Assembly (NCBI RefSeq): GCF_036365525.1
Contig: NC_090421.1
Coordinates: 3,414,725-3,478,724, forward strand
DNA length: 64,000 nt
Reading direction: 5' to 3'
From: Heterodontus francisci
Lineage: Eukaryota
Of this stretch, positions 1 through 64,000 are shown one piece after another. Below the pieces are notes generated by a model that worked only from the letters and a program-made list of their open reading frames with translations, had not been told where the DNA came from and did no database searches. Every line of letters begins with the position of its first letter. Position 1 is the stretch's first letter. The translations under genes and the position numbers were made by a program.

Positions 1-4
1 AAAG

Positions 5-141
5 NNNNNNNNNNNNNNNNNNNNNNNNNNNNNNNNNNNNNNNNNNNNNNNNNNNNNNNNNNNNNNNNNNNNNNNNNNNNNNNNNNNNNNNNNNNNNNNN
101 NNNNNNNNNNNNNNNNNNNNNNNNNNNNNNNNNNNNNNNNN
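5..141. other. Assembly gap (N run)
   Basis: Run of n characters. Confidence 0.99.
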
Positions 142-2199
142 GACTGTGACAAAGAGAGAGACACAGACACGAGGAGAGAGAAAGAGATGGAGATGGAGCG
201 AGATGAGTGATTTCAGACCAATCTGTCTTTGGCACTGTTGGCCATGGGACACCACAACTCCCCTAGGTCCTCAAGTGCCGTGGGATATTTTTTCCTCTAT
301 CTGAACAGGTAGCCAGGGCATCAGTTTAAGTACTTCAAAAAGAGGACAACTCCCAATAGTGCAGCACTCCCTCAGTACAGCACAGAAGTGGCAACCTGGA
401 CTGGAGCTTGAACCCACTGGCACAGTGAGGTCAGGTTCAGCACTGGTCAGGTCAACAGAATTGAACAGATCAGCCAAATTTTTTTAAACTGAAATTAGAA
501 TTTGGCATCATACATAAACATCTGGCACAATATATCCTTCAGCACACAATTCATTAAACTGACTCACCAGGAAAGGTGGAAGTGCTTTCCAGCCAACATT
601 AAACATCTTAATTCAGGTCTACCAGATTTTTTCCATCAGTATAAATCAAAACTACAATGCATTATTTTTAGCAAGTGCTGATGGCATCACTTGTGGAAAC
701 CAGTCTGGGGGAGTTACTGAGCTTTAAGTGTTTTGAAGTTGAATTAAGGACAGCTGGGAAAAAGCTTCAGCTACTGGTGTTAATCCATTACACCATCAGA
801 TTCAGCAACTCCTCCGAGCCAATTCTTCTGATGGGACCACTCACTGTTAAAAAGTTAAGAGTCAGGGCTTTTTTCAATAGCTCTTTTCTCCTCCCAAATA
901 AAGTGGGTAATGATCGGGATACCTCCAAGCACCACAGTATCTTCACAAGCTTGATAGAAGCTATTTGGTCATGCAAACAAAAAGCAAAGTCCAGATTATA
1001 TCTTGAAACAACTCATACCTTCCAGTTATTCAGCCAACTTTTATATCCTATTGCTTTCTGTTGATTGTTCCAGAATTATATCAAAACCCTGCATCATTTT
1101 TATTCAATAATATTTGGTTGAACATTACAAGTTTCACAGAATAGCCCCATCGCACAGCACACTGGCACATAAAGGCAGGACACAGAATCTTAACCACATT
1201 TATAAAAAGTTCCTGATCTTGGTTAGGACATCTGGAGAGTTATTGAACAGCAACACCAAGCAATGGCCAAAGTGGATATCTCCCAGGGATCAAAGTAACA
1301 ACACAGACACTGGTCATCCACAAAGAGAAGGAATTAGCCAATTTATAAAAGAGAAGGCACATTAAGTCTTGATTTAATTCCTTTAGTCAATCATTCTGTT
1401 CAAAGTCACCGGTCAAGTACATCAGTTCCAGTAAACAAATACAAAAGCATCTTCTGAACTTGATCAAGGCATTAGTTTTTAACTCCAAATACAGTGTTCA
1501 ATAAAAAAGATATATATAATCTGGTTTACATCACATCCAAACATTTTAGTAAAATACAAACATTTACTTCAGCAGTAAACCACAATTCACTTCAGTGCCT
1601 CTCTACAAACTGTTATCTCAACCTATTTTACAATTACCAATACTCACACAGGACCTTGGGAAAGTAAATCTGATAAGTACAGTAAGTGGAGACATAAAAG
1701 TGCAAGTTAAAATGTAATTATGATTTCACTTTCAATAAGTACAAAACAGAGTGGGAAAAACAGCAACAAGCACCTCAGGTATTAAAATCACTTGCTTTGG
1801 ATCTTCTCCCTTTAGTTTAGAATTAATCACAAGATTTTCCCACGTTATTTTAAGTTAATAACTTAAGAAAAATCTCTACGAGAAAAAAATTCAACCTCGC
1901 GAGAGAAAATCCATATCAGAATGGGGAAAAAAATCAGCTTAACAGGTGGATTTGTTTACACAAATCTGCAGAACTGGAAAAAATATAAAACGTATCAGGA
2001 GATCAATTCAGAAACACCGACATACTAAAAAAAAAGTCACTGAGTCGACCAAAGTCCTTGAGAGACACAGAATTTTCTTCTGACCACAAGCCCAGAAAGG
2101 ACGGCTTGACTCTTCTCAACTACTCGCTCAACCAAACATCTTTTCAAGTGGAAAATTGATCTAATATTATGTAGTTTTTGTTGGGATTTTTCTACTCAC

Positions 2200-2340
2200 C
2201 TGTTGAGACGTTCTTTCCCCCACCCTGACGATTTGCCAAATATCAACGAAAGTTTAACTATTCCAGCGAGAACTCTTTTACCTCCGCCCGCACTGCCTCG
2301 CCAACGCACCTGCCTACACTGCCCAGTTCCAATTTCCCAG
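2200..2340 (-). other. Probable non-coding first exon of a minus-strand gene continuing left of the window (LIMA1 by human synteny with FAM186A; inference only)
   Basis: Perfect minus-strand donor CAG|GTGAGT (exon ends 2200) at the edge of a CpG-rich stretch (2280-2600); no convincing ORF; 5' boundary approximate. Confidence 0.5.
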
Positions 2341-2600
2341 ACTGACAGACTGCCTCAACATTCTAAACCACGCACCAACGCATGACCTCAGAGCGTCAGA
2401 TCTGCAGCTGAAGTCATCCTTGCGAGTTCTTCGACGGGTCCTCCAAACCTGCAGGTGGCGCCGGCAGACCCGCTGCCCTTTGGCGCCACAAAACAATCGT
2501 CTGACGGCTGCGTCGTCCGCTCGAACAACGCCATCTGCAGGATTGGGAGACATGTAGGTTCCAACGTTTACACCACCTGCTGGATTTCAGCAGCAATGCT
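2280..2600 (-). promoter_or_regulatory. CpG-rich promoter-like region
   Basis: Local CpG excess in an AT-rich background, CCGCCC GC-box and several CACCTG/CAGGTG E-boxes, next to a strong splice donor. Confidence 0.5.
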
Positions 2601-2664
2601 GCGCTTCTTTAAAAAAAAGGTATTTTGCAAAGGCATTTGGTTGTTTCCCATTTTGAGGAGGGAA

Positions 2665-3048
2665 AGAGGTTGAGAGGATTCTGTTCAAAATCATGATGGG
2701 GCCTAGACAGAGTAGATAGGGAGAAACTGTTCCCTTTGGCGGAAGGGTCAAGATCCAGAAGAAACCGCTTTAAAGTGAATGGCAAAAGAAGCAACTGAGA
2801 TGTAAGGAAAAACATTTTTACACAATGAGTGGTTGGGATCTGGAATGTACTGCCTGAGAGTGTGGTGGAGGCAGGTTCAATCCTGGCAATTTAAAGGGAA
2901 GTGGATAAGCACTTGAAGAGAAAAACATTGTAGGGCTACTGGGAAGAAGCAGGGGAGTGGGACTAGCTTAGTTGCTCTTGCAGAGTTGGCATGGACACAA
3001 CGGACCGAATGGCCTCCTTCTGGGTTGTAACCATTCTATGATTCTATG
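2665..3048 (+). mobile_element. CR1 LINE 3' fragment
   Basis: Degraded end of CR1 ORF2 (LDRVDREKLFPLAEGSR-like), GGACCGAATGGCCTCCTTCT 3'UTR motif and (ATTCTATG)n tail. Confidence 0.8.
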
Positions 3049-4704
3049 CCATGATTACATAGAATGTACAACACAGAAGCAGGCCATTCACCCATTCAAG
3101 TCTATGCTTGTATTTATGCCTCCTCCACCCCTACTTCATCTTACCCCATCACCATATCCTTCTATTCCTTTCTCCCTCGTGTTTATCCAGCATCCCCTTA
3201 ATGATGTTGCCTGCCTGCAATGGGATACTCTTTCAGGACACAATTTACAGTTCCTTTGTGCTCAATGCATATTGATAAATGTCTTTCAGTACTTACTGAG
3301 AAAGGGATGGAGGGTGGACTGAGCTGGAAAAAGGAAGTTGGACAGAAAGTCATGAGGAGACAACAACCCTGTCAATAGATTTCTGGAATTAGGGAGGGAG
3401 GTGGCAAGGTAGAGATGGTGAGGGAGGGTGTTCCAGAGGTTGGGGGTAAAGTGAGAGGGGTGAGGCCATGGCAGGATTTCAACATGAGAACAAAAATCTT
3501 AAAGTCAAATCTCTGGGAACCCAGTGGAGCTTGATGAGGACAGTGATAATAGGGCTTCAGGTATTAGTACATGTGAGAGCACAAGACTCCAGCATTCTGG
3601 ATAACTTGTGGTTTAGAGAAATTTCCATTTTGACTCTGGGCTGGATTTGAACCTAAGTCCGAGAAATAAATGGACAATGTATAACCTACTTCATCACCCA
3701 GTAGTCAAGAGAATTAGCTCTCAACGTAGATAGACAAGCCTCCAGTTGCCATTATGAATTTAAGAGGAGCCATGAGAAGAACAGGGAGTTCTCCAGGTGT
3801 CTTGGCTAACATTCCTCCCTTATCCAAAAAACACCTAAACAGATTGGTCATTCATTCATTTGCTATTTGCGGGAGCTTGCTGTGCACGAATTGGATGCTG
3901 TCTATGCCTACAAAACTTTGAATGAGATGCTGAGTTAGTCACTGCCTTTGTAGATATGACAGTGATAGTTCTCCATTACTGGCTTTCCTTCCTTACACTT
4001 ATTTGTAAAGTGCCTTGGGATGTTTCATTATGTTGAAGATACTATTTGAAATGCAAGTTGTGGTTCTTGATATAGACCATGCAATGAAAAAAGATAATCA
4101 CTTTTATTGTTTTAATATTTACAATGACACTTCAGTTATGAGGTTGTCTGTTGCCATTGTTATCCCTTTCCAGTTCAGTTGCTAGTTTGCTGAACCTGGC
4201 ATAAAGAAGGAAAAAAAAAATTAAATAAATCACAATGTCTCCTTCCACCTCCACACAACATGTTTTCTCCCTCCTCTTCTGAAGGCAGTATATTGGAGTA
4301 TGATCCCATAGGCACAGGCCACCCTTCAATGCCTTTCCAAAATGGCCATTGTGCATTTCTGAATCTATACAGTGAGTGTCGATTGGTTATTTGATCGTGG
4401 GGGTATCACAGCTGAGCCAAGTACCTTTCTGGTCTACAGGAGTCAGTACCACGTTTAATAGTGTACATTCCAACTGAATCAGAAACCACACTTCATGGAA
4501 ATCTTTGGTAAAAGATGAAGGATTTATACAACATGACAGTAAGAAAAATGATCTTAAAAATCAACAAAAATAGATAGAAAAGGAACCAAAAGATGCTCGA
4601 TTTAACTATGAGACGGGCAGGGAATCCAGATTAAAATCCTAATTATGTTATCAAATGTTAGGAGTAGCTTTACATTAATTATCTAAATTTTAGTATTAAC
4701 CGAC

Positions 4705-5352
4705 TGTGTCCTCAGTATCTTGCTCTATGGCAGTGAGGCCTGGACAATGTATGTCAGCCAAGAGCGACGTCTCAACTCATTCCATCTTCGTTGCCTCCGA
4801 AGAATCCTTGGCATCAGGTGGCAGGACCGTATTTCCAACGCAGAAGTCCTCGAGGCGGCCAACATCCCCAGCATGTACGCCCTACTGAGCCAGTGGCGCT
4901 TGAGATGGCTTGGCATATGGGCCGCATGGAAAGTGGCAGGATCCCCAAGAACGCATTGTACAGCGAGCCCGTCACTGGTATCAGACCCACCGGCCGTCCA
5001 TGTCTCCGCTTTAAAGACGTCTGCAAACGTGACATGAAGTCCTGTGACATTGATCACAAGTCGTGGGAGTCAGTTGCCAATGATCACCAGAGCTGGTAGA
5101 CAGCCATAAAGGCGGGGCTAAAGAGTGGTGAGTCGAAGAGACTTAGCAGTTGGCAGGAAAAAGACAGAAGCACAAGGAGAGAGCCAACTGTGTAACAGCC
5201 CCGACAACCAATTTTATCTGCAGCACCTGTGGAAGAGTCTGTCACTCTAGAATTGGCCTTTATAGCCACTCCAGGCGCTGCTGCACGAACCACTGACCAC
5301 CTGCAGGCGCTTACCCATTGTCTCTCGAGACAAGGAGGCCAAAGAAGAAGAA
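4705..5352 (+). mobile_element. RTE-clade LINE 3' fragment
   Basis: ORF pieces LLYGSEAWT...FHLRCLRRILGIRWQDRISNAEVL and GRPCLRFKDVCKRD; closely matches 33640-34284; ends TTGTCTCTCGAGACAAGGAGGCCAAA(GAA)n. Confidence 0.9.
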
Positions 5353-5659
5353 CCGACTGCAAAAATATAATCTATCTGCCACATTAAATTCCTTTGTATG
5401 ACTGCATTGTTCTACAGCTAATCACATTGCAGAACCATAAATTAAAATTGTTCTGGAGCTGATCAAATCCCAGAATTTTTATCAGTCAGTGACTCCAATT
5501 CCACACAATATGGTTAATTCTTAATGCCCTCAGGTCAAAATGGCAACAGGCAATAAATGTGGCCGTGCCAGTGTCACCCACATTCCAAGAACAAGTTTCA
5601 AAAAGATCAGATCCTAGAGCTATCTCTGTAGTATTATGTATGACAGTTGTAGTGCTCGT

Positions 5660-6125
5660 ACATAGTAAAAATGTCTCAAGGCGCTTTGCAGGAGCGTAGT
5701 CAAACAAAATTTCACACCGAGCTGCATAGGGAGACATTAGGAAGCTTGGTTACAGAGGTAGGTATTAAGTAGTGTATTAAGGGAGGAGAGAGAGGTGGAG
5801 AGGTTTAGGGAAGAAATACCAGAGCTTAGAGCCTAGGCAGTTGAAAGCATAGCCACCAATGGTGGAGCAAAGGAAATCAGAAATACACAAGAGGCCAAAA
5901 TCATAGGATTGCAGAATTCTTGGAGGGTTGTAGGGCTGGAGGAAGTTACAGAGATAGGGAGGAGTGAAGCCATGGAGAGATTTAAAGACGACACAACAAC
6001 TTACATTTATATAGCACCTTTAATGTAGTAAAATGTCCCAATAACACAAGGATGAGAATTTTAAAATTGAGGCCTTGCTGGACCGGGAGCCAATACAGGT
6101 CAGCAAGCACAGAGGTGATGGGTGA
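5660..6125 (-). mobile_element. L2-like LINE 3' fragment
   Basis: Recognisable L2 3' region (GGAGAGAGAGGTGGAGAGGTTTAGGG...CCTAGGCAG on +); related copies at ~39400-39830 and ~3370-3610. Confidence 0.6.
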
Positions 6126-6129
6126 GTAG

Positions 6130-6520
6130 GTTAGCACACTGTTTGTTCACTTATAAACTTGGGTTTTGAATCCAGCCCAGACTGATAAGGTAAAAGCCTG
6201 TTGTTTGTTTTGGTTAGAAAAGTCTTCTGTGAAATAAACCTGGACAGTCTCAACCCACTTCATATGAGGGCATGAGCCCACAGCCCAACTACTCATGATT
6301 CAGCATTAAGTGGAACTAAACCTGCAGTATCACTCAGATAATGGTTAGTGTGGGAAATGGAAATGTCTTGGAGTAGGAAGAGGGTCCTCGTCTGGGGTTG
6401 AGACTGCCACATATTATTAGAGCAGAGTAAAGCAGCTGGATGTGCTACAGATCTGACCTGAAAGTTCATGGTGCTTACATCCCCATTAATGACATCCATG
6501 ACCAAGACAGGCAGAAAAAA
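6130..6520 (+). mobile_element. Ancient tRNA-derived SINE, LF-SINE-like
   Basis: Motifs GAATCCAGCCCAG, TGTGAAAT, GTCTCAACCCA and GGGTTGAG occur in the order I recall for the LF-SINE consensus; A-rich end. Confidence 0.45.
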
Positions 6521-6730
6521 ATTAACAAAAAAAAATGGAGAAACATTTGCAAATCTTTAAAGGTCGCAAAGTGGGCACAATAACAAGGATAGTGACAAAT
6601 TCAAGGTATGGTACACCAGATACTTGTACAAACTAGTCATCACAGAGGAAGCTGTAAATAGTACCTGCCTCCAGGTCTGGCTGTGCAAGAGCTGAAATAA
6701 AGAACAAAAATCTGTAGGTGTTGTTTAAAT

Positions 6731-6736
6731 TTTATT
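6731..6736 (-). terminator. Polyadenylation signal AATAAA of the FAM186-like gene
   Basis: TTTATT on + about 95 nt downstream of the terminal-exon stop codon. Confidence 0.6.
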
Positions 6737-6829
6737 GAAGCAAAAAACAGTAACAGAAACAAAAATAGAACAAGGAGCACAACATTTACGAGGCAGACAA
6801 CTGTTGTTGCAACAAACTCTTTACCTCTG

Positions 6830-7004
6830 CTAAAAGAAATTAAACTTGTTTGTAGATGTAGCAAGGGGTAAGGTCCCTTTTTTGTCTGAAAATAGAGGAA
6901 CACATGATTCAGGTGGAATGGAAAGACTCTTCGTTGTTGTCTGCAGGCTCTCTCCTACAATACTTATCTGTGTCTTCGCCAACATCTGCCTAAAAGAATT
7001 CTTT
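6830..7004 (-). CDS. FAM186A: FAM186A/B-like, terminal coding exon 8
   Basis: Acceptor TTTCATTTTCTTTACCAG|A in phase 2, compatible with exon 7; reads KNSFRQMLAKTQ...FNFF*; AATAAA downstream. Confidence 0.65.
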
Positions 7005-8276
7005 CTGGTAAAGAAAATGAAATATTGATGTAACACATTTATGCAAAACTGCAGGGAAGAAAAGCAATTGAGAATTTACAAATCTTTAAGGACCTTGAAG
7101 TGATTCCAGTTATAAAACAAAGAAATCAGAGGTCCCTGATGACTCGGTTGGTAACTGCACCACTGTGTGTAGTACTAAGCCAAATTGACACTCAGAAGCT
7201 CAAGAAGGTGTCAAGATTAATGCCTCTATTTCCCCACTTTCAATTAGCCCACTCAGGGGGTAAATTGAACCTTGTGAGCCTGTTTTATGGGCACAACGCA
7301 GGCCAAGTTTGGGAACCACCTTCCTGCATCCCAAGAACACCTGAAAGGCCTGCTGTTGGGTCAGGCTATTTTTCAGGCACCCTGGCAACTGCCTAAAATG
7401 GGCATTAAGCACCTCACATGTGTAAATGAGAGGCCTAGTGTCTGTTTTAAACCTAATTGGATCTTGATGAACGGAGCAGACACAGGGTCTGGTCTGCTCC
7501 GGGATTCTTAAGCAGTTACTACAGCTTAAAAAGCGACTGCCAATAAATTGTTTTATTAACTGTTTCTGTGGAGCCAGGAGGAGCAGGAGTGGTCCCCACA
7601 ACTCTACAGTACTTGTGATTGTCCCACTCCTTACATTGCCACTCCATTCTACCCCACCGCCCCTTCCTGGGTCTTACCAGAGGGCCGCTGTCTGTGGACG
7701 CATGATAGATGCCAGCAGCTCATCTAAATACTATAATAAGGCCCGAGGCCCAATTTCGAGCTTGCCTCAAGCCTCCTGAAGTGCACCATAACCAATTTCT
7801 AGGCCTCACTGCTACTTGTTTGAGACATTGGAAGATTGCTGATGCTTGTGGAGTCATACTCTTGCATGAATTATTGCTTTCAGGAGAGGAGGAGAGAAAA
7901 TTGAGGGGGACAGAAAAGGAAAATCAGATCATAGAATTTAGAAAGGACCCATGATGTTGCTATTATTTTTGATCTCTTCAGCTTTCTCTTTCACCCCCAG
8001 ATTATTGCCACATACATCCCCCAAACCATTGCCAAGGATACGACTATTTCATGTATATCCCTTCAGACTACTGTCATGCACAAACCCCTGTTTAATTATC
8101 GAGGACAAAAGGGAAAATAAAACTCCAGATTATCATCACTCCAGCACTGAAGCTGCTCTGTGAATGAGCGTAGGAGTTCATTATCACTCTCAACTCTCTC
8201 TTTAAAGTAGGAGATAAGAGAACAGGATCCAGGGAGCAGATAAACAGGATAACAAACAACAAAATGGAACTCTTAC

Positions 8277-8390
8277 CTATCTATTGTCACTAACTTAGGA
8301 GTCCCTGGAAACGAAGCTGGGATAGCAGGGTCTTTCTGAGCAATTGAAAAACTCCCATCTACAATATTTGTGCACCACATGTGGGAGTTC
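8277..8390 (-). CDS. FAM186A: FAM186A/B-like, coding exon 7 (not in the ORF track)
   Basis: CCTTTGTTAG|G...GATAG|GTAAGA, 114 nt, phase 2/2. Encodes NSHMWCTNIVDGSFSIAQKDPAIPASFPGTPKLVTID, resembling the FAM186 C-terminal motif (W.T...SS..I..K.P...P.IPRLLTLD). Confidence 0.8.
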
Positions 8391-8769
8391 CTAACAAAGG
8401 ATAAGATCTATTATTAATGAAGTACAACATTTGACATTCAATCAACCAGTGATTGTAAGAACATAAGAAATAGCAGGAGTAAGCCATAAGTATCAGCCCA
8501 TTCAGAGCTGCTGCTTCACTGGGCTCCTTCAATCACTGATCCTCTTGAACCAATCTGTGCAGATAGATCACTGGACATATGGTCTCACAAAGTTACACAA
8601 GGTTAGCTCTGCAGGCAAAATGTATGCATTGTAATCCAGATTGGGGAAAAAAAGACAGGCTGACCAACTGGAGAGCAGCTGGCCAGGGTTGAATGGTGGA
8701 GGTCTGGGAATGGATAGATATTTTGTGTCTTTGTGGACCACTGTCTCAGGTTGAACCAGACTGTTCACA

Positions 8770-9060
8770 ACCTCAGCATACTATTTAATCCTGAGCTGAG
8801 CTTCCAGCTCCTTATCCACTCTATCACCAAGACTGCCTACTTCCACCTTGCATAATATCGGCTGTCTCCACCCCTGCCTCAGCCCATCTGCTGCTGAAAC
8901 CTCCATCCATACCTTTGTTACTGTCAGACTCCACTATTCCAATGCTCTCCTGGTTAGCCTCCCATCTTCCACCCTCCATAAATTTCAGCTCATCCAAAAC
9001 TCTGCTGCCCATATCCTAACTCACACCAAGTCCTCGCGGACCACCAGTGGTCCATGGACC
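8770..9060 (+). mobile_element. L2 LINE ORF2 fragment
   Basis: HNIGCLHPCLSPSAAETSIHTFVTVRLHYSNALL...LQLIQNSAA is the typical L2 RT C-terminal region. Confidence 0.8.
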
Positions 9061-9066
9061 ACACTT

Positions 9067-10768
9067 TGAGAACCTACATAAACAGCAAGTTTAATGGACC
9101 TAATGGGTTTTCTATGTTTCTAGTGCTGGATAATATACAGAGGTCATATGACTAAGCATTAATGATGCATTTTAGAAAAAAAACACTGAATCCAGCCACC
9201 CTGATGTGTTTTTTTTGTTTTATTTTTCCTGAAACCACCATGTGTTCTGTTTATGCAAAGTAACTATTGTGCTATGAGACTAGGAGTAGTTTCTTCTTTT
9301 GAAGTTAAACACTTCTGTCAAGAAAACACTATATGCCAAATGAGAAATACTAATTCATCGGTTGGAAACTTACATAAAATTTTTAATGGAAAAAAAATCC
9401 TACAGTTCACTTTTTAAAAAACTGGCAGCCAAGATGGCCACCGCAATTTGCGTCTGAAACACCTTTGCACATTCCAAGGCCCAACTGGAGTCAGAAGCCT
9501 AACAAGAAGCTCAGCCAGGACAATGTTTTGGCTAACTGAGTAGACTATCCAGATCATCCTCATTAGCAGGACATTCAAAGCCATCTTGAGGCATTCATGA
9601 ATGGAGATGTCCCTCCAGAGGGTAAACACTGACAATACCACCTGAGAGAGGTTTTGGTTTTTAAACTTTGGACCTTATTAAAAACAAAGGGGATTGAGAG
9701 AACCATGTGACCGTCTCCTCAGGCTGTGAAAAACTGGGAGTTTTGTTGCACACAAAGAGACAAGCAGTAACTGAAACTGAGCAGCAGCAGAAGGTTGTGT
9801 GCTTCCCTTTCTCTCTCCCTCTCTCTCCAGAAAACATCAAGTTTGAAAACCATCTGCAACTGTGGACCCTCCAAGCCTACAGAATGCTACAGCCAGAGAC
9901 CAGGGGAAGAGGGCCAATTACAATTCTGCCTCCAAGAAAACCCTGAGCAAAGCGGGCCAACCACAAAGTGCACTTTGACCAGACAAGACTTCAAGAATAC
10001 AACTCCAGCCTGAAGACCACCGAATCATCCATCCTCGGACTGTGTATTTAACTTTTATTTAGATTAGATTAGAGATACAGCACTGAAACAGGCCCTTCGG
10101 CCCACCGAGTCTGTGCCGAACATCAACCACCCATTTATACTAATCCTACACTAATCCCATATTCCTACCAAACATCCCCACCTGTCCCTATATTTCCCTA
10201 CCACCTACCTACACTAGTGACAATTTATAATGGCCAATTTACCTATCAACCTGCAAGTCTTTTGGCTTGTGGGAGGAAACCGGAGCACCCGGAGAAAACC
10301 CACGCAGACACAGGGAGAACTTGCAAACTCCACACAGGCAGTACCCGGAATCGAACCCGGGTCCCTGGAGCTGTGAGGCTGCGGTGCTAACCACTGCGCC
10401 ACTGTGCCGCCCTTATTTATTAAGGACTTTAATCCAACCAAAAAACCTCCTTTCCACTTTGTCATCTATTTGTGTGCATGTGATCCTCGTGTGAATGTGT
10501 GCGTGAAAGTGTAGCTTTTTTTTTATTATTTTAGATCGGGTTTTGCTTGTTGAGTATAATAAACTTACCGCTTTCTTGTTTAAACTCAAGAAAACCTGTC
10601 CGATTGTTTTTTTCACGATCACATTAAAGGTAAAAGGTAAAGCACTCACTGAGGTGGTAAGCACCACCACTGTTTAAAAAAGGAATAAATCTTGTTGCGG
10701 TCAAATAAGAGGAAGGGCAAGAGAGGCGACTGTGACCCTCCCCCCCACCTCCTCACCTGGCCGTAACA
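9067..10768 (+). mobile_element. Possible solo LTR (Gypsy-like), interrupted by an HE1 SINE
   Basis: Ends ...GGCCGTAACA and contains AATAAA ~200 nt before the end; possible TG start with ACTT on both sides. Left boundary uncertain. Confidence 0.35.
10059..10412 (-). mobile_element. HE1-type V-SINE
   Basis: tRNA-like head with A box TGGCGCAGTGG and B box GGTTCGATTCC, V-domain GGGTTTTCTCCGGGTGCTCCGGTTTCCTCCCACA, CR1-like tail and (TCTAA)n; five near-identical copies in the window. Confidence 0.9.
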
Positions 10769-11257
10769 ACTTTCCTTTCATTGTCTAAGGTGGAGTTAGT
10801 GGGACAGTTGTTTTTAATGTCTGGGCCTCTGTTCCAGCAGTGATACATTCTAATTATAACCTTGTTTAAATATCTGTAAGTAATGTGAGTGAAAATTCAA
10901 ATAAATGGTGCAAAATCTATTTTTATATTCTGTAAATAAACCACATGCATGTATTTGGGGCAAATTGCTACAAGTAGTCTTCACTGGCTGAAAGTTGCTG
11001 TTGACCTGCTTCAGGGCAGCTTCTTCTCAGGATTTCCCAGCATCTCTTTAAAAATGACTCTTATTGGTGCTGTATAGCATCCTTGTCGGAATCTCAGCCG
11101 TGTTTGAATAACTGGAGCCTTGAGAACAGCGTTGCTGGTAAGAGCAGCTGCACAGTGTATATCCTTTCATGGTAAATAATGTCGTCGTCATCAATCTGGA
11201 CTAACAAATTCACTTGACCATTTTTACAACAAAGTAAACATCCAGTAGTTTCTGATT

Positions 11258-11381
11258 AAACGTCATCGACCTGAAATTTTAACTCTGCTTCTCTCTCCAC
11301 AGATGCTGCTAGACCTGCTGAGTATTTCCAGCACTTTTTAGTTTTATTTCAGATTTCCAGCATTCGCAGTATTTTGCTTTT
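11258..11381 (+). mobile_element. Short Penelope-like terminal fragment (MER6-like) with degenerate hammerhead
   Basis: GACCTGAAA..AACTCTGCTTCTCTCTCCACAGATGCTG..GACCTGCTGAG; flanked by an ~18-bp duplication ATCCA(G/C)TAGTTTCTGATT (11240-11257 / 11382-11399). Confidence 0.65.
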
Positions 11382-13159
11382 ATCCACTAGTTTCTGATTT
11401 ATATTTTTTAAAACTCCACTGTGTGCCAGTCACATCTCTTGAAGATTTTAATGACGTGTAGGTGTAGATGCAGTTGGGGTGTCTGAAAAGACCAACCACA
11501 CTGGGAGCTATAAAAGGCAAGACCTGGAATTCAGAAAATCCATTGTTCCCAAGTATTGTGTGTACATCTACATAAGAACATAAGAAATAGGAGCAGGTGT
11601 AGGCCATCCGGCCCCTCGAGCCTGCTCTGCCATTCAATAAGACCCTGGCTAATCTTCTACCTCAACTCCACTTTCCTACCCTATCCCCATATCCCATGTG
11701 ATATTGGGTCACACCAGGAGCTAGATTTTCCTATAGTCTGTAATCTTAAAGGCTGATTTTCCAATGACTTTGTTTAGCCTGATATTTTATGATTTTGGGT
11801 GCATAAATGATGAGAGCAAATATTAGCAGCCTTTATCACCGCACCACCAAATCAGCGATTGACAACAAACTGTGTTAAATAATGGTTTACTACACTGGCC
11901 ATTGAGGAACACAGCTAATAACTGCTGACATTTTGACTTGAGCTGCAGATCAGATTAACACATCACCAACACAAGATATGTGTGCACGTGTAACAAAGAC
12001 TGTCTTCTAGTAGAAATCTGCATGGAGAAGGCTACATTAGGTCCTAATTAAATTATGTAAAGATAGAAATAAACGTAACATCCTGGGTAATATTACCCTC
12101 TCACAGGATCCTGGTAATCCCACAGTGAGAAGTGCAAATGAGGGCAATCAATAATACCCAAGTCTTCTTTGTCCCTTTCTAGGATTCAGTACAGTCAGTG
12201 GTTTAGCTCATGTCCTAGCTTAACCCTGTTGTACTTCTTTCCCATCAGCCTTACAGTTTGGTGACAGCTGTTAAGTCAAGAAAGTCAGGAATAAGACGAC
12301 CTACATTTCAAATTGCATTTGCAATGCTACTCAGGTTTCTCCCAACAGGCTGCGTTGGATCAGCAATCAAATTCTACCAAGATTGGCCCTAAGATGTTTT
12401 TCTCTCCTATTTTCTTCTCCAAAGGTCCACTACCATAGCAAGGGAGCAGGACAGGAATAAACCAGCAAACAACTCTCAAGCAATGAATCTCAACCTCTAT
12501 TGTGGAATGCATGACCTCAGGTTATGCTGTGCACCCTGTTTAATGACCTGTTTAATCCTTGCTCCTTGGCATTTCATCGATAAATGGATTCATTTACAAT
12601 GCTGGGACCAGACTCTCTTTTGCTCACTGCAATCACAACAAGTATTGAACATTGTTTGGTTAGGTAATGCAGTGACGGTTCAGTACAATGCTGACCTTTC
12701 CCTACAACAACAGGACGATATACTCAGCCACATTTCTTATCAGCTGCCTTCTCTGATATCCTCCTTACGCTATCATGTGTAAACAAGGGTACATTCAAGT
12801 TTCTCTAGGTTTGCTTTACAAACGATACTGCATACTGCCCACAAAATGGTGGTCGGCTGAATCTGATTCGAGGAGGAAAACTGAAAACACCCAGAACAAA
12901 CCATACCAGGAGACACCATGAACACGCCATTGGTCCACATAATGAAGCAATGCCAATCCAAGGACACTTTTGTCCTGTGGGCCCATTTGCACTGGAGATA
13001 GTAACAAAAAATTAAAATTTTACTTACAATCATGAACAGCCACCATAAAGAACCTTCAAGGGTCCTAACTTACTCTGTTGCCTTTTGCCTTAAGAAAGAT
13101 GAGGCCTATTTAGCATTATTCAGTTGAAATTCTCATAACCTTTAACACTGAACTCGTAC

Positions 13160-13338
13160 CTCATTCTAAGAAAAGTTGAAGACGCACAGTTGCTCTGACC
13201 TCGAAGATAACATGGTCTATTGGATGCCATCAAAAACGTCGTCTGAAGAGGGGACCTGAACTGTTTCCTAGTCTTTGCATTTGGCGACTTGGTGGCCAGA
13301 AATGGACTGAACAAATGTAGGCCATTACGGTGTTTAAG
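13160..13338 (-). CDS. FAM186A: FAM186A/B-like, coding exon 6
   Basis: TTCTTTTTAAAG|CTTAAACAC...ATGAG|GTACGA, 179 nt, phase 0/2; LKHRNGLHLFSP resembles FAM186B LQLEWNVHLNIP. Confidence 0.75.
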
Positions 13339-13939
13339 CTTTAAAAAGAATATGAATACAATGGTAATAGACTTTAATTTTTGATCTTCTCTCCTCAAGG
13401 CAGTGACTATTGCTGGGTTATGGTTCAATGGTTTCCAGCAGCCCTCTAGTACCTCACACAAGTAGTCATTTTAATGAGCAACTGGGGCCAGAGGAGGAGT
13501 AGATAAAAATGCATCACAGCTATGTCCAATGATGTCCTCCCTCGCCATCTACAGATAGGAGTGGGAGAAGGCTATTCAACCCTTTGATCCTGGTCCACTG
13601 TTCTATTAGATCATAATATTAGATGTAATTGAATAGAACTTCCTGAGTTCCCCAACTCAACCTTTTTCCTGCATTGATGCACTGGGCAAAGGCCACGAGG
13701 GTATATCAGAGAGGGAATTATCCCTGAATTTTTGACTTTCTTGTGACTGTTTTCACAAGGGGCTTGGATCTGGGAGGAGCCCAACCAACAGAAGAGACTG
13801 TGTGGCTTGGGGAGACAAAATTGGGCAGAAAGGGTGAGAATGGCTGAAAAGAAAGAGACTATTGCCTCCACAAAACCAAAACCAAAATTAAACAAAACAG
13901 ACAGTACTAAATGTATATCTTCTTAAAATTAGAACACAC

Positions 13940-14129
13940 CTGATTGAACAAGTCAGTCATTCGATTCAAGTGCCTTTGGCGACTCTGATTAACTAGTTGC
14001 TGTCTTGCATCCCAGTGCTGCATGCTGGACGTTACACGTGCTTCAAGTCTGTTGGCAAATCTGTACAGATCCTGAGCAACCTCTTCATCCTTACTGCTAA
14101 CATCAGACATCCTGATGTTCAAATAATTT
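13940..14129 (-). CDS. FAM186A: FAM186A/B-like, coding exon 5
   Basis: CTTTCTCCTTTAAG|A...AATCAG|GTGTGT, 190 nt, phase 2/0; AQDLYRFANRLE...WDARQ...LNRMTDLF matches the FAM186 C-terminal domain (AQNLYIFLENID...WTDKQ). Confidence 0.85.
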
Positions 14130-15039
14130 CTTAAAGGAGAAAGAAAGACATAAAAAAATGAATAAATGAATCTGCTCCCACACTTTAGGTGCTCCTGTGC
14201 CGCTATTCTCTCTGGTCTGTTCCTAGCCCTCTCCTTGTGCCACAGTTGGGCTGAAAAACAGTGCTTGACTAGATATCCAATTCTTCTTTCTCCCTTCTTC
14301 CTGGCAAAGTGACTGAGACCAAGCATACACTGGGCGAAGAAATCCGGGGGAGGTGCTACCGAAATTATTCTGTAAATCCTTTTCCAGGCTTTCTTCTCTT
14401 TTCTCATCTCCTAAAGACACTAACTCAGAGTGGGCTTTAGTCCCAGGTGTCTCCAGTAAAACCATGGAGAGCACCAGAACTGAAGCCAATCCTGACCTCA
14501 TGCAATGTTCATATACTTAACAATTCCCAGCAAGATCAATGTATAGCAATGGAAACAAGAATCCTTACTAATTGTTCTCTTCCCTAGCCTAGAGATGTGA
14601 GGACCACTGTAGCACACCAGGAGCTGCCCTGGCTGAAATCAGCTGACTCTGCACATACTGGGAATAAAACATGGGAGCTTCCTGGTCTGTATGGCTTAGT
14701 ATGACACATGACAGTACTTCAGAACACATGAATATAAGAAAACTTAAAGAGGAGGCCCATCGAAGTTCACCTGTTTCATTCACTATCTTAATGTGAACTC
14801 AATTTTGATGTTCTTTCTTTTTGTTCTATTATCCTGCCTGGTACTCACTAAGAGACTGGACGAGCTTGTATTTTTTTAAAGAAAAATATGGCATGGGTGC
14901 AGTAGATAGCGAAGATCACCAGACTATCAAGTACACCGTGAGTCTGTCATATAGAGCTAGCAAAGTAATTTAATACTGAGTTTATGTTAGATCCTTTCTC
15001 TGCTACAGCAATGAAGCTTATTGCTTAAATCTATTACCA

Positions 15040-15320
15040 CTACTCCAGTGGTTCAGTGAGTAAATACAATATGGTTCTGAGCCATACAGACTAGTAAAGT
15101 CCCATGTTTGATTCCTAATCTGTGCTCAGTTAGTTGATGTCAGATAGGGCAATAGTAGGGCTACAACAAGCGGCATCAGCATCCTTGGACTCAGAAGGGG
15201 AAAAAAACCAATTTGGAACGTTGCTCCTGATCACTATACGAAGATATGTGGATGTTGGGTAAGAACAGAATTTGGTTTGGCCATAATTCATAGTCAAATA
15301 GCCTGCTGACAGTCAAGACC
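15040..15320 (+). mobile_element. Ancient tRNA-derived SINE (AmnSINE2-like)
   Basis: GAGCCATACAGAC..GTTTGATTCC..CTGTGCTCAGTTAG..GGGGAAAAAA..GCTCCTGATCAC; a second, reverse copy lies at ~51030-51215. Confidence 0.45.
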
Positions 15321-15524
15321 AGATTTTCCAATTGGTGCCAACTTAATGCCAGCAGTAATCCATTTATTACTGCCACGTCCATTTGAAGATCTAAATATCA
15401 TTGTTTAAGCTCACATGAAGAATAGCAACAGATGAAGATCTGGAAATTTGCTGGAGCTGCACCCAAGTGTAAGTCACTTTCTTCAGGAGAGGGAGAAAAT
15501 TAGCATTCCATTTCTAAGAACACA

Positions 15525-15880
15525 CTTTATCTTGTCTCTCAGCAACATCCCAAAGCACTTCATACAAAATGGATTGCAATAATTGCTGTTATGTGGCTAA
15601 ACAGAGGAGCCATTTTGCATACAGCAAAGTCCCACACGCGGCAATGTGATGAATGACCAGTTAACCTGTTTTTTTACTGTTATTGGTTGAGGGAGGAATG
15701 TTGACCAGGAAACGCCCTTCTTTACATCAAACAGTGCCATGCAGTCCTTATCATCCTTGGTTTAACCATTTATCTGATGGATGGCACCTCTGACAGAGCA
15801 GAACTCACTCTCTCAATACTGCAGTGGGGCTCGATCCCACAATCTTCTGACTCAGAGACTCCTAATTAAGCTGAGCTGAC
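15525..15880 (-). mobile_element. Deu-domain SINE (SacSINE1-like), degraded
   Basis: Reverse-complement similarity to the 49930-50370 copy. Confidence 0.6.
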
Positions 15881-16062
15881 GCTCACATGGGAAACTTGGC
15901 AATTTTCTGACTGATTTCAAATATTCAAAATCAGTATTTATACTGATATTTATTGTGCATTTGTGCCCATTTAACCCAACAAGAATTTTTAGCGAAAGGT
16001 ACAATAATCTGGCCAGGTTGGCATCAGCCACTCTTTTAAAAAAAAAACAGATATTCATCTAC

Positions 16063-17989
16063 CTAAGGGTTTGGATATGACGGAAGGTAATGTACTTTCT
16101 GAACAGGTAAGCCAGTCGAAGCTGAACTGTCGTTAAGGTTTGATGAATAAGGTGTGTTGCTATGGCATGGAGTCGTCTGGAAATGATACCATTATACACG
16201 GCTTGGTCCAAAGTTTTATAATTTGTTCTTAGGTATGTCACATTTACAATATATGACCCATCAACAATTTTTTCAGCATTAGCAGCCTGGAAGACCTTTC
16301 CCCTGGGTTGTATTGTTCCTGCTATTGTCTCTGTTACCATATTGGGCAGAGGAATGCCTTCCTTCTTACAATGCTCTGCCTGTAGTTTCATTTCCTTTCC
16401 TTTAAGCCCAAAGACACTGTTGATAGAGTATAGATTCTTGGTTGCCTCTCGAATCCTGATTAACTGATCCATTCCAGCCCGAGAGGACATTTTCTCAAGC
16501 GTCATAATTGTGTCTAACGCTTCCAGGGTATTTTCATGGAAGCAGGTTTCTTGCTGGGACATGCTTTTGTCCTGTTCGACCTCTTCAATGAAATACTGAA
16601 TTTGGGCACTTAATTCATCAAGTGCAACCTCTTGAATAATACTGAATCTGGAAATTTCTTCAAGAAGATCAGCAAAAGTCATAAATTCAGGTTGTTTCTC
16701 CTTCAATTTCTCCACTAAGCTTTCCTTTGATGGCTTTAATACTTGGATAGGTTGCTCACTAACCTCTTGTGTGAAGTTCTGCATTGGCTTGGCAAAGATT
16801 TCTTTGATTGTTTTCTCAATCACTCCATAAAGATTTTTTAATTCAGTAGACTTGAGAAGAGCTTGGACCTTACAGATGTCATCAGGCGAAAGTTCTTTTC
16901 CGCTGCTCAGTCCGTGATCCAGTGAATACAAAACAGCAGTCTGAAAATCTGTGAGCAAGTCCACAGCCATCTGCTTAGCCGTGGTCTTTAAAGTTTCTTC
17001 TTTCCAAGCTGATGCCCTCCGTTTCTTTCCTGCATTGCGGTTAGATTTATGCATTTTATTCTTCACTGCTTCAGTAAGAACTATCTCCAATTTGGGCTGA
17101 GTTGTGGGAGTGATCCTTCCATTAGACACTTCTGTGGGAATATTTTCTCCTTCAGGTTTTCTAAAGGGAATGTTTTCTTCCTTGGATACTTCTAGGATAG
17201 TCCTTTGTTCCTCAGGTTCTCCAAAGGGAATATTTACTTCCTTGGATTTTACAAGGACAGTCCTTTGTTTGTCAGGGCTATCATGCCCATCAACAAGAAT
17301 ATTTTTGTGCTCCTGACTGAGGAGATATTGCCCCCTGCGATTTTCTACAGGAATGATTTTGTCCTTTGATTTTTTCACAAGCGCTATACTTTCATTTATT
17401 TTGGGCGCCTGCTTTGTTTTTACTTGCAGATCATTAGATAGAGAGAAATTTTCAGAAGTGATTTTCTCGTGAGGGAGTGTTTTGCTAACGTTTTGTAGCT
17501 GCTCAGCTTTGGACCTCAAAAGTTTAATGGTGTTTTCCAAATTGTAGTTCGCGTTACATGCTTCCCTGTAATTACGTTCCGCTAATTCAGCTCGCGTTTT
17601 AAGTGCACTGCTATGTTGTCGAAGATGTTTTAGCTCATTCACCAGATTACCTTCAGCACCCTGGGAGCCAAGTGAGTCTGACTTTCTCAATTCATTTTCC
17701 ACCTCAAAATATTCCTGTGACCGAATGTGAAATGCCTTGTGAAGATTCGCTATGAATTTCCTGATGTATCTGAAGGCAATTGTCTGGGCTTTCTTGCAAG
17801 GAGGAGATTTTGTGATGTCTGTTAGTATCATATCAATCTCTCCCACTGCTGCGTCCAACTGTTTCGCAATGTTCGGTTCCACCATTTTCACTGTACTCAT
17901 TGGCTGCATATCCAGAAGATGCATGAGTGTTTTGGGATCCATCTTTTTCTCCCTCCACCATTTCAAAATGGTATCTTGACCACCAGGTT
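16063..17989 (-). CDS. FAM186A: FAM186A/B-like, large coding exon 4
   Basis: 1927-nt open exon, ATTCTTTGCAG|AA...CTTAG|GTAGAT, phase 1/2. AFRYIRKFIANLHKAF resembles FAM186 AIRYMATVVENLNKAL; RLAYLFRKYITFRHIQTLR resembles RLQYLCHKYIFYRRLQSLR. Confidence 0.9.
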
Positions 17990-18171
17990 CTGCAAAGAAT
18001 CACAGTGTAAGACCAATCATTGCGTACTTTATTATGTATTATGCTCCAAAACGTTTTGACAGTGTTTAAGGTGCTATGTCAATACAAGTCTTTTTCTTTC
18101 AATCAAAATTAAATATTGTGTAATTTCATGTGTACTCTGATTTTAACATTGTACAATACAACTCTCTAAAT

Positions 18172-18810
18172 GTCAGCTTGGCTCAGTGGTAGCACTCTCG
18201 CTTCAGTTGGATGATCATGGGTTCAAGCTCCATTTCAGGACTTGAGCAATCTAACAAGAAATGCTGGAACCACTCAGCAGGTCTGGCAGCATCTGTGGAA
18301 AGAGAAGCAGAGTTAACGTTTCGGGTCAGCGACCCTTCTTCGGAACCGCTGACCCGAAACGTTAACTCTGCTTCTCTTTCCACAGATGCTGCCAGACCTG
18401 CTGAGTGATTCCAGCATTTCTTGTTTGTATTTCAGATTTCCAGCATCCGCAGTATTTTGCTTTTACTTGAGCAATCTAATCTAGGCTGAAGTAGCAGGTC
18501 AGTACTGAGGGACTGCTGCATTGTTGAGAGCGCTATCTTTCAGGTGAAACATTACACTGAGGCCCCACCTCTCCATTCAGGTGGATGTAAAAGATTTCAT
18601 GACATTATTTGAAGTCAGAGCAAGGGAATTAATTTCTTCTGGTATCCAAGCTAACATTTGTCCCTCAACCAAACAGATTAGCTGGTCATTTATCTCATTG
18701 CAGTTTGTCTACAAATTCGTGCCACGTTCAACTATAAAAAAGTGACACTTCAGAAATAAATAATTGGCTTTGGGACATCATGAGGACGTGAAAGGCACTA
18801 TATGAATGCA
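18172..18810 (+). mobile_element. Deu-domain tRNA SINE (SacSINE1-like), interrupted by a Penelope-like fold-back
   Basis: Head GGCTCAGTGGTAGCACTCTCGC..GGGTTCAAG, Deu-like CCCTCAACCAAACAGATTAGCTGGTCATT, tail GAAAGGCACTATATGAATGCAA. Confidence 0.7.
18253..18464. mobile_element. Penelope-like fold-back insertion (79-bp inverted arms)
   Basis: 18253-18331 is the reverse complement of 18347-18425 with one mismatch; flanked by ACTTGAGCAATCTAA (18240-18254 / 18465-18479). Confidence 0.8.
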
Positions 18811-19924
18811 ATGAGGTACAGAAAGGTAGTGGTTATGCTACTGGACTGGTAATCCAGGAGCCTGGAGTAATAATCCAGAGAATATGAGTTTAAATTTCAT
18901 CATGGCAGGTTGAGAATTTGAATTCAGCATTTAAATAAAAATATTTGAAACTTATTCTGTCCATTAATGTGTGGTAATTTGGTATGTTAACATGACTGGA
19001 GTATTATCCCATTTGCGACCATGTTCCTTGGGGAGCAATTTGGTTTAACAGATTCTGGAATAGCATTTTAAGGGCACCAATTAAAAATGCAAATTTGCTC
19101 ATGCTTGCCTTCCAGCCAGCATCACGTTAATAAAAGGTCATCAGCCTGAAACATTAACTCTGTTTCTCTTTCCACAGATGCTTCCTCACCTGCTGAGTTT
19201 TACCAACATTTTCTGCTTTTATATCAAGTTAATGAAGCTTACAGGTTACAGTAGGGCAGAGAATCAGCAGCATTCCAACCACACCCAAATCCATGGAAGC
19301 ACTTTGGATGTGGTATGTCCATGTTATCGACTGTCACACTGCAAGTTTATCCCATCAAAACTGAACAGTGATCAACCCACCTCCATAAAAATAAGTCAAT
19401 ATATCATTATAAGGTTTAACAATCAGTCCAGTAATAATTTATCATATTATGTTTGTATAAGGTCAATTTTAGATCAATCAGAACTGTAAAAGATATTTGT
19501 CAATGTTAAAGTACACATTGCAGTTTACCACAGGACTTGGTTCTCCTTAGGCTAAGTAAAAGAATAGCCATTTTCACCAGCTTTTAAACATGATTTAAAA
19601 CAATATAAGAACAGCTCTTTTACGCAAAAATGTAGTTGACCATTACAATCCTTTCACATTAATTCTCCTCACCGTCATCAACAAAATTAGTGAACTGAAG
19701 GACAAAGAAGAAGGAAGTGACTTCTAATAGTCACTAGACATTATCATATTTCTATTGTTTTACCATCAGCACTACTGTCCAGTGACCATTTCATGCCCAG
19801 AATCCCTCCTTATTACTCACTGTAGTGAACTGACCCAATATCTATAAGCATTACCTTCGAGCATTAGGGCAATCAGTCAACTTTTTAACGATCCAAGCCA
19901 TTTGCCATAGTCTTGTGAATATAA

Positions 19925-20590
19925 AAAAAATGAGTTGGTTCAGTCATTCTTGTGTCATGCTTGAGCAGAGACTATTTTTTAAAAGCATCTCAGGACATTG
20001 AACAAGCATTCATTAACTGCATTTGTTGCCAGCATCAATGGGATCAACCGTATCAAAATCTTAAAACTTGAGAAAGGTTTTGTTCAGTATTATGCAAATT
20101 CTTCATGAAATCAGTCATGTATCTGAGTTTAGTTTCTTCATCATTTTCAGCAAGCTTAACAAGGGCTTGTAGTTGAGGCTTCATTGTCATCAGAATGCAT
20201 GTCATGGTTTCCTGAACTCCTCTTCACATTTTTCATCTTGTACAATCTTAAAAGTCATTTGTTATTGTTTAGTGTCAATCTGATATTTAGCCTGTTCTAA
20301 ACATCCTTCACTGGGATACCCTTGAGGCAAACGGTCTTCAACTGAATTAAGGTACTCTGCAGAAGATGCTTCCTGGCCCTGTTTTCATTTTGTTTTCTGG
20401 TGAGTTGAGGTTTGCTCTTGTCCATGTACACATCTGTGGCTGTTTGCTGCATTGACTCCACAATCTCTAGGCAATGAATTCTTAAAGTTACATCCTTGCT
20501 AAGTTCTCGGTTTCTGACATACAGGTGTCTGGAGATTGAAGTGCTTTGTTGAGATTGACAGTGACAACCTTTTAGTGTGCCCAGGGCAAC
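19925..20590 (-). pseudogene. Degraded hAT-family transposase fossil
   Basis: Manual minus-strand translation gives LIPLMLATNAVNECLFNVLRCF.K..LCSSMTQE.LNQL, matching the hAT dimerisation motif (PATNA.SERSFS.L...K..LRS.M.Q.RLN.L), with NLNKALQSPD upstream; many stops and frameshifts. Confidence 0.6.
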
Positions 20591-20819
20591 TTCAAACAGG
20601 AATTCTCATATACATGTGGGGGAAAAAAACTTCTAAGATCATAATTTGGTGTCCCAATATGCTCTTTCTCTTTCCCCCCCCATCTTATAATTGTGTTGAA
20701 ATCAACGTTCACCACATCATCTCCAACTCATTATTTCCCTGTATCTCAAAACTGTGGATGTCTCCTGTCAATTTGGGCACTGGGACATGTGGCAAAATCA
20801 AATACTTTTCTAAATTTAC

Positions 20820-21014
20820 CTGGTGATTTTGGCTTTAAACGCTCATGTTGAAGACTAAACAGAGTGTCAGATAGTTTATAGAGATTGTCTATACACTCTT
20901 GTGAAGAAGCCAGGCTTGTTTGCACTTTAACATTAACTTCCTCAATCCATTCAGCAGACCTTTTTTCAACTTCTCCATCCTCCTCGACATCGTATTCATC
21001 GATTAGTATTTGAT
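20820..21014 (-). CDS. FAM186A: FAM186A/B-like, coding exon 3
   Basis: TATTTTGTAG|AT...CCAG|GTAAAT, 195 nt, phase 1/1; EWIEEVNVKVQTSLASSQECIDNLYKLSDTL resembles FAM186B EWIEVTEKVLPLSLIATKRGIESLTALCSTL. Confidence 0.88.
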
Positions 21015-21230
21015 CTACAAAATACATGGATAACAGAAAATTACATTTGTAAATTACATTGAAATAGCCTGTGTGGCCTTACATAAAGCTGCTCCTGTTT
21101 TAGAAGCACATATTACTCATTGCACCTTTTTTGCTAATCAAGGTAAATACATTAGTGCTAGTAAGTGAAACACTTTCCATTTTGAGCACAGAGCATTGTC
21201 AGCATTGAACAAGTCAGGAATAACATAGTT

Positions 21231-21420
21231 TGATAGAGAGTGAAGCTCCCTGTACACTGTCCCATCAAACACTCCCAGGCCAGGTACAGCACGGATTAGA
21301 TACAGAGTAAAGCTCCCTCTACACTGTCCATTCAAACACTCCCAGGGCAGGTACAGCACGGATTAGATACAGAGTAAAGCTCCCTCTACACTGTCCCATC
21401 AAACACTCCCAGGGCAGGTA
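21231..21420 (+). repeat. ~67-bp tandem repeat, left block (~2.8 units)
   Basis: Unit GATTAGATACAGAGTAAAGCTCCCTCTACACTGTCCCATCAAACACTCCCAGGGCAGGTACAGCACG; unit starts at 21294 and 21361. Confidence 0.95.
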
Positions 21421-22958
21421 CGCACCTCCTCTATCTGGGAGTCCTCCTTAGCCCCGCTGAGGAAGCCTGGCCAACAAACTGGCAGGTGTTGGAGGCAAAA
21501 GTCACCACTCAGCTGGGGCGCTGGACAGGACTGCTTTCCTACAGGGGCCGAGTGCTGGTCGTAAACGAACTGGTGACCTCAATGCTGTGGTCATTTTGGC
21601 CCCACCCCCTGCATTTTCCGCCAAGATCCAGAAGAAGCATGTCGATTTCTTCTGGGGCAAGAGGAAACACTGGGTCTCTGCAGCGGTCCTGAGTCTCCCG
21701 ATCGAGGAGGGCAGCCAGTCGCTAGTGTGCGTCCACGCCCAAACTGTGACTCTCTGCCTTCGGACCCTGCACAGATACCTGTACATTGAGAGTCCTCCCA
21801 GATGGTGTGCGCTAGCTACATATTTGTTCCGCCGGGGCACTGCCTTCAAGACGACACGCAGCTCCCGGCGGAGAATGTTAGCCGCGCCTCTCTGAGGGAG
21901 TTGCCTGTCCGTTACCGGAGTCTAGAACATGGTCGCCTCTAGTCAGGGCACTCCCCCGCTGGCGGAGGAGAGCGCCTCAGCTGTCCGGGCAGCTGGCTCT
22001 GGGGACAAACCGACGGGCAGAGGAGTAGCCAAACCCCCCGGGACGCCCCTCACTGCGGGTGACGAAGGGGCTAACCGAGCTGACCCCCGCTCGGATGGAA
22101 CTGCTCATCGGACCCAGGCCCCGAAACCCTCCTTGGGAGCCGGTCCCGCACAACCCAAGCCGCCTCTCGCAAATGCCTTCCATGCAATTCCACACGGCGT
22201 GAAGGGGTTTCCTGTACAGGCTGCTCCTACACACTCTTCACTTTCTCGCCCTCGTCTGCCGCCCGGACACGCCGTGGCGGTTCGTGTTGACATCTGGTGG
22301 CGAGGGGAAACCCTGGTGGAGGTCTCTGTACGTGGGAGTCCTCCCCCTTTACATCTGAGACCTGGGATGGAGGGTGCTGCACAGGGCAGTCCTGTGCAAT
22401 AGACTGTTAAGTAGGTTCACGGACTCCCAGGCCGCCTGTAATTTCTGCGGCTTGGGCGAGTCCGTGTTCCATGTTTATATGGAGTGTGCGAGGTTGCTTT
22501 GAGTATTTAAAGGGGCTGCTCAAGTTTTCGCTGCACTTCAGCCCCACACTCCTGATCCTTGAGCACCCGGTCGGAGGAGGGTGGGCCGGGAGGAGGATCT
22601 CCTCGTTGGTCTGCTTCTGGGCCTGGCCAAGGTGGCAGTTCACAGGTCCAGACTGTGGGCCATCGGGGGGTCCATCCGCCCTGATTGCCTGCCCCTCTTC
22701 TGAGGTCACATTCGCGGGTGTCCCTGGAGAAGGAGCATGCGGTGTCCGCTTGAGGCCTTCTGTGATTGGTGGGCACCACAGGGTCTGGAGTGCATCATCA
22801 ATGCCGAGAATGGCATTTTAATTTGAGTTTTGTTTCATTAATTCACTTTTAATAAAATTATTTATTTAAAATATATATAAAGGGGGCCTGGGGAATAAAG
22901 GCCCCCTCGACAAATAATATATAAAAGGGGCCTGGGGTATAAAGGCTTCCAAAAAAAA
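21421..22958 (+). mobile_element. Tx1-clade LINE, 5'-truncated copy
   Basis: Homologous to 28961-30490; zinc-binding C-terminus (CNFCGLGESVFHVYMEC), 3' hairpin and poly(A). Confidence 0.9.
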
Positions 22959-23134
22959 CCTCCCTCTACACTGTCCCCATCAAACACTCCCAGGACAGGA
23001 ACAGCACTGGGGTTAGATACAGAGTAAAGCTCCCTCTACAAAAAAAAAGAAAATAAAATGGGATTAGATACAGAGTAAAGCTCCCTCTACACTGTCCCCA
23101 TCAAACACTCCCAGGACAGATACAGCACAGGGTT
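22959..23134 (+). repeat. ~67-bp tandem repeat, middle block with an A-rich insert at 23041-23058
   Basis: Same unit as 21231-21420. Confidence 0.92.
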
Positions 23135-23140
23135 GGCTGC

Positions 23141-23610
<470 letters not shown>

Positions 23611-24206
23611 CAGGGTTGGCTGCTGGCTAAGTGGAGTGTTGACTGCTGATTGCAGCAACGAGCCTCAGCTGAGAGTGCTGGTGGCAGTTGGAGGTTGCAG
23701 AGGTGGAGAGAGGAGCTACACTGAGCAAGGGAGAGCAGTTACAAACAAGCAGAGGAAAACTCCAACAACAATCGCCTTTAAAAGAGAAGAAAGCGACATT
23801 CTTTTTTTGTTGGAAACAAGGCTTTGTCTGGAGGTGGGTGCTGAACACCAGTAATTTACTTTGGACAGTTGGGGGAGGAACAACAAGGGGTGGGGCTGCC
23901 AATTCAACAGGAATCTGTGCTGCTGCAAAAGCACACAGGGAAGCTCCCTCCCCACCCCAATTGCCAAGCCTGGGTCAGCTGAAGCTGCCCAGCTAAACAG
24001 ACGGAAGGGGATAGATAGTGCCTGGGCAGCTTCAGCTGACCCAGGTGAAGACGACTCCCCCAACCAGAAGACCGGAAGACCAAGTTCAAAGACTGTTTTA
24101 AGTGTACTGTGAGCACCACCTCCAGAAAGCAAGTCATCCCTTTCAGCCTGCCTTTGCCTCTCCTCTATTACCTCAGCCTCTCCACTAACCTGTTGTTTGT
24201 TTGCTT

Positions 24207-24556
24207 GTTTAGTTTAGAGATACAGCACTGAAACAGGCCCTTCGGCCCACCGAGTCTGTGCCGACCATCAGCCACCCATTTATACTAATCCTACACTAAT
24301 CCCATATTCCTACCACATCCCCACCTGTCCCTATATATTTCCCTACCACCTACCTATACTAGGGGCAATTTATAATGGCCAATTAACCTATCAACCTGCA
24401 AGTCTTTGGCATGTGGGAGGAAACCGGAGCACCCGGAGGAAACCCACGCAGACACAGGGAGAACTTGCAAACTCCGCACAGGCAGTACCCAGAATCGAAC
24501 CCGGGTCCCTGGAGCTGTGAGGCTGCGGTGCTAACCACTGCGCCACTGTGCCGCCC
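24207..24556 (-). mobile_element. HE1-type V-SINE inside the Tx1 5'UTR
   Basis: Near-identical to 10059-10412; (TAAAC)n tail. Confidence 0.9.
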
Positions 24557-24647
24557 ATATGTCTTTAATACATATTCAATTTTTTCTGTGAATCTCTGAT
24601 ATTTGGTGTGCGAGCCCACAATTTGGGGTGGGTTTAGCTCTTAGACC

Positions 24648-26691
24648 ATGGCAAGCCCCTCATCACCGGTGGCGGGGCCCTCTACTACCTATGCAGCTGC
24701 AGTTTCTGTGGCTGCCCACGTGGCCCCGTCACCCTTTAAATTAATAACATCCAGCCATGGGGTGAAGAGCTATCCCCACCCCAACATGTCTATTGAGGCC
24801 TGCGTAAAGGCAATGGCCGAGGTTGTCGGCCCCTCGGCCATTGTTGCGGCCTCAAAGATGTATGGGAAGGCTGTGTTCTTTTTGAGGACCGAGCGGGCGG
24901 TGTCCCTGGCCCTGAGTAAGGGGCTCGCTGTGGGGGGGACCTTCCTGCCAGTGGACCCTCTGGGGGCCACTGCGCATCGGATAATGTTGTCCAACGTCCC
25001 ACCCTTCATTCCCAGTGAGCTCCTCCTCCCCCACCTGCACCATCTGGGGGAGGTGAGGTCGGGGATCACCCCAGTCTGGCTTGGTCTTCGGGAGCACAGC
25101 CTCCAACATGTCTACTCCTTCCGCCGCCAGTTATTTATGCAGCTGGCGCGGGAGGAGGACACGGAGGGCCAAGTTTATGTGGAGTTCCAGGGGACGGCCT
25201 ACCACGTCTTCTGGACCTCGGATGGGGCGCGGTGCCACGTCTGCAAGGGGGTGGGGCATGTTCGTAAGAACTGCCCCAACCTCCCGGCCGCCAGCTCCAC
25301 CTCAGCGGCCCAGAGTGGTTCCACAGCACCTCCTCCCACTCCCCCCACACATCCAATAGACGCCGCTCAGTCAGTTCCGGAGGCTGTGGTTTTCACAGCC
25401 TCCGGCGGGGAGGGGAGCGTCCGTCCGAGCAGAAGGAAGACGCGGGGAAAAAAGAAACATCATGAGGCGCGTCCCCTGGACACTTTGACTCAACCCGAGC
25501 CTGAGCTCAGCCCAAAGCCCATTCCCATGGAATCCACCTGTCCCAGGGCTGGGCTCAGGCCCAGGGTGACTAAAAAGGAAAAAAAGGGTGCGGAGGTGGA
25601 GGTCTCTGATGACATGGAGGTCTCTGAGCCTCCGCGCCCTAGTGGGAAAAAGAGGAGCAGGCACCCCTCCACAGAAATAACACAGGGCCCTGAGGTGCTG
25701 GGCCCATCTGTTGGGGGGGAAGCTGTCTCCTGTTTCGGATCCTCAGGTTCCCCCTACCACCACCACCAAGGCTGCAAAGTCCGGGCAGGAGCTCCCTATT
25801 CCTCAGGATGGAGGGGAGGGGAAGGCCCCGGTACATGAGGCCCCTCCTGAAGGAGTAAGTGGGGCCCTGCTTGTGGTGGGGGAGCCTGGGGACGCCACCC
25901 ATTCTGCCACTGCTACTGGGTCGGGTGCCCTGAATGAAGGGGAGGGCGACGCCCCAGAGGGTCAGCCCTCCCAGCCGGAGTCCACCACCAACCAGGAGAC
26001 ACCTGACCTGGTGAAAACTGAGAATGCTGCCCCATCTGCTGGACCTGTGGGTGCTGGCAGAGCGGGAGATGGCCTCCTCTCTCCGCCTCGGGTCTCGGCT
26101 CCGGCTGGATTTCCGGAGTCGGGATCTTATGTCTCCCCTGGACCACTCGTTGGCCTGGGGACGGAGGTGGAGGGGGGTCCTGGGCTGCTGGCGCCCACAG
26201 GCTCCAGTTTTACAATAGAACCCAGAGACGACTCCTCCGCCATCGATCCTGGGGGTGGGATCGTGACGGGGGCGGGACCAGCTGGTGCGGCCGGGACGTT
26301 CGCCCCACAGTGTGTGGTGGATGTGTCGGCTGCTGGCGGTGACGACCCGGAGGAGGATGGGGATTCGGTGTGGGGCACGGAGGATGATCTTGATTCCATC
26401 GCCAGTGAGGTGGTGGAGTCCCTCGTGCCTCCCACCGAATCTCCTCTCACCCCCACGGCGGAACTCCGGGATTTCCTCGCGGTTTGCAGGGGCTGCCGCA
26501 ATAAAGTTCAGCTGGCCCTCGACCGCTGGTCGAATCTGGCGCTGATCATCCAGTCCGTCCGTGCTGCCCTGAAGATAACGGGCAAGCGCGCGGGCGTGAA
26601 ACTGGTTGAGAGGCGCCGGTTTAATGTGTTCCTCAATGGGTTGCTGGGGGAGTGGAAGGCCAGGTGCACTTCCACTCCCTCCTCACAGTGA
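24648..26691 (+). pseudogene. Tx1 ORF1 (gag-like), frameshifted near 25.7 kb
   Basis: IVAASKMYGKAVFFL, LSNVPPFIP, SFRRQLFM and CHVCKGVGHVRKNC knuckle; continues in the 25711..26691 frame. Confidence 0.85.
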
Positions 26692-26723
26692 GCTGTTGGT
26701 GACGGGTTTTAAGTACCTTTGAC

Positions 26724-29700
26724 ATGAAGATAACCATAGCCAGCCTCAACATCAACGGCAGCAGGGGGTCTCACCCTAGATTTCACAATCTCTCAGTCCT
26801 TAGGGAAGGGAGATATGCGGTGAGCTTTCTGCAGGAAACCCACACCGTTCCGGGAGACGAAGCCACCTTGCTCCTGGAGTGGCAGGGTGGGGTCGACATG
26901 AGCCACCTCACCCGTATTTCTAGTGGGGTGGCTATCTTGTTGGCCCCGACTTTTCAGCCGGAGATCTTGGGGGTCAAGGAGCTAGTGCCGGGCTGCTTGC
27001 TCCACCTCGCCGTTCGCCTGGGTAGCGTGCCGCTCCACTTTGAACATGTACGCGCCCAGGTCCGGCGCGTTGCAAGCGCGCTTCTTTGAAGAAGTGTCCG
27101 CTATCTCTCGAGCTCCATTCATAGCAGCGAGTGCATCATCCTCGGGGGGGATTTTAACTGTACCCTCGAGGTGGGGGATCGCTCCGGTCCTCAGCGCGGC
27201 CAAGCGTCGGTGGAGAGGTTGAGGGGACTGATCAGCTCCCTCAACTTGGTGGATGTCTGGCGGAATCTCCATCCCGACTCCAGCGCCTTCACGTGGAAGT
27301 CTGGAGGAGAAGGGTCTCGAATCGACCGCCTCTACTTTTCGCAGGTGTACGTCTCTCGCATCTTGGCGGCCTCCATGCGGCTGGTGCTGTGCTCGGACCA
27401 CCACCTGGTGTGAGCGGAGTCCGCATACTGGCACTTTAACAACCGGCTGCTGGAGGACGAGCGATTCCGGGACTCGTTCCGTCAATTCTGGGCCGACTGG
27501 AGAAGGAAGCAGGGGGCTTCCCCTCCTTGAGGCTATGGTGGGACGTGGGCAAGACTCACATCCGTGGCTTCTGTCAGGAGTACGCGAAGGGGTTGACCAA
27601 GATGCGGGAAGCCGAGATCGGGCGCCTTGAGAGGGAAGTGCTTGGCTTGGAGTCCCGCCTCGGTCATGCCATCACGGACCCGGCCCTGTGGCAGGCGTAC
27701 AAAGAGAAGAAGGGCGCGCTGAGGGACCTGCAGCTTATCGGGTCCCGAGGCGCGTACGTAAGATCGCAGATCAGATCCTGTAAAATTTGGACCGCGCCTC
27801 ACCCTTCTTCTACTCGCTGGAAAAATGGTGGGGGGTCCGTAAGCAGCTCATTGAGCTGCTGGCCGATGAAGGATCCTCCATCACGGATCCGGAGGGAACT
27901 GGCCTCCTGGTCCGTACTAATTACAGTGCGTTATTCTCTCCGGATCTGTCCAGCGAGGACGCACGCAGAGTTTTGTGGGAGGACCTGCCGTAGGTCAGCC
28001 CGGAGGGCGCCGAAGGATTGGAGGCTCCGCTCACGTTCGCGGAGCTGACCGGCGCCCTCCACCAGCTCTCAAGGGGTAAATCCCCGGGGCTGGACGGGCT
28101 GACTGTGGAGTTCCTCAGGACGTTCCTCAGGACATTCTGGGATGCCCTGGGGGACGATTACGAGTGGGTCCTGGGGGAAAGCCTGGCGACCGGTGAGATG
28201 CCCCTCTCGTGGGGCAGGGCGGTCATCATCCTGCTGCCGAAGAGGGGCAATCTCTGCCTGCTTAAAAACAGGCGTCCAGTCTCCCTCCTCAGCACGGATT
28301 ATAAGATCTTTGCCCGGGCTATGTCTACCCGCCTGGGCTCCGTGCTGGCCCACATGATCCACCCCGACCAGTCCTACACGGTCCCGGGCAGGTCCATCCA
28401 GGACAATATCCACCTGCTCTGGGACCTGATCCATCTTTCCCAGAGGACTGGTCAGTCGGTCGCCTTTCTCTCCCTCGATCTGGAGAAGGCGTTCGACAGG
28501 GTGGATCACGAATACCTTTTTGGGACTGTGCGCGCTTTCAGACTCGGGCTGCATTTTGTGGCCTGGGTCTGACTTTTATACGTTGCTGCAGAGTGTCTGG
28601 TCAAAGTTAACGGGTCCTTGATGGCACCCCTTCGCTTTGGAAGAGGAGTGCGTCAGGGATGCCCCATGTCTGGCCAATTGTATACGATCTGCGTGGAGCC
28701 ATTCCTGTGCCTGCTTCGCAGGAGGTTGATGGGATTGGCTCTGCGTGAGCCGGCTATGCAGGTCGTCCTCTCTGCTTGCACCGATGTGCTCCTCGCGGTC
28801 ACAGATCCTGTTGACTTGCAGAGGATGCGCGACTGCCAGCAGACCTTTTCTGCCGTGTCGTCCGCGAGGATCAATTGGGAGAAATTTTCCGGTCTCCTGG
28901 TGGGTCAGTGGCGGGTGGACTCCCTGCCGGAGGAGTTGACACCTTTTGCGTGGAGCACCACGCACCTCCTCTATCTGGGAGTCCACCTTAGCCCCGCTGA
29001 GGAAGCCTGGCCAACAAACTGGCAGGAGTTGGAGGCGAAAGTTGCCACTCGGTGGGGTGCTGGACAGGACTGCTCAGAGTGCTTTCCTACAGGGGCCGAG
29101 CGCTGGTCATAAACCAACTGGTGGCTTGATGCTGTGGTACTGGTTGGTCACTTTGGCCCCGCCCCCTGCATTCGCCACCAAGATCCAGAGGAAACTCGTC
29201 GATTTCTTCTGGGGCAAGAGGAAATACTGGGTCTCTGCCGCGGTCCTGAGTCTCCCGATCGAGGCGGGCAGCCAGTCGTTAGTGTGCGTCCGCACCCAGG
29301 TTGCGACTCTCCGCCTTCGGACTCTGCAGAGATACCTGTATGTCGAGCGTCCTCCCAGTTGGTGTGCGCTGACGACGTATTTTTTCCGCCAGTATCACTG
29401 CCTTCAAGACGGCACGCAGCTCCCGGCGGAGACCGTTAGCCGCGCCTCTCTGAGGGAGTTCCCTGTCTTTTACCAGGATCTATTCCGAGTCTGGAACACG
29501 GTTGCCTCCAGTCAGGGCGCTCCCCCGCTGGCGGAGGAGAGTGCCGCGGCTGTCCAGGTGGCTGACTCTGGGGCCAGACTGGTGGGCGGAGGAGTAGTCG
29601 AAGCCCCCGGGATGCCCCTCACTGCGGGTGGTGAGGGGGCTCGGGAGAGCAGAGCGCTCCCGGCCAAGCTGACCCCCGCTTGGCCGGAACTGCTCATCGG

Positions 29701-30388
29701 ACCCAGTCGGTCCCGCACAACCCAAGCCACCTCTCGGAAATGCCCTCCGTGCCATTCCAATTGGCACGGAGGGGTTTCCTGTACAGGCTGCTCCTGCACA
29801 CTCTCCACATCCTCGCCCTTGTCAGCAGGCTGGACACGACCTGGCGGTCTGCGTTGCCATCTTGCGGCGAGGGGAAACCCCGATGGAGGTCTCTCTATGC
29901 GGGAGTCTTTCCCCTTTACATCAGGGACCTGGGGTGGATGGTGTTGCACAGGGCAGTCCCGTGCAATAGACTTTTAAGTAGGTTCACGGACTCCCAGACC
30001 GCCTGTACTTTCTACAGCCTGGACGAATCTGTGTTCCACGTATATATGGAGTGTGCAAGGTTGCAGCACCTCTTTGAGTATTTGAAGGGGCTGTGCCTCA
30101 AGTTTTGGCTGCACTTCAGTTCCACGCTCCTGATCTTTGGGCACCCGGTGCGGAGGGGCGTGGGTCAGGAGGAGGATCTCCTCATCGGTCTGCTCCTGGG
30201 CCTGGCCAAGGTGGCAATTCACCGTTCTCCCTGATTGCCTGCCCCTCTTCCGTGGTCATGTTCGCGCCCGGGTGTCCCTGGAGAAGGAGCATGCAGTGTC
30301 CGCCGGTACGCTTGAGGCCTTTCACGACCGGTGGGCACCGCAGGGACTGGAGTGCATTGTCGACGCTGAGAATGGCATTTTAATTTGA
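26724..30388 (+). pseudogene. Tx1 ORF2 (APE endonuclease + reverse transcriptase), multiple frameshifts and stops
   Basis: MKITIASLNING, FLQETH, SRIDR, SDH, KSPGLDG, RPVSLLSTDYKI, SLDLEKAFDRVDH, GVRQGCPMSGQLY, ESVFHVYMEC spread over shifted ORFs. Confidence 0.9.
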
Positions 30389-30493
30389 GTTTTTTGTTTA
30401 TTAAAATCATATAGTTATTTTAAAAAATATGTATATAAAGGGGGCCTGAGGAATAAAGGCCCCCTCGACATAAAATGTAAAAAAAAGAAAAAA

Positions 30494-30548
30494 GGGGTTA
30501 GATGTCGAGTAAAGCTCCCTCTACACTATCCCCCATCAAACACTCCCA
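30494..30548 (+). repeat. ~67-bp tandem repeat, right remnant
   Basis: GGGGTTAGATGTCGAGTAAAGCTCCCTCTACACTATCCCCCATCAAACACTCCCA directly after the Tx1 poly(A). Confidence 0.9.
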
Positions 30549-30890
30549 TTTCAGGGGCTGGGTCACATGATTTCAAATTATGACCAGGGCTACTGGTTTA
30601 CTGTGATTAAGTCAAATAATGTTTTATTACATGGGATTGCCGTATTTGTACTGCCTTTTTTGAGATCACATTCTGCAATTCCTTCCATTTCTCCTAGTCT
30701 CCTGGTTAATATTTATCCCTCAACCAACATTATCAAAACAGGTGATCTGATCATTTATTTCATTGTTGTTTGTGGGAGCTTGCTGTGCAAACTGGCTGCT
30801 TTCTTTCCTTCATGACAATAGTGACTACAATTCAAAAGTACTTCATTTGCTGTGAAGTACTTTGGGACATCCTGAGGTCTTATTTTCACT

Positions 30891-30998
30891 AAAATACAGT
30901 TCTGATGAAAGGTCACAGACCTGAAACGATAACTCTGCTTCTCTCTTCACAGATGCTGCCTGACCTGGTGAGTATTTCCAGCACTTTGTTTTTATTTT
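30891..30998 (+). mobile_element. Penelope-like terminal fragment with minimal hammerhead ribozyme motif
   Basis: AGTT-CTGATGA-A-AGGTC-ACA-GACCT-GAAA-CGAT-AACT; 11-bp TSD TTATTTTCACT (30880-30890 / 30999-31009). Confidence 0.7.
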
Positions 30999-31501
30999 TT
31001 ATTTTCACTGTTTGGGTGTTGCCTTGTTGGTTAGACTGTCACCTTGTGCTGTAAATAGTGACTCTGTTGAAGCACTCGAATTGAAACTGGATCTGGCCCA
31101 TATCCAGCAGAGAGCAAGGGAATTGTGATGGAAACTGATAAATGGTTGAATTAGATCCTGGTTGATGGGATGACCTGGAAACCCTCTTCTCTTGCCTACA
31201 TTCCTAATGGGACATGCAAATTATTGAATCCCTACTATTCTATGTTCACTACACTATCTATGTTCACATTTATAATAGAACCTGCCTATGTAAACATGCC
31301 AGTGTCATTACACCCTCCCACCAGCTGTAGCACTGAAGTGTCTTGCTTTTGCATGTCCAGCTCCTCAGCTTGTACTGAATAGAAAGTTCTAAGCTCCAAC
31401 CAACTCTACTTCTCTCCTTCTCAAATTGAGAGTTAGTTTAAAATTTCCCTCTCAATGTATAATGCCACTGGAGATCGACTAATTTATAATAAACCACATA
31501 C

Positions 31502-31712
31502 TGCTGTTTGATAGCCACTGTAGAATAAACTTTAAGATTTCCTCTTTGGTGCTGCTGCCAGTTGCAAACTCAGTGATCACATCTATCAACCACTCCCTTT
31601 CCTTTCTTTCAGGGGTAAAGGTGATTTTTGGCACTTGCTGGTGGTCAAATCTTGCGTGGCTCAAAGCAAAATTCACTTTGTCCAGAATGTCCCTCAAGCG
31701 TTCTGCAACTTC
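31502..31712 (-). CDS. FAM186A: FAM186A/B-like, coding exon 2
   Basis: TTTGCCAACAG|GAA...AGCA|GTATGT, 211 nt, phase 0/1; EVAERLRDILDKVN and KEEILKFILQWL resemble DISTQLSDILDNVN and KEKHLYDILRWL. Confidence 0.88.
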
Positions 31713-32740
31713 CTGTTGGCAAATGTTAAAAGATCAAAAGGAGGTAAGCTATTCAAGCAAATAGTTTTAAAAATTGCACCTTTTTTGGAAATATCGATTA
31801 CTTCTAAAGACACAAATCACTGCACTCAGCCTATCTACGTCCCTGCTATATAAAATGAAGAAAAAAATGTACATCAATAAAAAAATCTGCATTTATGTTT
31901 TTTCTTTCATGACCTCCGTATTGTAGATTGTTGCTACTAAGAAATAGGTTTGATTCCTCTAGTTTGTAGAGATTACTGAGTCTTTGTAAGGTTTAAAACA
32001 ATAACTCATTTATTACATTTCAGGAAGTATTTACACTTTCTCTTAAGCAGGTTTAACTCTGCTGACACGATGCTGTTTCTCCTTCTGAGGTCTCCACCAC
32101 ATGTGATCTCTGACATCATCACAGTGGGCGCTGTCACTCACTCTGTCCCAAACATTAACCCTTTCAGACCCTTATACTACACTCAGGATGTCCCAAAGTG
32201 CTTTACAGCGATTGAAATATTGTTGAAGTGTAGTTACTGTTGTAATATGAGAAAATGCTACAGCCAATTTGTGCTCAGCAAGATCCCACAAATAGCAATG
32301 AAATAAAGGACCAGATAATTTTATTTTAGTGATGTTGCTTGAGAGAAATAGTGGCAAGGACACCAGGGAGGAATCCCATTCAATCACCATCATCTCAGCT
32401 CTCCCCCATTACCAGGATCTCCTGATCAAAGCAGTAGCTCATTACTGTACTGAATGATACCAGAATTTTTTTTTTATTTCATTGAATCTTCGATGTCTCC
32501 CTGGCAACTTGTACCTTATAGCGCTGTCTGGCTCCAATGTTATCATCTATACATCCCACACTCAATGGCTTCTCACAGACAACTGTTAGGAGTGTGAAAT
32601 GTGAGAACTTTACAAATCATTTGCTAATCCTTTGTCCTCACCAAAACAAAAAAATTCCACCAGTAAGTTTGTGTTTTCCCCCGCCCCATGCATGTAATAT
32701 GACAGATCTTATTCAGTAGTTTATTCACACATTATACACT

Positions 32741-34284
32741 ATGCTCAGCATAGTGAGGAAGGTCTTCGCTCGAGTCGCTTTAAACAGGCTCCAGAAGCTG
32801 GCTGAGCGTGTCTACCCTGAGGCACAGTGTGGCTTTCGAGCAGAGAGATCCACCATTGATATGCTGTTCTCCCTTCGCCAGCTACAGGAGAAATGCTGTG
32901 AACAACAGATGCCCCTCTACATTGCTTTCATTGATCTCACCAAAGCCTTTGACCTCGTCAGCAGACGTGGTCCCTTCAAACTACTAGAAAAGATCGGATG
33001 TCCACCAAAGCTACTAAGTATCATCACCTCATTCCATGACAATGTGAAAGGCACGATTCAGCATAGCGGCGCATCATCAGACCCCTTTCCTATCCTGAGT
33101 GGCGTGAAACAGGACTGTGTTCTCGCACCTACACTGTTTGGGATCTTCTTCTCCCTGCTGCTCTCACATGCGTTCAAGTCTTCAAAAGAAGGAATTTTCC
33201 TCCACACAAGATCAGGTGGCAGGTTGTTCAACCTTGCCCGCCTAAGAGTGAAGTCCAAAGTACGGAAAGTCCTCATCAGGGAACTTCTCTTTGCTGACGA
33301 TGCTGCATTAACATCCCACACTGAAGAGTGCCTGCAGAGTCTCATCGACAGGTTTGCGGCTGCCTGCAACGAATGTGGCCTAACCATCAGCCTCAAGAAA
33401 ACGAACATCATGGGACAGGACGTCAGAAATGCTCCATCCATCAATATCGGCGACAACGCTCTGGAAATGGTTCAAGAGTTCACCTACCTAGGCTCACCTA
33501 TCACCAGTAACCTGTGTCTCGATGCAGAAATCAACAAGCGCATGGGAAAGGCTTCCACTGCTATGTCCAGACTGGCCAAGAGAGTGTGGGAAAATGGCAC
33601 ACTGACATGGAACACAAAAGTCCGAGTGTATCAAGCCTGTGTCCTCAGTACCTTGCTCTATGGCAGCGAGGCCTGGACAACGTATGTCAGCCAAAAGTGA
33701 CGTCTCAATTCATTCCATCTTCGCTGCCTCCGGAGAATCCTTGGCATCAGGTGGCAGGACCGCATCTCCAACACAAAAGTCCTCGAGGCGGCCAACATCC
33801 CCAGCATATACACCCTACTGAGCCAGCAACACTTGAGATGGCTTGGCCATGTGAGCCGCATGGAAGATGGCAGGATCCCCAAGGACACATTGTACAGCGA
33901 GCTCGTCACTGGTATCAGACCCACCGGCCGTCCATGTCTCCGCTTTAAAGACGTCTGCAAACGCGACTTGAAGTCCTGTGACATTGATCACAAGTCATGG
34001 GAGTCAGTTGCCAGTGATCGCCAGAGCTGGCGGGCAGCCATAAAGGCGGGGCTAAAGTGTGGCGAGTCGAAGAGACTTAGCAGTTGGCAGGAAAAAAGAC
34101 AGAGGCGCAAGGGGAGAGCCAACTGTGTAACAGCCCCGACAACCAATCTTATCTGCAGCACCTGTGGAAGAGCCTGTCATTCTAGAATTGTCCTTTATAG
34201 CCACTCCAGGCGCTGCTTCACAAACCACTGACCACCTCCAGGCGCATATCCATTGTCTCTCGAGACAAGGAGGCCAAAGAAGAT
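32741..34284 (+). mobile_element. RTE-clade LINE, 5'-truncated (RT and 3' end)
   Basis: QCGFRAERSTIDM, FIDLTKAFD, GVKQDCVLAPTLF, LFADD, FTYLGS; one internal stop at 33698-33700; 3' palindrome and GAA tail. Confidence 0.93.
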
Positions 34285-35920
34285 TACACAGACATATAAC
34301 ACACTGATTTCGCAAGCCACTCATTTGTATCGAAAACCACTATTTGTGGTTCAAGAGCAAGGCCCACCACTTATCTGGGCAGTAGGGATTTTGCCAGCAA
34401 TGCCCGCATCCAGAGAATGATTAATTTTTTTAAAATTCAAATGAACCTCCAATTTAAAGACACTGCAGAAAAATAGTCTGTTTTGCTCCAATACAATCTG
34501 TCAAGTGATACCCAGTTGCCATGACCACGGACATTAATAGGATTTTGAATAATGGCAATTTTAGAATGTGAAGTTTTGTCCTGGTAACAGTATTCATAAA
34601 TATCATTCATATTTTTAAAAATAAAATTCAGATATATGGAGAACACAATGAGAAATCCCTTAGCTATGTAACTGACAATCCCAGTCTCCATAAATTAAAA
34701 AAGTCCCACAATTTCCCCAAAACATCCCTGTTTCTCTGAAAAGAGTGTTCCAGTCTAAGGAATTGAAAGGTAAAATGCCAACATCAAGTTCAAACCTTAG
34801 TTCTGGTTGTTCACTAAAACCCGCCATCATGTGTGTGTGCGCCTCTGTGCAAATTAAAATAACTCAATGAAATTATACCAAGTTCCTCAATAAAACCTTA
34901 AGCTCTAAAATAATTCTAAAGACCAAAAGATCACATAAGGTCTGGAGAGAGAAGAGGTCTTTCTGCCCATCAAGCAGTGTTGTTAACACCTCTAGCCCTC
35001 AAGGAGTGGTGCAGGAGAAAAAAAACTGGGAAAAGAGCAGGAGAGTGGGACCAATTCGATTCCTCTTCGAAAGAGCCGGCGCAGACTCATGGGTCGAATT
35101 CTGAGCTGTACTATTCTATGGCAATAACAGCGATTCATTATTTTTTTTAAAATTGTGATTCCCCCATGCATCCCATAATTTTTTCAGTCTGACTGGCCTT
35201 TGTTGTCAAGAAGATAACCTGCTTCCCGACTCCTGCTTGTGTGCCCTTGGGCAGCCACTAGGAGGACTCGGGAGGCAGGATGCCTCCAGCGGATTAACCT
35301 ACTCCTGCCCAGGGCTGCGGAGCGTCCACATGCTCGTATTTTGTGGAGTGTTCGTGCTGTGAACACCGAGCACCACTTTGCCGCCGACTGATAACCTGTT
35401 TATTAACGTGTGAGGTATATAAATTTCAATGTCAAGGCTGATGAGCTTTCAGGACAGTCTCACTGGTACAATAAACATCTTATCTGCCTTCTTCCTGTGA
35501 AGGAATGCTCCTTTGGAAGACAATGTTTCTATTGAAATTCCGGTCCCAGCTTGAAGTCGAAGGAAAACAAAATGAAAAACCGAGGAAACCTGAAATAAAG
35601 GCAGAAAATGCGATCAATCTATAGCAGGTCAGTCAGCCTCTGTAAAGAAAAAAGATAGATTAACGTTTCGAGTATAGATTACGTTGTACTTCAATATCCT
35701 TCAAGTTACAGTGACAGGATGGTGCTGAAAAACAGCGTGGGATGATGTTCCCGCTTCTTCTAACTTCAGCACTGGGTGTTTCGTCGAATGTAAATGTTAG
35801 TACAAACGTATAGAGCACTCAGCCAGGAACCGTCCTTCTAAATTATTTTTGTGAAAACATACGATTATCGTTACCCTTTCTTTCGATACCAGATCATACT
35901 TCCCCTACAAGTGCTGTTAC

Positions 35921-36061
35921 CTGTCTTGCTCTCGCCAGCTGTGCTGTCTCGATTTTTCCTATGGCTCGTTTGACTGTCGTGGAGAGGTCACTGTCGCTTT
36001 CGTTAGGTGTCAGAATAGTGCTCCCAGAGTCAGTCTTACTTGTGTCCTCTTTATTGTCCAT
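35921..36061 (-). CDS. FAM186A: FAM186A/B-like, first coding exon
   Basis: Acceptor at 36084, ATG at 36061, donor CAG|GTAACA; TTVKRAIGKIETAQLARARQ resembles FAM186 TSVKAIILRIEAAQLTRAQE. A versus B paralogue not resolved. Confidence 0.88.
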
Positions 36062-36265
36062 GTTGTTTTTAAAAAGGCACACAACTGAGAACAAAAACCT
36101 TCAAATAGTTACGAGAACCGGTGTATATATATATATAATTTTTTTTACTTTCCCTTAATGTTTTTGTCCATCTAAGTTAAAGTGAAGTGCGAGGGAAGTG
36201 GGACGAATTCTGACACCGGTCCTTTCGCACCTTTAGCCACGTGTCATGAATGAACGATTGTTTAC

Positions 36266-36400
36266 CTGGTTGACGTTGTGTCGGCGGTGCTCGGAAATCG
36301 AGAATGGGAAATGTCACGGGTCACAAACCTGAAACCGACACTGGGGATTACTTTGGCAAAGCGTCCTTTTTCAAGAAAAGCGCAAACAAGGTTTTTTTTG
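36266..36400 (-). other. Probable 5'UTR exon of the FAM186-like gene
   Basis: Donor CCAG|GTAAAC at 36266/36265 upstream of the 36084 acceptor; TSS approximate. Confidence 0.5.
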
Positions 36401-36534
36401 GACCCTTGACAGCAAGAACAGAGGGAAGTAGGACAGACCACAACTCCCAGGCTGCAGTGGGCATTTCCACGCAGGCGCTCTGAGTCCCTGGGTGGCGTCA
36501 TGCGTATAAATAGCGGCGTTGTGGAACGCTGAGC

Positions 36535-36900
36535 CCATTGTTACAGACAGGTCGGTACAGTGGAGCTAGTCAGAGTAGGGGCTGCGGCAAGTCACTTTCA
36601 CCAGCTTACCTTCTTTCCACATTACCCGTTGCTTTCCCCCCCCCCCCTCCCTCTCAATTCCTTTACAACCCAAGCCATCGCCTGCCAATCCTCCTCTGAT
36701 TGCAACAAATCCAAGCACCTCTACCGGCAAAAAAGAGCACTTTCATTAACACGGATCTGTTTGGAAACGGGGTTGAATATATATTGTATGAAAGACTGTT
36801 CTGGAGGAAAAAAAAAAGGACTCGCCCAGTCAAGCGCCATTTAAATCCCTGTACAGCACTTAAATAGGAGGGAAACTGCCGATTATAATCTACATTTCAG
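36535..36900 (+). other. Probable non-coding first exon of a plus-strand gene (LARP4 by human synteny; inference only)
   Basis: Donor TTTCAG|GTAGGG at 36900/36901 downstream of a TATA box; start approximate. Confidence 0.4.
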
Positions 36901-39047
36901 GTAGGGGAATGCATTTTTTTTGTTTGTGCATGATCATTGGTCCGTCACAACCAGGCTGGCAGAATACTGCTTTCTGTTTCATGGTTAGACTGGCTATAAA
37001 CAAGCCTTGACACCCTTTATGATGCGGTTTCCGGGATAGTCGCCGGTAAATCTTCGTCAGAGCCAGTGATCAGTTGATGAATCATGTCATGTTAAATACC
37101 ACCTCCCTCTTAATGCTCCTCACTTACCTTTTTGAGTGGTGTTTCCCTTTACTCACTAGTTGTGCAGATCAAATGTCAAAATCTAATTCTCCCACAGCTA
37201 CATGAAAGCAGGTCAGCTGCAATGTAGTGTGCGCATTTTTCTGGTGACACCTCGTTAAATGGTACGGTAAAACATTTGGCGAATAACACTATCCAATATT
37301 AAGTGTTTCTTTCTAAACTCTCTACGTGTCTCCACACATTATATATTTCTCGATACATTAGGAGTCCCTTTTTGTTCTGCCTTTATTGAAATCTAAAGCA
37401 ACCCCATTCTCGAATATAAACTTACCACCAAATGAACTATTCTTCTGCAAATCTCAAGGAGTCTTACCACACCGCCCCCCACCCCCTCAAACTCCTGATA
37501 CTGTAATTGTGAAATGTTAGTTGTGTGAATTAAGCTATTTTGGATCTGCTTGTTATATGCATCTCTAATGTATTTTAATGACTATAGAAAATGTTATGGT
37601 GTGTGCAGTATACACTTAAAAATGCATCCTTTTTTGACACTTTTAATTTCTATTCCGATCGTACCCACTACTATATAGTGATAAATATTATTTGTTATTC
37701 TAGCAAGGCTGTTGGTAAAAAGAATCCTGAGTTTTAATTGACTAAATTGTCACTAAACTGGATGGAAAACTTCAATATATCTGAGATTTTGCGCAGGCTA
37801 TCCTAACAAAGCTTGTTTATAATGAATTCCTGCCCAAGGGCAGCATACAGCTGTAACTCTGTTACTGGAGACAAAATGGACACAATATTAATCATAGATT
37901 CATCTTATAACACTGTAGTTTCTTAATCACCAAAGTGAAGGACTGTTGAGGAAGAACGCCATTTCAAGAAGTTGGAATGCATGGATTTCTGGGTCTCATG
38001 ATTTCAAAACATAGGACTAGGGCCACAGGGTTACAGTGTAAAATTAAGGAAGAAAATGTGGCTCTCAAAAGGGAATTGGATAAACATCTGAAGGGAAAAA
38101 TTTTGCAGGGAACGGGCAGGGGAGTGGAACTAGTTAAGTTCTTGCAGAGAACTGACATGGGCTCAACAGGCTGAATGGCCTCCTTCTGTGCCATTCTATG
38201 ATTCTATTCTATTATATGGGATTGCTGAACTGTTGCCAGCTTTTTCCTGGGGATCACATTCTGCAGCTCCTTCCATTTTTCCATGAAAACCAAAAACTTG
38301 TCCACAAAAGAGTTATTCTTCCCTTTTATCAAGGCTTATGAATAAATCAAATTCTGTTAATACATGAAACTCTAGGATTTTTATGATCCATCTTGTGGGG
38401 ATCGTGTTGTATGATACCATCCGTTTTCTTGAGAAACTGAAAACCAGTAGCCTTGCATGACGATCGTTCTGGCCATTGATAACATTTTATTCAGTAAGCT
38501 GCTGTGGATTGTCTTGGAACCCAGAAGGCTTTCCATCTTCCTGACTAAAAACCAAGTAAGTAAAAGGGAAGGTTACTTTGCCAGCTGTGGGAGCACCATT
38601 GCCACAAGGACTGCAGCAGTTCAAGAAGGTCCACTACCTTCTGGAGTAACTCATGAGGGGCAATAAATGCCAGCATTGCCCACATCCCAAGAACAAAAGC
38701 TGCTCGTAGGCATCTTGCTTTTCTGTTGCAAACTGGATTTGGCAGAGATGAGGGAGCAGGTTTCCCACTTGGCTAGATAAGATTGATACCTCACCTGCTA
38801 GATTGGTCCTTCTCCTAAAACTGACGATATGTTTTTTTCCAATGTGCTACAGCACCAAGAAGCTCTTCGCCTTGTAGAACAAGTAGACTTGTTCCTGGTA
38901 TTACAGTTCTGTGTTAATAAGTATAATCAGAAGGATTACGAGCTACAGCTCGTGATGTTGCACATCAACAACTGGCATTTATATAGTATCTTTAATGTAG
39001 GAAAATGTCCCAAAGTGCTTCACACGAATAGAAGTAGAAACGCAAAA

Positions 39048-39400
39048 TTTAGTTTAGTTTAGAGATACAGCACTGAAACAGGCCCTTTGGCCCACCGAGG
39101 CTGTGCCGACCATCAACCACCCATTTATACTAATCCTACACTAATCCCATATTCCTACCACATCCCCACCTGTCCCTCTATTTCCCTACCACCTACCTAT
39201 ACTAGGGGCAATTTATAATGGCCAATTTACCTACCAACCTGCAAGTCTTTTGGCTTGTGGGAGGAAACCGGAGCACCCGGAGAAAACCCACGCAGACACA
39301 GGGAGAACTTGCAAACTCCACACAGGCAGTACCCAGAATTGAACCCGGGTCGCTGGAGCTGTGAGGCTGCGGTGCTAACCACTGTGCCACTGTGCTGCCC
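39048..39400 (-). mobile_element. HE1-type V-SINE
   Basis: Near-identical to the other copies. Confidence 0.9.
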
Positions 39401-41939
39401 CTAAACACTAAACCAAAGAAGGATATTTTAGGAAGGGTGACTAAAAGTTTGGTCAGAGGTAAGTTGTAAGAAGGAGAGGTGCAGGGGTTTAGGGCCTAGA
39501 TGGCTGAAGGCACAGCCGCCAGTAGTCAAGTAAAGGGAGTGGAAGATGCACAAGGTTGGGTGAGTTTTAAGTTAGGCCTACCTATTGCTGAAATTACAGG
39601 GCTCCTCTGGGCCTATTCTCAGAAGGGTTCCTACAGCAGATGGGAAGCCTGCACAACAACAACTTGGATTTATATAGCACCTTTGACGTAGTAAAACGAC
39701 CTAAGGCACGTCACAGGAGACAAAATTTGACACCGAGACACACAAGGAGATATTCAGGCAGGTGACCAAAAACTTGGTCAATGAGGTAGGTTTTAAGGAG
39801 CATCTGAAAAGGAAGGGAGAGAAGTGGCGAGGCATCACATCAGTGTACATGGTGGTAACACTGGCAGTCAGGAGAAACCTGTTGCTCAAAGTTGCCTTAT
39901 CCAACTGCTGGTCAATGCAATGGAGAGACAAAAATCTTCAAACACTTGAATCAGGAATGTGATGTTATTCAGGTGAGACAGCAGCAGTATGTTTGGTGCC
40001 ACGTGGTGCTTTGGCACAGTAATAAAATGTGGGTGTATACTGAAAAATACTTGTTTGCCAATTTTGTGGGCCATGCTGCCACCGTAGCAATGCAGAGAAT
40101 AATCCTGGCACATCCTCAGAAGGAAGAATTAGAGATCCATTAGTACCATTTGTGCTCTGCAGCACGTCCTTCCTGTTGAGCTCAAGCTGTGTTGGGAAGA
40201 GGCAGCTTGACCACCTCTTAACAAAATAATAAATAAGGCACAATGCTATTCACATTGCTAACCAAGGCAAGTGGTACTGTATGTATTGGATTGAATGCAG
40301 ATAGAACATCTGAGTTCAGTCTTCAAACAGAGCTTGTAAATGAACCATTTTTGCAGCTTGCCACCTACCTGATTTAAGGGATCAATGCATTCTCAACAAC
40401 TTTGTCGACTTTAAAGAATGTATAGAATGTCATGATGGGGGTGGTGGGCTGGGGGGGAAGTAATTGCACTCTTTGTAGCCACTTGTTTTAACATACAAAG
40501 CATCTGGCTTGTCTGTCACCTGGGTTACACTGTATTCATACAGGAAATGAAATGTACAGGTTTCTTTTTACCCACTTTAGGCAGATGAGAAAAGGATTTT
40601 GCTGTTTCTCTCCTCAATCACATGGTTTATTTTGCATGCAAGACATTAACTGGCTGTTCAGCCTGCTGATTGTCATGAATGGTTGCATCCATTTGCTAAA
40701 GTCCACAGATTGTGTTGCAAGATGTATAAGCTTCAATAAGCACAAGCAAGTAACTGTTTAAATTCATGTGCTGTGCCAGGGATTATTCTTTCTCTTCCCT
40801 TCCCTTCCCCCACACAAGCTTTTGACCATTTAAATAGCTTCAAATTCTATTAATTTACAAAAGAAAACCAATCCTTATCCACTGCAACAGGTCAACATTT
40901 CACATAAACGGCATCAGGAACAACAGTCCAGGAAGCACTTGAAAATTATTCATGACCCTTGACCTACTAAATTAAGATTACTGAATAAAAACAAAGTGCG
41001 CCAATATAACCACCTGCTTGTCAGATTAAGGGGTCAGAACTTTCTAACATGTTGGGTGTTGTATTCTTGTCCCTTGAAGCTCGGATTTTTTTCTTCCAGC
41101 ATCGTTTGTTAAAATGACCAGCTTTTTAAGTTCCAAATTCAGCCACCACAGCAGATGATGACTGGCAGCCGGGGCCCACTGTCACACTAACTGGCTTTAT
41201 GGTTGGAGGATGTTGCTTGATAACCTGATAAGTTAGTGATTGAATAAGAGTTCGGCGCATACTAAAAATCAGGTGGTGCAAATCTGCATGCATTTTTTTG
41301 CTTAAAGACAAACTTGGGGAGATAACAAAGAATATAGTTGTAGCCCCCCACCAAAAAACAATTATGCGGCCTTGGACATGATCACCACCCGCAGCCCTCC
41401 TCCCATCTTTGATTTAAAAACTTGAAGCAAAATTGTACATCCCACCTCCTCCTGATCCATCAAGCCTGCCCCACACTAATGATGGCCAAAGCACCATGAC
41501 TAAACAATTCCTCCACTCTCCCTGCCACTCCCTGCCCAGAGCCATGTAATCCCCTGAGACGGGAGAACAACCCAATAATGAGAAAAAAGTGCTCTGGAAA
41601 ATTTCTCACCAACCCACATAGGTAACTGAAACCAGTCCATGAGATCACACAGCCCGCACTGGTTCTCCAAACGGTACCACACCTCATCAATAAGAACAAA
41701 CCAGCCCAATGCCATTTATGTAAAGAGACTGACTACTAAATTGGATCCAATATTTGAAACTCAAGTTTTGCCATCTTGAATAATGGACCAACTTAGGCTC
41801 TTGACTCATCCTTAATATTTAACTTAGCCAGAAACAACAAGTAAAGGAGCTGACAGTCAGCTTCTTAATGACCTATTCTTCTTTCAACGACCCAGCAATG
41901 GGCTCGAATGCAGCCTTGACCATGTGCCTTTAGCTTCCC

Positions 41940-42215
41940 TTTTATTCATTCATGGGATGTAGGTGTCGCTGGCTAGACCAGCATTTATTGTCCATCCCTC
42001 ATTGCCCTTGAGAAGGCGGTGGTGAGCTGCCTTCTTGAACCGCTGCAGTCCATTTCGGGTAAGTCCACCCACAGTGCTGTTAGGAAGGGATTTCCAGGAT
42101 TTTGACCCAGTGACAGTGAAGGAACGGCGCTATAGTTCCAGGTCAGGATGGTGTGTGGTTTGGAGGAGAACTTGCAGGGGGTGGTGTTCCCAGGCATTTG
42201 CTGCCCTTGTCCTCC
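41940..42215 (-). mobile_element. CR1/L2-group LINE 3' fragment
   Basis: KPHTILTWNYSAVPSLSLGQNPGN-like ORF end; 3'UTR GGGATGGACAATAAATGCTGG...CATCCCATGAATGAATAAA on the minus strand. Confidence 0.65.
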
Positions 42216-43717
42216 TTCTCAATGCAGTCCACAACAGGTCACCATTCTGTTCTCCACTGTCACACCTTCATCCAGGAATTTAATGCAAGATGTTTTTGAA
42301 TCCTTACCCGAAATATAAATGGGTTTCATTTGGAGCTTTCTAAAAATCCACCGATCTAATTGAATGGCCTCCTCCTGTTCCTACCTTCCTAGAAGGGGAC
42401 AGATGGGCAGTTCTCCTGAGACTGGGGCCAAAAGACTATACAACCATCGGTTACAGAATTGTAGAAATTTCAAACAGAGGGAGGCCATTCAGCCTATCGT
42501 ACCTGTTCTGGGTCTAGCTCTACATTGGAGCCATCTGTTCTATTCCCATTGACCTGACTCTAATAGCCTTATGTAATCCATATTCATAATTTTTTGCATG
42601 GTCCTAATGCCACCCTGGACAGGGATGTTATACTATGTAAAACACAAGGTACTATTCTGGTGTTGAAGTGTAGGTGTGTCCCTTTGATGTCTAGATGATG
42701 CTGAGTAAGCTAGTCTATTCATGCAAAGATCAAAAATGAGGCTGAAGTGATTTTGGTATTTTCTGTTGGAGAGGTTTATGTTGCATGTTTTTACATCTTT
42801 GTTCTTTTATGTAATCCCTTCCCCATTGAGCGTGGCATACATATTTGTATTGTGAGGTGTCAGAAGTATGATGGCTATATATTGGTTTCTGATCTGTTGA
42901 GCTCAGACGCCTTGATTTTTACCTCCTGAGCTCATTTGGTTTTCAATAGGAACCACCGATAACTACTTCAATGATTGGTTTGCAGGCATTGCTAAGTCTG
43001 GTGGTGAGGGAGTTGAATAGGCACCCATTGAATTACAGTCATGAATTCAGGGACGGCTGACGTTCTTGAGCTCTGTGATCCCTCTGTCCATGTCTTTTGA
43101 TGTCACTAGCATTGGCTAGAAACAAGAAAGGAGCTGATTCCACCGTTAAGTGCTGTTAATATTGTAGTCAGGCACACTTAAATGAATAACTGACAAAAGA
43201 ATAACATCTCCATACACAAATCCCTTTTCCATCTTTTCTGATGATTGCTGCTGCATTTATTAATTTCATGTTGTACTGCCTCAGTAAAGCCCATGTGTTA
43301 AACCCTCTTTGCCAGTCAATGTGAAGCTTTTTTGCAGGTGTTTTTATCGAGGTGTGAAAATTGCCTAGTAACCAATTTCCAGCATTTTCTTTTTTTTTAT
43401 ATAACCAATTCAGTGATGTTTGAGTCTTTTTCACTTCATTGGTGCTAGGGCTCAGCATTTTGAGCAATCAATGTAACAAGTGCTTTTGCTTAGGTGTGAA
43501 AACTGTCTCATCAGGTGCGAATACTCCTGCTTAGTGATACTTATAATTTACCCATTTTTAATAATATTGTAATTGTAACCCAGCTTGCATTAAATTGTTA
43601 GCTTCTTGCCAAATTTGATATGACAGTTCAAATGGCCAAATGAATAGAATGGTTAGGTGAATAAAATTACCTGACAAAAACATGATTCATTTAACAGTTT
43701 TGCCTCTGTTGTTGCAG

Positions 43718-43772
43718 TGGGCAACGAGATCCTTTTCAACATATCCTTTCTCAAAGTGGACATCTCTTTGAG
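43718..43772 (+). other. Candidate 55-nt internal (5'UTR?) exon of the plus-strand gene
   Basis: Acceptor TTTTGCCTCTGTTGTTGCAG and donor GAG|GTGAGG in non-repetitive sequence. Confidence 0.35.
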
Positions 43773-45895
43773 GTGAGGGGAAATTACAGCTGCCTTCCCT
43801 CATTGATGATGGTTTGATTCTTAATACACTGATGGTGAGACACTGTGCTGAATAAAGTAAAAGAGATACTTGCTGCGTGGAGCAGTGTTATGTTAAGGGG
43901 AACCCAAGCAATCCTTTAAACACTGGAGCCTGGCTAATGCGGTGTCAAAACTGAAAGCTGTCAGCGTGGACTTCCTTTCCTTAATTTGTTGAGGTTCTAT
44001 ATCTGCCTATTCTATTCAAGGTCGCAGAGACTACTAGATAATTACTTATTGAACAATTAGTCACATTCAGTTCCTAATTTTTGATTGATATCTGTCACCA
44101 CAGAATTTTAACAAATACATTTTATGTTGTTTTCAATTTGTTTTGTTGCTATTTATGATTTCAATAAATTTCTGTAAATATTGGAGAGGCCCAACCTGTA
44201 ATGGGTAGGGCTAGTTATAGGAAGCTCCTTTCCAGGGCATTGTGTCTAATAGAATTAACTCAACCATGGCATGTTCTGTGTTACAATGTGAAGAAGTAAA
44301 ATGGCCTCCAAGGAGATGGTGGAATTGGAGGTGGCTCATTGTGAAAGGCATTTGTACAAGAGGTCTTGGTATCATAGAATTACCAGGAGGGTGGCTTGAT
44401 GGTTATAAATTTTGTTTGGAATGTCTTGCATGGCATGGATTGTGTCTTTAAAAAAAATGAAGTGAGTATTGACACCACTGTGTCATCCATTGAGTTCGAG
44501 GTGGGACGGGCCTTATGGGGGGGGGGGTTAACATCAAGCAGAGTCTATTTACTCAATTAATGGTCTCTATGAGCTACAGCAAACAGAACTCGTGACTACA
44601 ATTACAGTAGGGTCCTCCAATAAAAGCCGGATTATTTCTCCAGCAAGATGCAGTTGAGTGAAGGATAATTACATAATACAAATTGTGTGTAAAATTAATC
44701 CCAGTTACTTACAGCAGTCTCCAGGTCTGATTTACAGGGAATTACCCAATCATCTCAATTGTGCCTGGGAATAGTGGTGTCACTATATGCAGCCATGGTT
44801 TGAATTTGCCTGCTGTGTGTTGCTGTACTGAATAATGCCAGAGACTTGTGTAATTGGAGGGGAGGATGTTGTGTTGCATTTGGTATTTTACCTTTCACTG
44901 TATGTAGTTCCATAGGAATTGAAGGAGAATGGCACAAAGTGGGTAGCAGTGAAGGAATGAAGCGCTTCATTTCTCAGCTGACTTGTACTGCTTTATATAC
45001 TGATTGGTTCTGCTGATGACGGACAGGGCTGAAGGAAAACCCACTGTGATTAATGGCTGCATTCAAATAAGTAGCAGAAACAATAGACTTCTGACTTGGG
45101 CAATTAAATGGGAAGTACTTTATCCCCCATCACTGCAAAGCTGTAAAGAAAGCCAATCTTATGACATGTAAATGACCATCTACACTGTTGCTTTAATGCA
45201 GTAGGTCAAGTGAAAGTGGACATGGTCACTAATGATTTATTTTGTCTCATTAATAGCGACGTGTAAATTCTCTTATTCACTTGTATTCGTCTGGAAAGCT
45301 ATGCTGTGAGCAGTGTTTTTTTTTAAACATCACTTATTCTAAAGGTTGTTCCTCTTGAGGTGTCAACTAGAAGTCGAGATATTGTTGGGCTATATATGGG
45401 AGCAGATCATTTAAGGTTAGAATTTAATAAATGTTGCAATGCTTTTATTTTCCACAGGTATGGGCAGGAAAAAAAACACATGGGGCTGTGGAAATGTAGT
45501 CCAGGCTCATCGAACAAATTGAACTATATGTCGCGAATTGGATAAATATTTGAAGGAGAATATTTTGCAGGGCTGTGGGGTAACAGCAGAAGAGTAGGAC
45601 TAATTGGATAGCTCTTTCAAAAAGCTGATACAGGCACAATGGGCTGAATGGCCACCTTCAGTGCTGTAAGATTCTGATTCATTCATCAGCACTTCACCAA
45701 GGTTCACTTCTGCATTCCGGTAAGTGAGAGGGTCTTCTCTTTCTTCCCCACCCCCATAAAAAAACATTTAAACCTATTGAGATATCCTGAGATATTGGCA
45801 TCCTTGATCTTTTTCCTCAGGTTCAGGTTACGGGTCGTGCTGCTGCTGCTGCTAGTGCCAGAAATAAAGCATTTGGGCTCCTCAAAACCAGCATT

Positions 45896-48800
45896 AAAGA
45901 AAACAAAGAAAAGAAAACAAAGAAAATTACAGCACAGGAACAGGCCCTTCGGCCCTCCAAGCCTGCGCCGATCCAGATCCTCTATCTAAACATGTCGCCT
46001 ATTTTCTAAGGGTCTGTATCTCTTTGCTTCCTGCCCATTCATGTATCTGTCTAGATACATCTTAAAAGACGCTATCGTGCCCGCGTCTACCACCTCCGCT
46101 GGCAACGCGTTCCAGGCACCCACCACCCTCTGCGTAAAGAACTTTCCACGCATATCCCCCCTAAACTTTTCCCCTCTCACTTTGAACTCGTGACCCCTAG
46201 TAATTGAATCCCCCACTCTGGGGGAAAAAGCTTCTTGCGATCCACCCTGTCTATACCTCTCATGATTTTGTACACCTCAATCAGGTCCCCCCTCAACCTC
46301 CGTCTTTCTAATGAAAATAATCCTAATCTGATCAACCTCTCTTCATAGCTAGCGCCCTCCATACCAGGCAACATCCTGGTGAACCTCCTCTGCACCCTCT
46401 CCAAAGCATCTACATCCTTTTGGTAATGTGGCGACCAGAACTGCACGCAGTATTCCAAATGTGGCCGAACCAAAGTCTTATACAACTGTAACATGACCTG
46501 CCAACCCTTGTACTCAATACCCCGTCCGATGAAGGAAAGCATGCCGTATGCCTTCTTGACCACTCTATTGACCTGCGTTGCCACCTTCAGGGAACAATGG
46601 ACCTGAACACCCAAATCTCTCTGTACATCAATTTTCCCCAGGACTTTTCCATTTACTGTATAATTCACTCTTGAATTGGATCTTCCAAAATGCATCATCT
46701 CGCATTTGCCCTGATTGAACTCCATCTGCCATTTCTCTGCCCAACTCTCCAATCTATTTATATTCTGCTGTATTCTCTGACAGTCCCCTTCACTATCTGC
46801 TACTCCACCAATCTTAGTGTCGTCTGCAAACTTGCTAATCAGACCACCTATACTTTCCTCCAAATCATTTATGTATATCACAAACAACAGTGGTCCCAGC
46901 ATGGATCCCTGTGGAACACCACTGGTCACACATCTCCATTTTGAGAAACTCCCTTCCACTGCTACTCTCTGTCTCCTGTTTCCCAGCCAGTTCTTTATCC
47001 ATCTAGCTAGTACACCCTGGACCCCATGCGCCTTCACTTTCTCCATCAGCCTACCATGGGGAACCTTATCAAACGCCTTACTGAAGTCCATGTATATGAC
47101 ATCTACAGCCCTTCCCTCATCAATCAACTTTGTCACTTCCTCAAAGAATTCTATTAAGTTGGTAAGACATGACCTTCCCTGCACAAAACCATGTTGCCTA
47201 TCACTGATAAGCCCATTTTCTTCCAAATGGGAATAGATCCTATCCTTCAGTATCTTCTCCAGCAGCTTCCCTACCACTGACGTCAGGCTCACCAGTCTAT
47301 AATTACCTGGATTTTCCCTGCTACCCTTCTTAAACAAGGGGACAACATTAGCAATTCTCCAGTCCTCCGGGACCTCACCCGTGTTTAAGGATGCTGCAAA
47401 GATATCTGTTAAGGCCTCAGCTATTTCCTCTCTCACTTCCCTCAGTAACCTGGGATAGATCCCATCCAGACCTGGGGACTTGTCCACCTTAATGCCTTTT
47501 AGAATACCCAACACTTCCTCCCTCCTTATGCCGACTTGACCTAGAGTAATCAAACATCTGTCCCTAACTTCAACATCCGTCATGTCCCTCTCCTCGGTGA
47601 ATACCGATGCAAAGTACTCGTTTAGAATCTCACCCATTTTCTCTGACTCCACGCATAACTTTCCTCCTTTGTCCTTGAGTGGGCCAATCCTTTCTCTAGT
47701 TACCCTCTTGCTCCTGATATATGAATAAAAGGCTTTGGGATTTTCCTTAACCCTGTTTGCTAAAGATATTTCATGACCCCTTTTAGCCCTCTTAATTCTT
47801 CGTTTCAGATTGGTCCTACATTCCCGATATTCTTTCAAAGCTTCGTCTTTCTTCAGCCTCCTAGACCTTATGTATGCTTCCTTTTTCCTCTTAGCTAGTC
47901 TCACAATTTCACCTGTCATCCATGGTTCCCTAATCTTGCCATTTCTATCCCTCATTTTCACAGGAACATGTATCTCCTGCACGCTAATCAACCTCTCTTT
48001 AAAAGCCTCCCACATATGATTAGATTAGAGATACAGCACTGAAACAGGCCCTTCGGCCCACCGAGTCTGTGCCGAACATCAACCACCCATTTATACTAAT
48101 CCTACACTAACCCCATATTCCTACCAAACATCCCCACCTGTCCCTATATTTCCCTACCACCTACCTACACTAGTGACAATTTATAATGGCCAATTTACCT
48201 ATCAACCTGCAAGTCTTTTGGCTTGTGGGAGGAAACCGGAGCACCCGGAGGAAACCCACGCAGACACAGGGACAACTTGCAAACTCCACACAGGCAGTAC
48301 CCGGAATCGAACCCGGGTCCCTGGAGCTGTGAGGCTGCGGTGCTAACCACTGCGCCACTGTGCCGCCCTTGTGCATATCAAATGTGGATTTACCTTCAAA
48401 GAGCTACTCCCAATCTACATTCCCCAGCTCCTGCCGAATTTTGGTATAGTTGGCCTTCCCCCAATTTAGCACTCTTCCTTTGGGACCACTCTCGTCTTTG
48501 TCCATGAGTATTTTAAAACTTACGGAATTGTGATCACTATTCCCAAAGTAGTCCCCTACTGAAACTTCAGCCACCTGGCCCGGCTCCTTCCCCAACACCA
48601 GGTCCAGTATGGCCCCTTCCCGAGTTGGACTATTTACATACTGCTCTAGAAAACCCTCCTGGATGCTCCTTACAAATTGTGCTCCATCTGGACCTCTAAC
48701 ACTAAGTGAATCCCAGTCAATGTTGGGAAAATTAAAATCTCCTATCACCACCACCCTGTTGCTCCTACATCTTTCCATAATCTGTTCACATATTTGTACC

Positions 48801-49641
48801 TCTATCTCACGCTTGCTGTTGGGAGGCCTGTAGTACAGCCCCAACATTGTTACCGCACCCTTCCGATTTTTGAGTTCTGCCTGTATTGCCTCACTGCTCG
48901 AGTCCTCCATAGTGCCCTCCTTCAGCACAGCTGTGATATCCTCTTTGACCAGTACTGCAACTCCTCCACCCCTTTTACATCCCTCTCTATCCCGCCGGAA
49001 GCATCGATATCCTGGGATATTTAGTTGCCAATCATGCCCTTCCCTCAACCAAGTCTCAGTAATAGCAATAACATCATACTCCCAGGTACTAATCCAGGCC
49101 TTAAGTTCATCTGCCTTACCTACTACACTTCTTGCATTAAAACAAATGCACCTCAGACCACCAGTCCCTTTGCGTTCATTGTCTGCTCCCTGTCTACTCT
49201 TTCCCTTAGTCACGCTGACTTCATTATCTAGTTCCTTACAGGCTTTAGTTACTACCTCCTTACTGTCCACTGACCTCCTCATTTGGTTCCCATCCCCCTG
49301 CCACATTAGTTTAAACCCTCCCCAACAGCGTTAGCAAAAGCACCCCCAAGGACATTGGTTCCAGTCCGGCCCAGGTGTAGACCGTCCAATTTGTAATAGT
49401 CCCACCTCCCCCAGAACCGGTCCCAATGTCCCAAAAATCTGAACCCCTCCCTCCTGCACCATCTCTCAAGCCACGCATTCATCCTGACTATTCTTTCATT
49501 TTTACTCTGACTATCACGTGGCACTGGTAGCAATCCTGAGATTACTACCTCTAAGGTCCTACTTTTTAACTTGGCTCCTAACTCCCTAAATTCTGCTTGT
49601 AGGACCTCATCCTGTTTTTTACCTATATCATTGGTGCCTAT
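45896..49641 (-). mobile_element. CR1 LINE (HER1-like): ORF1 C-terminus, complete ORF2 and 3'UTR; disabled
   Basis: ORF1 SGNH-esterase motifs (GTND, DGLHL); ORF2 APE (IAITETWL, GDFN, SDH) and RT (DFSKAFD, GVPQGSMLGP, FADD); stop at 48404, SINE insertion at 48018-48368, frameshift near 46220. Confidence 0.95.
48018..48368 (-). mobile_element. HE1-type V-SINE inserted in CR1 ORF2
   Basis: Interrupts CCCACATAT^CAAATG with CATAT repeated on both sides. Confidence 0.92.
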
Positions 49642-49929
49642 CAGGTTCTCCACCTTGCTTGGAACTTGAAAGGATGAAGTATTATTTTGTCTACACAGAC
49701 TTGAGGAACTGCCTGAGCTTTGTGATAAGCAACCCAAAAATGACACTCTAACTTTCCAAGGAAATTGCTAGTGCCTGGGCAATAACAACATATTTAAAAT
49801 CACCGGGGATGTACACAGTGACTCATGTTCACAGATCCATCTGGAACTTTGAAGTAATAATGAACAATCAGAGATAGACATGCAGTCTGACTATAGCAGC
49901 ATTGTCACCAGGCTTACTTAATATATTCT

Positions 49930-50370
49930 TGTGCTCAGTCTTGCACTCTCTCGTCTCGGTCAGAATGTTGTGAGTTTGCATCCTTCTCCTGAGACTTAAG
50001 CACATAATCCAAGCTGACGCTTCAGTGCAGTACTGAAGAAGTACAGCACTGTCAGAGGTGCCATCTTTCAGATTAGATGTTAAACCGAGGCCCTGTCTGG
50101 TGCCTCAGGTGGACTTGAAAGATCCCATGACGCTATTTAAAGAAAAACAGAGACGTTCTCCATAGTGTCCTGGATAATATTTATCCCTCAACCAACATCA
50201 CAAAAACAGATTATCTGGTCATTACTGTTTGTGGGAGCTTGCTGTGTGTGAATTGGCTGTCGTGTTTCCTAAATTACAGCAGTGACTACACTTCAAAAGT
50301 ACTTCATTGGCTGTAAAGCACTTTGGGATGTCCTGCGATCATGAAAGATGCTGTAGTAATGCAAGTCTTT
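49930..50370 (+). mobile_element. Deu-domain SINE (SacSINE1/AmnSINE1-related)
   Basis: Deu core GTCCTGGATAATATTTATCCCTCAACCAACATCACAAAAACAGATTATCTGGTCATT..GTGGGAGCTTGCTGTG..GTGACTACACTTCAAAAGTACTTCATTGGCTGTAAAGC. Confidence 0.8.
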
Positions 50371-51265
50371 TTTTAAATTTAAATTAAAACACCTCTAATT
50401 GCTCCCACCACTAGTGATAAACCTGTAACTACAGCCACTCTTGTTCTGGTGTATGATTAGTTCAGATTCCAGGAGACTGACACCAATGTGCTGGGTTCCG
50501 GTGGCAATGCCACTATATCCAACTCCTGTAATTGGCAGAGTCTGAGACCTTCAAGAAATGGAGCCTCTGATTCTGGCTCTGGTATAAGTGAGTTGGGATT
50601 AGTGGTTGAGTGCCAGGAGTTGATTTGCACACACGGTTTCCAGGGATCCCAACTAAGCCTCAGTTTAAAAGAGACTGAAATACCAGTGCTTTACCCTGCA
50701 GTCATTCAACGTGCTCTCGGGTACAACTCATGACCGGAGCGGCAAAATCTAGAAGTGTTTGTCGCAGTTCAGGTGAACACTGATATTTGCATGCACCCCT
50801 CCACAATTACACTTTACTGAACTCCTATAACGACATGGATTATCTAAGTAACTGCCTTGTCCAGGAAAGTATGGTGACATTTTCAATAAGTCTGTAGCAT
50901 GGATGGAATGGCAAATTATTTTTTTCCTCCATGTCTGAACTTCAAGAGACAAGCCAATACTGAGATCGGACATCAAACGCCCAGTTTTCCCCTCCTTTCC
51001 ATCTCCTTTTGCCCGACAGCTTTGTATGGCCAATTTCAGTAGAGGTTACTGGACAGTAATCGGGAGCAGGAAACCTATCCTTAGTGTGCTAATGCCAACT
51101 GTAGCTCCCTTACTCCTGCCCCTGAAATCAGCTAACTTGACAGTGTGAGCAGAGATCAGTATGAGAGGTCAGGGTCAAATACCAGGACTTTTCCTATCTG
51201 TGCGCTTCAGGTACTTGTTGCACAAATATGCTGGGGACACACTCGCATGTATACGGATGTGCATA

Positions 51266-51614
51266 TTTAGTTTAGTTTAGTTTAGAGATACAGCACTGAA
51301 ACAGGCCCTTCGGCCCACCGAGTCTGTGCCGACCATCAACCACCCATTTTATACTAATCCTACACTAATTCCATATTCCTACCACATCCCCACCTTCCCT
51401 ATATTTCCCTACCACCTACCTATACTAGGGGCAATTTATAATAGCCAATTAACCTATCAACCAGCAAGTCTTTGGCATGTGGGAGGAAACCGGAGCACCC
51501 GGAGGAAACCCACGCAGACACACGGAGAACTTGCAAACTCCACACAGGCAGTACCCAGAATTGAACCCAGGTTGCTGGAGCTGTGAGGCTGTGGTGCTAA
51601 CCACTGTGCCACCC
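51266..51614 (-). mobile_element. HE1-type V-SINE
   Basis: Same family as the other copies; flanks TGCATATT / TGCACATT. Confidence 0.9.
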
Positions 51615-52364
51615 TGCACATTCCTACTTGGGTTCCCGGGTCCAATATCACATTCATTCCTTCACTCAGGCAGGCAGGTGGGACATTCTGGACTGCTGTG
51701 GTAGCTCATAGACATCTGACTGAGGGAGCATCTCTACAGCTCCTACTGCATGTCTTCCTACAGGGTGGAACGCTCACTGAATCGCACCATCCTACTGATT
51801 TGCAGGCAGCATAATGCTCTCACTGAAGAGGCAGTCTGACTTTAGATCTCTGTCAGCTTTTCCCTGAACTTTAGACAGGAATTTGTCCAGTGATCTATGA
51901 AGTTAATGGGCCACCAAAACTGACAATTGATACCTTCTATTTGCAGTGGAGCAACTGCCATAAGACAGTGACACAGCAATACATTTGCAGTGAGGCACGA
52001 CAGAGGGAATAGCAGAGAGCACTTGGCTCAGAAACTGAACTTGCATTTCTTTCTAATTGATTTTAAAATTTGTGGCTTTACGTGCTTTCAGATGAATGCT
52101 GCGTTACTTGGAATCTATGTTTTTAAATATTGACCATCTTTTTGATCGATGTAGATTTTCTTTTAGCTAAACTGAATGTGCTGGTGGTCCAGCTTCATGG
52201 GATAGGTTTGCAAGAGTTGATGTCAGACTGAATTTGTTTAGTTACCACCAGTGGCACCTTGTCTGTCGATGGGTCTCAGGCGTGTCGTGTGAGTTGGGTC
52301 AGCTGGGAGTTGGTGTTTTGCTTTGTGGAACCACAAAGGCTTGTTGGGCCAGAGGGGCTCATTC

Positions 52365-52755
52365 TATTCATTCTTTCATGGGATGTGGGCATCGCTGGCA
52401 GGCCAGCATTTGTTTCTCATCCCGAATTGCCCGTGTACTGAGTAGCTTCCTAGGGCAGTTAAGAGTCAACCACATTGCTGTGGGGCTGGAGACACAAATA
52501 GGCTAGACTGGGTAAGGACAGCAGATTTCCTTCCCTAAAGGACATTAGTGAACCAGATCTGTTTTTACAACAATCAATGATGGTTTCATGGCACTATTAC
52601 TGAGCCTAGCTTTCAATTCCAGATTTTTATTAATTAATTGAATTATTTAAATTCTACCAGCTGCCATGGTGGAATTTGAACCTGTATCCCCAGGGGATTA
52701 GCCTGGGCCACTGGATTACTAGTTCAGTGACATTACCGCAATGCCACCGTCTCCC
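52365..52755 (-). mobile_element. tRNA-derived SINE sharing its 3' tail with the 41940-42215 LINE
   Basis: Minus-strand head GGTGGCATTGCGGTAATGTCACTGAACTAGTAATCCAG..GGTTCAAATTCC; tail matches 41940-42010; partial copy at ~18815-18930. Confidence 0.6.
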
Positions 52756-55700
52756 CACCTTTCACCTCAGTGAGGTGGAAGGTAGCCACCCCTACCTCCA
52801 TCCGGCCTGTGCAGTGATTTTTAAAAGAAATTTTGCTATTGGGGCCCCTATGTTTTTCAAAGTGTTGCTTTGTCTGCCTAGCTTGGCACTTGCAGCTGAA
52901 AGTGGGCAGATGCCCAGTTTCCAGATATTGCTAATGTCGAATAGGCTGACTAGTTGCAGACCATCCAAATGTGACTCTCCCCTCTAATTTTATTTACAGT
53001 CTCCTTACTTTCTCCTCCTCTACTTCCTGGTAGAAAAGGACAGAAGAAACAGTGGATGTCCTCTCATGCTCCCTTATCTGGGAATCCCAACGTTTTATTT
53101 ATTTTTTACTTGCTTGTCCACATTGTCTCAACATTGAAAAAGTGAGCAGTCCACTGTCACTCTTCATTCTTTGGCAGTTTCCAGGTGCTAATTCTATCCC
53201 TTTCATTGTTATACATGTGCTATTTTATCCCTTGCTGCTGAAATCCCCAACCATGCTTTTGGTAGCTTCACCCTTGACTATTCCAATGCTGTCCTGGCTT
53301 TCCATCTTCCACTCTCCATAAACCTGAACTCATGCAAAACTGTACCTGTATCCCAACTCTCACCAAGTCACGTTCGCCCATCACCTCTGTCCTCACTGTC
53401 CTACATTGGCTCCCATTCCATCAATGTGTCTTTTAAAATTCTTATCCTTAGAACAGATTGAAACCAGTTTTACATGGAGTGCAAAAGCAGCGAAAGATTC
53501 AACCTCCATAACTTGTAGCCTTAGCATAGTTTCTTTACTAAAAATATCTCTCTATATAAAACTCTCTCTCAACACTGTCGTGTTATAAACTGGCTGTCCC
53601 AAGAGACCAGACCAGCCACATCCAGTATGTGAGTGGAATATTACCAAAATGGCTGCCATAATAAATGGTTAGCGTGTTGATGGTGAAATATCACAAAGAT
53701 GGTTGGGAAGAGATGAAAATGAGAATTAATATCAGCAGAATGATAACAGCATTGTTTTATTTAATGTGATTTTACGCAAGAGCTCTTAAGTGATCTTTAA
53801 AAGGGCTGTGTAAAATTCCCCCCACTCCTCAGACAAGACCTAAAATCAACAACGATGAATAATGTCTCCTACCTGAGAAAAGACGTTTCATTTGTACCCA
53901 TTGTAACGCAGTTTATTGGAAAAGCCCCACTTGTTATAATGAGTGGGTGCATCTCTAGTTGGCTGCCATCTCAGTGTGTGGGAGAGTGATGTCCTTCCAA
54001 GGTCTGGCCAGGAATGCTTTTTCAATAATACCAATCAGACGTTTAGTACTGACTAGGGTTGCCTCTCCTGCACACATCTCCTCGGAGAGGAATCTGTGAA
54101 TATTGTATGCAGAGGGGGGGTTGAGGTGTCTTTATGTTGAAAGAACTTTCAACTCCGTGTTGGGTCTTTTTAATTTACACCTGCGTGAAGAGGTCATTGT
54201 CCAACCCAAGCTGTCAGCATTGTGTAAAGATCAAAAATAGTGGTACAGAATGCAAACACATCTAAAATGTATGGAGCTGCGTTTTTTTTTTCAATGTGAC
54301 ATATATTTAAAACCAAATGAGTCTCGTTTTCAAATGAGAACCTTGAAAGGCAGTGGAAATCTATAAGTTTACCATATTGTCAGGGCATGTCTGAAACTGG
54401 ATAAATTTAAACAGTAACCAAATAGATTTAGATAATTATTGTTGGACTTCAAACATTTGTAAATTATACACTGACCTGACCTGGAGTGAAGTTGGAATGG
54501 AAAGCATGTGACATGTTTTTAAATAGTTTGTGGCAGAGTGTTTCCATGGTAACATTCATTTGTTTGCCGAGCCTGTGCGGAAAGGGACACACTACAAGCT
54601 GGGCTGCAGACTTGTGTCGTCTTGTGAAATCCAAGCAGAATAAATAACTGGTTTATTATAATATTTTCCATTGGCTATTTGGATAATTCTTTGCGTGCAG
54701 AGAATAATTATGATTTTGAATGAATGGCTTTTGGTTGAGCTGTGTGGTGAGCTGGAGGTTCTAGTTGACTGGGTTGATGTCTTCTTCCCCTTAAGTCTCT
54801 GACTGTATTTTTCCAAATCATTCCCTCAGTATTAAGAACAATCTTCGCTGAAAGAAGATAAGACTTGCATTTACATAGGGGCCTCATCACACCTCAAATA
54901 CAATGAGTTGCCTTGACGTGTGGTAACTGTTACGTTAAACGAATCTACAGTTGTGTGTCTGCACTTAAGATCCCACAAATGAGATAAGTGACTACTTGGT
55001 CTGTTTTTGGTGGTGTTGATTGAGGGAGGACTGTTCTCCCAGGATACAAGAACTCTCCCTGTTCCTCTTTGAGTGGCACTGCCGGTTCTTTAAAACCACC
55101 TGAGCAGGCAAATTGGGGCCTCAGTTTAATGACTCATTTGAAAAATGACATCTCTGATACCTGATTGCTGGCTGGAAGGTGTTCCATTGTCCAGGACTAA
55201 CAGCCCTTGCATCAAGGATTTCTCTCAAAATCTATTGAATCCCCTTTAATTACCAGAATTTTTGTTTAATATAATAATAGATGGTAAGATTATCAAGGGA
55301 TACGGAGACAAGACAGGTAAATGGGGTTGAGGTACTGATCAACCATGATCTAATAAAATGGTAGAACAGGTTCAAGGGGTTGAATGGCCTACTCCTCTTC
55401 CTAGCTTCCTTTACTGAACTGGGAAAGGGGAGGGGAACATTTCTTACCTCTAAAGAATGAACATCTGTCTTCTCAGCCCTTCACCAGTTGTCATTCAGCC
55501 AGTTTTCCAGGTAGAGGCTTGGCAGGTGACTTGTTGGGAACAACAACAATTGTGTGCAGTGAGAGAGAGTTGAATTGGTGGCAAATCTCAAGCAGCTACA
55601 GAAGCAAGTGAATTGTTTTCTGTGAATAGGACTTAAAACATTCTACCAGTAAAGGATATGGCTGCATATTGGAATAGATGCTTTTTTCCTAAATCATTGT

Positions 55701-57358
55701 GTAATTGAATGTTAACAGTCTGGGAGTTCTTGCTTATACTGTTTACTGCTATACTTGCATTCAGCAAATGACAGCTTTGCTCGTGGGTTTTAAAAAGATT
55801 TTTTTTAAATGCCTCACTCCTGGTCTTTTTAATCCTGCCTCAGTTAGTACAGGTAATTTGAAAGTTCTTAAAGGGCTGTGTAATTGTGACTGCTCTTGAT
55901 TAAAATGAAATGCAAGTGGGATTTCAGTAAGCAGAGTTTTCACAAAGTGGAATGTAGTTTTATTTTAAATGTGGATTTCAGTTATTTGCTATCTGTTTTC
56001 ACTGTGTGAAAACACCAAGCCAACTGGAATTGTGTTTGGAGAGCATTGTGAGTCAATAATTCTAGAGTTGAGTATGAGTGGATACAATTTAAAGTGAATT
56101 AGGGGTAGCACAAGATGTGTTGGTTTAAGTACTATTTCTCCTGTGGTATATTGGAATATATTAATCTATATATTAATATTACTCTGCACTCCCATTCTGT
56201 CAACTTTTTTTGTTATAAATTCCCATTTCCTCATTGATAATGGAAACTGCTTGTGTAATCTTATCACACGGCAATGATGCCTTCCCACCAGTGGAGGCAC
56301 TGCACTTTCACCATTGGGAGTTTAATTACAGGGTGACAAGATTACATAGGCAATTCCAATTATAAATGTGGACATAGCTTTGTTTCTTTTATAAATTCCG
56401 AACTGACAATGACTTTCGAATGGGGACTGAATTGCGTTTTGTGTCCTGGTCCACTTATCCCTTGTGCTCGAACCCTGCTTCACCTGAAGACTACATTTGA
56501 CCTTGATTCGCCATGTGCAATGTTACGGGGTTCTACCTGCTGTATAACTGCAAGTCTTTGTTATTTTTCTCTCTCATTTAAACCAGACAGGTAACTGACT
56601 GACTGCCGCTCACATACCTGCAAGAAACCAGCATAAAACAGCTCTCGATGGTGCTCTGCCCCAAGAGATGTAACAAGGAAAAGGGATTTTTGGTTTTGCA
56701 GACATGGGAAAAATGTTTTGCCAAAAGTTGATTTTGGGAAACTGTTGACCAGGAGTGGCATGTACTGTAGAATATTTCGAGCAACCTTCTCCGCTGACCC
56801 ATATACAACAATTTTGCACCTTTTAATTAAATCCAACGAGTGAAAGTATCCACTGAAAGATGCTGAACTATCAAAACAGTTTAATTATGAACCTATACTT
56901 TGCATTTAAACTATCTGCTAAACTACCAGCAATTGTCACTACATCACACCCCATCTCCATTTACCACAGAAGTATACATTACACATGCATGTACCTGTCA
57001 AATTATAAATACCACCTGCCTTGCCACTGTTCAGGACTCGCCAAGAGTGATGATCTCAGTCCTAGTATTCTCCATAGCCGCACGTACAATTAGAAGGGAA
57101 GATTCAAAATCAAGTCTCCAGTCGGATATGGGTTGTAATGCAATTTGATCCAAAGTGACCATTTAAATGACTGGATTGCTACACTCTTTTAAAGCAGGAA
57201 TCCAACTGGCTCTTTAATGTCCTTTGCGGAAAGGAACCTGCCGTCCTTAACCATTTTGAACCATATGTGACTCCAGTCCCGTGCCAATGCAGTTGACTCT
57301 TAACTGCACCCTGAAACGGCCTAGCAAGCCACTTAGTTGTATCAAAAAATCAGCAACA

Positions 57359-58040
57359 ATTGGAGTAAAAACAGAAAGGCAGATTATCTGAATGGGGATA
57401 GATTGGGAAAAGGGGGAGGTGCAACAAAACCTGGGTGTCCTTGTATACCAGTCGCTGAAAGCAAGCATTCAGGTGCAGCAAGCAGTTAGGAAGGTGAATG
57501 GTATGTTGGCCTTCATTGCAAGAGGATTTGAGTACAGGAGCAAGGATGTCTTACTGCAGTTATACAGGGCCTTGGTGAGACCACATCTGGAGTATTGTGT
57601 GCAGTTTTGGTCTCCTTATCTGAGGAAGGATGTTCTTGCCATGGAGGGTGTGCAAAGAAGATTTACTAGGTTGATTCCTGGGATGGCAGGATTGACGTAT
57701 GAAGACAGATTGGATCGACTAGGCCTATATTCACTAGAGTTTAGAAGAATGAGAGGGGATCTCATAGAAACCTATAAGATTCTAACAGGACTAGACAGAC
57801 CAGATGCAGGGAGGATGTTCCCGATGGCTGGGGAGTCCAGAACCAGGGGTCACAGTCTCAGGATATGGGATATGCAATTTAGAACCGAGATGAGGAGAAA
57901 TTTCTTCACTCAGAGGGTATGGGGAGAAAGCAGGAACAGGGTACAGAATTAGACAGTCAGCCATGATCTTTTTTGAATGGTGGAGCAGGCCCGAAGGGCC
58001 GAATGGCCTACCCCTGCTCCTATTTTCTATGTTTCTATGT
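57359..58040 (+). mobile_element. CR1 LINE 3' fragment with internal deletion
   Basis: LYRALVRPHLEYCVQFWSP, RRMRGDLIETYKI; jump near 57918; (TTTCTATG)n tail. Confidence 0.9.
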
Positions 58041-58436
58041 GTAACCCCAACTACACACTTCTTGCATTATTAATATTTTACCAGTTTGAATGTTTTGTAC
58101 AGATCTAACTTTTGACCAATTTGCTATACGCCACTCCATATTCTATTCTCACTCAGTACTGAATCTATAACAGTAATGCTGAGTGCTTTTCCACGCTTCA
58201 AATTGACACAGCAGCACATATGCACACACTTCCCCCTTACACTTCATTGAAGACACTACAATTTAGCGAGCTGGGTGTATATTTTATTAATTCTTCCTTG
58301 TCCCCTGCATTCCCTCTCCTTTATGATGTACTTAAATTGACAGCAATAGTATGTTTCTAAGGAGAAGCTAGATAAATACCTGAGGGAGAAAGGAACAGAA
58401 GGATATGCTGATAAGGTTAGATTGATGAAGTAAGGT

Positions 58437-58915
58437 GGGACCAAAGTGGATGACCTCGCATTTATCCACATTATACTGCATCTGCCATGCATTTGCTCAC
58501 TCACACAACTTGTCCATATCACATTGGAGCCTCTTTGCATCCTCCTCACAGCTCACACTCCCCCCCTCCCCCTCAGCTTTGTGTCGTTTGCAAACTTGGA
58601 AATGTTACATTTAGTTCCCTCACCCAAGTCACTAAATATATATTGTGAATAGCTGGGACCCAAGAACTGATCCCTGCAGTACCCCACTAGTCACTGCCTG
58701 CCACCCAGAAAAAGACCCCTTTATTCCTACTCTCTGTTTCCTGTCTGTCAGCCAATTCTCAATCCATGCCAGTATATTACCCCCAATCCCATATGCTTTA
58801 ATTTTGCACATTAACATCTAATGTGGGAACTTATCAAAAGCCTTCTGAAAATCCAAATACACCACATCCACCGGTTCTCCCTTATCTATTCTACTAGTTA
58901 CATCCTCAAAAAATT
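58437..58915 (-). mobile_element. CR1 RT fragment
   Basis: WIENWLTDRKQRVGIKGSFSGWQAVTSGVLQGSVLG. Confidence 0.88.
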
Positions 58916-59814
58916 TGATAGGCAGTCTGTGGAACCTGATGTTTGCAGAAAAGTAATTGACCGATTCTTTACTGATTTAAAGGAGGAAGTTACTGAAACT
59001 GTAAGTACCACAGGGATACAGCTTTGGACAGCCATTGCAAACCCTTATTTTTTTGGTATGTCTTGGATCGGGGTGTCAAACACAATTTACAAAACACAAA
59101 CACAAGTCTTATTTTGTGGCCATACGCCCTTCAGAGCATTGACTTTAATTCCTACTGTGGGAAAACATAAGAGGTAAGTATTTGACTGGAAGGATCAAGA
59201 AAGTAGGCTCCTACAGCTACATCTTTTAACAGAAGGTTGTGAAGCAGAGATGGAACTTTTCCAGGAAATTAAATCAATAATTAAGTTAAAAACTGATTGT
59301 TTGAGTATTAGAGATATGGATCATTATAAGGCTGCATTTAAATAATGTTCAAATAACAATCAAGAATTGTTAGTCAGTGAGATCAGGTCACACAGCAGAA
59401 TCCAGGAACTGAACCTGGAAATTTCTAATCTCAGTACCTTGCTACTTGATGCGTTTAAGTGTATAAGGCAATAAATATTACAAAGTATTGTGGCTAATTT
59501 TGAGAAATTGAATGTAGAAGCAGCCAGATAATTTATATGGTACCTTGCTTAGACCAAACTTGGAATACTGAGTGTGAAGTTCTGATTGACATACCATAAA
59601 AAGAATATTTTCTACTGCAGAAAATATTTGCAAGGATTTTAACCAGAACTGAAATGATTAAGCATCTGGAAAGATAGAGCAGGTTTGGGGTTCTTTAATC
59701 TGAAAAAGACTAAAAGGAGACCTGGCAGAGGCCTTTTAAAATTATGAAAGGGTTCAATAGGGTGCATATTGAGTAAATAGAGTAGGAGGAAGCTCATGTA
59801 GAGTATAAACACTG

Positions 59815-60143
59815 GCATAGTCTCGGGAGAGACCACGGCTAAGGGAGTAAACCCTAACAGAAAATCCGGAGTGGAACCCCGTAGGTGGTCATGTGTCACC
59901 TTTGGCATGTTTCCGGCAGTTCCTGCAGCCATACCGGTGCCAAACGTCGTGCTCTGCACTCCTTTGGACCCCACCAGAAAGGCCGAGAGGGGGGTTTTGA
60001 CGCTTGGGCAACTCTCAACCTCCATACATTCGCCCAGGCATGCGCCATGGAGAGGTCACTCCATAGTTGCCTCACAGCGACTGACACCACTGACCACCTC
60101 TAGGCGCTTACCCATTGTCTCTCGAGACAAGGAGGCCAAAGAA
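59815..60143 (+). mobile_element. Short non-autonomous RTE derivative (putative 5'UTR joined to the 3' end)
   Basis: The last ~60 nt match the RTE 3' ends at 5290-5345 and 34224-34283; the preceding ~270 nt are GC-rich and do not match RTE ORF2. Confidence 0.6.
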
Positions 60144-60854
60144 ATTGGAGTAGTTCAAAGAGGTGGCCCACCACCACCTCAAGGCAGCCAGGGATGGGCA
60201 ATAAATATATACAGAGAATGAAAAAAAAAATCCATCTTCTATGCAAACAACAATGACCTGGGGCCTTTAAGTTCTATCAACTGTTCCGTCTAATAGTAGG
60301 TAGATTTTCAGTACTCGAGATGCTGTTGATGGAATTCTACTTGCTACTTCATGAGAATGCTGCTACAGCGAGCAGCTACAAACCATTGTAACCAGGTCAG
60401 ATGCCCCTCTATTGGGTCAAATTACTTTTCCAGTTTCTTGTGTTCTCCTAAACGTGATGCTGGGAGCAGGATGTGGAGATTGCAGTGGGATATGGCAGGT
60501 GAATCACAGGCTTCCAATATGTGGGCCAGTAACCCTCAATGGATCTGTAATGATGTCTCCGATTTACAGCTCACTCAGTAGGTTTGTGTACTGCTCAATG
60601 TCAATTTTTGGATCTGTCTTCCAACTTCACACAAGCTGTCTCACGACTAGTTCTAACTGGTTGTACTTAAAGCATGTGAATATCTTATTTTAGCAGCTAA
60701 ATGAAACATAACAATCCTAGAAGATAATGACCTCCAGTATCTGCTTTACACCAATTGGACCAATGTAATTATAGGACTGAATAGCATTGACCCTCATTTC
60801 CACTTTTTAAAGACTTTGTATTACTGCAACCATGCTGATACTTAACTTTAAAAA

Positions 60855-61285
60855 AAAATCTTGCACTTGCATAACACCTTTCACAACCTCCAGAATGTGC
60901 TTTACAGCCAATGAAGCATTTTTGAAGTGTAGCCACTGTTGTAATATAGGAAAAGCAACAGCCAATTTATACATAGCAAGGTCCCACAAACAGCAATCTG
61001 ATGAAGACCAGATAATCTGTTTCACTGATTTTCGTTGGGGAATAAATATTGACCAGGTCACTGGGGAGAACTCCCCTGCTCTTCGAATAGCGCCCCGGGA
61101 TCTTTTACATTCATCCAAGGTCAGGTGATGCCTCAGATTAATGTCTCATCCGAAGGACAGCACCTCTGACAGCGCAGCACTGGGAGTGTCAGCCTAGATT
61201 TTGTGTTCATGTCTCTGCAATGAGACTTGAACCTACAACTTTCCAACTCACAGCCAAGAGTGATATCAACTGAGCCATGGCTGAT
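60855..61285 (-). mobile_element. Deu-domain SINE (SacSINE1-like)
   Basis: Reverse complement of the 49930-50370 family, including the tRNA-like head. Confidence 0.8.
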
Positions 61286-62605
61286 ACTTAAATTAGGCAC
61301 CTGGCCTTCCTCTCGGCAGTGTCCAACCCTCCACATGGTGTCTCATTCAATGGCATAAATGTGGTTGGGACCTCCTGTATTTTTTCGGGGATGGGGGAAT
61401 AGCAGGTGCTGGGCAGTGCTTGATGTGTTGGGTCCCTCCTCCAATCTATGCTTTTATGCAGCAAACCCTTGGCCTACTGCTGGAATGATGGATGTGAAGG
61501 GACTCGGATTACCTGGGCTATGGGAACTTTGATGTGTACAGCCATCCCTTGATTGCTCGGGGGATTCATGGGGCTTGATCTTCCTGGTTACTCACTTTGG
61601 TTTGCTGTTTCCTCCTTTGCTGAGGTGGTTGGTTCAGAAAGAAGAGTTGGACTTCACCTGCCTTTCCTCCTCTTGGATGTTGCATTGATTTCCATGTTAA
61701 ACGATAGAGCTATGGAACTATTTGCCTTGCTAATACAGAAGGTTTTTTGTGGCACAGATGGCAGCACTACCTGATGCAAGGTATGTCAAGAGACTTCATC
61801 TGACAGCAAAGCCCTATTGAAATGGACTTGAGTCAAATCAAGGCCACAGATAGGAATTTCTCTCAGATAATTCAAGACACTAAGGGATGGAGGGAGCCAA
61901 ATATGATGATTGTGACATTCTGCAGTCAAGGAAACGATTTGTACAGGAACACGCTACCTTGTCAGAAAGTCATCTTCAGTTTGGTTTGAACCTTCAACCT
62001 GGATTATTGAAATTTAACTCTGCATTGCTTTCAAGGGACAAAATGGAGCCGATTGTCTTATGGAAAGTTCCTTATCCTTCCCAAAGGGCTGGTGGTGGTG
62101 TTGGGCAGTTTGTGACACTCCTTGGGAGTTCAGGTTTTGGGGAATTTAACTTGGCATTACGCTGCTCCTCGTCTAGGATCTGGGGCTTGTTTACAACTGC
62201 TTGTGATGTGAAGGCTAGTTACAAGGACCACTGACTCGATAAAGCTTAACTAGAATACCACATCACTTGTGGACTGGGTTGCTGTGGGGGAGGGATGTGA
62301 TTGAGGGTGCTAGCGCTGTTGTGATTCAAGGCTGCTTCAACCACTACCTCTTGTGACCTTCCGAAAAGCTACATTCTGTTTCACGCAAGTAATACAGTGC
62401 TTAGTGGTGATATGCTGGACTGTCAAACTGTCTTTGAATCTTTTTGTGAACTTGTACAGTGCCTATACAGGATGCTGGATCAACTTTTGTCTCTGATATT
62501 TTATCTAATCTACATCTCCTATAACTTTTTCCATCATTTTATAGCCTCTTTCCCTCAACGCCACCTGCCTGAGGGTAGTTCTCCGCTGATGACATACTGC
62601 AACCA

Positions 62606-63380
62606 CGAGAACATACAAACTGGGAGCAGGCCCCTCAAGCCTGCTCCACCATTCAATAAGATCATGGCTGATCTGATTGTAACCTCGACTCCACATTCCT
62701 GCCTATCCCCAATAACTTTCCACCCACTTGCTTATCAAGAATCTATCTACCTCTGCCTTAAAAAATAATCAAAATCTCTGCTTCCACTGCCTTTTGAGGA
62801 AGAGAATTCCAAAGACACTCAACCCTCAGAAAAAATTTCTCCTCCTCTCTTTCTTAAATGGGTGACCCCTTATTTTTTAACAGTGACCCTTAGTTCTAGA
62901 TTCTCCCACAAGGGGAAACATCCTTTCCACATCCACCCTGTCAAGACCCCTCAGAATCTTATACGTTTCAATCAAGTTGCCTTTTACTCTTCTAAACTCT
63001 AGCGGATACAAGCCTAGCCTGTCCAACCTTTCCTCATAAGACAATTCGTCCATTCCAGGTATTAGTCGAGTAAACCTTCTCTGAACTGCTTCCAATGCAT
63101 TTACATCCTTCCTTAAATAAGGAGACCAAAACTGTACACAGTACTCCAGATGTGGTCTCACCAGTGCCCTGTATAACTGAAGCATAACCTCCCTACTTTT
63201 GTATTCAATTCCCCTCGCAATAAATGATAACATTCAATTAGCTTTCCTAATTAGTTGCTGTACCTGCATACTAACCTTTTGTGATTCATGCACGAGGACA
63301 CCCAGATCCCTCTGCATCTCAGAGCTCTGCAATCTCTCACCATTTAGATAACATGCTTTTTTATTCTTCCTGCCAAAATG
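62606..63380 (-). mobile_element. CR1 LINE 3' fragment
   Basis: MLSFIARGIEYKSREVMLQLYRALVRPHLEYCVQFWSP...ESRTKGH plus 3'UTR. Confidence 0.9.
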
Positions 63381-63384
63381 GCCC

Positions 63385-64000
63385 CAAAAAACCCCAAAAG
63401 AAAAGGCAGTCAACCATGGCTAACAAAGGAAGTTAAGGATTGTATAAGATTAAAAGAAAAGGCTTATAAAGTTGCCAGAAATAGTAGTAAACCTGAGGAT
63501 TGGGAGTATTTTAGAATACAGCAAAGGAGGACCAAGAAACTGATAAAGGGAGAAGAGAATATGAATGTAAACTAGCAAAAGACATAAAAACAGACTGCAA
63601 AAGCTTCTATAGGTACATAAAAAGGAAACGTTTGGCTAAGACACATGTGGTTCCATTACAGGCAGAGTCAGGAGAATTTATAATGGGGAATAAAGAAATG
63701 GCAGAGAAGCTAAATGATTACTTTGTGTCAGTCTGAGGAAGATGCAAGAAATCTCTCAGAATTAGAGATCCAAGGGATTAGGGGGAATGAGGAATTGAAG
63801 GAAATTCGTATTAGTAAGAAGGTTGTATTGGAGAAATTAATGGGGCTGAAGGTTGATAAGTCCCCAGGACCTGATATTCTACATCCCAGAGTGTTGAAAG
63901 AGGTAGCTATGGAAATAGTGGATGCATTGGTGATCATCTTCCAAAATTTTATAGATTCTGGAGTGGTTCCTGCAGATTGGAAGGTCGCAAAGGTCACCCT
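63385..64000 (+). mobile_element. CR1 ORF2 internal fragment, continuing past the window
   Basis: QPWLTKEVKDCIRLKEKAY, KSPGPDILHPRVLKEVA and DWKVA motifs. Confidence 0.9.

Follow-up and report, generated by a model that had tools for sequence, protein, structure and literature searches.

What draws inserted sequence into one intron of the horn shark Heterodontus francisci, and does a 67-bp tandem repeat found there act as a fixed landing site for a Tx1 retrotransposon? Four inserts and the repeat all lie inside a single 10.5-kb intron, ca. 8.9 kb of which is inserted sequence, within the stretch of 64,000 nucleotides analysed here (the window). An earlier note, made from the letters of the sequence alone, had described four pieces, all on the plus strand, and each of them was found where it had been placed or a few bases off. 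The feature is real and that observation stands, with the corrections given below.

Genomic setting of the insertions

The host is a FAM186-like gene, and all inserts are antisense to it. A 646-aa frame (16062-17999, minus strand) has 100% identity to a H. francisci protein whose shark and ray relatives are named FAM186A/B-like, and the intron has correct splice sites at either side (GT at 31501, AG at 21015).

21015..31501, minus strand: host intron of the FAM186-like gene, exons near 31721-31502 and 21014-20821 by protein mapping

The claim that no Tx1 sequence occurs elsewhere in the 64 kb was borne out by blastn, where the two Tx1 copies used as queries matched each other only. Searches of the masked 64-kb window with four Tx1 relatives (tblastn) recovered no further Tx1, the matches being to other LINEs at only 22-30%. 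Plus-strand A-rich tracts (13 of 15 A) are concentrated in the array, which holds three of the window's four, and six T-rich tracts lie elsewhere.

The 67-bp tandem repeat

The repeat is present in four blocks, the first of which was delimited by TRF at 21232-21425 (67-bp unit, 2.9 copies, 92%).

21229..21425, plus strand: left block, ca. 2.9 units, its last bases overlapping the microhomology with insert 1
22959..23040, plus strand: 82-bp segment whose start lies ca. 20 nt beyond the site, being part of the resident array or a 3'-transduced flank, with AGTAAA 11 nt before the A-tract
23059..23135, plus strand: 1.1 units, up to where insert 4 originally joined the repeat at its 5' end
30494..30548, plus strand: right block, 0.8 unit, directly after insert 4

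Together these pieces sum to 406 bases, i.e., 0.74% of the ca. 55,084 pre-insertion bases, and an 18-nt motif of the unit occurs seven times in the 64-kb window, each time inside the array (0.05 expected). We take the unit to be common and dispersed in shark genomes. An origin from an RNA gene was rejected, as Rfam gave no match at gathering score anywhere in the window and the unit matches no Rfam family; two weak miRNA matches in the window (E 0.35-0.46) both lie outside the repeat. A folded structure was likewise rejected (z 0.52 and -0.52, no better than shuffles). The target is therefore neither an RNA gene (by Rfam) nor a microsatellite (by the unit length from TRF). Of the 128 inverted pairs in the intron, the 25 longest were inspected for terminal inverted repeats around the array; none joins both flanks, and no target site duplication (TSD) was seen around it, the longest word common to the surroundings of the array ends being 5 nt. 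An old transposon around the array could have eroded.

A full-length Tx1 element

The largest insert is a Tx1 element that had been described as full-length, which it is; it is also dead, and carries a SINE-like repeat in its 5' UTR.

23618..30493, plus strand: insert 4, full-length inactivated Tx1, TSD of 5 bp perfect or 6 bp with one mismatch
24207..24559, presumably minus strand: SINE-like interspersed repeat of ca. 350 bp in the Tx1 5' UTR, 96% identity to four other copies in the window
24648..26691, plus strand: Tx1 ORF1, two overlapping frames, with a CCHC knuckle judged by eye
26724..30388, plus strand: Tx1 ORF2, with APE endonuclease, RT and zf-RVT

The SINE-like repeat we take to be of the V-SINE/HE1 type, and the mismatch in the 6-bp TSD is consistent with CpG decay of its left copy. 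Pfam found no domain in ORF1, whose relatives come from sturgeon and turtles (45-48%), and recovered Exo_endo_phos, RVT_1 and zf-RVT in this order from ORF2. The latter is broken into seven aligned segments by six frame changes and also holds five stops, and the catalytic motif of the RT is disrupted. ORF2 is collinear with that of Xenopus Tx1L (tblastn, residues 1-1292 of 1308), with identities of 57% over 430 aa in the RT and 43% in the endonuclease. A protein search with a 192-aa query gave Xenopus Tx1L ORF2 at 60%, and the best 120 of 610 matches were mostly turtle.

The RT is 54-68% identical to nine named relatives, and its 57% to Tx1L compares with 22-30% for the window's other LINEs. 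Domain order, collinearity and RT identity thus agree with the Tx1-clade identity proposed before, and two ORFs, a poly(A) tail, 5' truncation and a TSD are all present at this locus. The placement is one by RT identity, as the RT tree (11 rows, no L1-proper outgroup) supports two of its eight branches and places insert 4 in no named Tx1 subgroup. A 3' hairpin is kept in both Tx1 copies (z -3.65).

A truncated copy and an A-rich tract

21420..22912, plus strand: insert 1, 5'-truncated Tx1 with the last third of ORF2, 3' UTR and a hairpin with an AATAAA loop
22913..22958, plus strand: the 3' hairpin a second time, in degenerate form, then a short A-run, following insert 1
23040..23058, plus strand: insert 2, A-rich tract ending at the target phase

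Insert 1 is truncated by 5.3 kb and matches insert 4 from 28960 on (87% over 1427 ungapped columns, K2P 0.14). It had been said to start ca. 6 nt before the site; a start close to the site holds, and the actual 5' join is a microhomology ending 0-7 nt before it, with four bases common to target and Tx1 that end exactly at the site. The insert's own 3' end is off-phase, the repeat resuming ca. 20 nt past the site after the second hairpin and the short A-run. This second hairpin is either a slippage duplication or the tip of another Tx1.

All four pieces of the earlier count are present, though the number of events is doubtful, as the A-rich tract of insert 2 could belong to insert 1 as its tail, which would leave three. 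If the events were separate, as first proposed, insert 1 arrived with a deletion of ca. 25 nt and insert 2 is a tail-only insertion with a 33-bp TSD, an account that we hold to be possible but somewhat short of an even chance. The putative 33-bp TSD has one mismatch and contains a T missing from the other units, and any junction in a tandem array yields a duplication of this kind. Alternatively, and to our judgement with about even odds, there was one event in which insert 1 brought along 82 nt of repeat that had flanked its donor copy, with insert 2 as its actual tail. AGTAAA is a known variant poly(A) signal, and here it ends 11 nt before the A-tract, at a CA; the corresponding distances of AATAAA are 12 nt in the retrocopy and in the first hairpin of insert 1, and 20 nt in insert 4. 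The single event is also favored by a GATT variant after the A-tract that agrees with the units left of insert 1, and it leaves only a few bases of implied target change. A counterargument is that the 82-nt piece and the unit to its right have two variants in common that are missing in the left block; the odd junction of insert 1 must also still have arisen, in this case at the donor locus. Were there a single event, all three events at the locus would be in phase, and the donor copy too would have sat in the 67-bp repeat.

An rps15a retrocopy nested in the rebuilt site

Between the two Tx1 copies lies a processed retrocopy of rps15a, correctly recognized by the earlier note, its TSD having been missed; it has an intronless ORF and a poly(A) that follows a signal.

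23127..23140, plus strand: left TSD copy, perfect 14 bp, 8-9 nt of repeat and then the first bases of insert 4
23141..23609, plus strand: insert 3, rps15a processed retrocopy with an extra G, pyrimidine-rich 5' end and poly(A)
23610..23623, plus strand: right TSD copy, 14 bp, including the first 6 nt of insert 4

The ORF (23171-23563) is intact and encodes 130 aa, with S15a proteins as best PDB matches (E 4e-80); AATAAA stands at 23582, 12 nt before the tail. The parent rps15a gene has introns. Directly after the left TSD a single G precedes a pyrimidine run, as would be expected of a ribosomal-protein mRNA that was capped and full-length. The 14-bp TSD, which spans the junction between the repeat and the Tx1 5' end, is new here, and by way of comparison only three of 20,000 random 30-nt pairs have a common 13-mer. 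Because the TSD spans this junction, the retrocopy landed after insert 4, at a site that had been rebuilt by the TSD of the latter. Since the rebuilt site held only seven repeat bases downstream of the nick, recognition needs at most seven. A template-switch chimera of rps15a and Tx1 was rejected, as it can yield neither target bases between the two nor Tx1 bases upstream of rps15a.

A common phase

The tails at 23058, 23610 and 30493 stop short of one and the same TT in the 67-bp unit by 5, 5 and 4 nt, respectively. This agreement within 1-2 nt upholds the suggestion that tails 2, 3 and 4 precede one position of the unit, and supports a common nick phase. Three of the four tails are in phase, only one of the three being directly a Tx1 tail, and the end of insert 1 itself is off-phase. 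In simulations, three random junctions fell within 1 nt of one phase with P=0.0015 (a value roughly fourfold higher when the case is taken as three junctions out of four), and two further insertions into the repeat would occur by chance with a probability of ca. 5e-5 given its share of 0.74% of the pre-insertion window; the locus was chosen because it is striking, and both values are post hoc and refer to one locus. Both Tx1 copies in the window (2/2) sit in the repeat. The target has no T-run, unlike the L1 consensus TTTT/AA (PMC1950540; this and the other publications cited here are used from their available portions).

The case that the earlier note had named against its own proposal, a repeat that forms the element's own termini, is not what we see: the repeat adjoins a copy with a 5' truncation as well as a host retrocopy, and it follows poly(A). 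Repeat-derived peptides were found in none of 134 named protein relatives (nine unnamed ones of 143 left out), in a collection that has no shark genomes. The Tx1 3' hairpin and the 67-bp repeat gave no locus in GTDB genomes, plasmid and phage collections had no match, and the translated repeat produced no usable match in the Atlas; all of these are sets without shark genomes and hence silent on specificity.

Independence, age and order

Across 249 codons of inserts 1 and 4 framed by Tx1L, 46.5 of 107 differences are synonymous (43%), above the neutral expectation of 27-33% (p 0.0003-0.023 over six models). Because of this synonymous excess, the two copies derive from different source elements that diverged under selection and are not local duplicates, which together with the junction anatomy supports the independent insertions claimed before. 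Each copy also holds sequence missing in the other (13 and 5 gaps). The further claim, that the divergence of the copies places them at different times, did not hold. CpG decay affects both copies alike (33 vs 27, p=0.52), and counts of derived residues against two outgroups are 13 vs 12 and 15 vs 8, putting the ages close together; dating by the divergence of the copies was rejected on account of the symmetric decay. The site was nonetheless used at two times, as the nested TSD records: by insert 4, and then by the retrocopy.

Comparison with known Tx1 systems

One of the closest known systems is Tx1L of Xenopus laevis (ORF2 = Swiss-Prot YTX2_XENLA, P0050), with which insert 4 has in common the collinear ORF2 of APE, RT and zinc finger and the RT identity given above. 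Tx1L inserts into a different repetitive element, the DNA transposon Tx1D, at a constant position, as the horn shark family would in the 67-bp unit. This position falls within a tandem repeat internal to Tx1D. The targeting of Tx1D by Tx1L is documented (PMC1950540, PMC6719617, PMC1919474), and the Tx1L endonuclease, said to read ca. 10 bp (PMC1919474), in vitro nicks almost only its own site, with a hairpin loop that affects specificity (PMC1950540). The shark locus differs from Tx1L in that its array has no detected terminal inverted repeat or TSD, and in that a protein-coding retrocopy occupies the site. The endonuclease hairpin loop also differs, with 7 residues in insert 4 versus 11 in Tx1L and in two other relatives; seen in one decayed copy, the shorter loop may be decay or a family trait.

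Crocodilian Tx1-Mar and its SINEU passengers (PMC4494074) resemble the shark locus, as interpreted here, in their preference for a dispersed host repeat, in tandem stacking around the TSD and in trans passengers at the same site. By description, they differ in that the passengers are snRNA-derived SINEs and the target is Mariner, the shark passenger being a ribosomal-protein mRNA. The available portion of the same source lists Mariner, microsatellites, LTR elements and Harbinger as targets of Tx1 families, with satellites, U5 and 5S in the legend of its Fig. 3; it presents SINEU trans-mobilisation as inferred, and calls a family target-specific when >20% of genomic copies are flanked by the same repeat (PMC4494074). 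Keno (U2 snRNA), Kibi/Koshi (microsatellites) and the satellite-targeting families belong, like the shark element, to the Tx1 clade and have a multicopy target. Keno, Kibi/Koshi and the families that target tRNA, U5 and 5S genes differ from the shark element, as the 67-bp unit has no Rfam match and is no microsatellite. The nearest named relative is a Tx1-like ORF2 piece in a gene model of the red stingray (Hemitrygon akajei, P0046; RT 68-70%), which does not form a supported pair with the shark element in the RT tree.

A proposed mechanism and its rivals

We postulate that the APE endonuclease cuts the 67-bp unit at one constant point of its bottom strand, ...CAGCA/C/GGGGTT on the top strand, +/- 1 nt, and that target-primed reverse transcription from the poly(A) would follow, setting both phase and orientation. 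The second nick would be loose, giving TSDs of 5-6 bp for insert 4 and 14 bp for the retrocopy, and a microhomology join for insert 1. As the TSD would rebuild the site at the 5' junction, later insertions could stack upstream of earlier ones: insert 4 would have come first, the same machinery, acting in trans, would then have reverse-transcribed a full-length rps15a mRNA at the rebuilt site, and insert 1, from a different source element, would have entered another unit. On the evidence of this one locus, it is quite likely that a Tx1L-like shark family has a fixed site in the repeat and also mobilises mRNA. Counted against this is the 3' hairpin kept in both copies, since such a hairpin in some LINEs marks stringent cis recognition (PMC3472496), which would speak against mRNA carriage unless such events are rare. 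The 3' end of insert 1, off-phase by ca. 20 nt whichever reading of the events is taken, and the shorter endonuclease loop of insert 4 count against it as well.

A family with broad insertion habits could also have left this pattern if the array were merely one favored site, by virtue of a short motif or because the intron is accessible in the germline. Among known Tx1 passengers, the share on target runs from 90% (SINEU-3) to 13% (SINEU-2; PMC4494074), and the unequal TSD lengths and the one off-phase 3' junction would suit such a weak preference or local hot spot; phase and strand are constant in three tails, however, and no Tx1 occurs in the remaining 55 kb, which include the other parts of the host gene, and we thus consider this explanation unlikely. 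A more limited doubt concerns the passenger, as Tx1 might be targeted and the retrocopy placed by chance through another LINE, e.g., a shark L1. Its 14-bp TSD and poly(A) fit a generic L1-type insertion (10-20 bp, PMC6895275), in a group of fishes rich in retrocopies (14,081; 10.64898/2026.06.26.734816). Yet its nick lies within 1-2 nt of the Tx1 site and lacks a T-run, and the rebuilt site amounts to a few bases in 64 kb, which makes such a landing improbable.

It is also conceivable that repeat and Tx1 were moved or duplicated together, either because the element's ends include the repeat or because insert 1 arose from insert 4 by local duplication. The 82-bp segment that follows insert 1, possibly a transduced flank, would be in keeping with this, but 2.9 units stand 5' of a copy that lacks 5.3 kb at its 5' end and was joined by microhomology, the host retrocopy is flanked in the same way, and the sequence unique to each copy and the synonymous excess speak against duplication. 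Transduction, moreover, itself implies a donor copy in the 67-bp repeat, and we regard joint movement as very unlikely. Chance clustering or an assembly artefact might be suspected in a window selected post hoc; the TSDs, the age-consistent decay, the nested SINE and the correct host splice sites on both sides leave this explanation hardly credible.

Implications

Repeat-targeting, stacking and trans-mobilising Tx1 families are already published (PMC4494074), and the concept is not new. No description of the 67-bp repeat or of a target-specific shark Tx1 was found in the literature searched, which did not extend to Repbase, Dfam and the main subscription papers, and three pieces of the 67-bp unit used as queries led only to papers unrelated by title. 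Sharks are not mentioned in the available portion of PMC4494074, nor Tx1 in those of two elasmobranch genome papers (10.1101/2025.06.08.657570, PMC10620051). For the 14,081 retrocopies of cartilaginous fishes, the LINE responsible has so far been argued from genome-wide correlation, CR1 or Tx1 being credited in non-mammals from abundance patterns, and 'target site' is absent from the main text as available (10.64898/2026.06.26.734816).

A shark family and a new target would join the list of sequence-specific Tx1 elements, and the nested TSD offers a natural gauge of the endonuclease's requirements, with an upper bound of seven repeat bases on the downstream side of the nick. The finding of greatest value is that a protein-coding retrocopy occupies the rebuilt site. 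If the pattern is confined to one locus, it is a tidy but ordinary case. A far-reaching version, which we consider doubtful, is that sharks have a site-specific Tx1 with relaxed, poly(A)-only RNA recognition that delivers its own copies, a 3'-transduced flank and full-length mRNAs genome-wide to one position of a dispersed 67-bp minisatellite; if such delivery were true, a sizeable share of shark retrocopies would have a fixed genomic address and the arrays would be dated insertion stacks. If other retrocopies end at the same phase, they would provide a direct test of which LINE makes the processed pseudogenes of cartilaginous fishes, and would point to a site-specific LINE in a vertebrate for which ordinary mRNA is an acceptable template, a property of interest in the design of tools for targeted insertion.

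Interspersed repeats and the host gene

Five copies of a SINE-like repeat (~350 bp), all in one shared orientation, and two LINEs, whose clade labels were assigned by eye, are present in the window:

10057-10416, SINE-like repeat
24207-24559, SINE-like repeat
39047-39403, SINE-like repeat
48017-48370, SINE-like repeat
51266-51612, SINE-like repeat
46177-49767, minus strand, long CR1/L2-like LINE
32720-34283, plus strand, RTE-like LINE

The five SINE-like copies are 92-99% identical, with those at 10.06 kb and 48.02 kb reaching 99%, and the copy at 48017-48370 splits the CR1/L2-like LINE, whose open frames run to 615 and 308 aa. The RTE-like LINE has a second, partial copy at 4704-5348. Both of these LINEs, neither of which is Tx1, are younger in appearance. 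The FAM186-like gene, whose intron holds the 67-bp repeat array and its inserts, itself contains ca. two copies of a 60-bp repeat (17116-17276) in its large coding exon.

Retrocopy, A-tails and Tx1 elements

The ORF of the rps15a retrocopy (23171-23563) is uninterrupted and differs from its top PDB match at nine of 130 positions, the majority of the changes being conservative, which reflects either a diverged shark parent gene or some selection on the retrocopy. A lone G follows 8-9 A in both the A-tract of the second insert (23040-23058) and the tail of the full-length Tx1 (30478-30493), possibly the mark of a templated tail, or else chance.

In its 5' UTR the full-length Tx1 has an inverted repeat (23969-24045; 24 bp perfect, loop of 29 nt) that is strikingly well kept given the decayed state of this copy, and Rfam returned two weak miRNA-like matches to it, both sub-threshold. 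The endonuclease hairpin loop (27273-27341) is four residues shorter than in Xenopus laevis Tx1L and the sturgeon and turtle relatives, the difference being in frame. The Tx1 3' hairpin occurs a second time at 22913-22958, where substitutions preserve pairing via G-U. This second hairpin may be the tip of an element from a sister Tx1 subfamily, and hence one more insertion.
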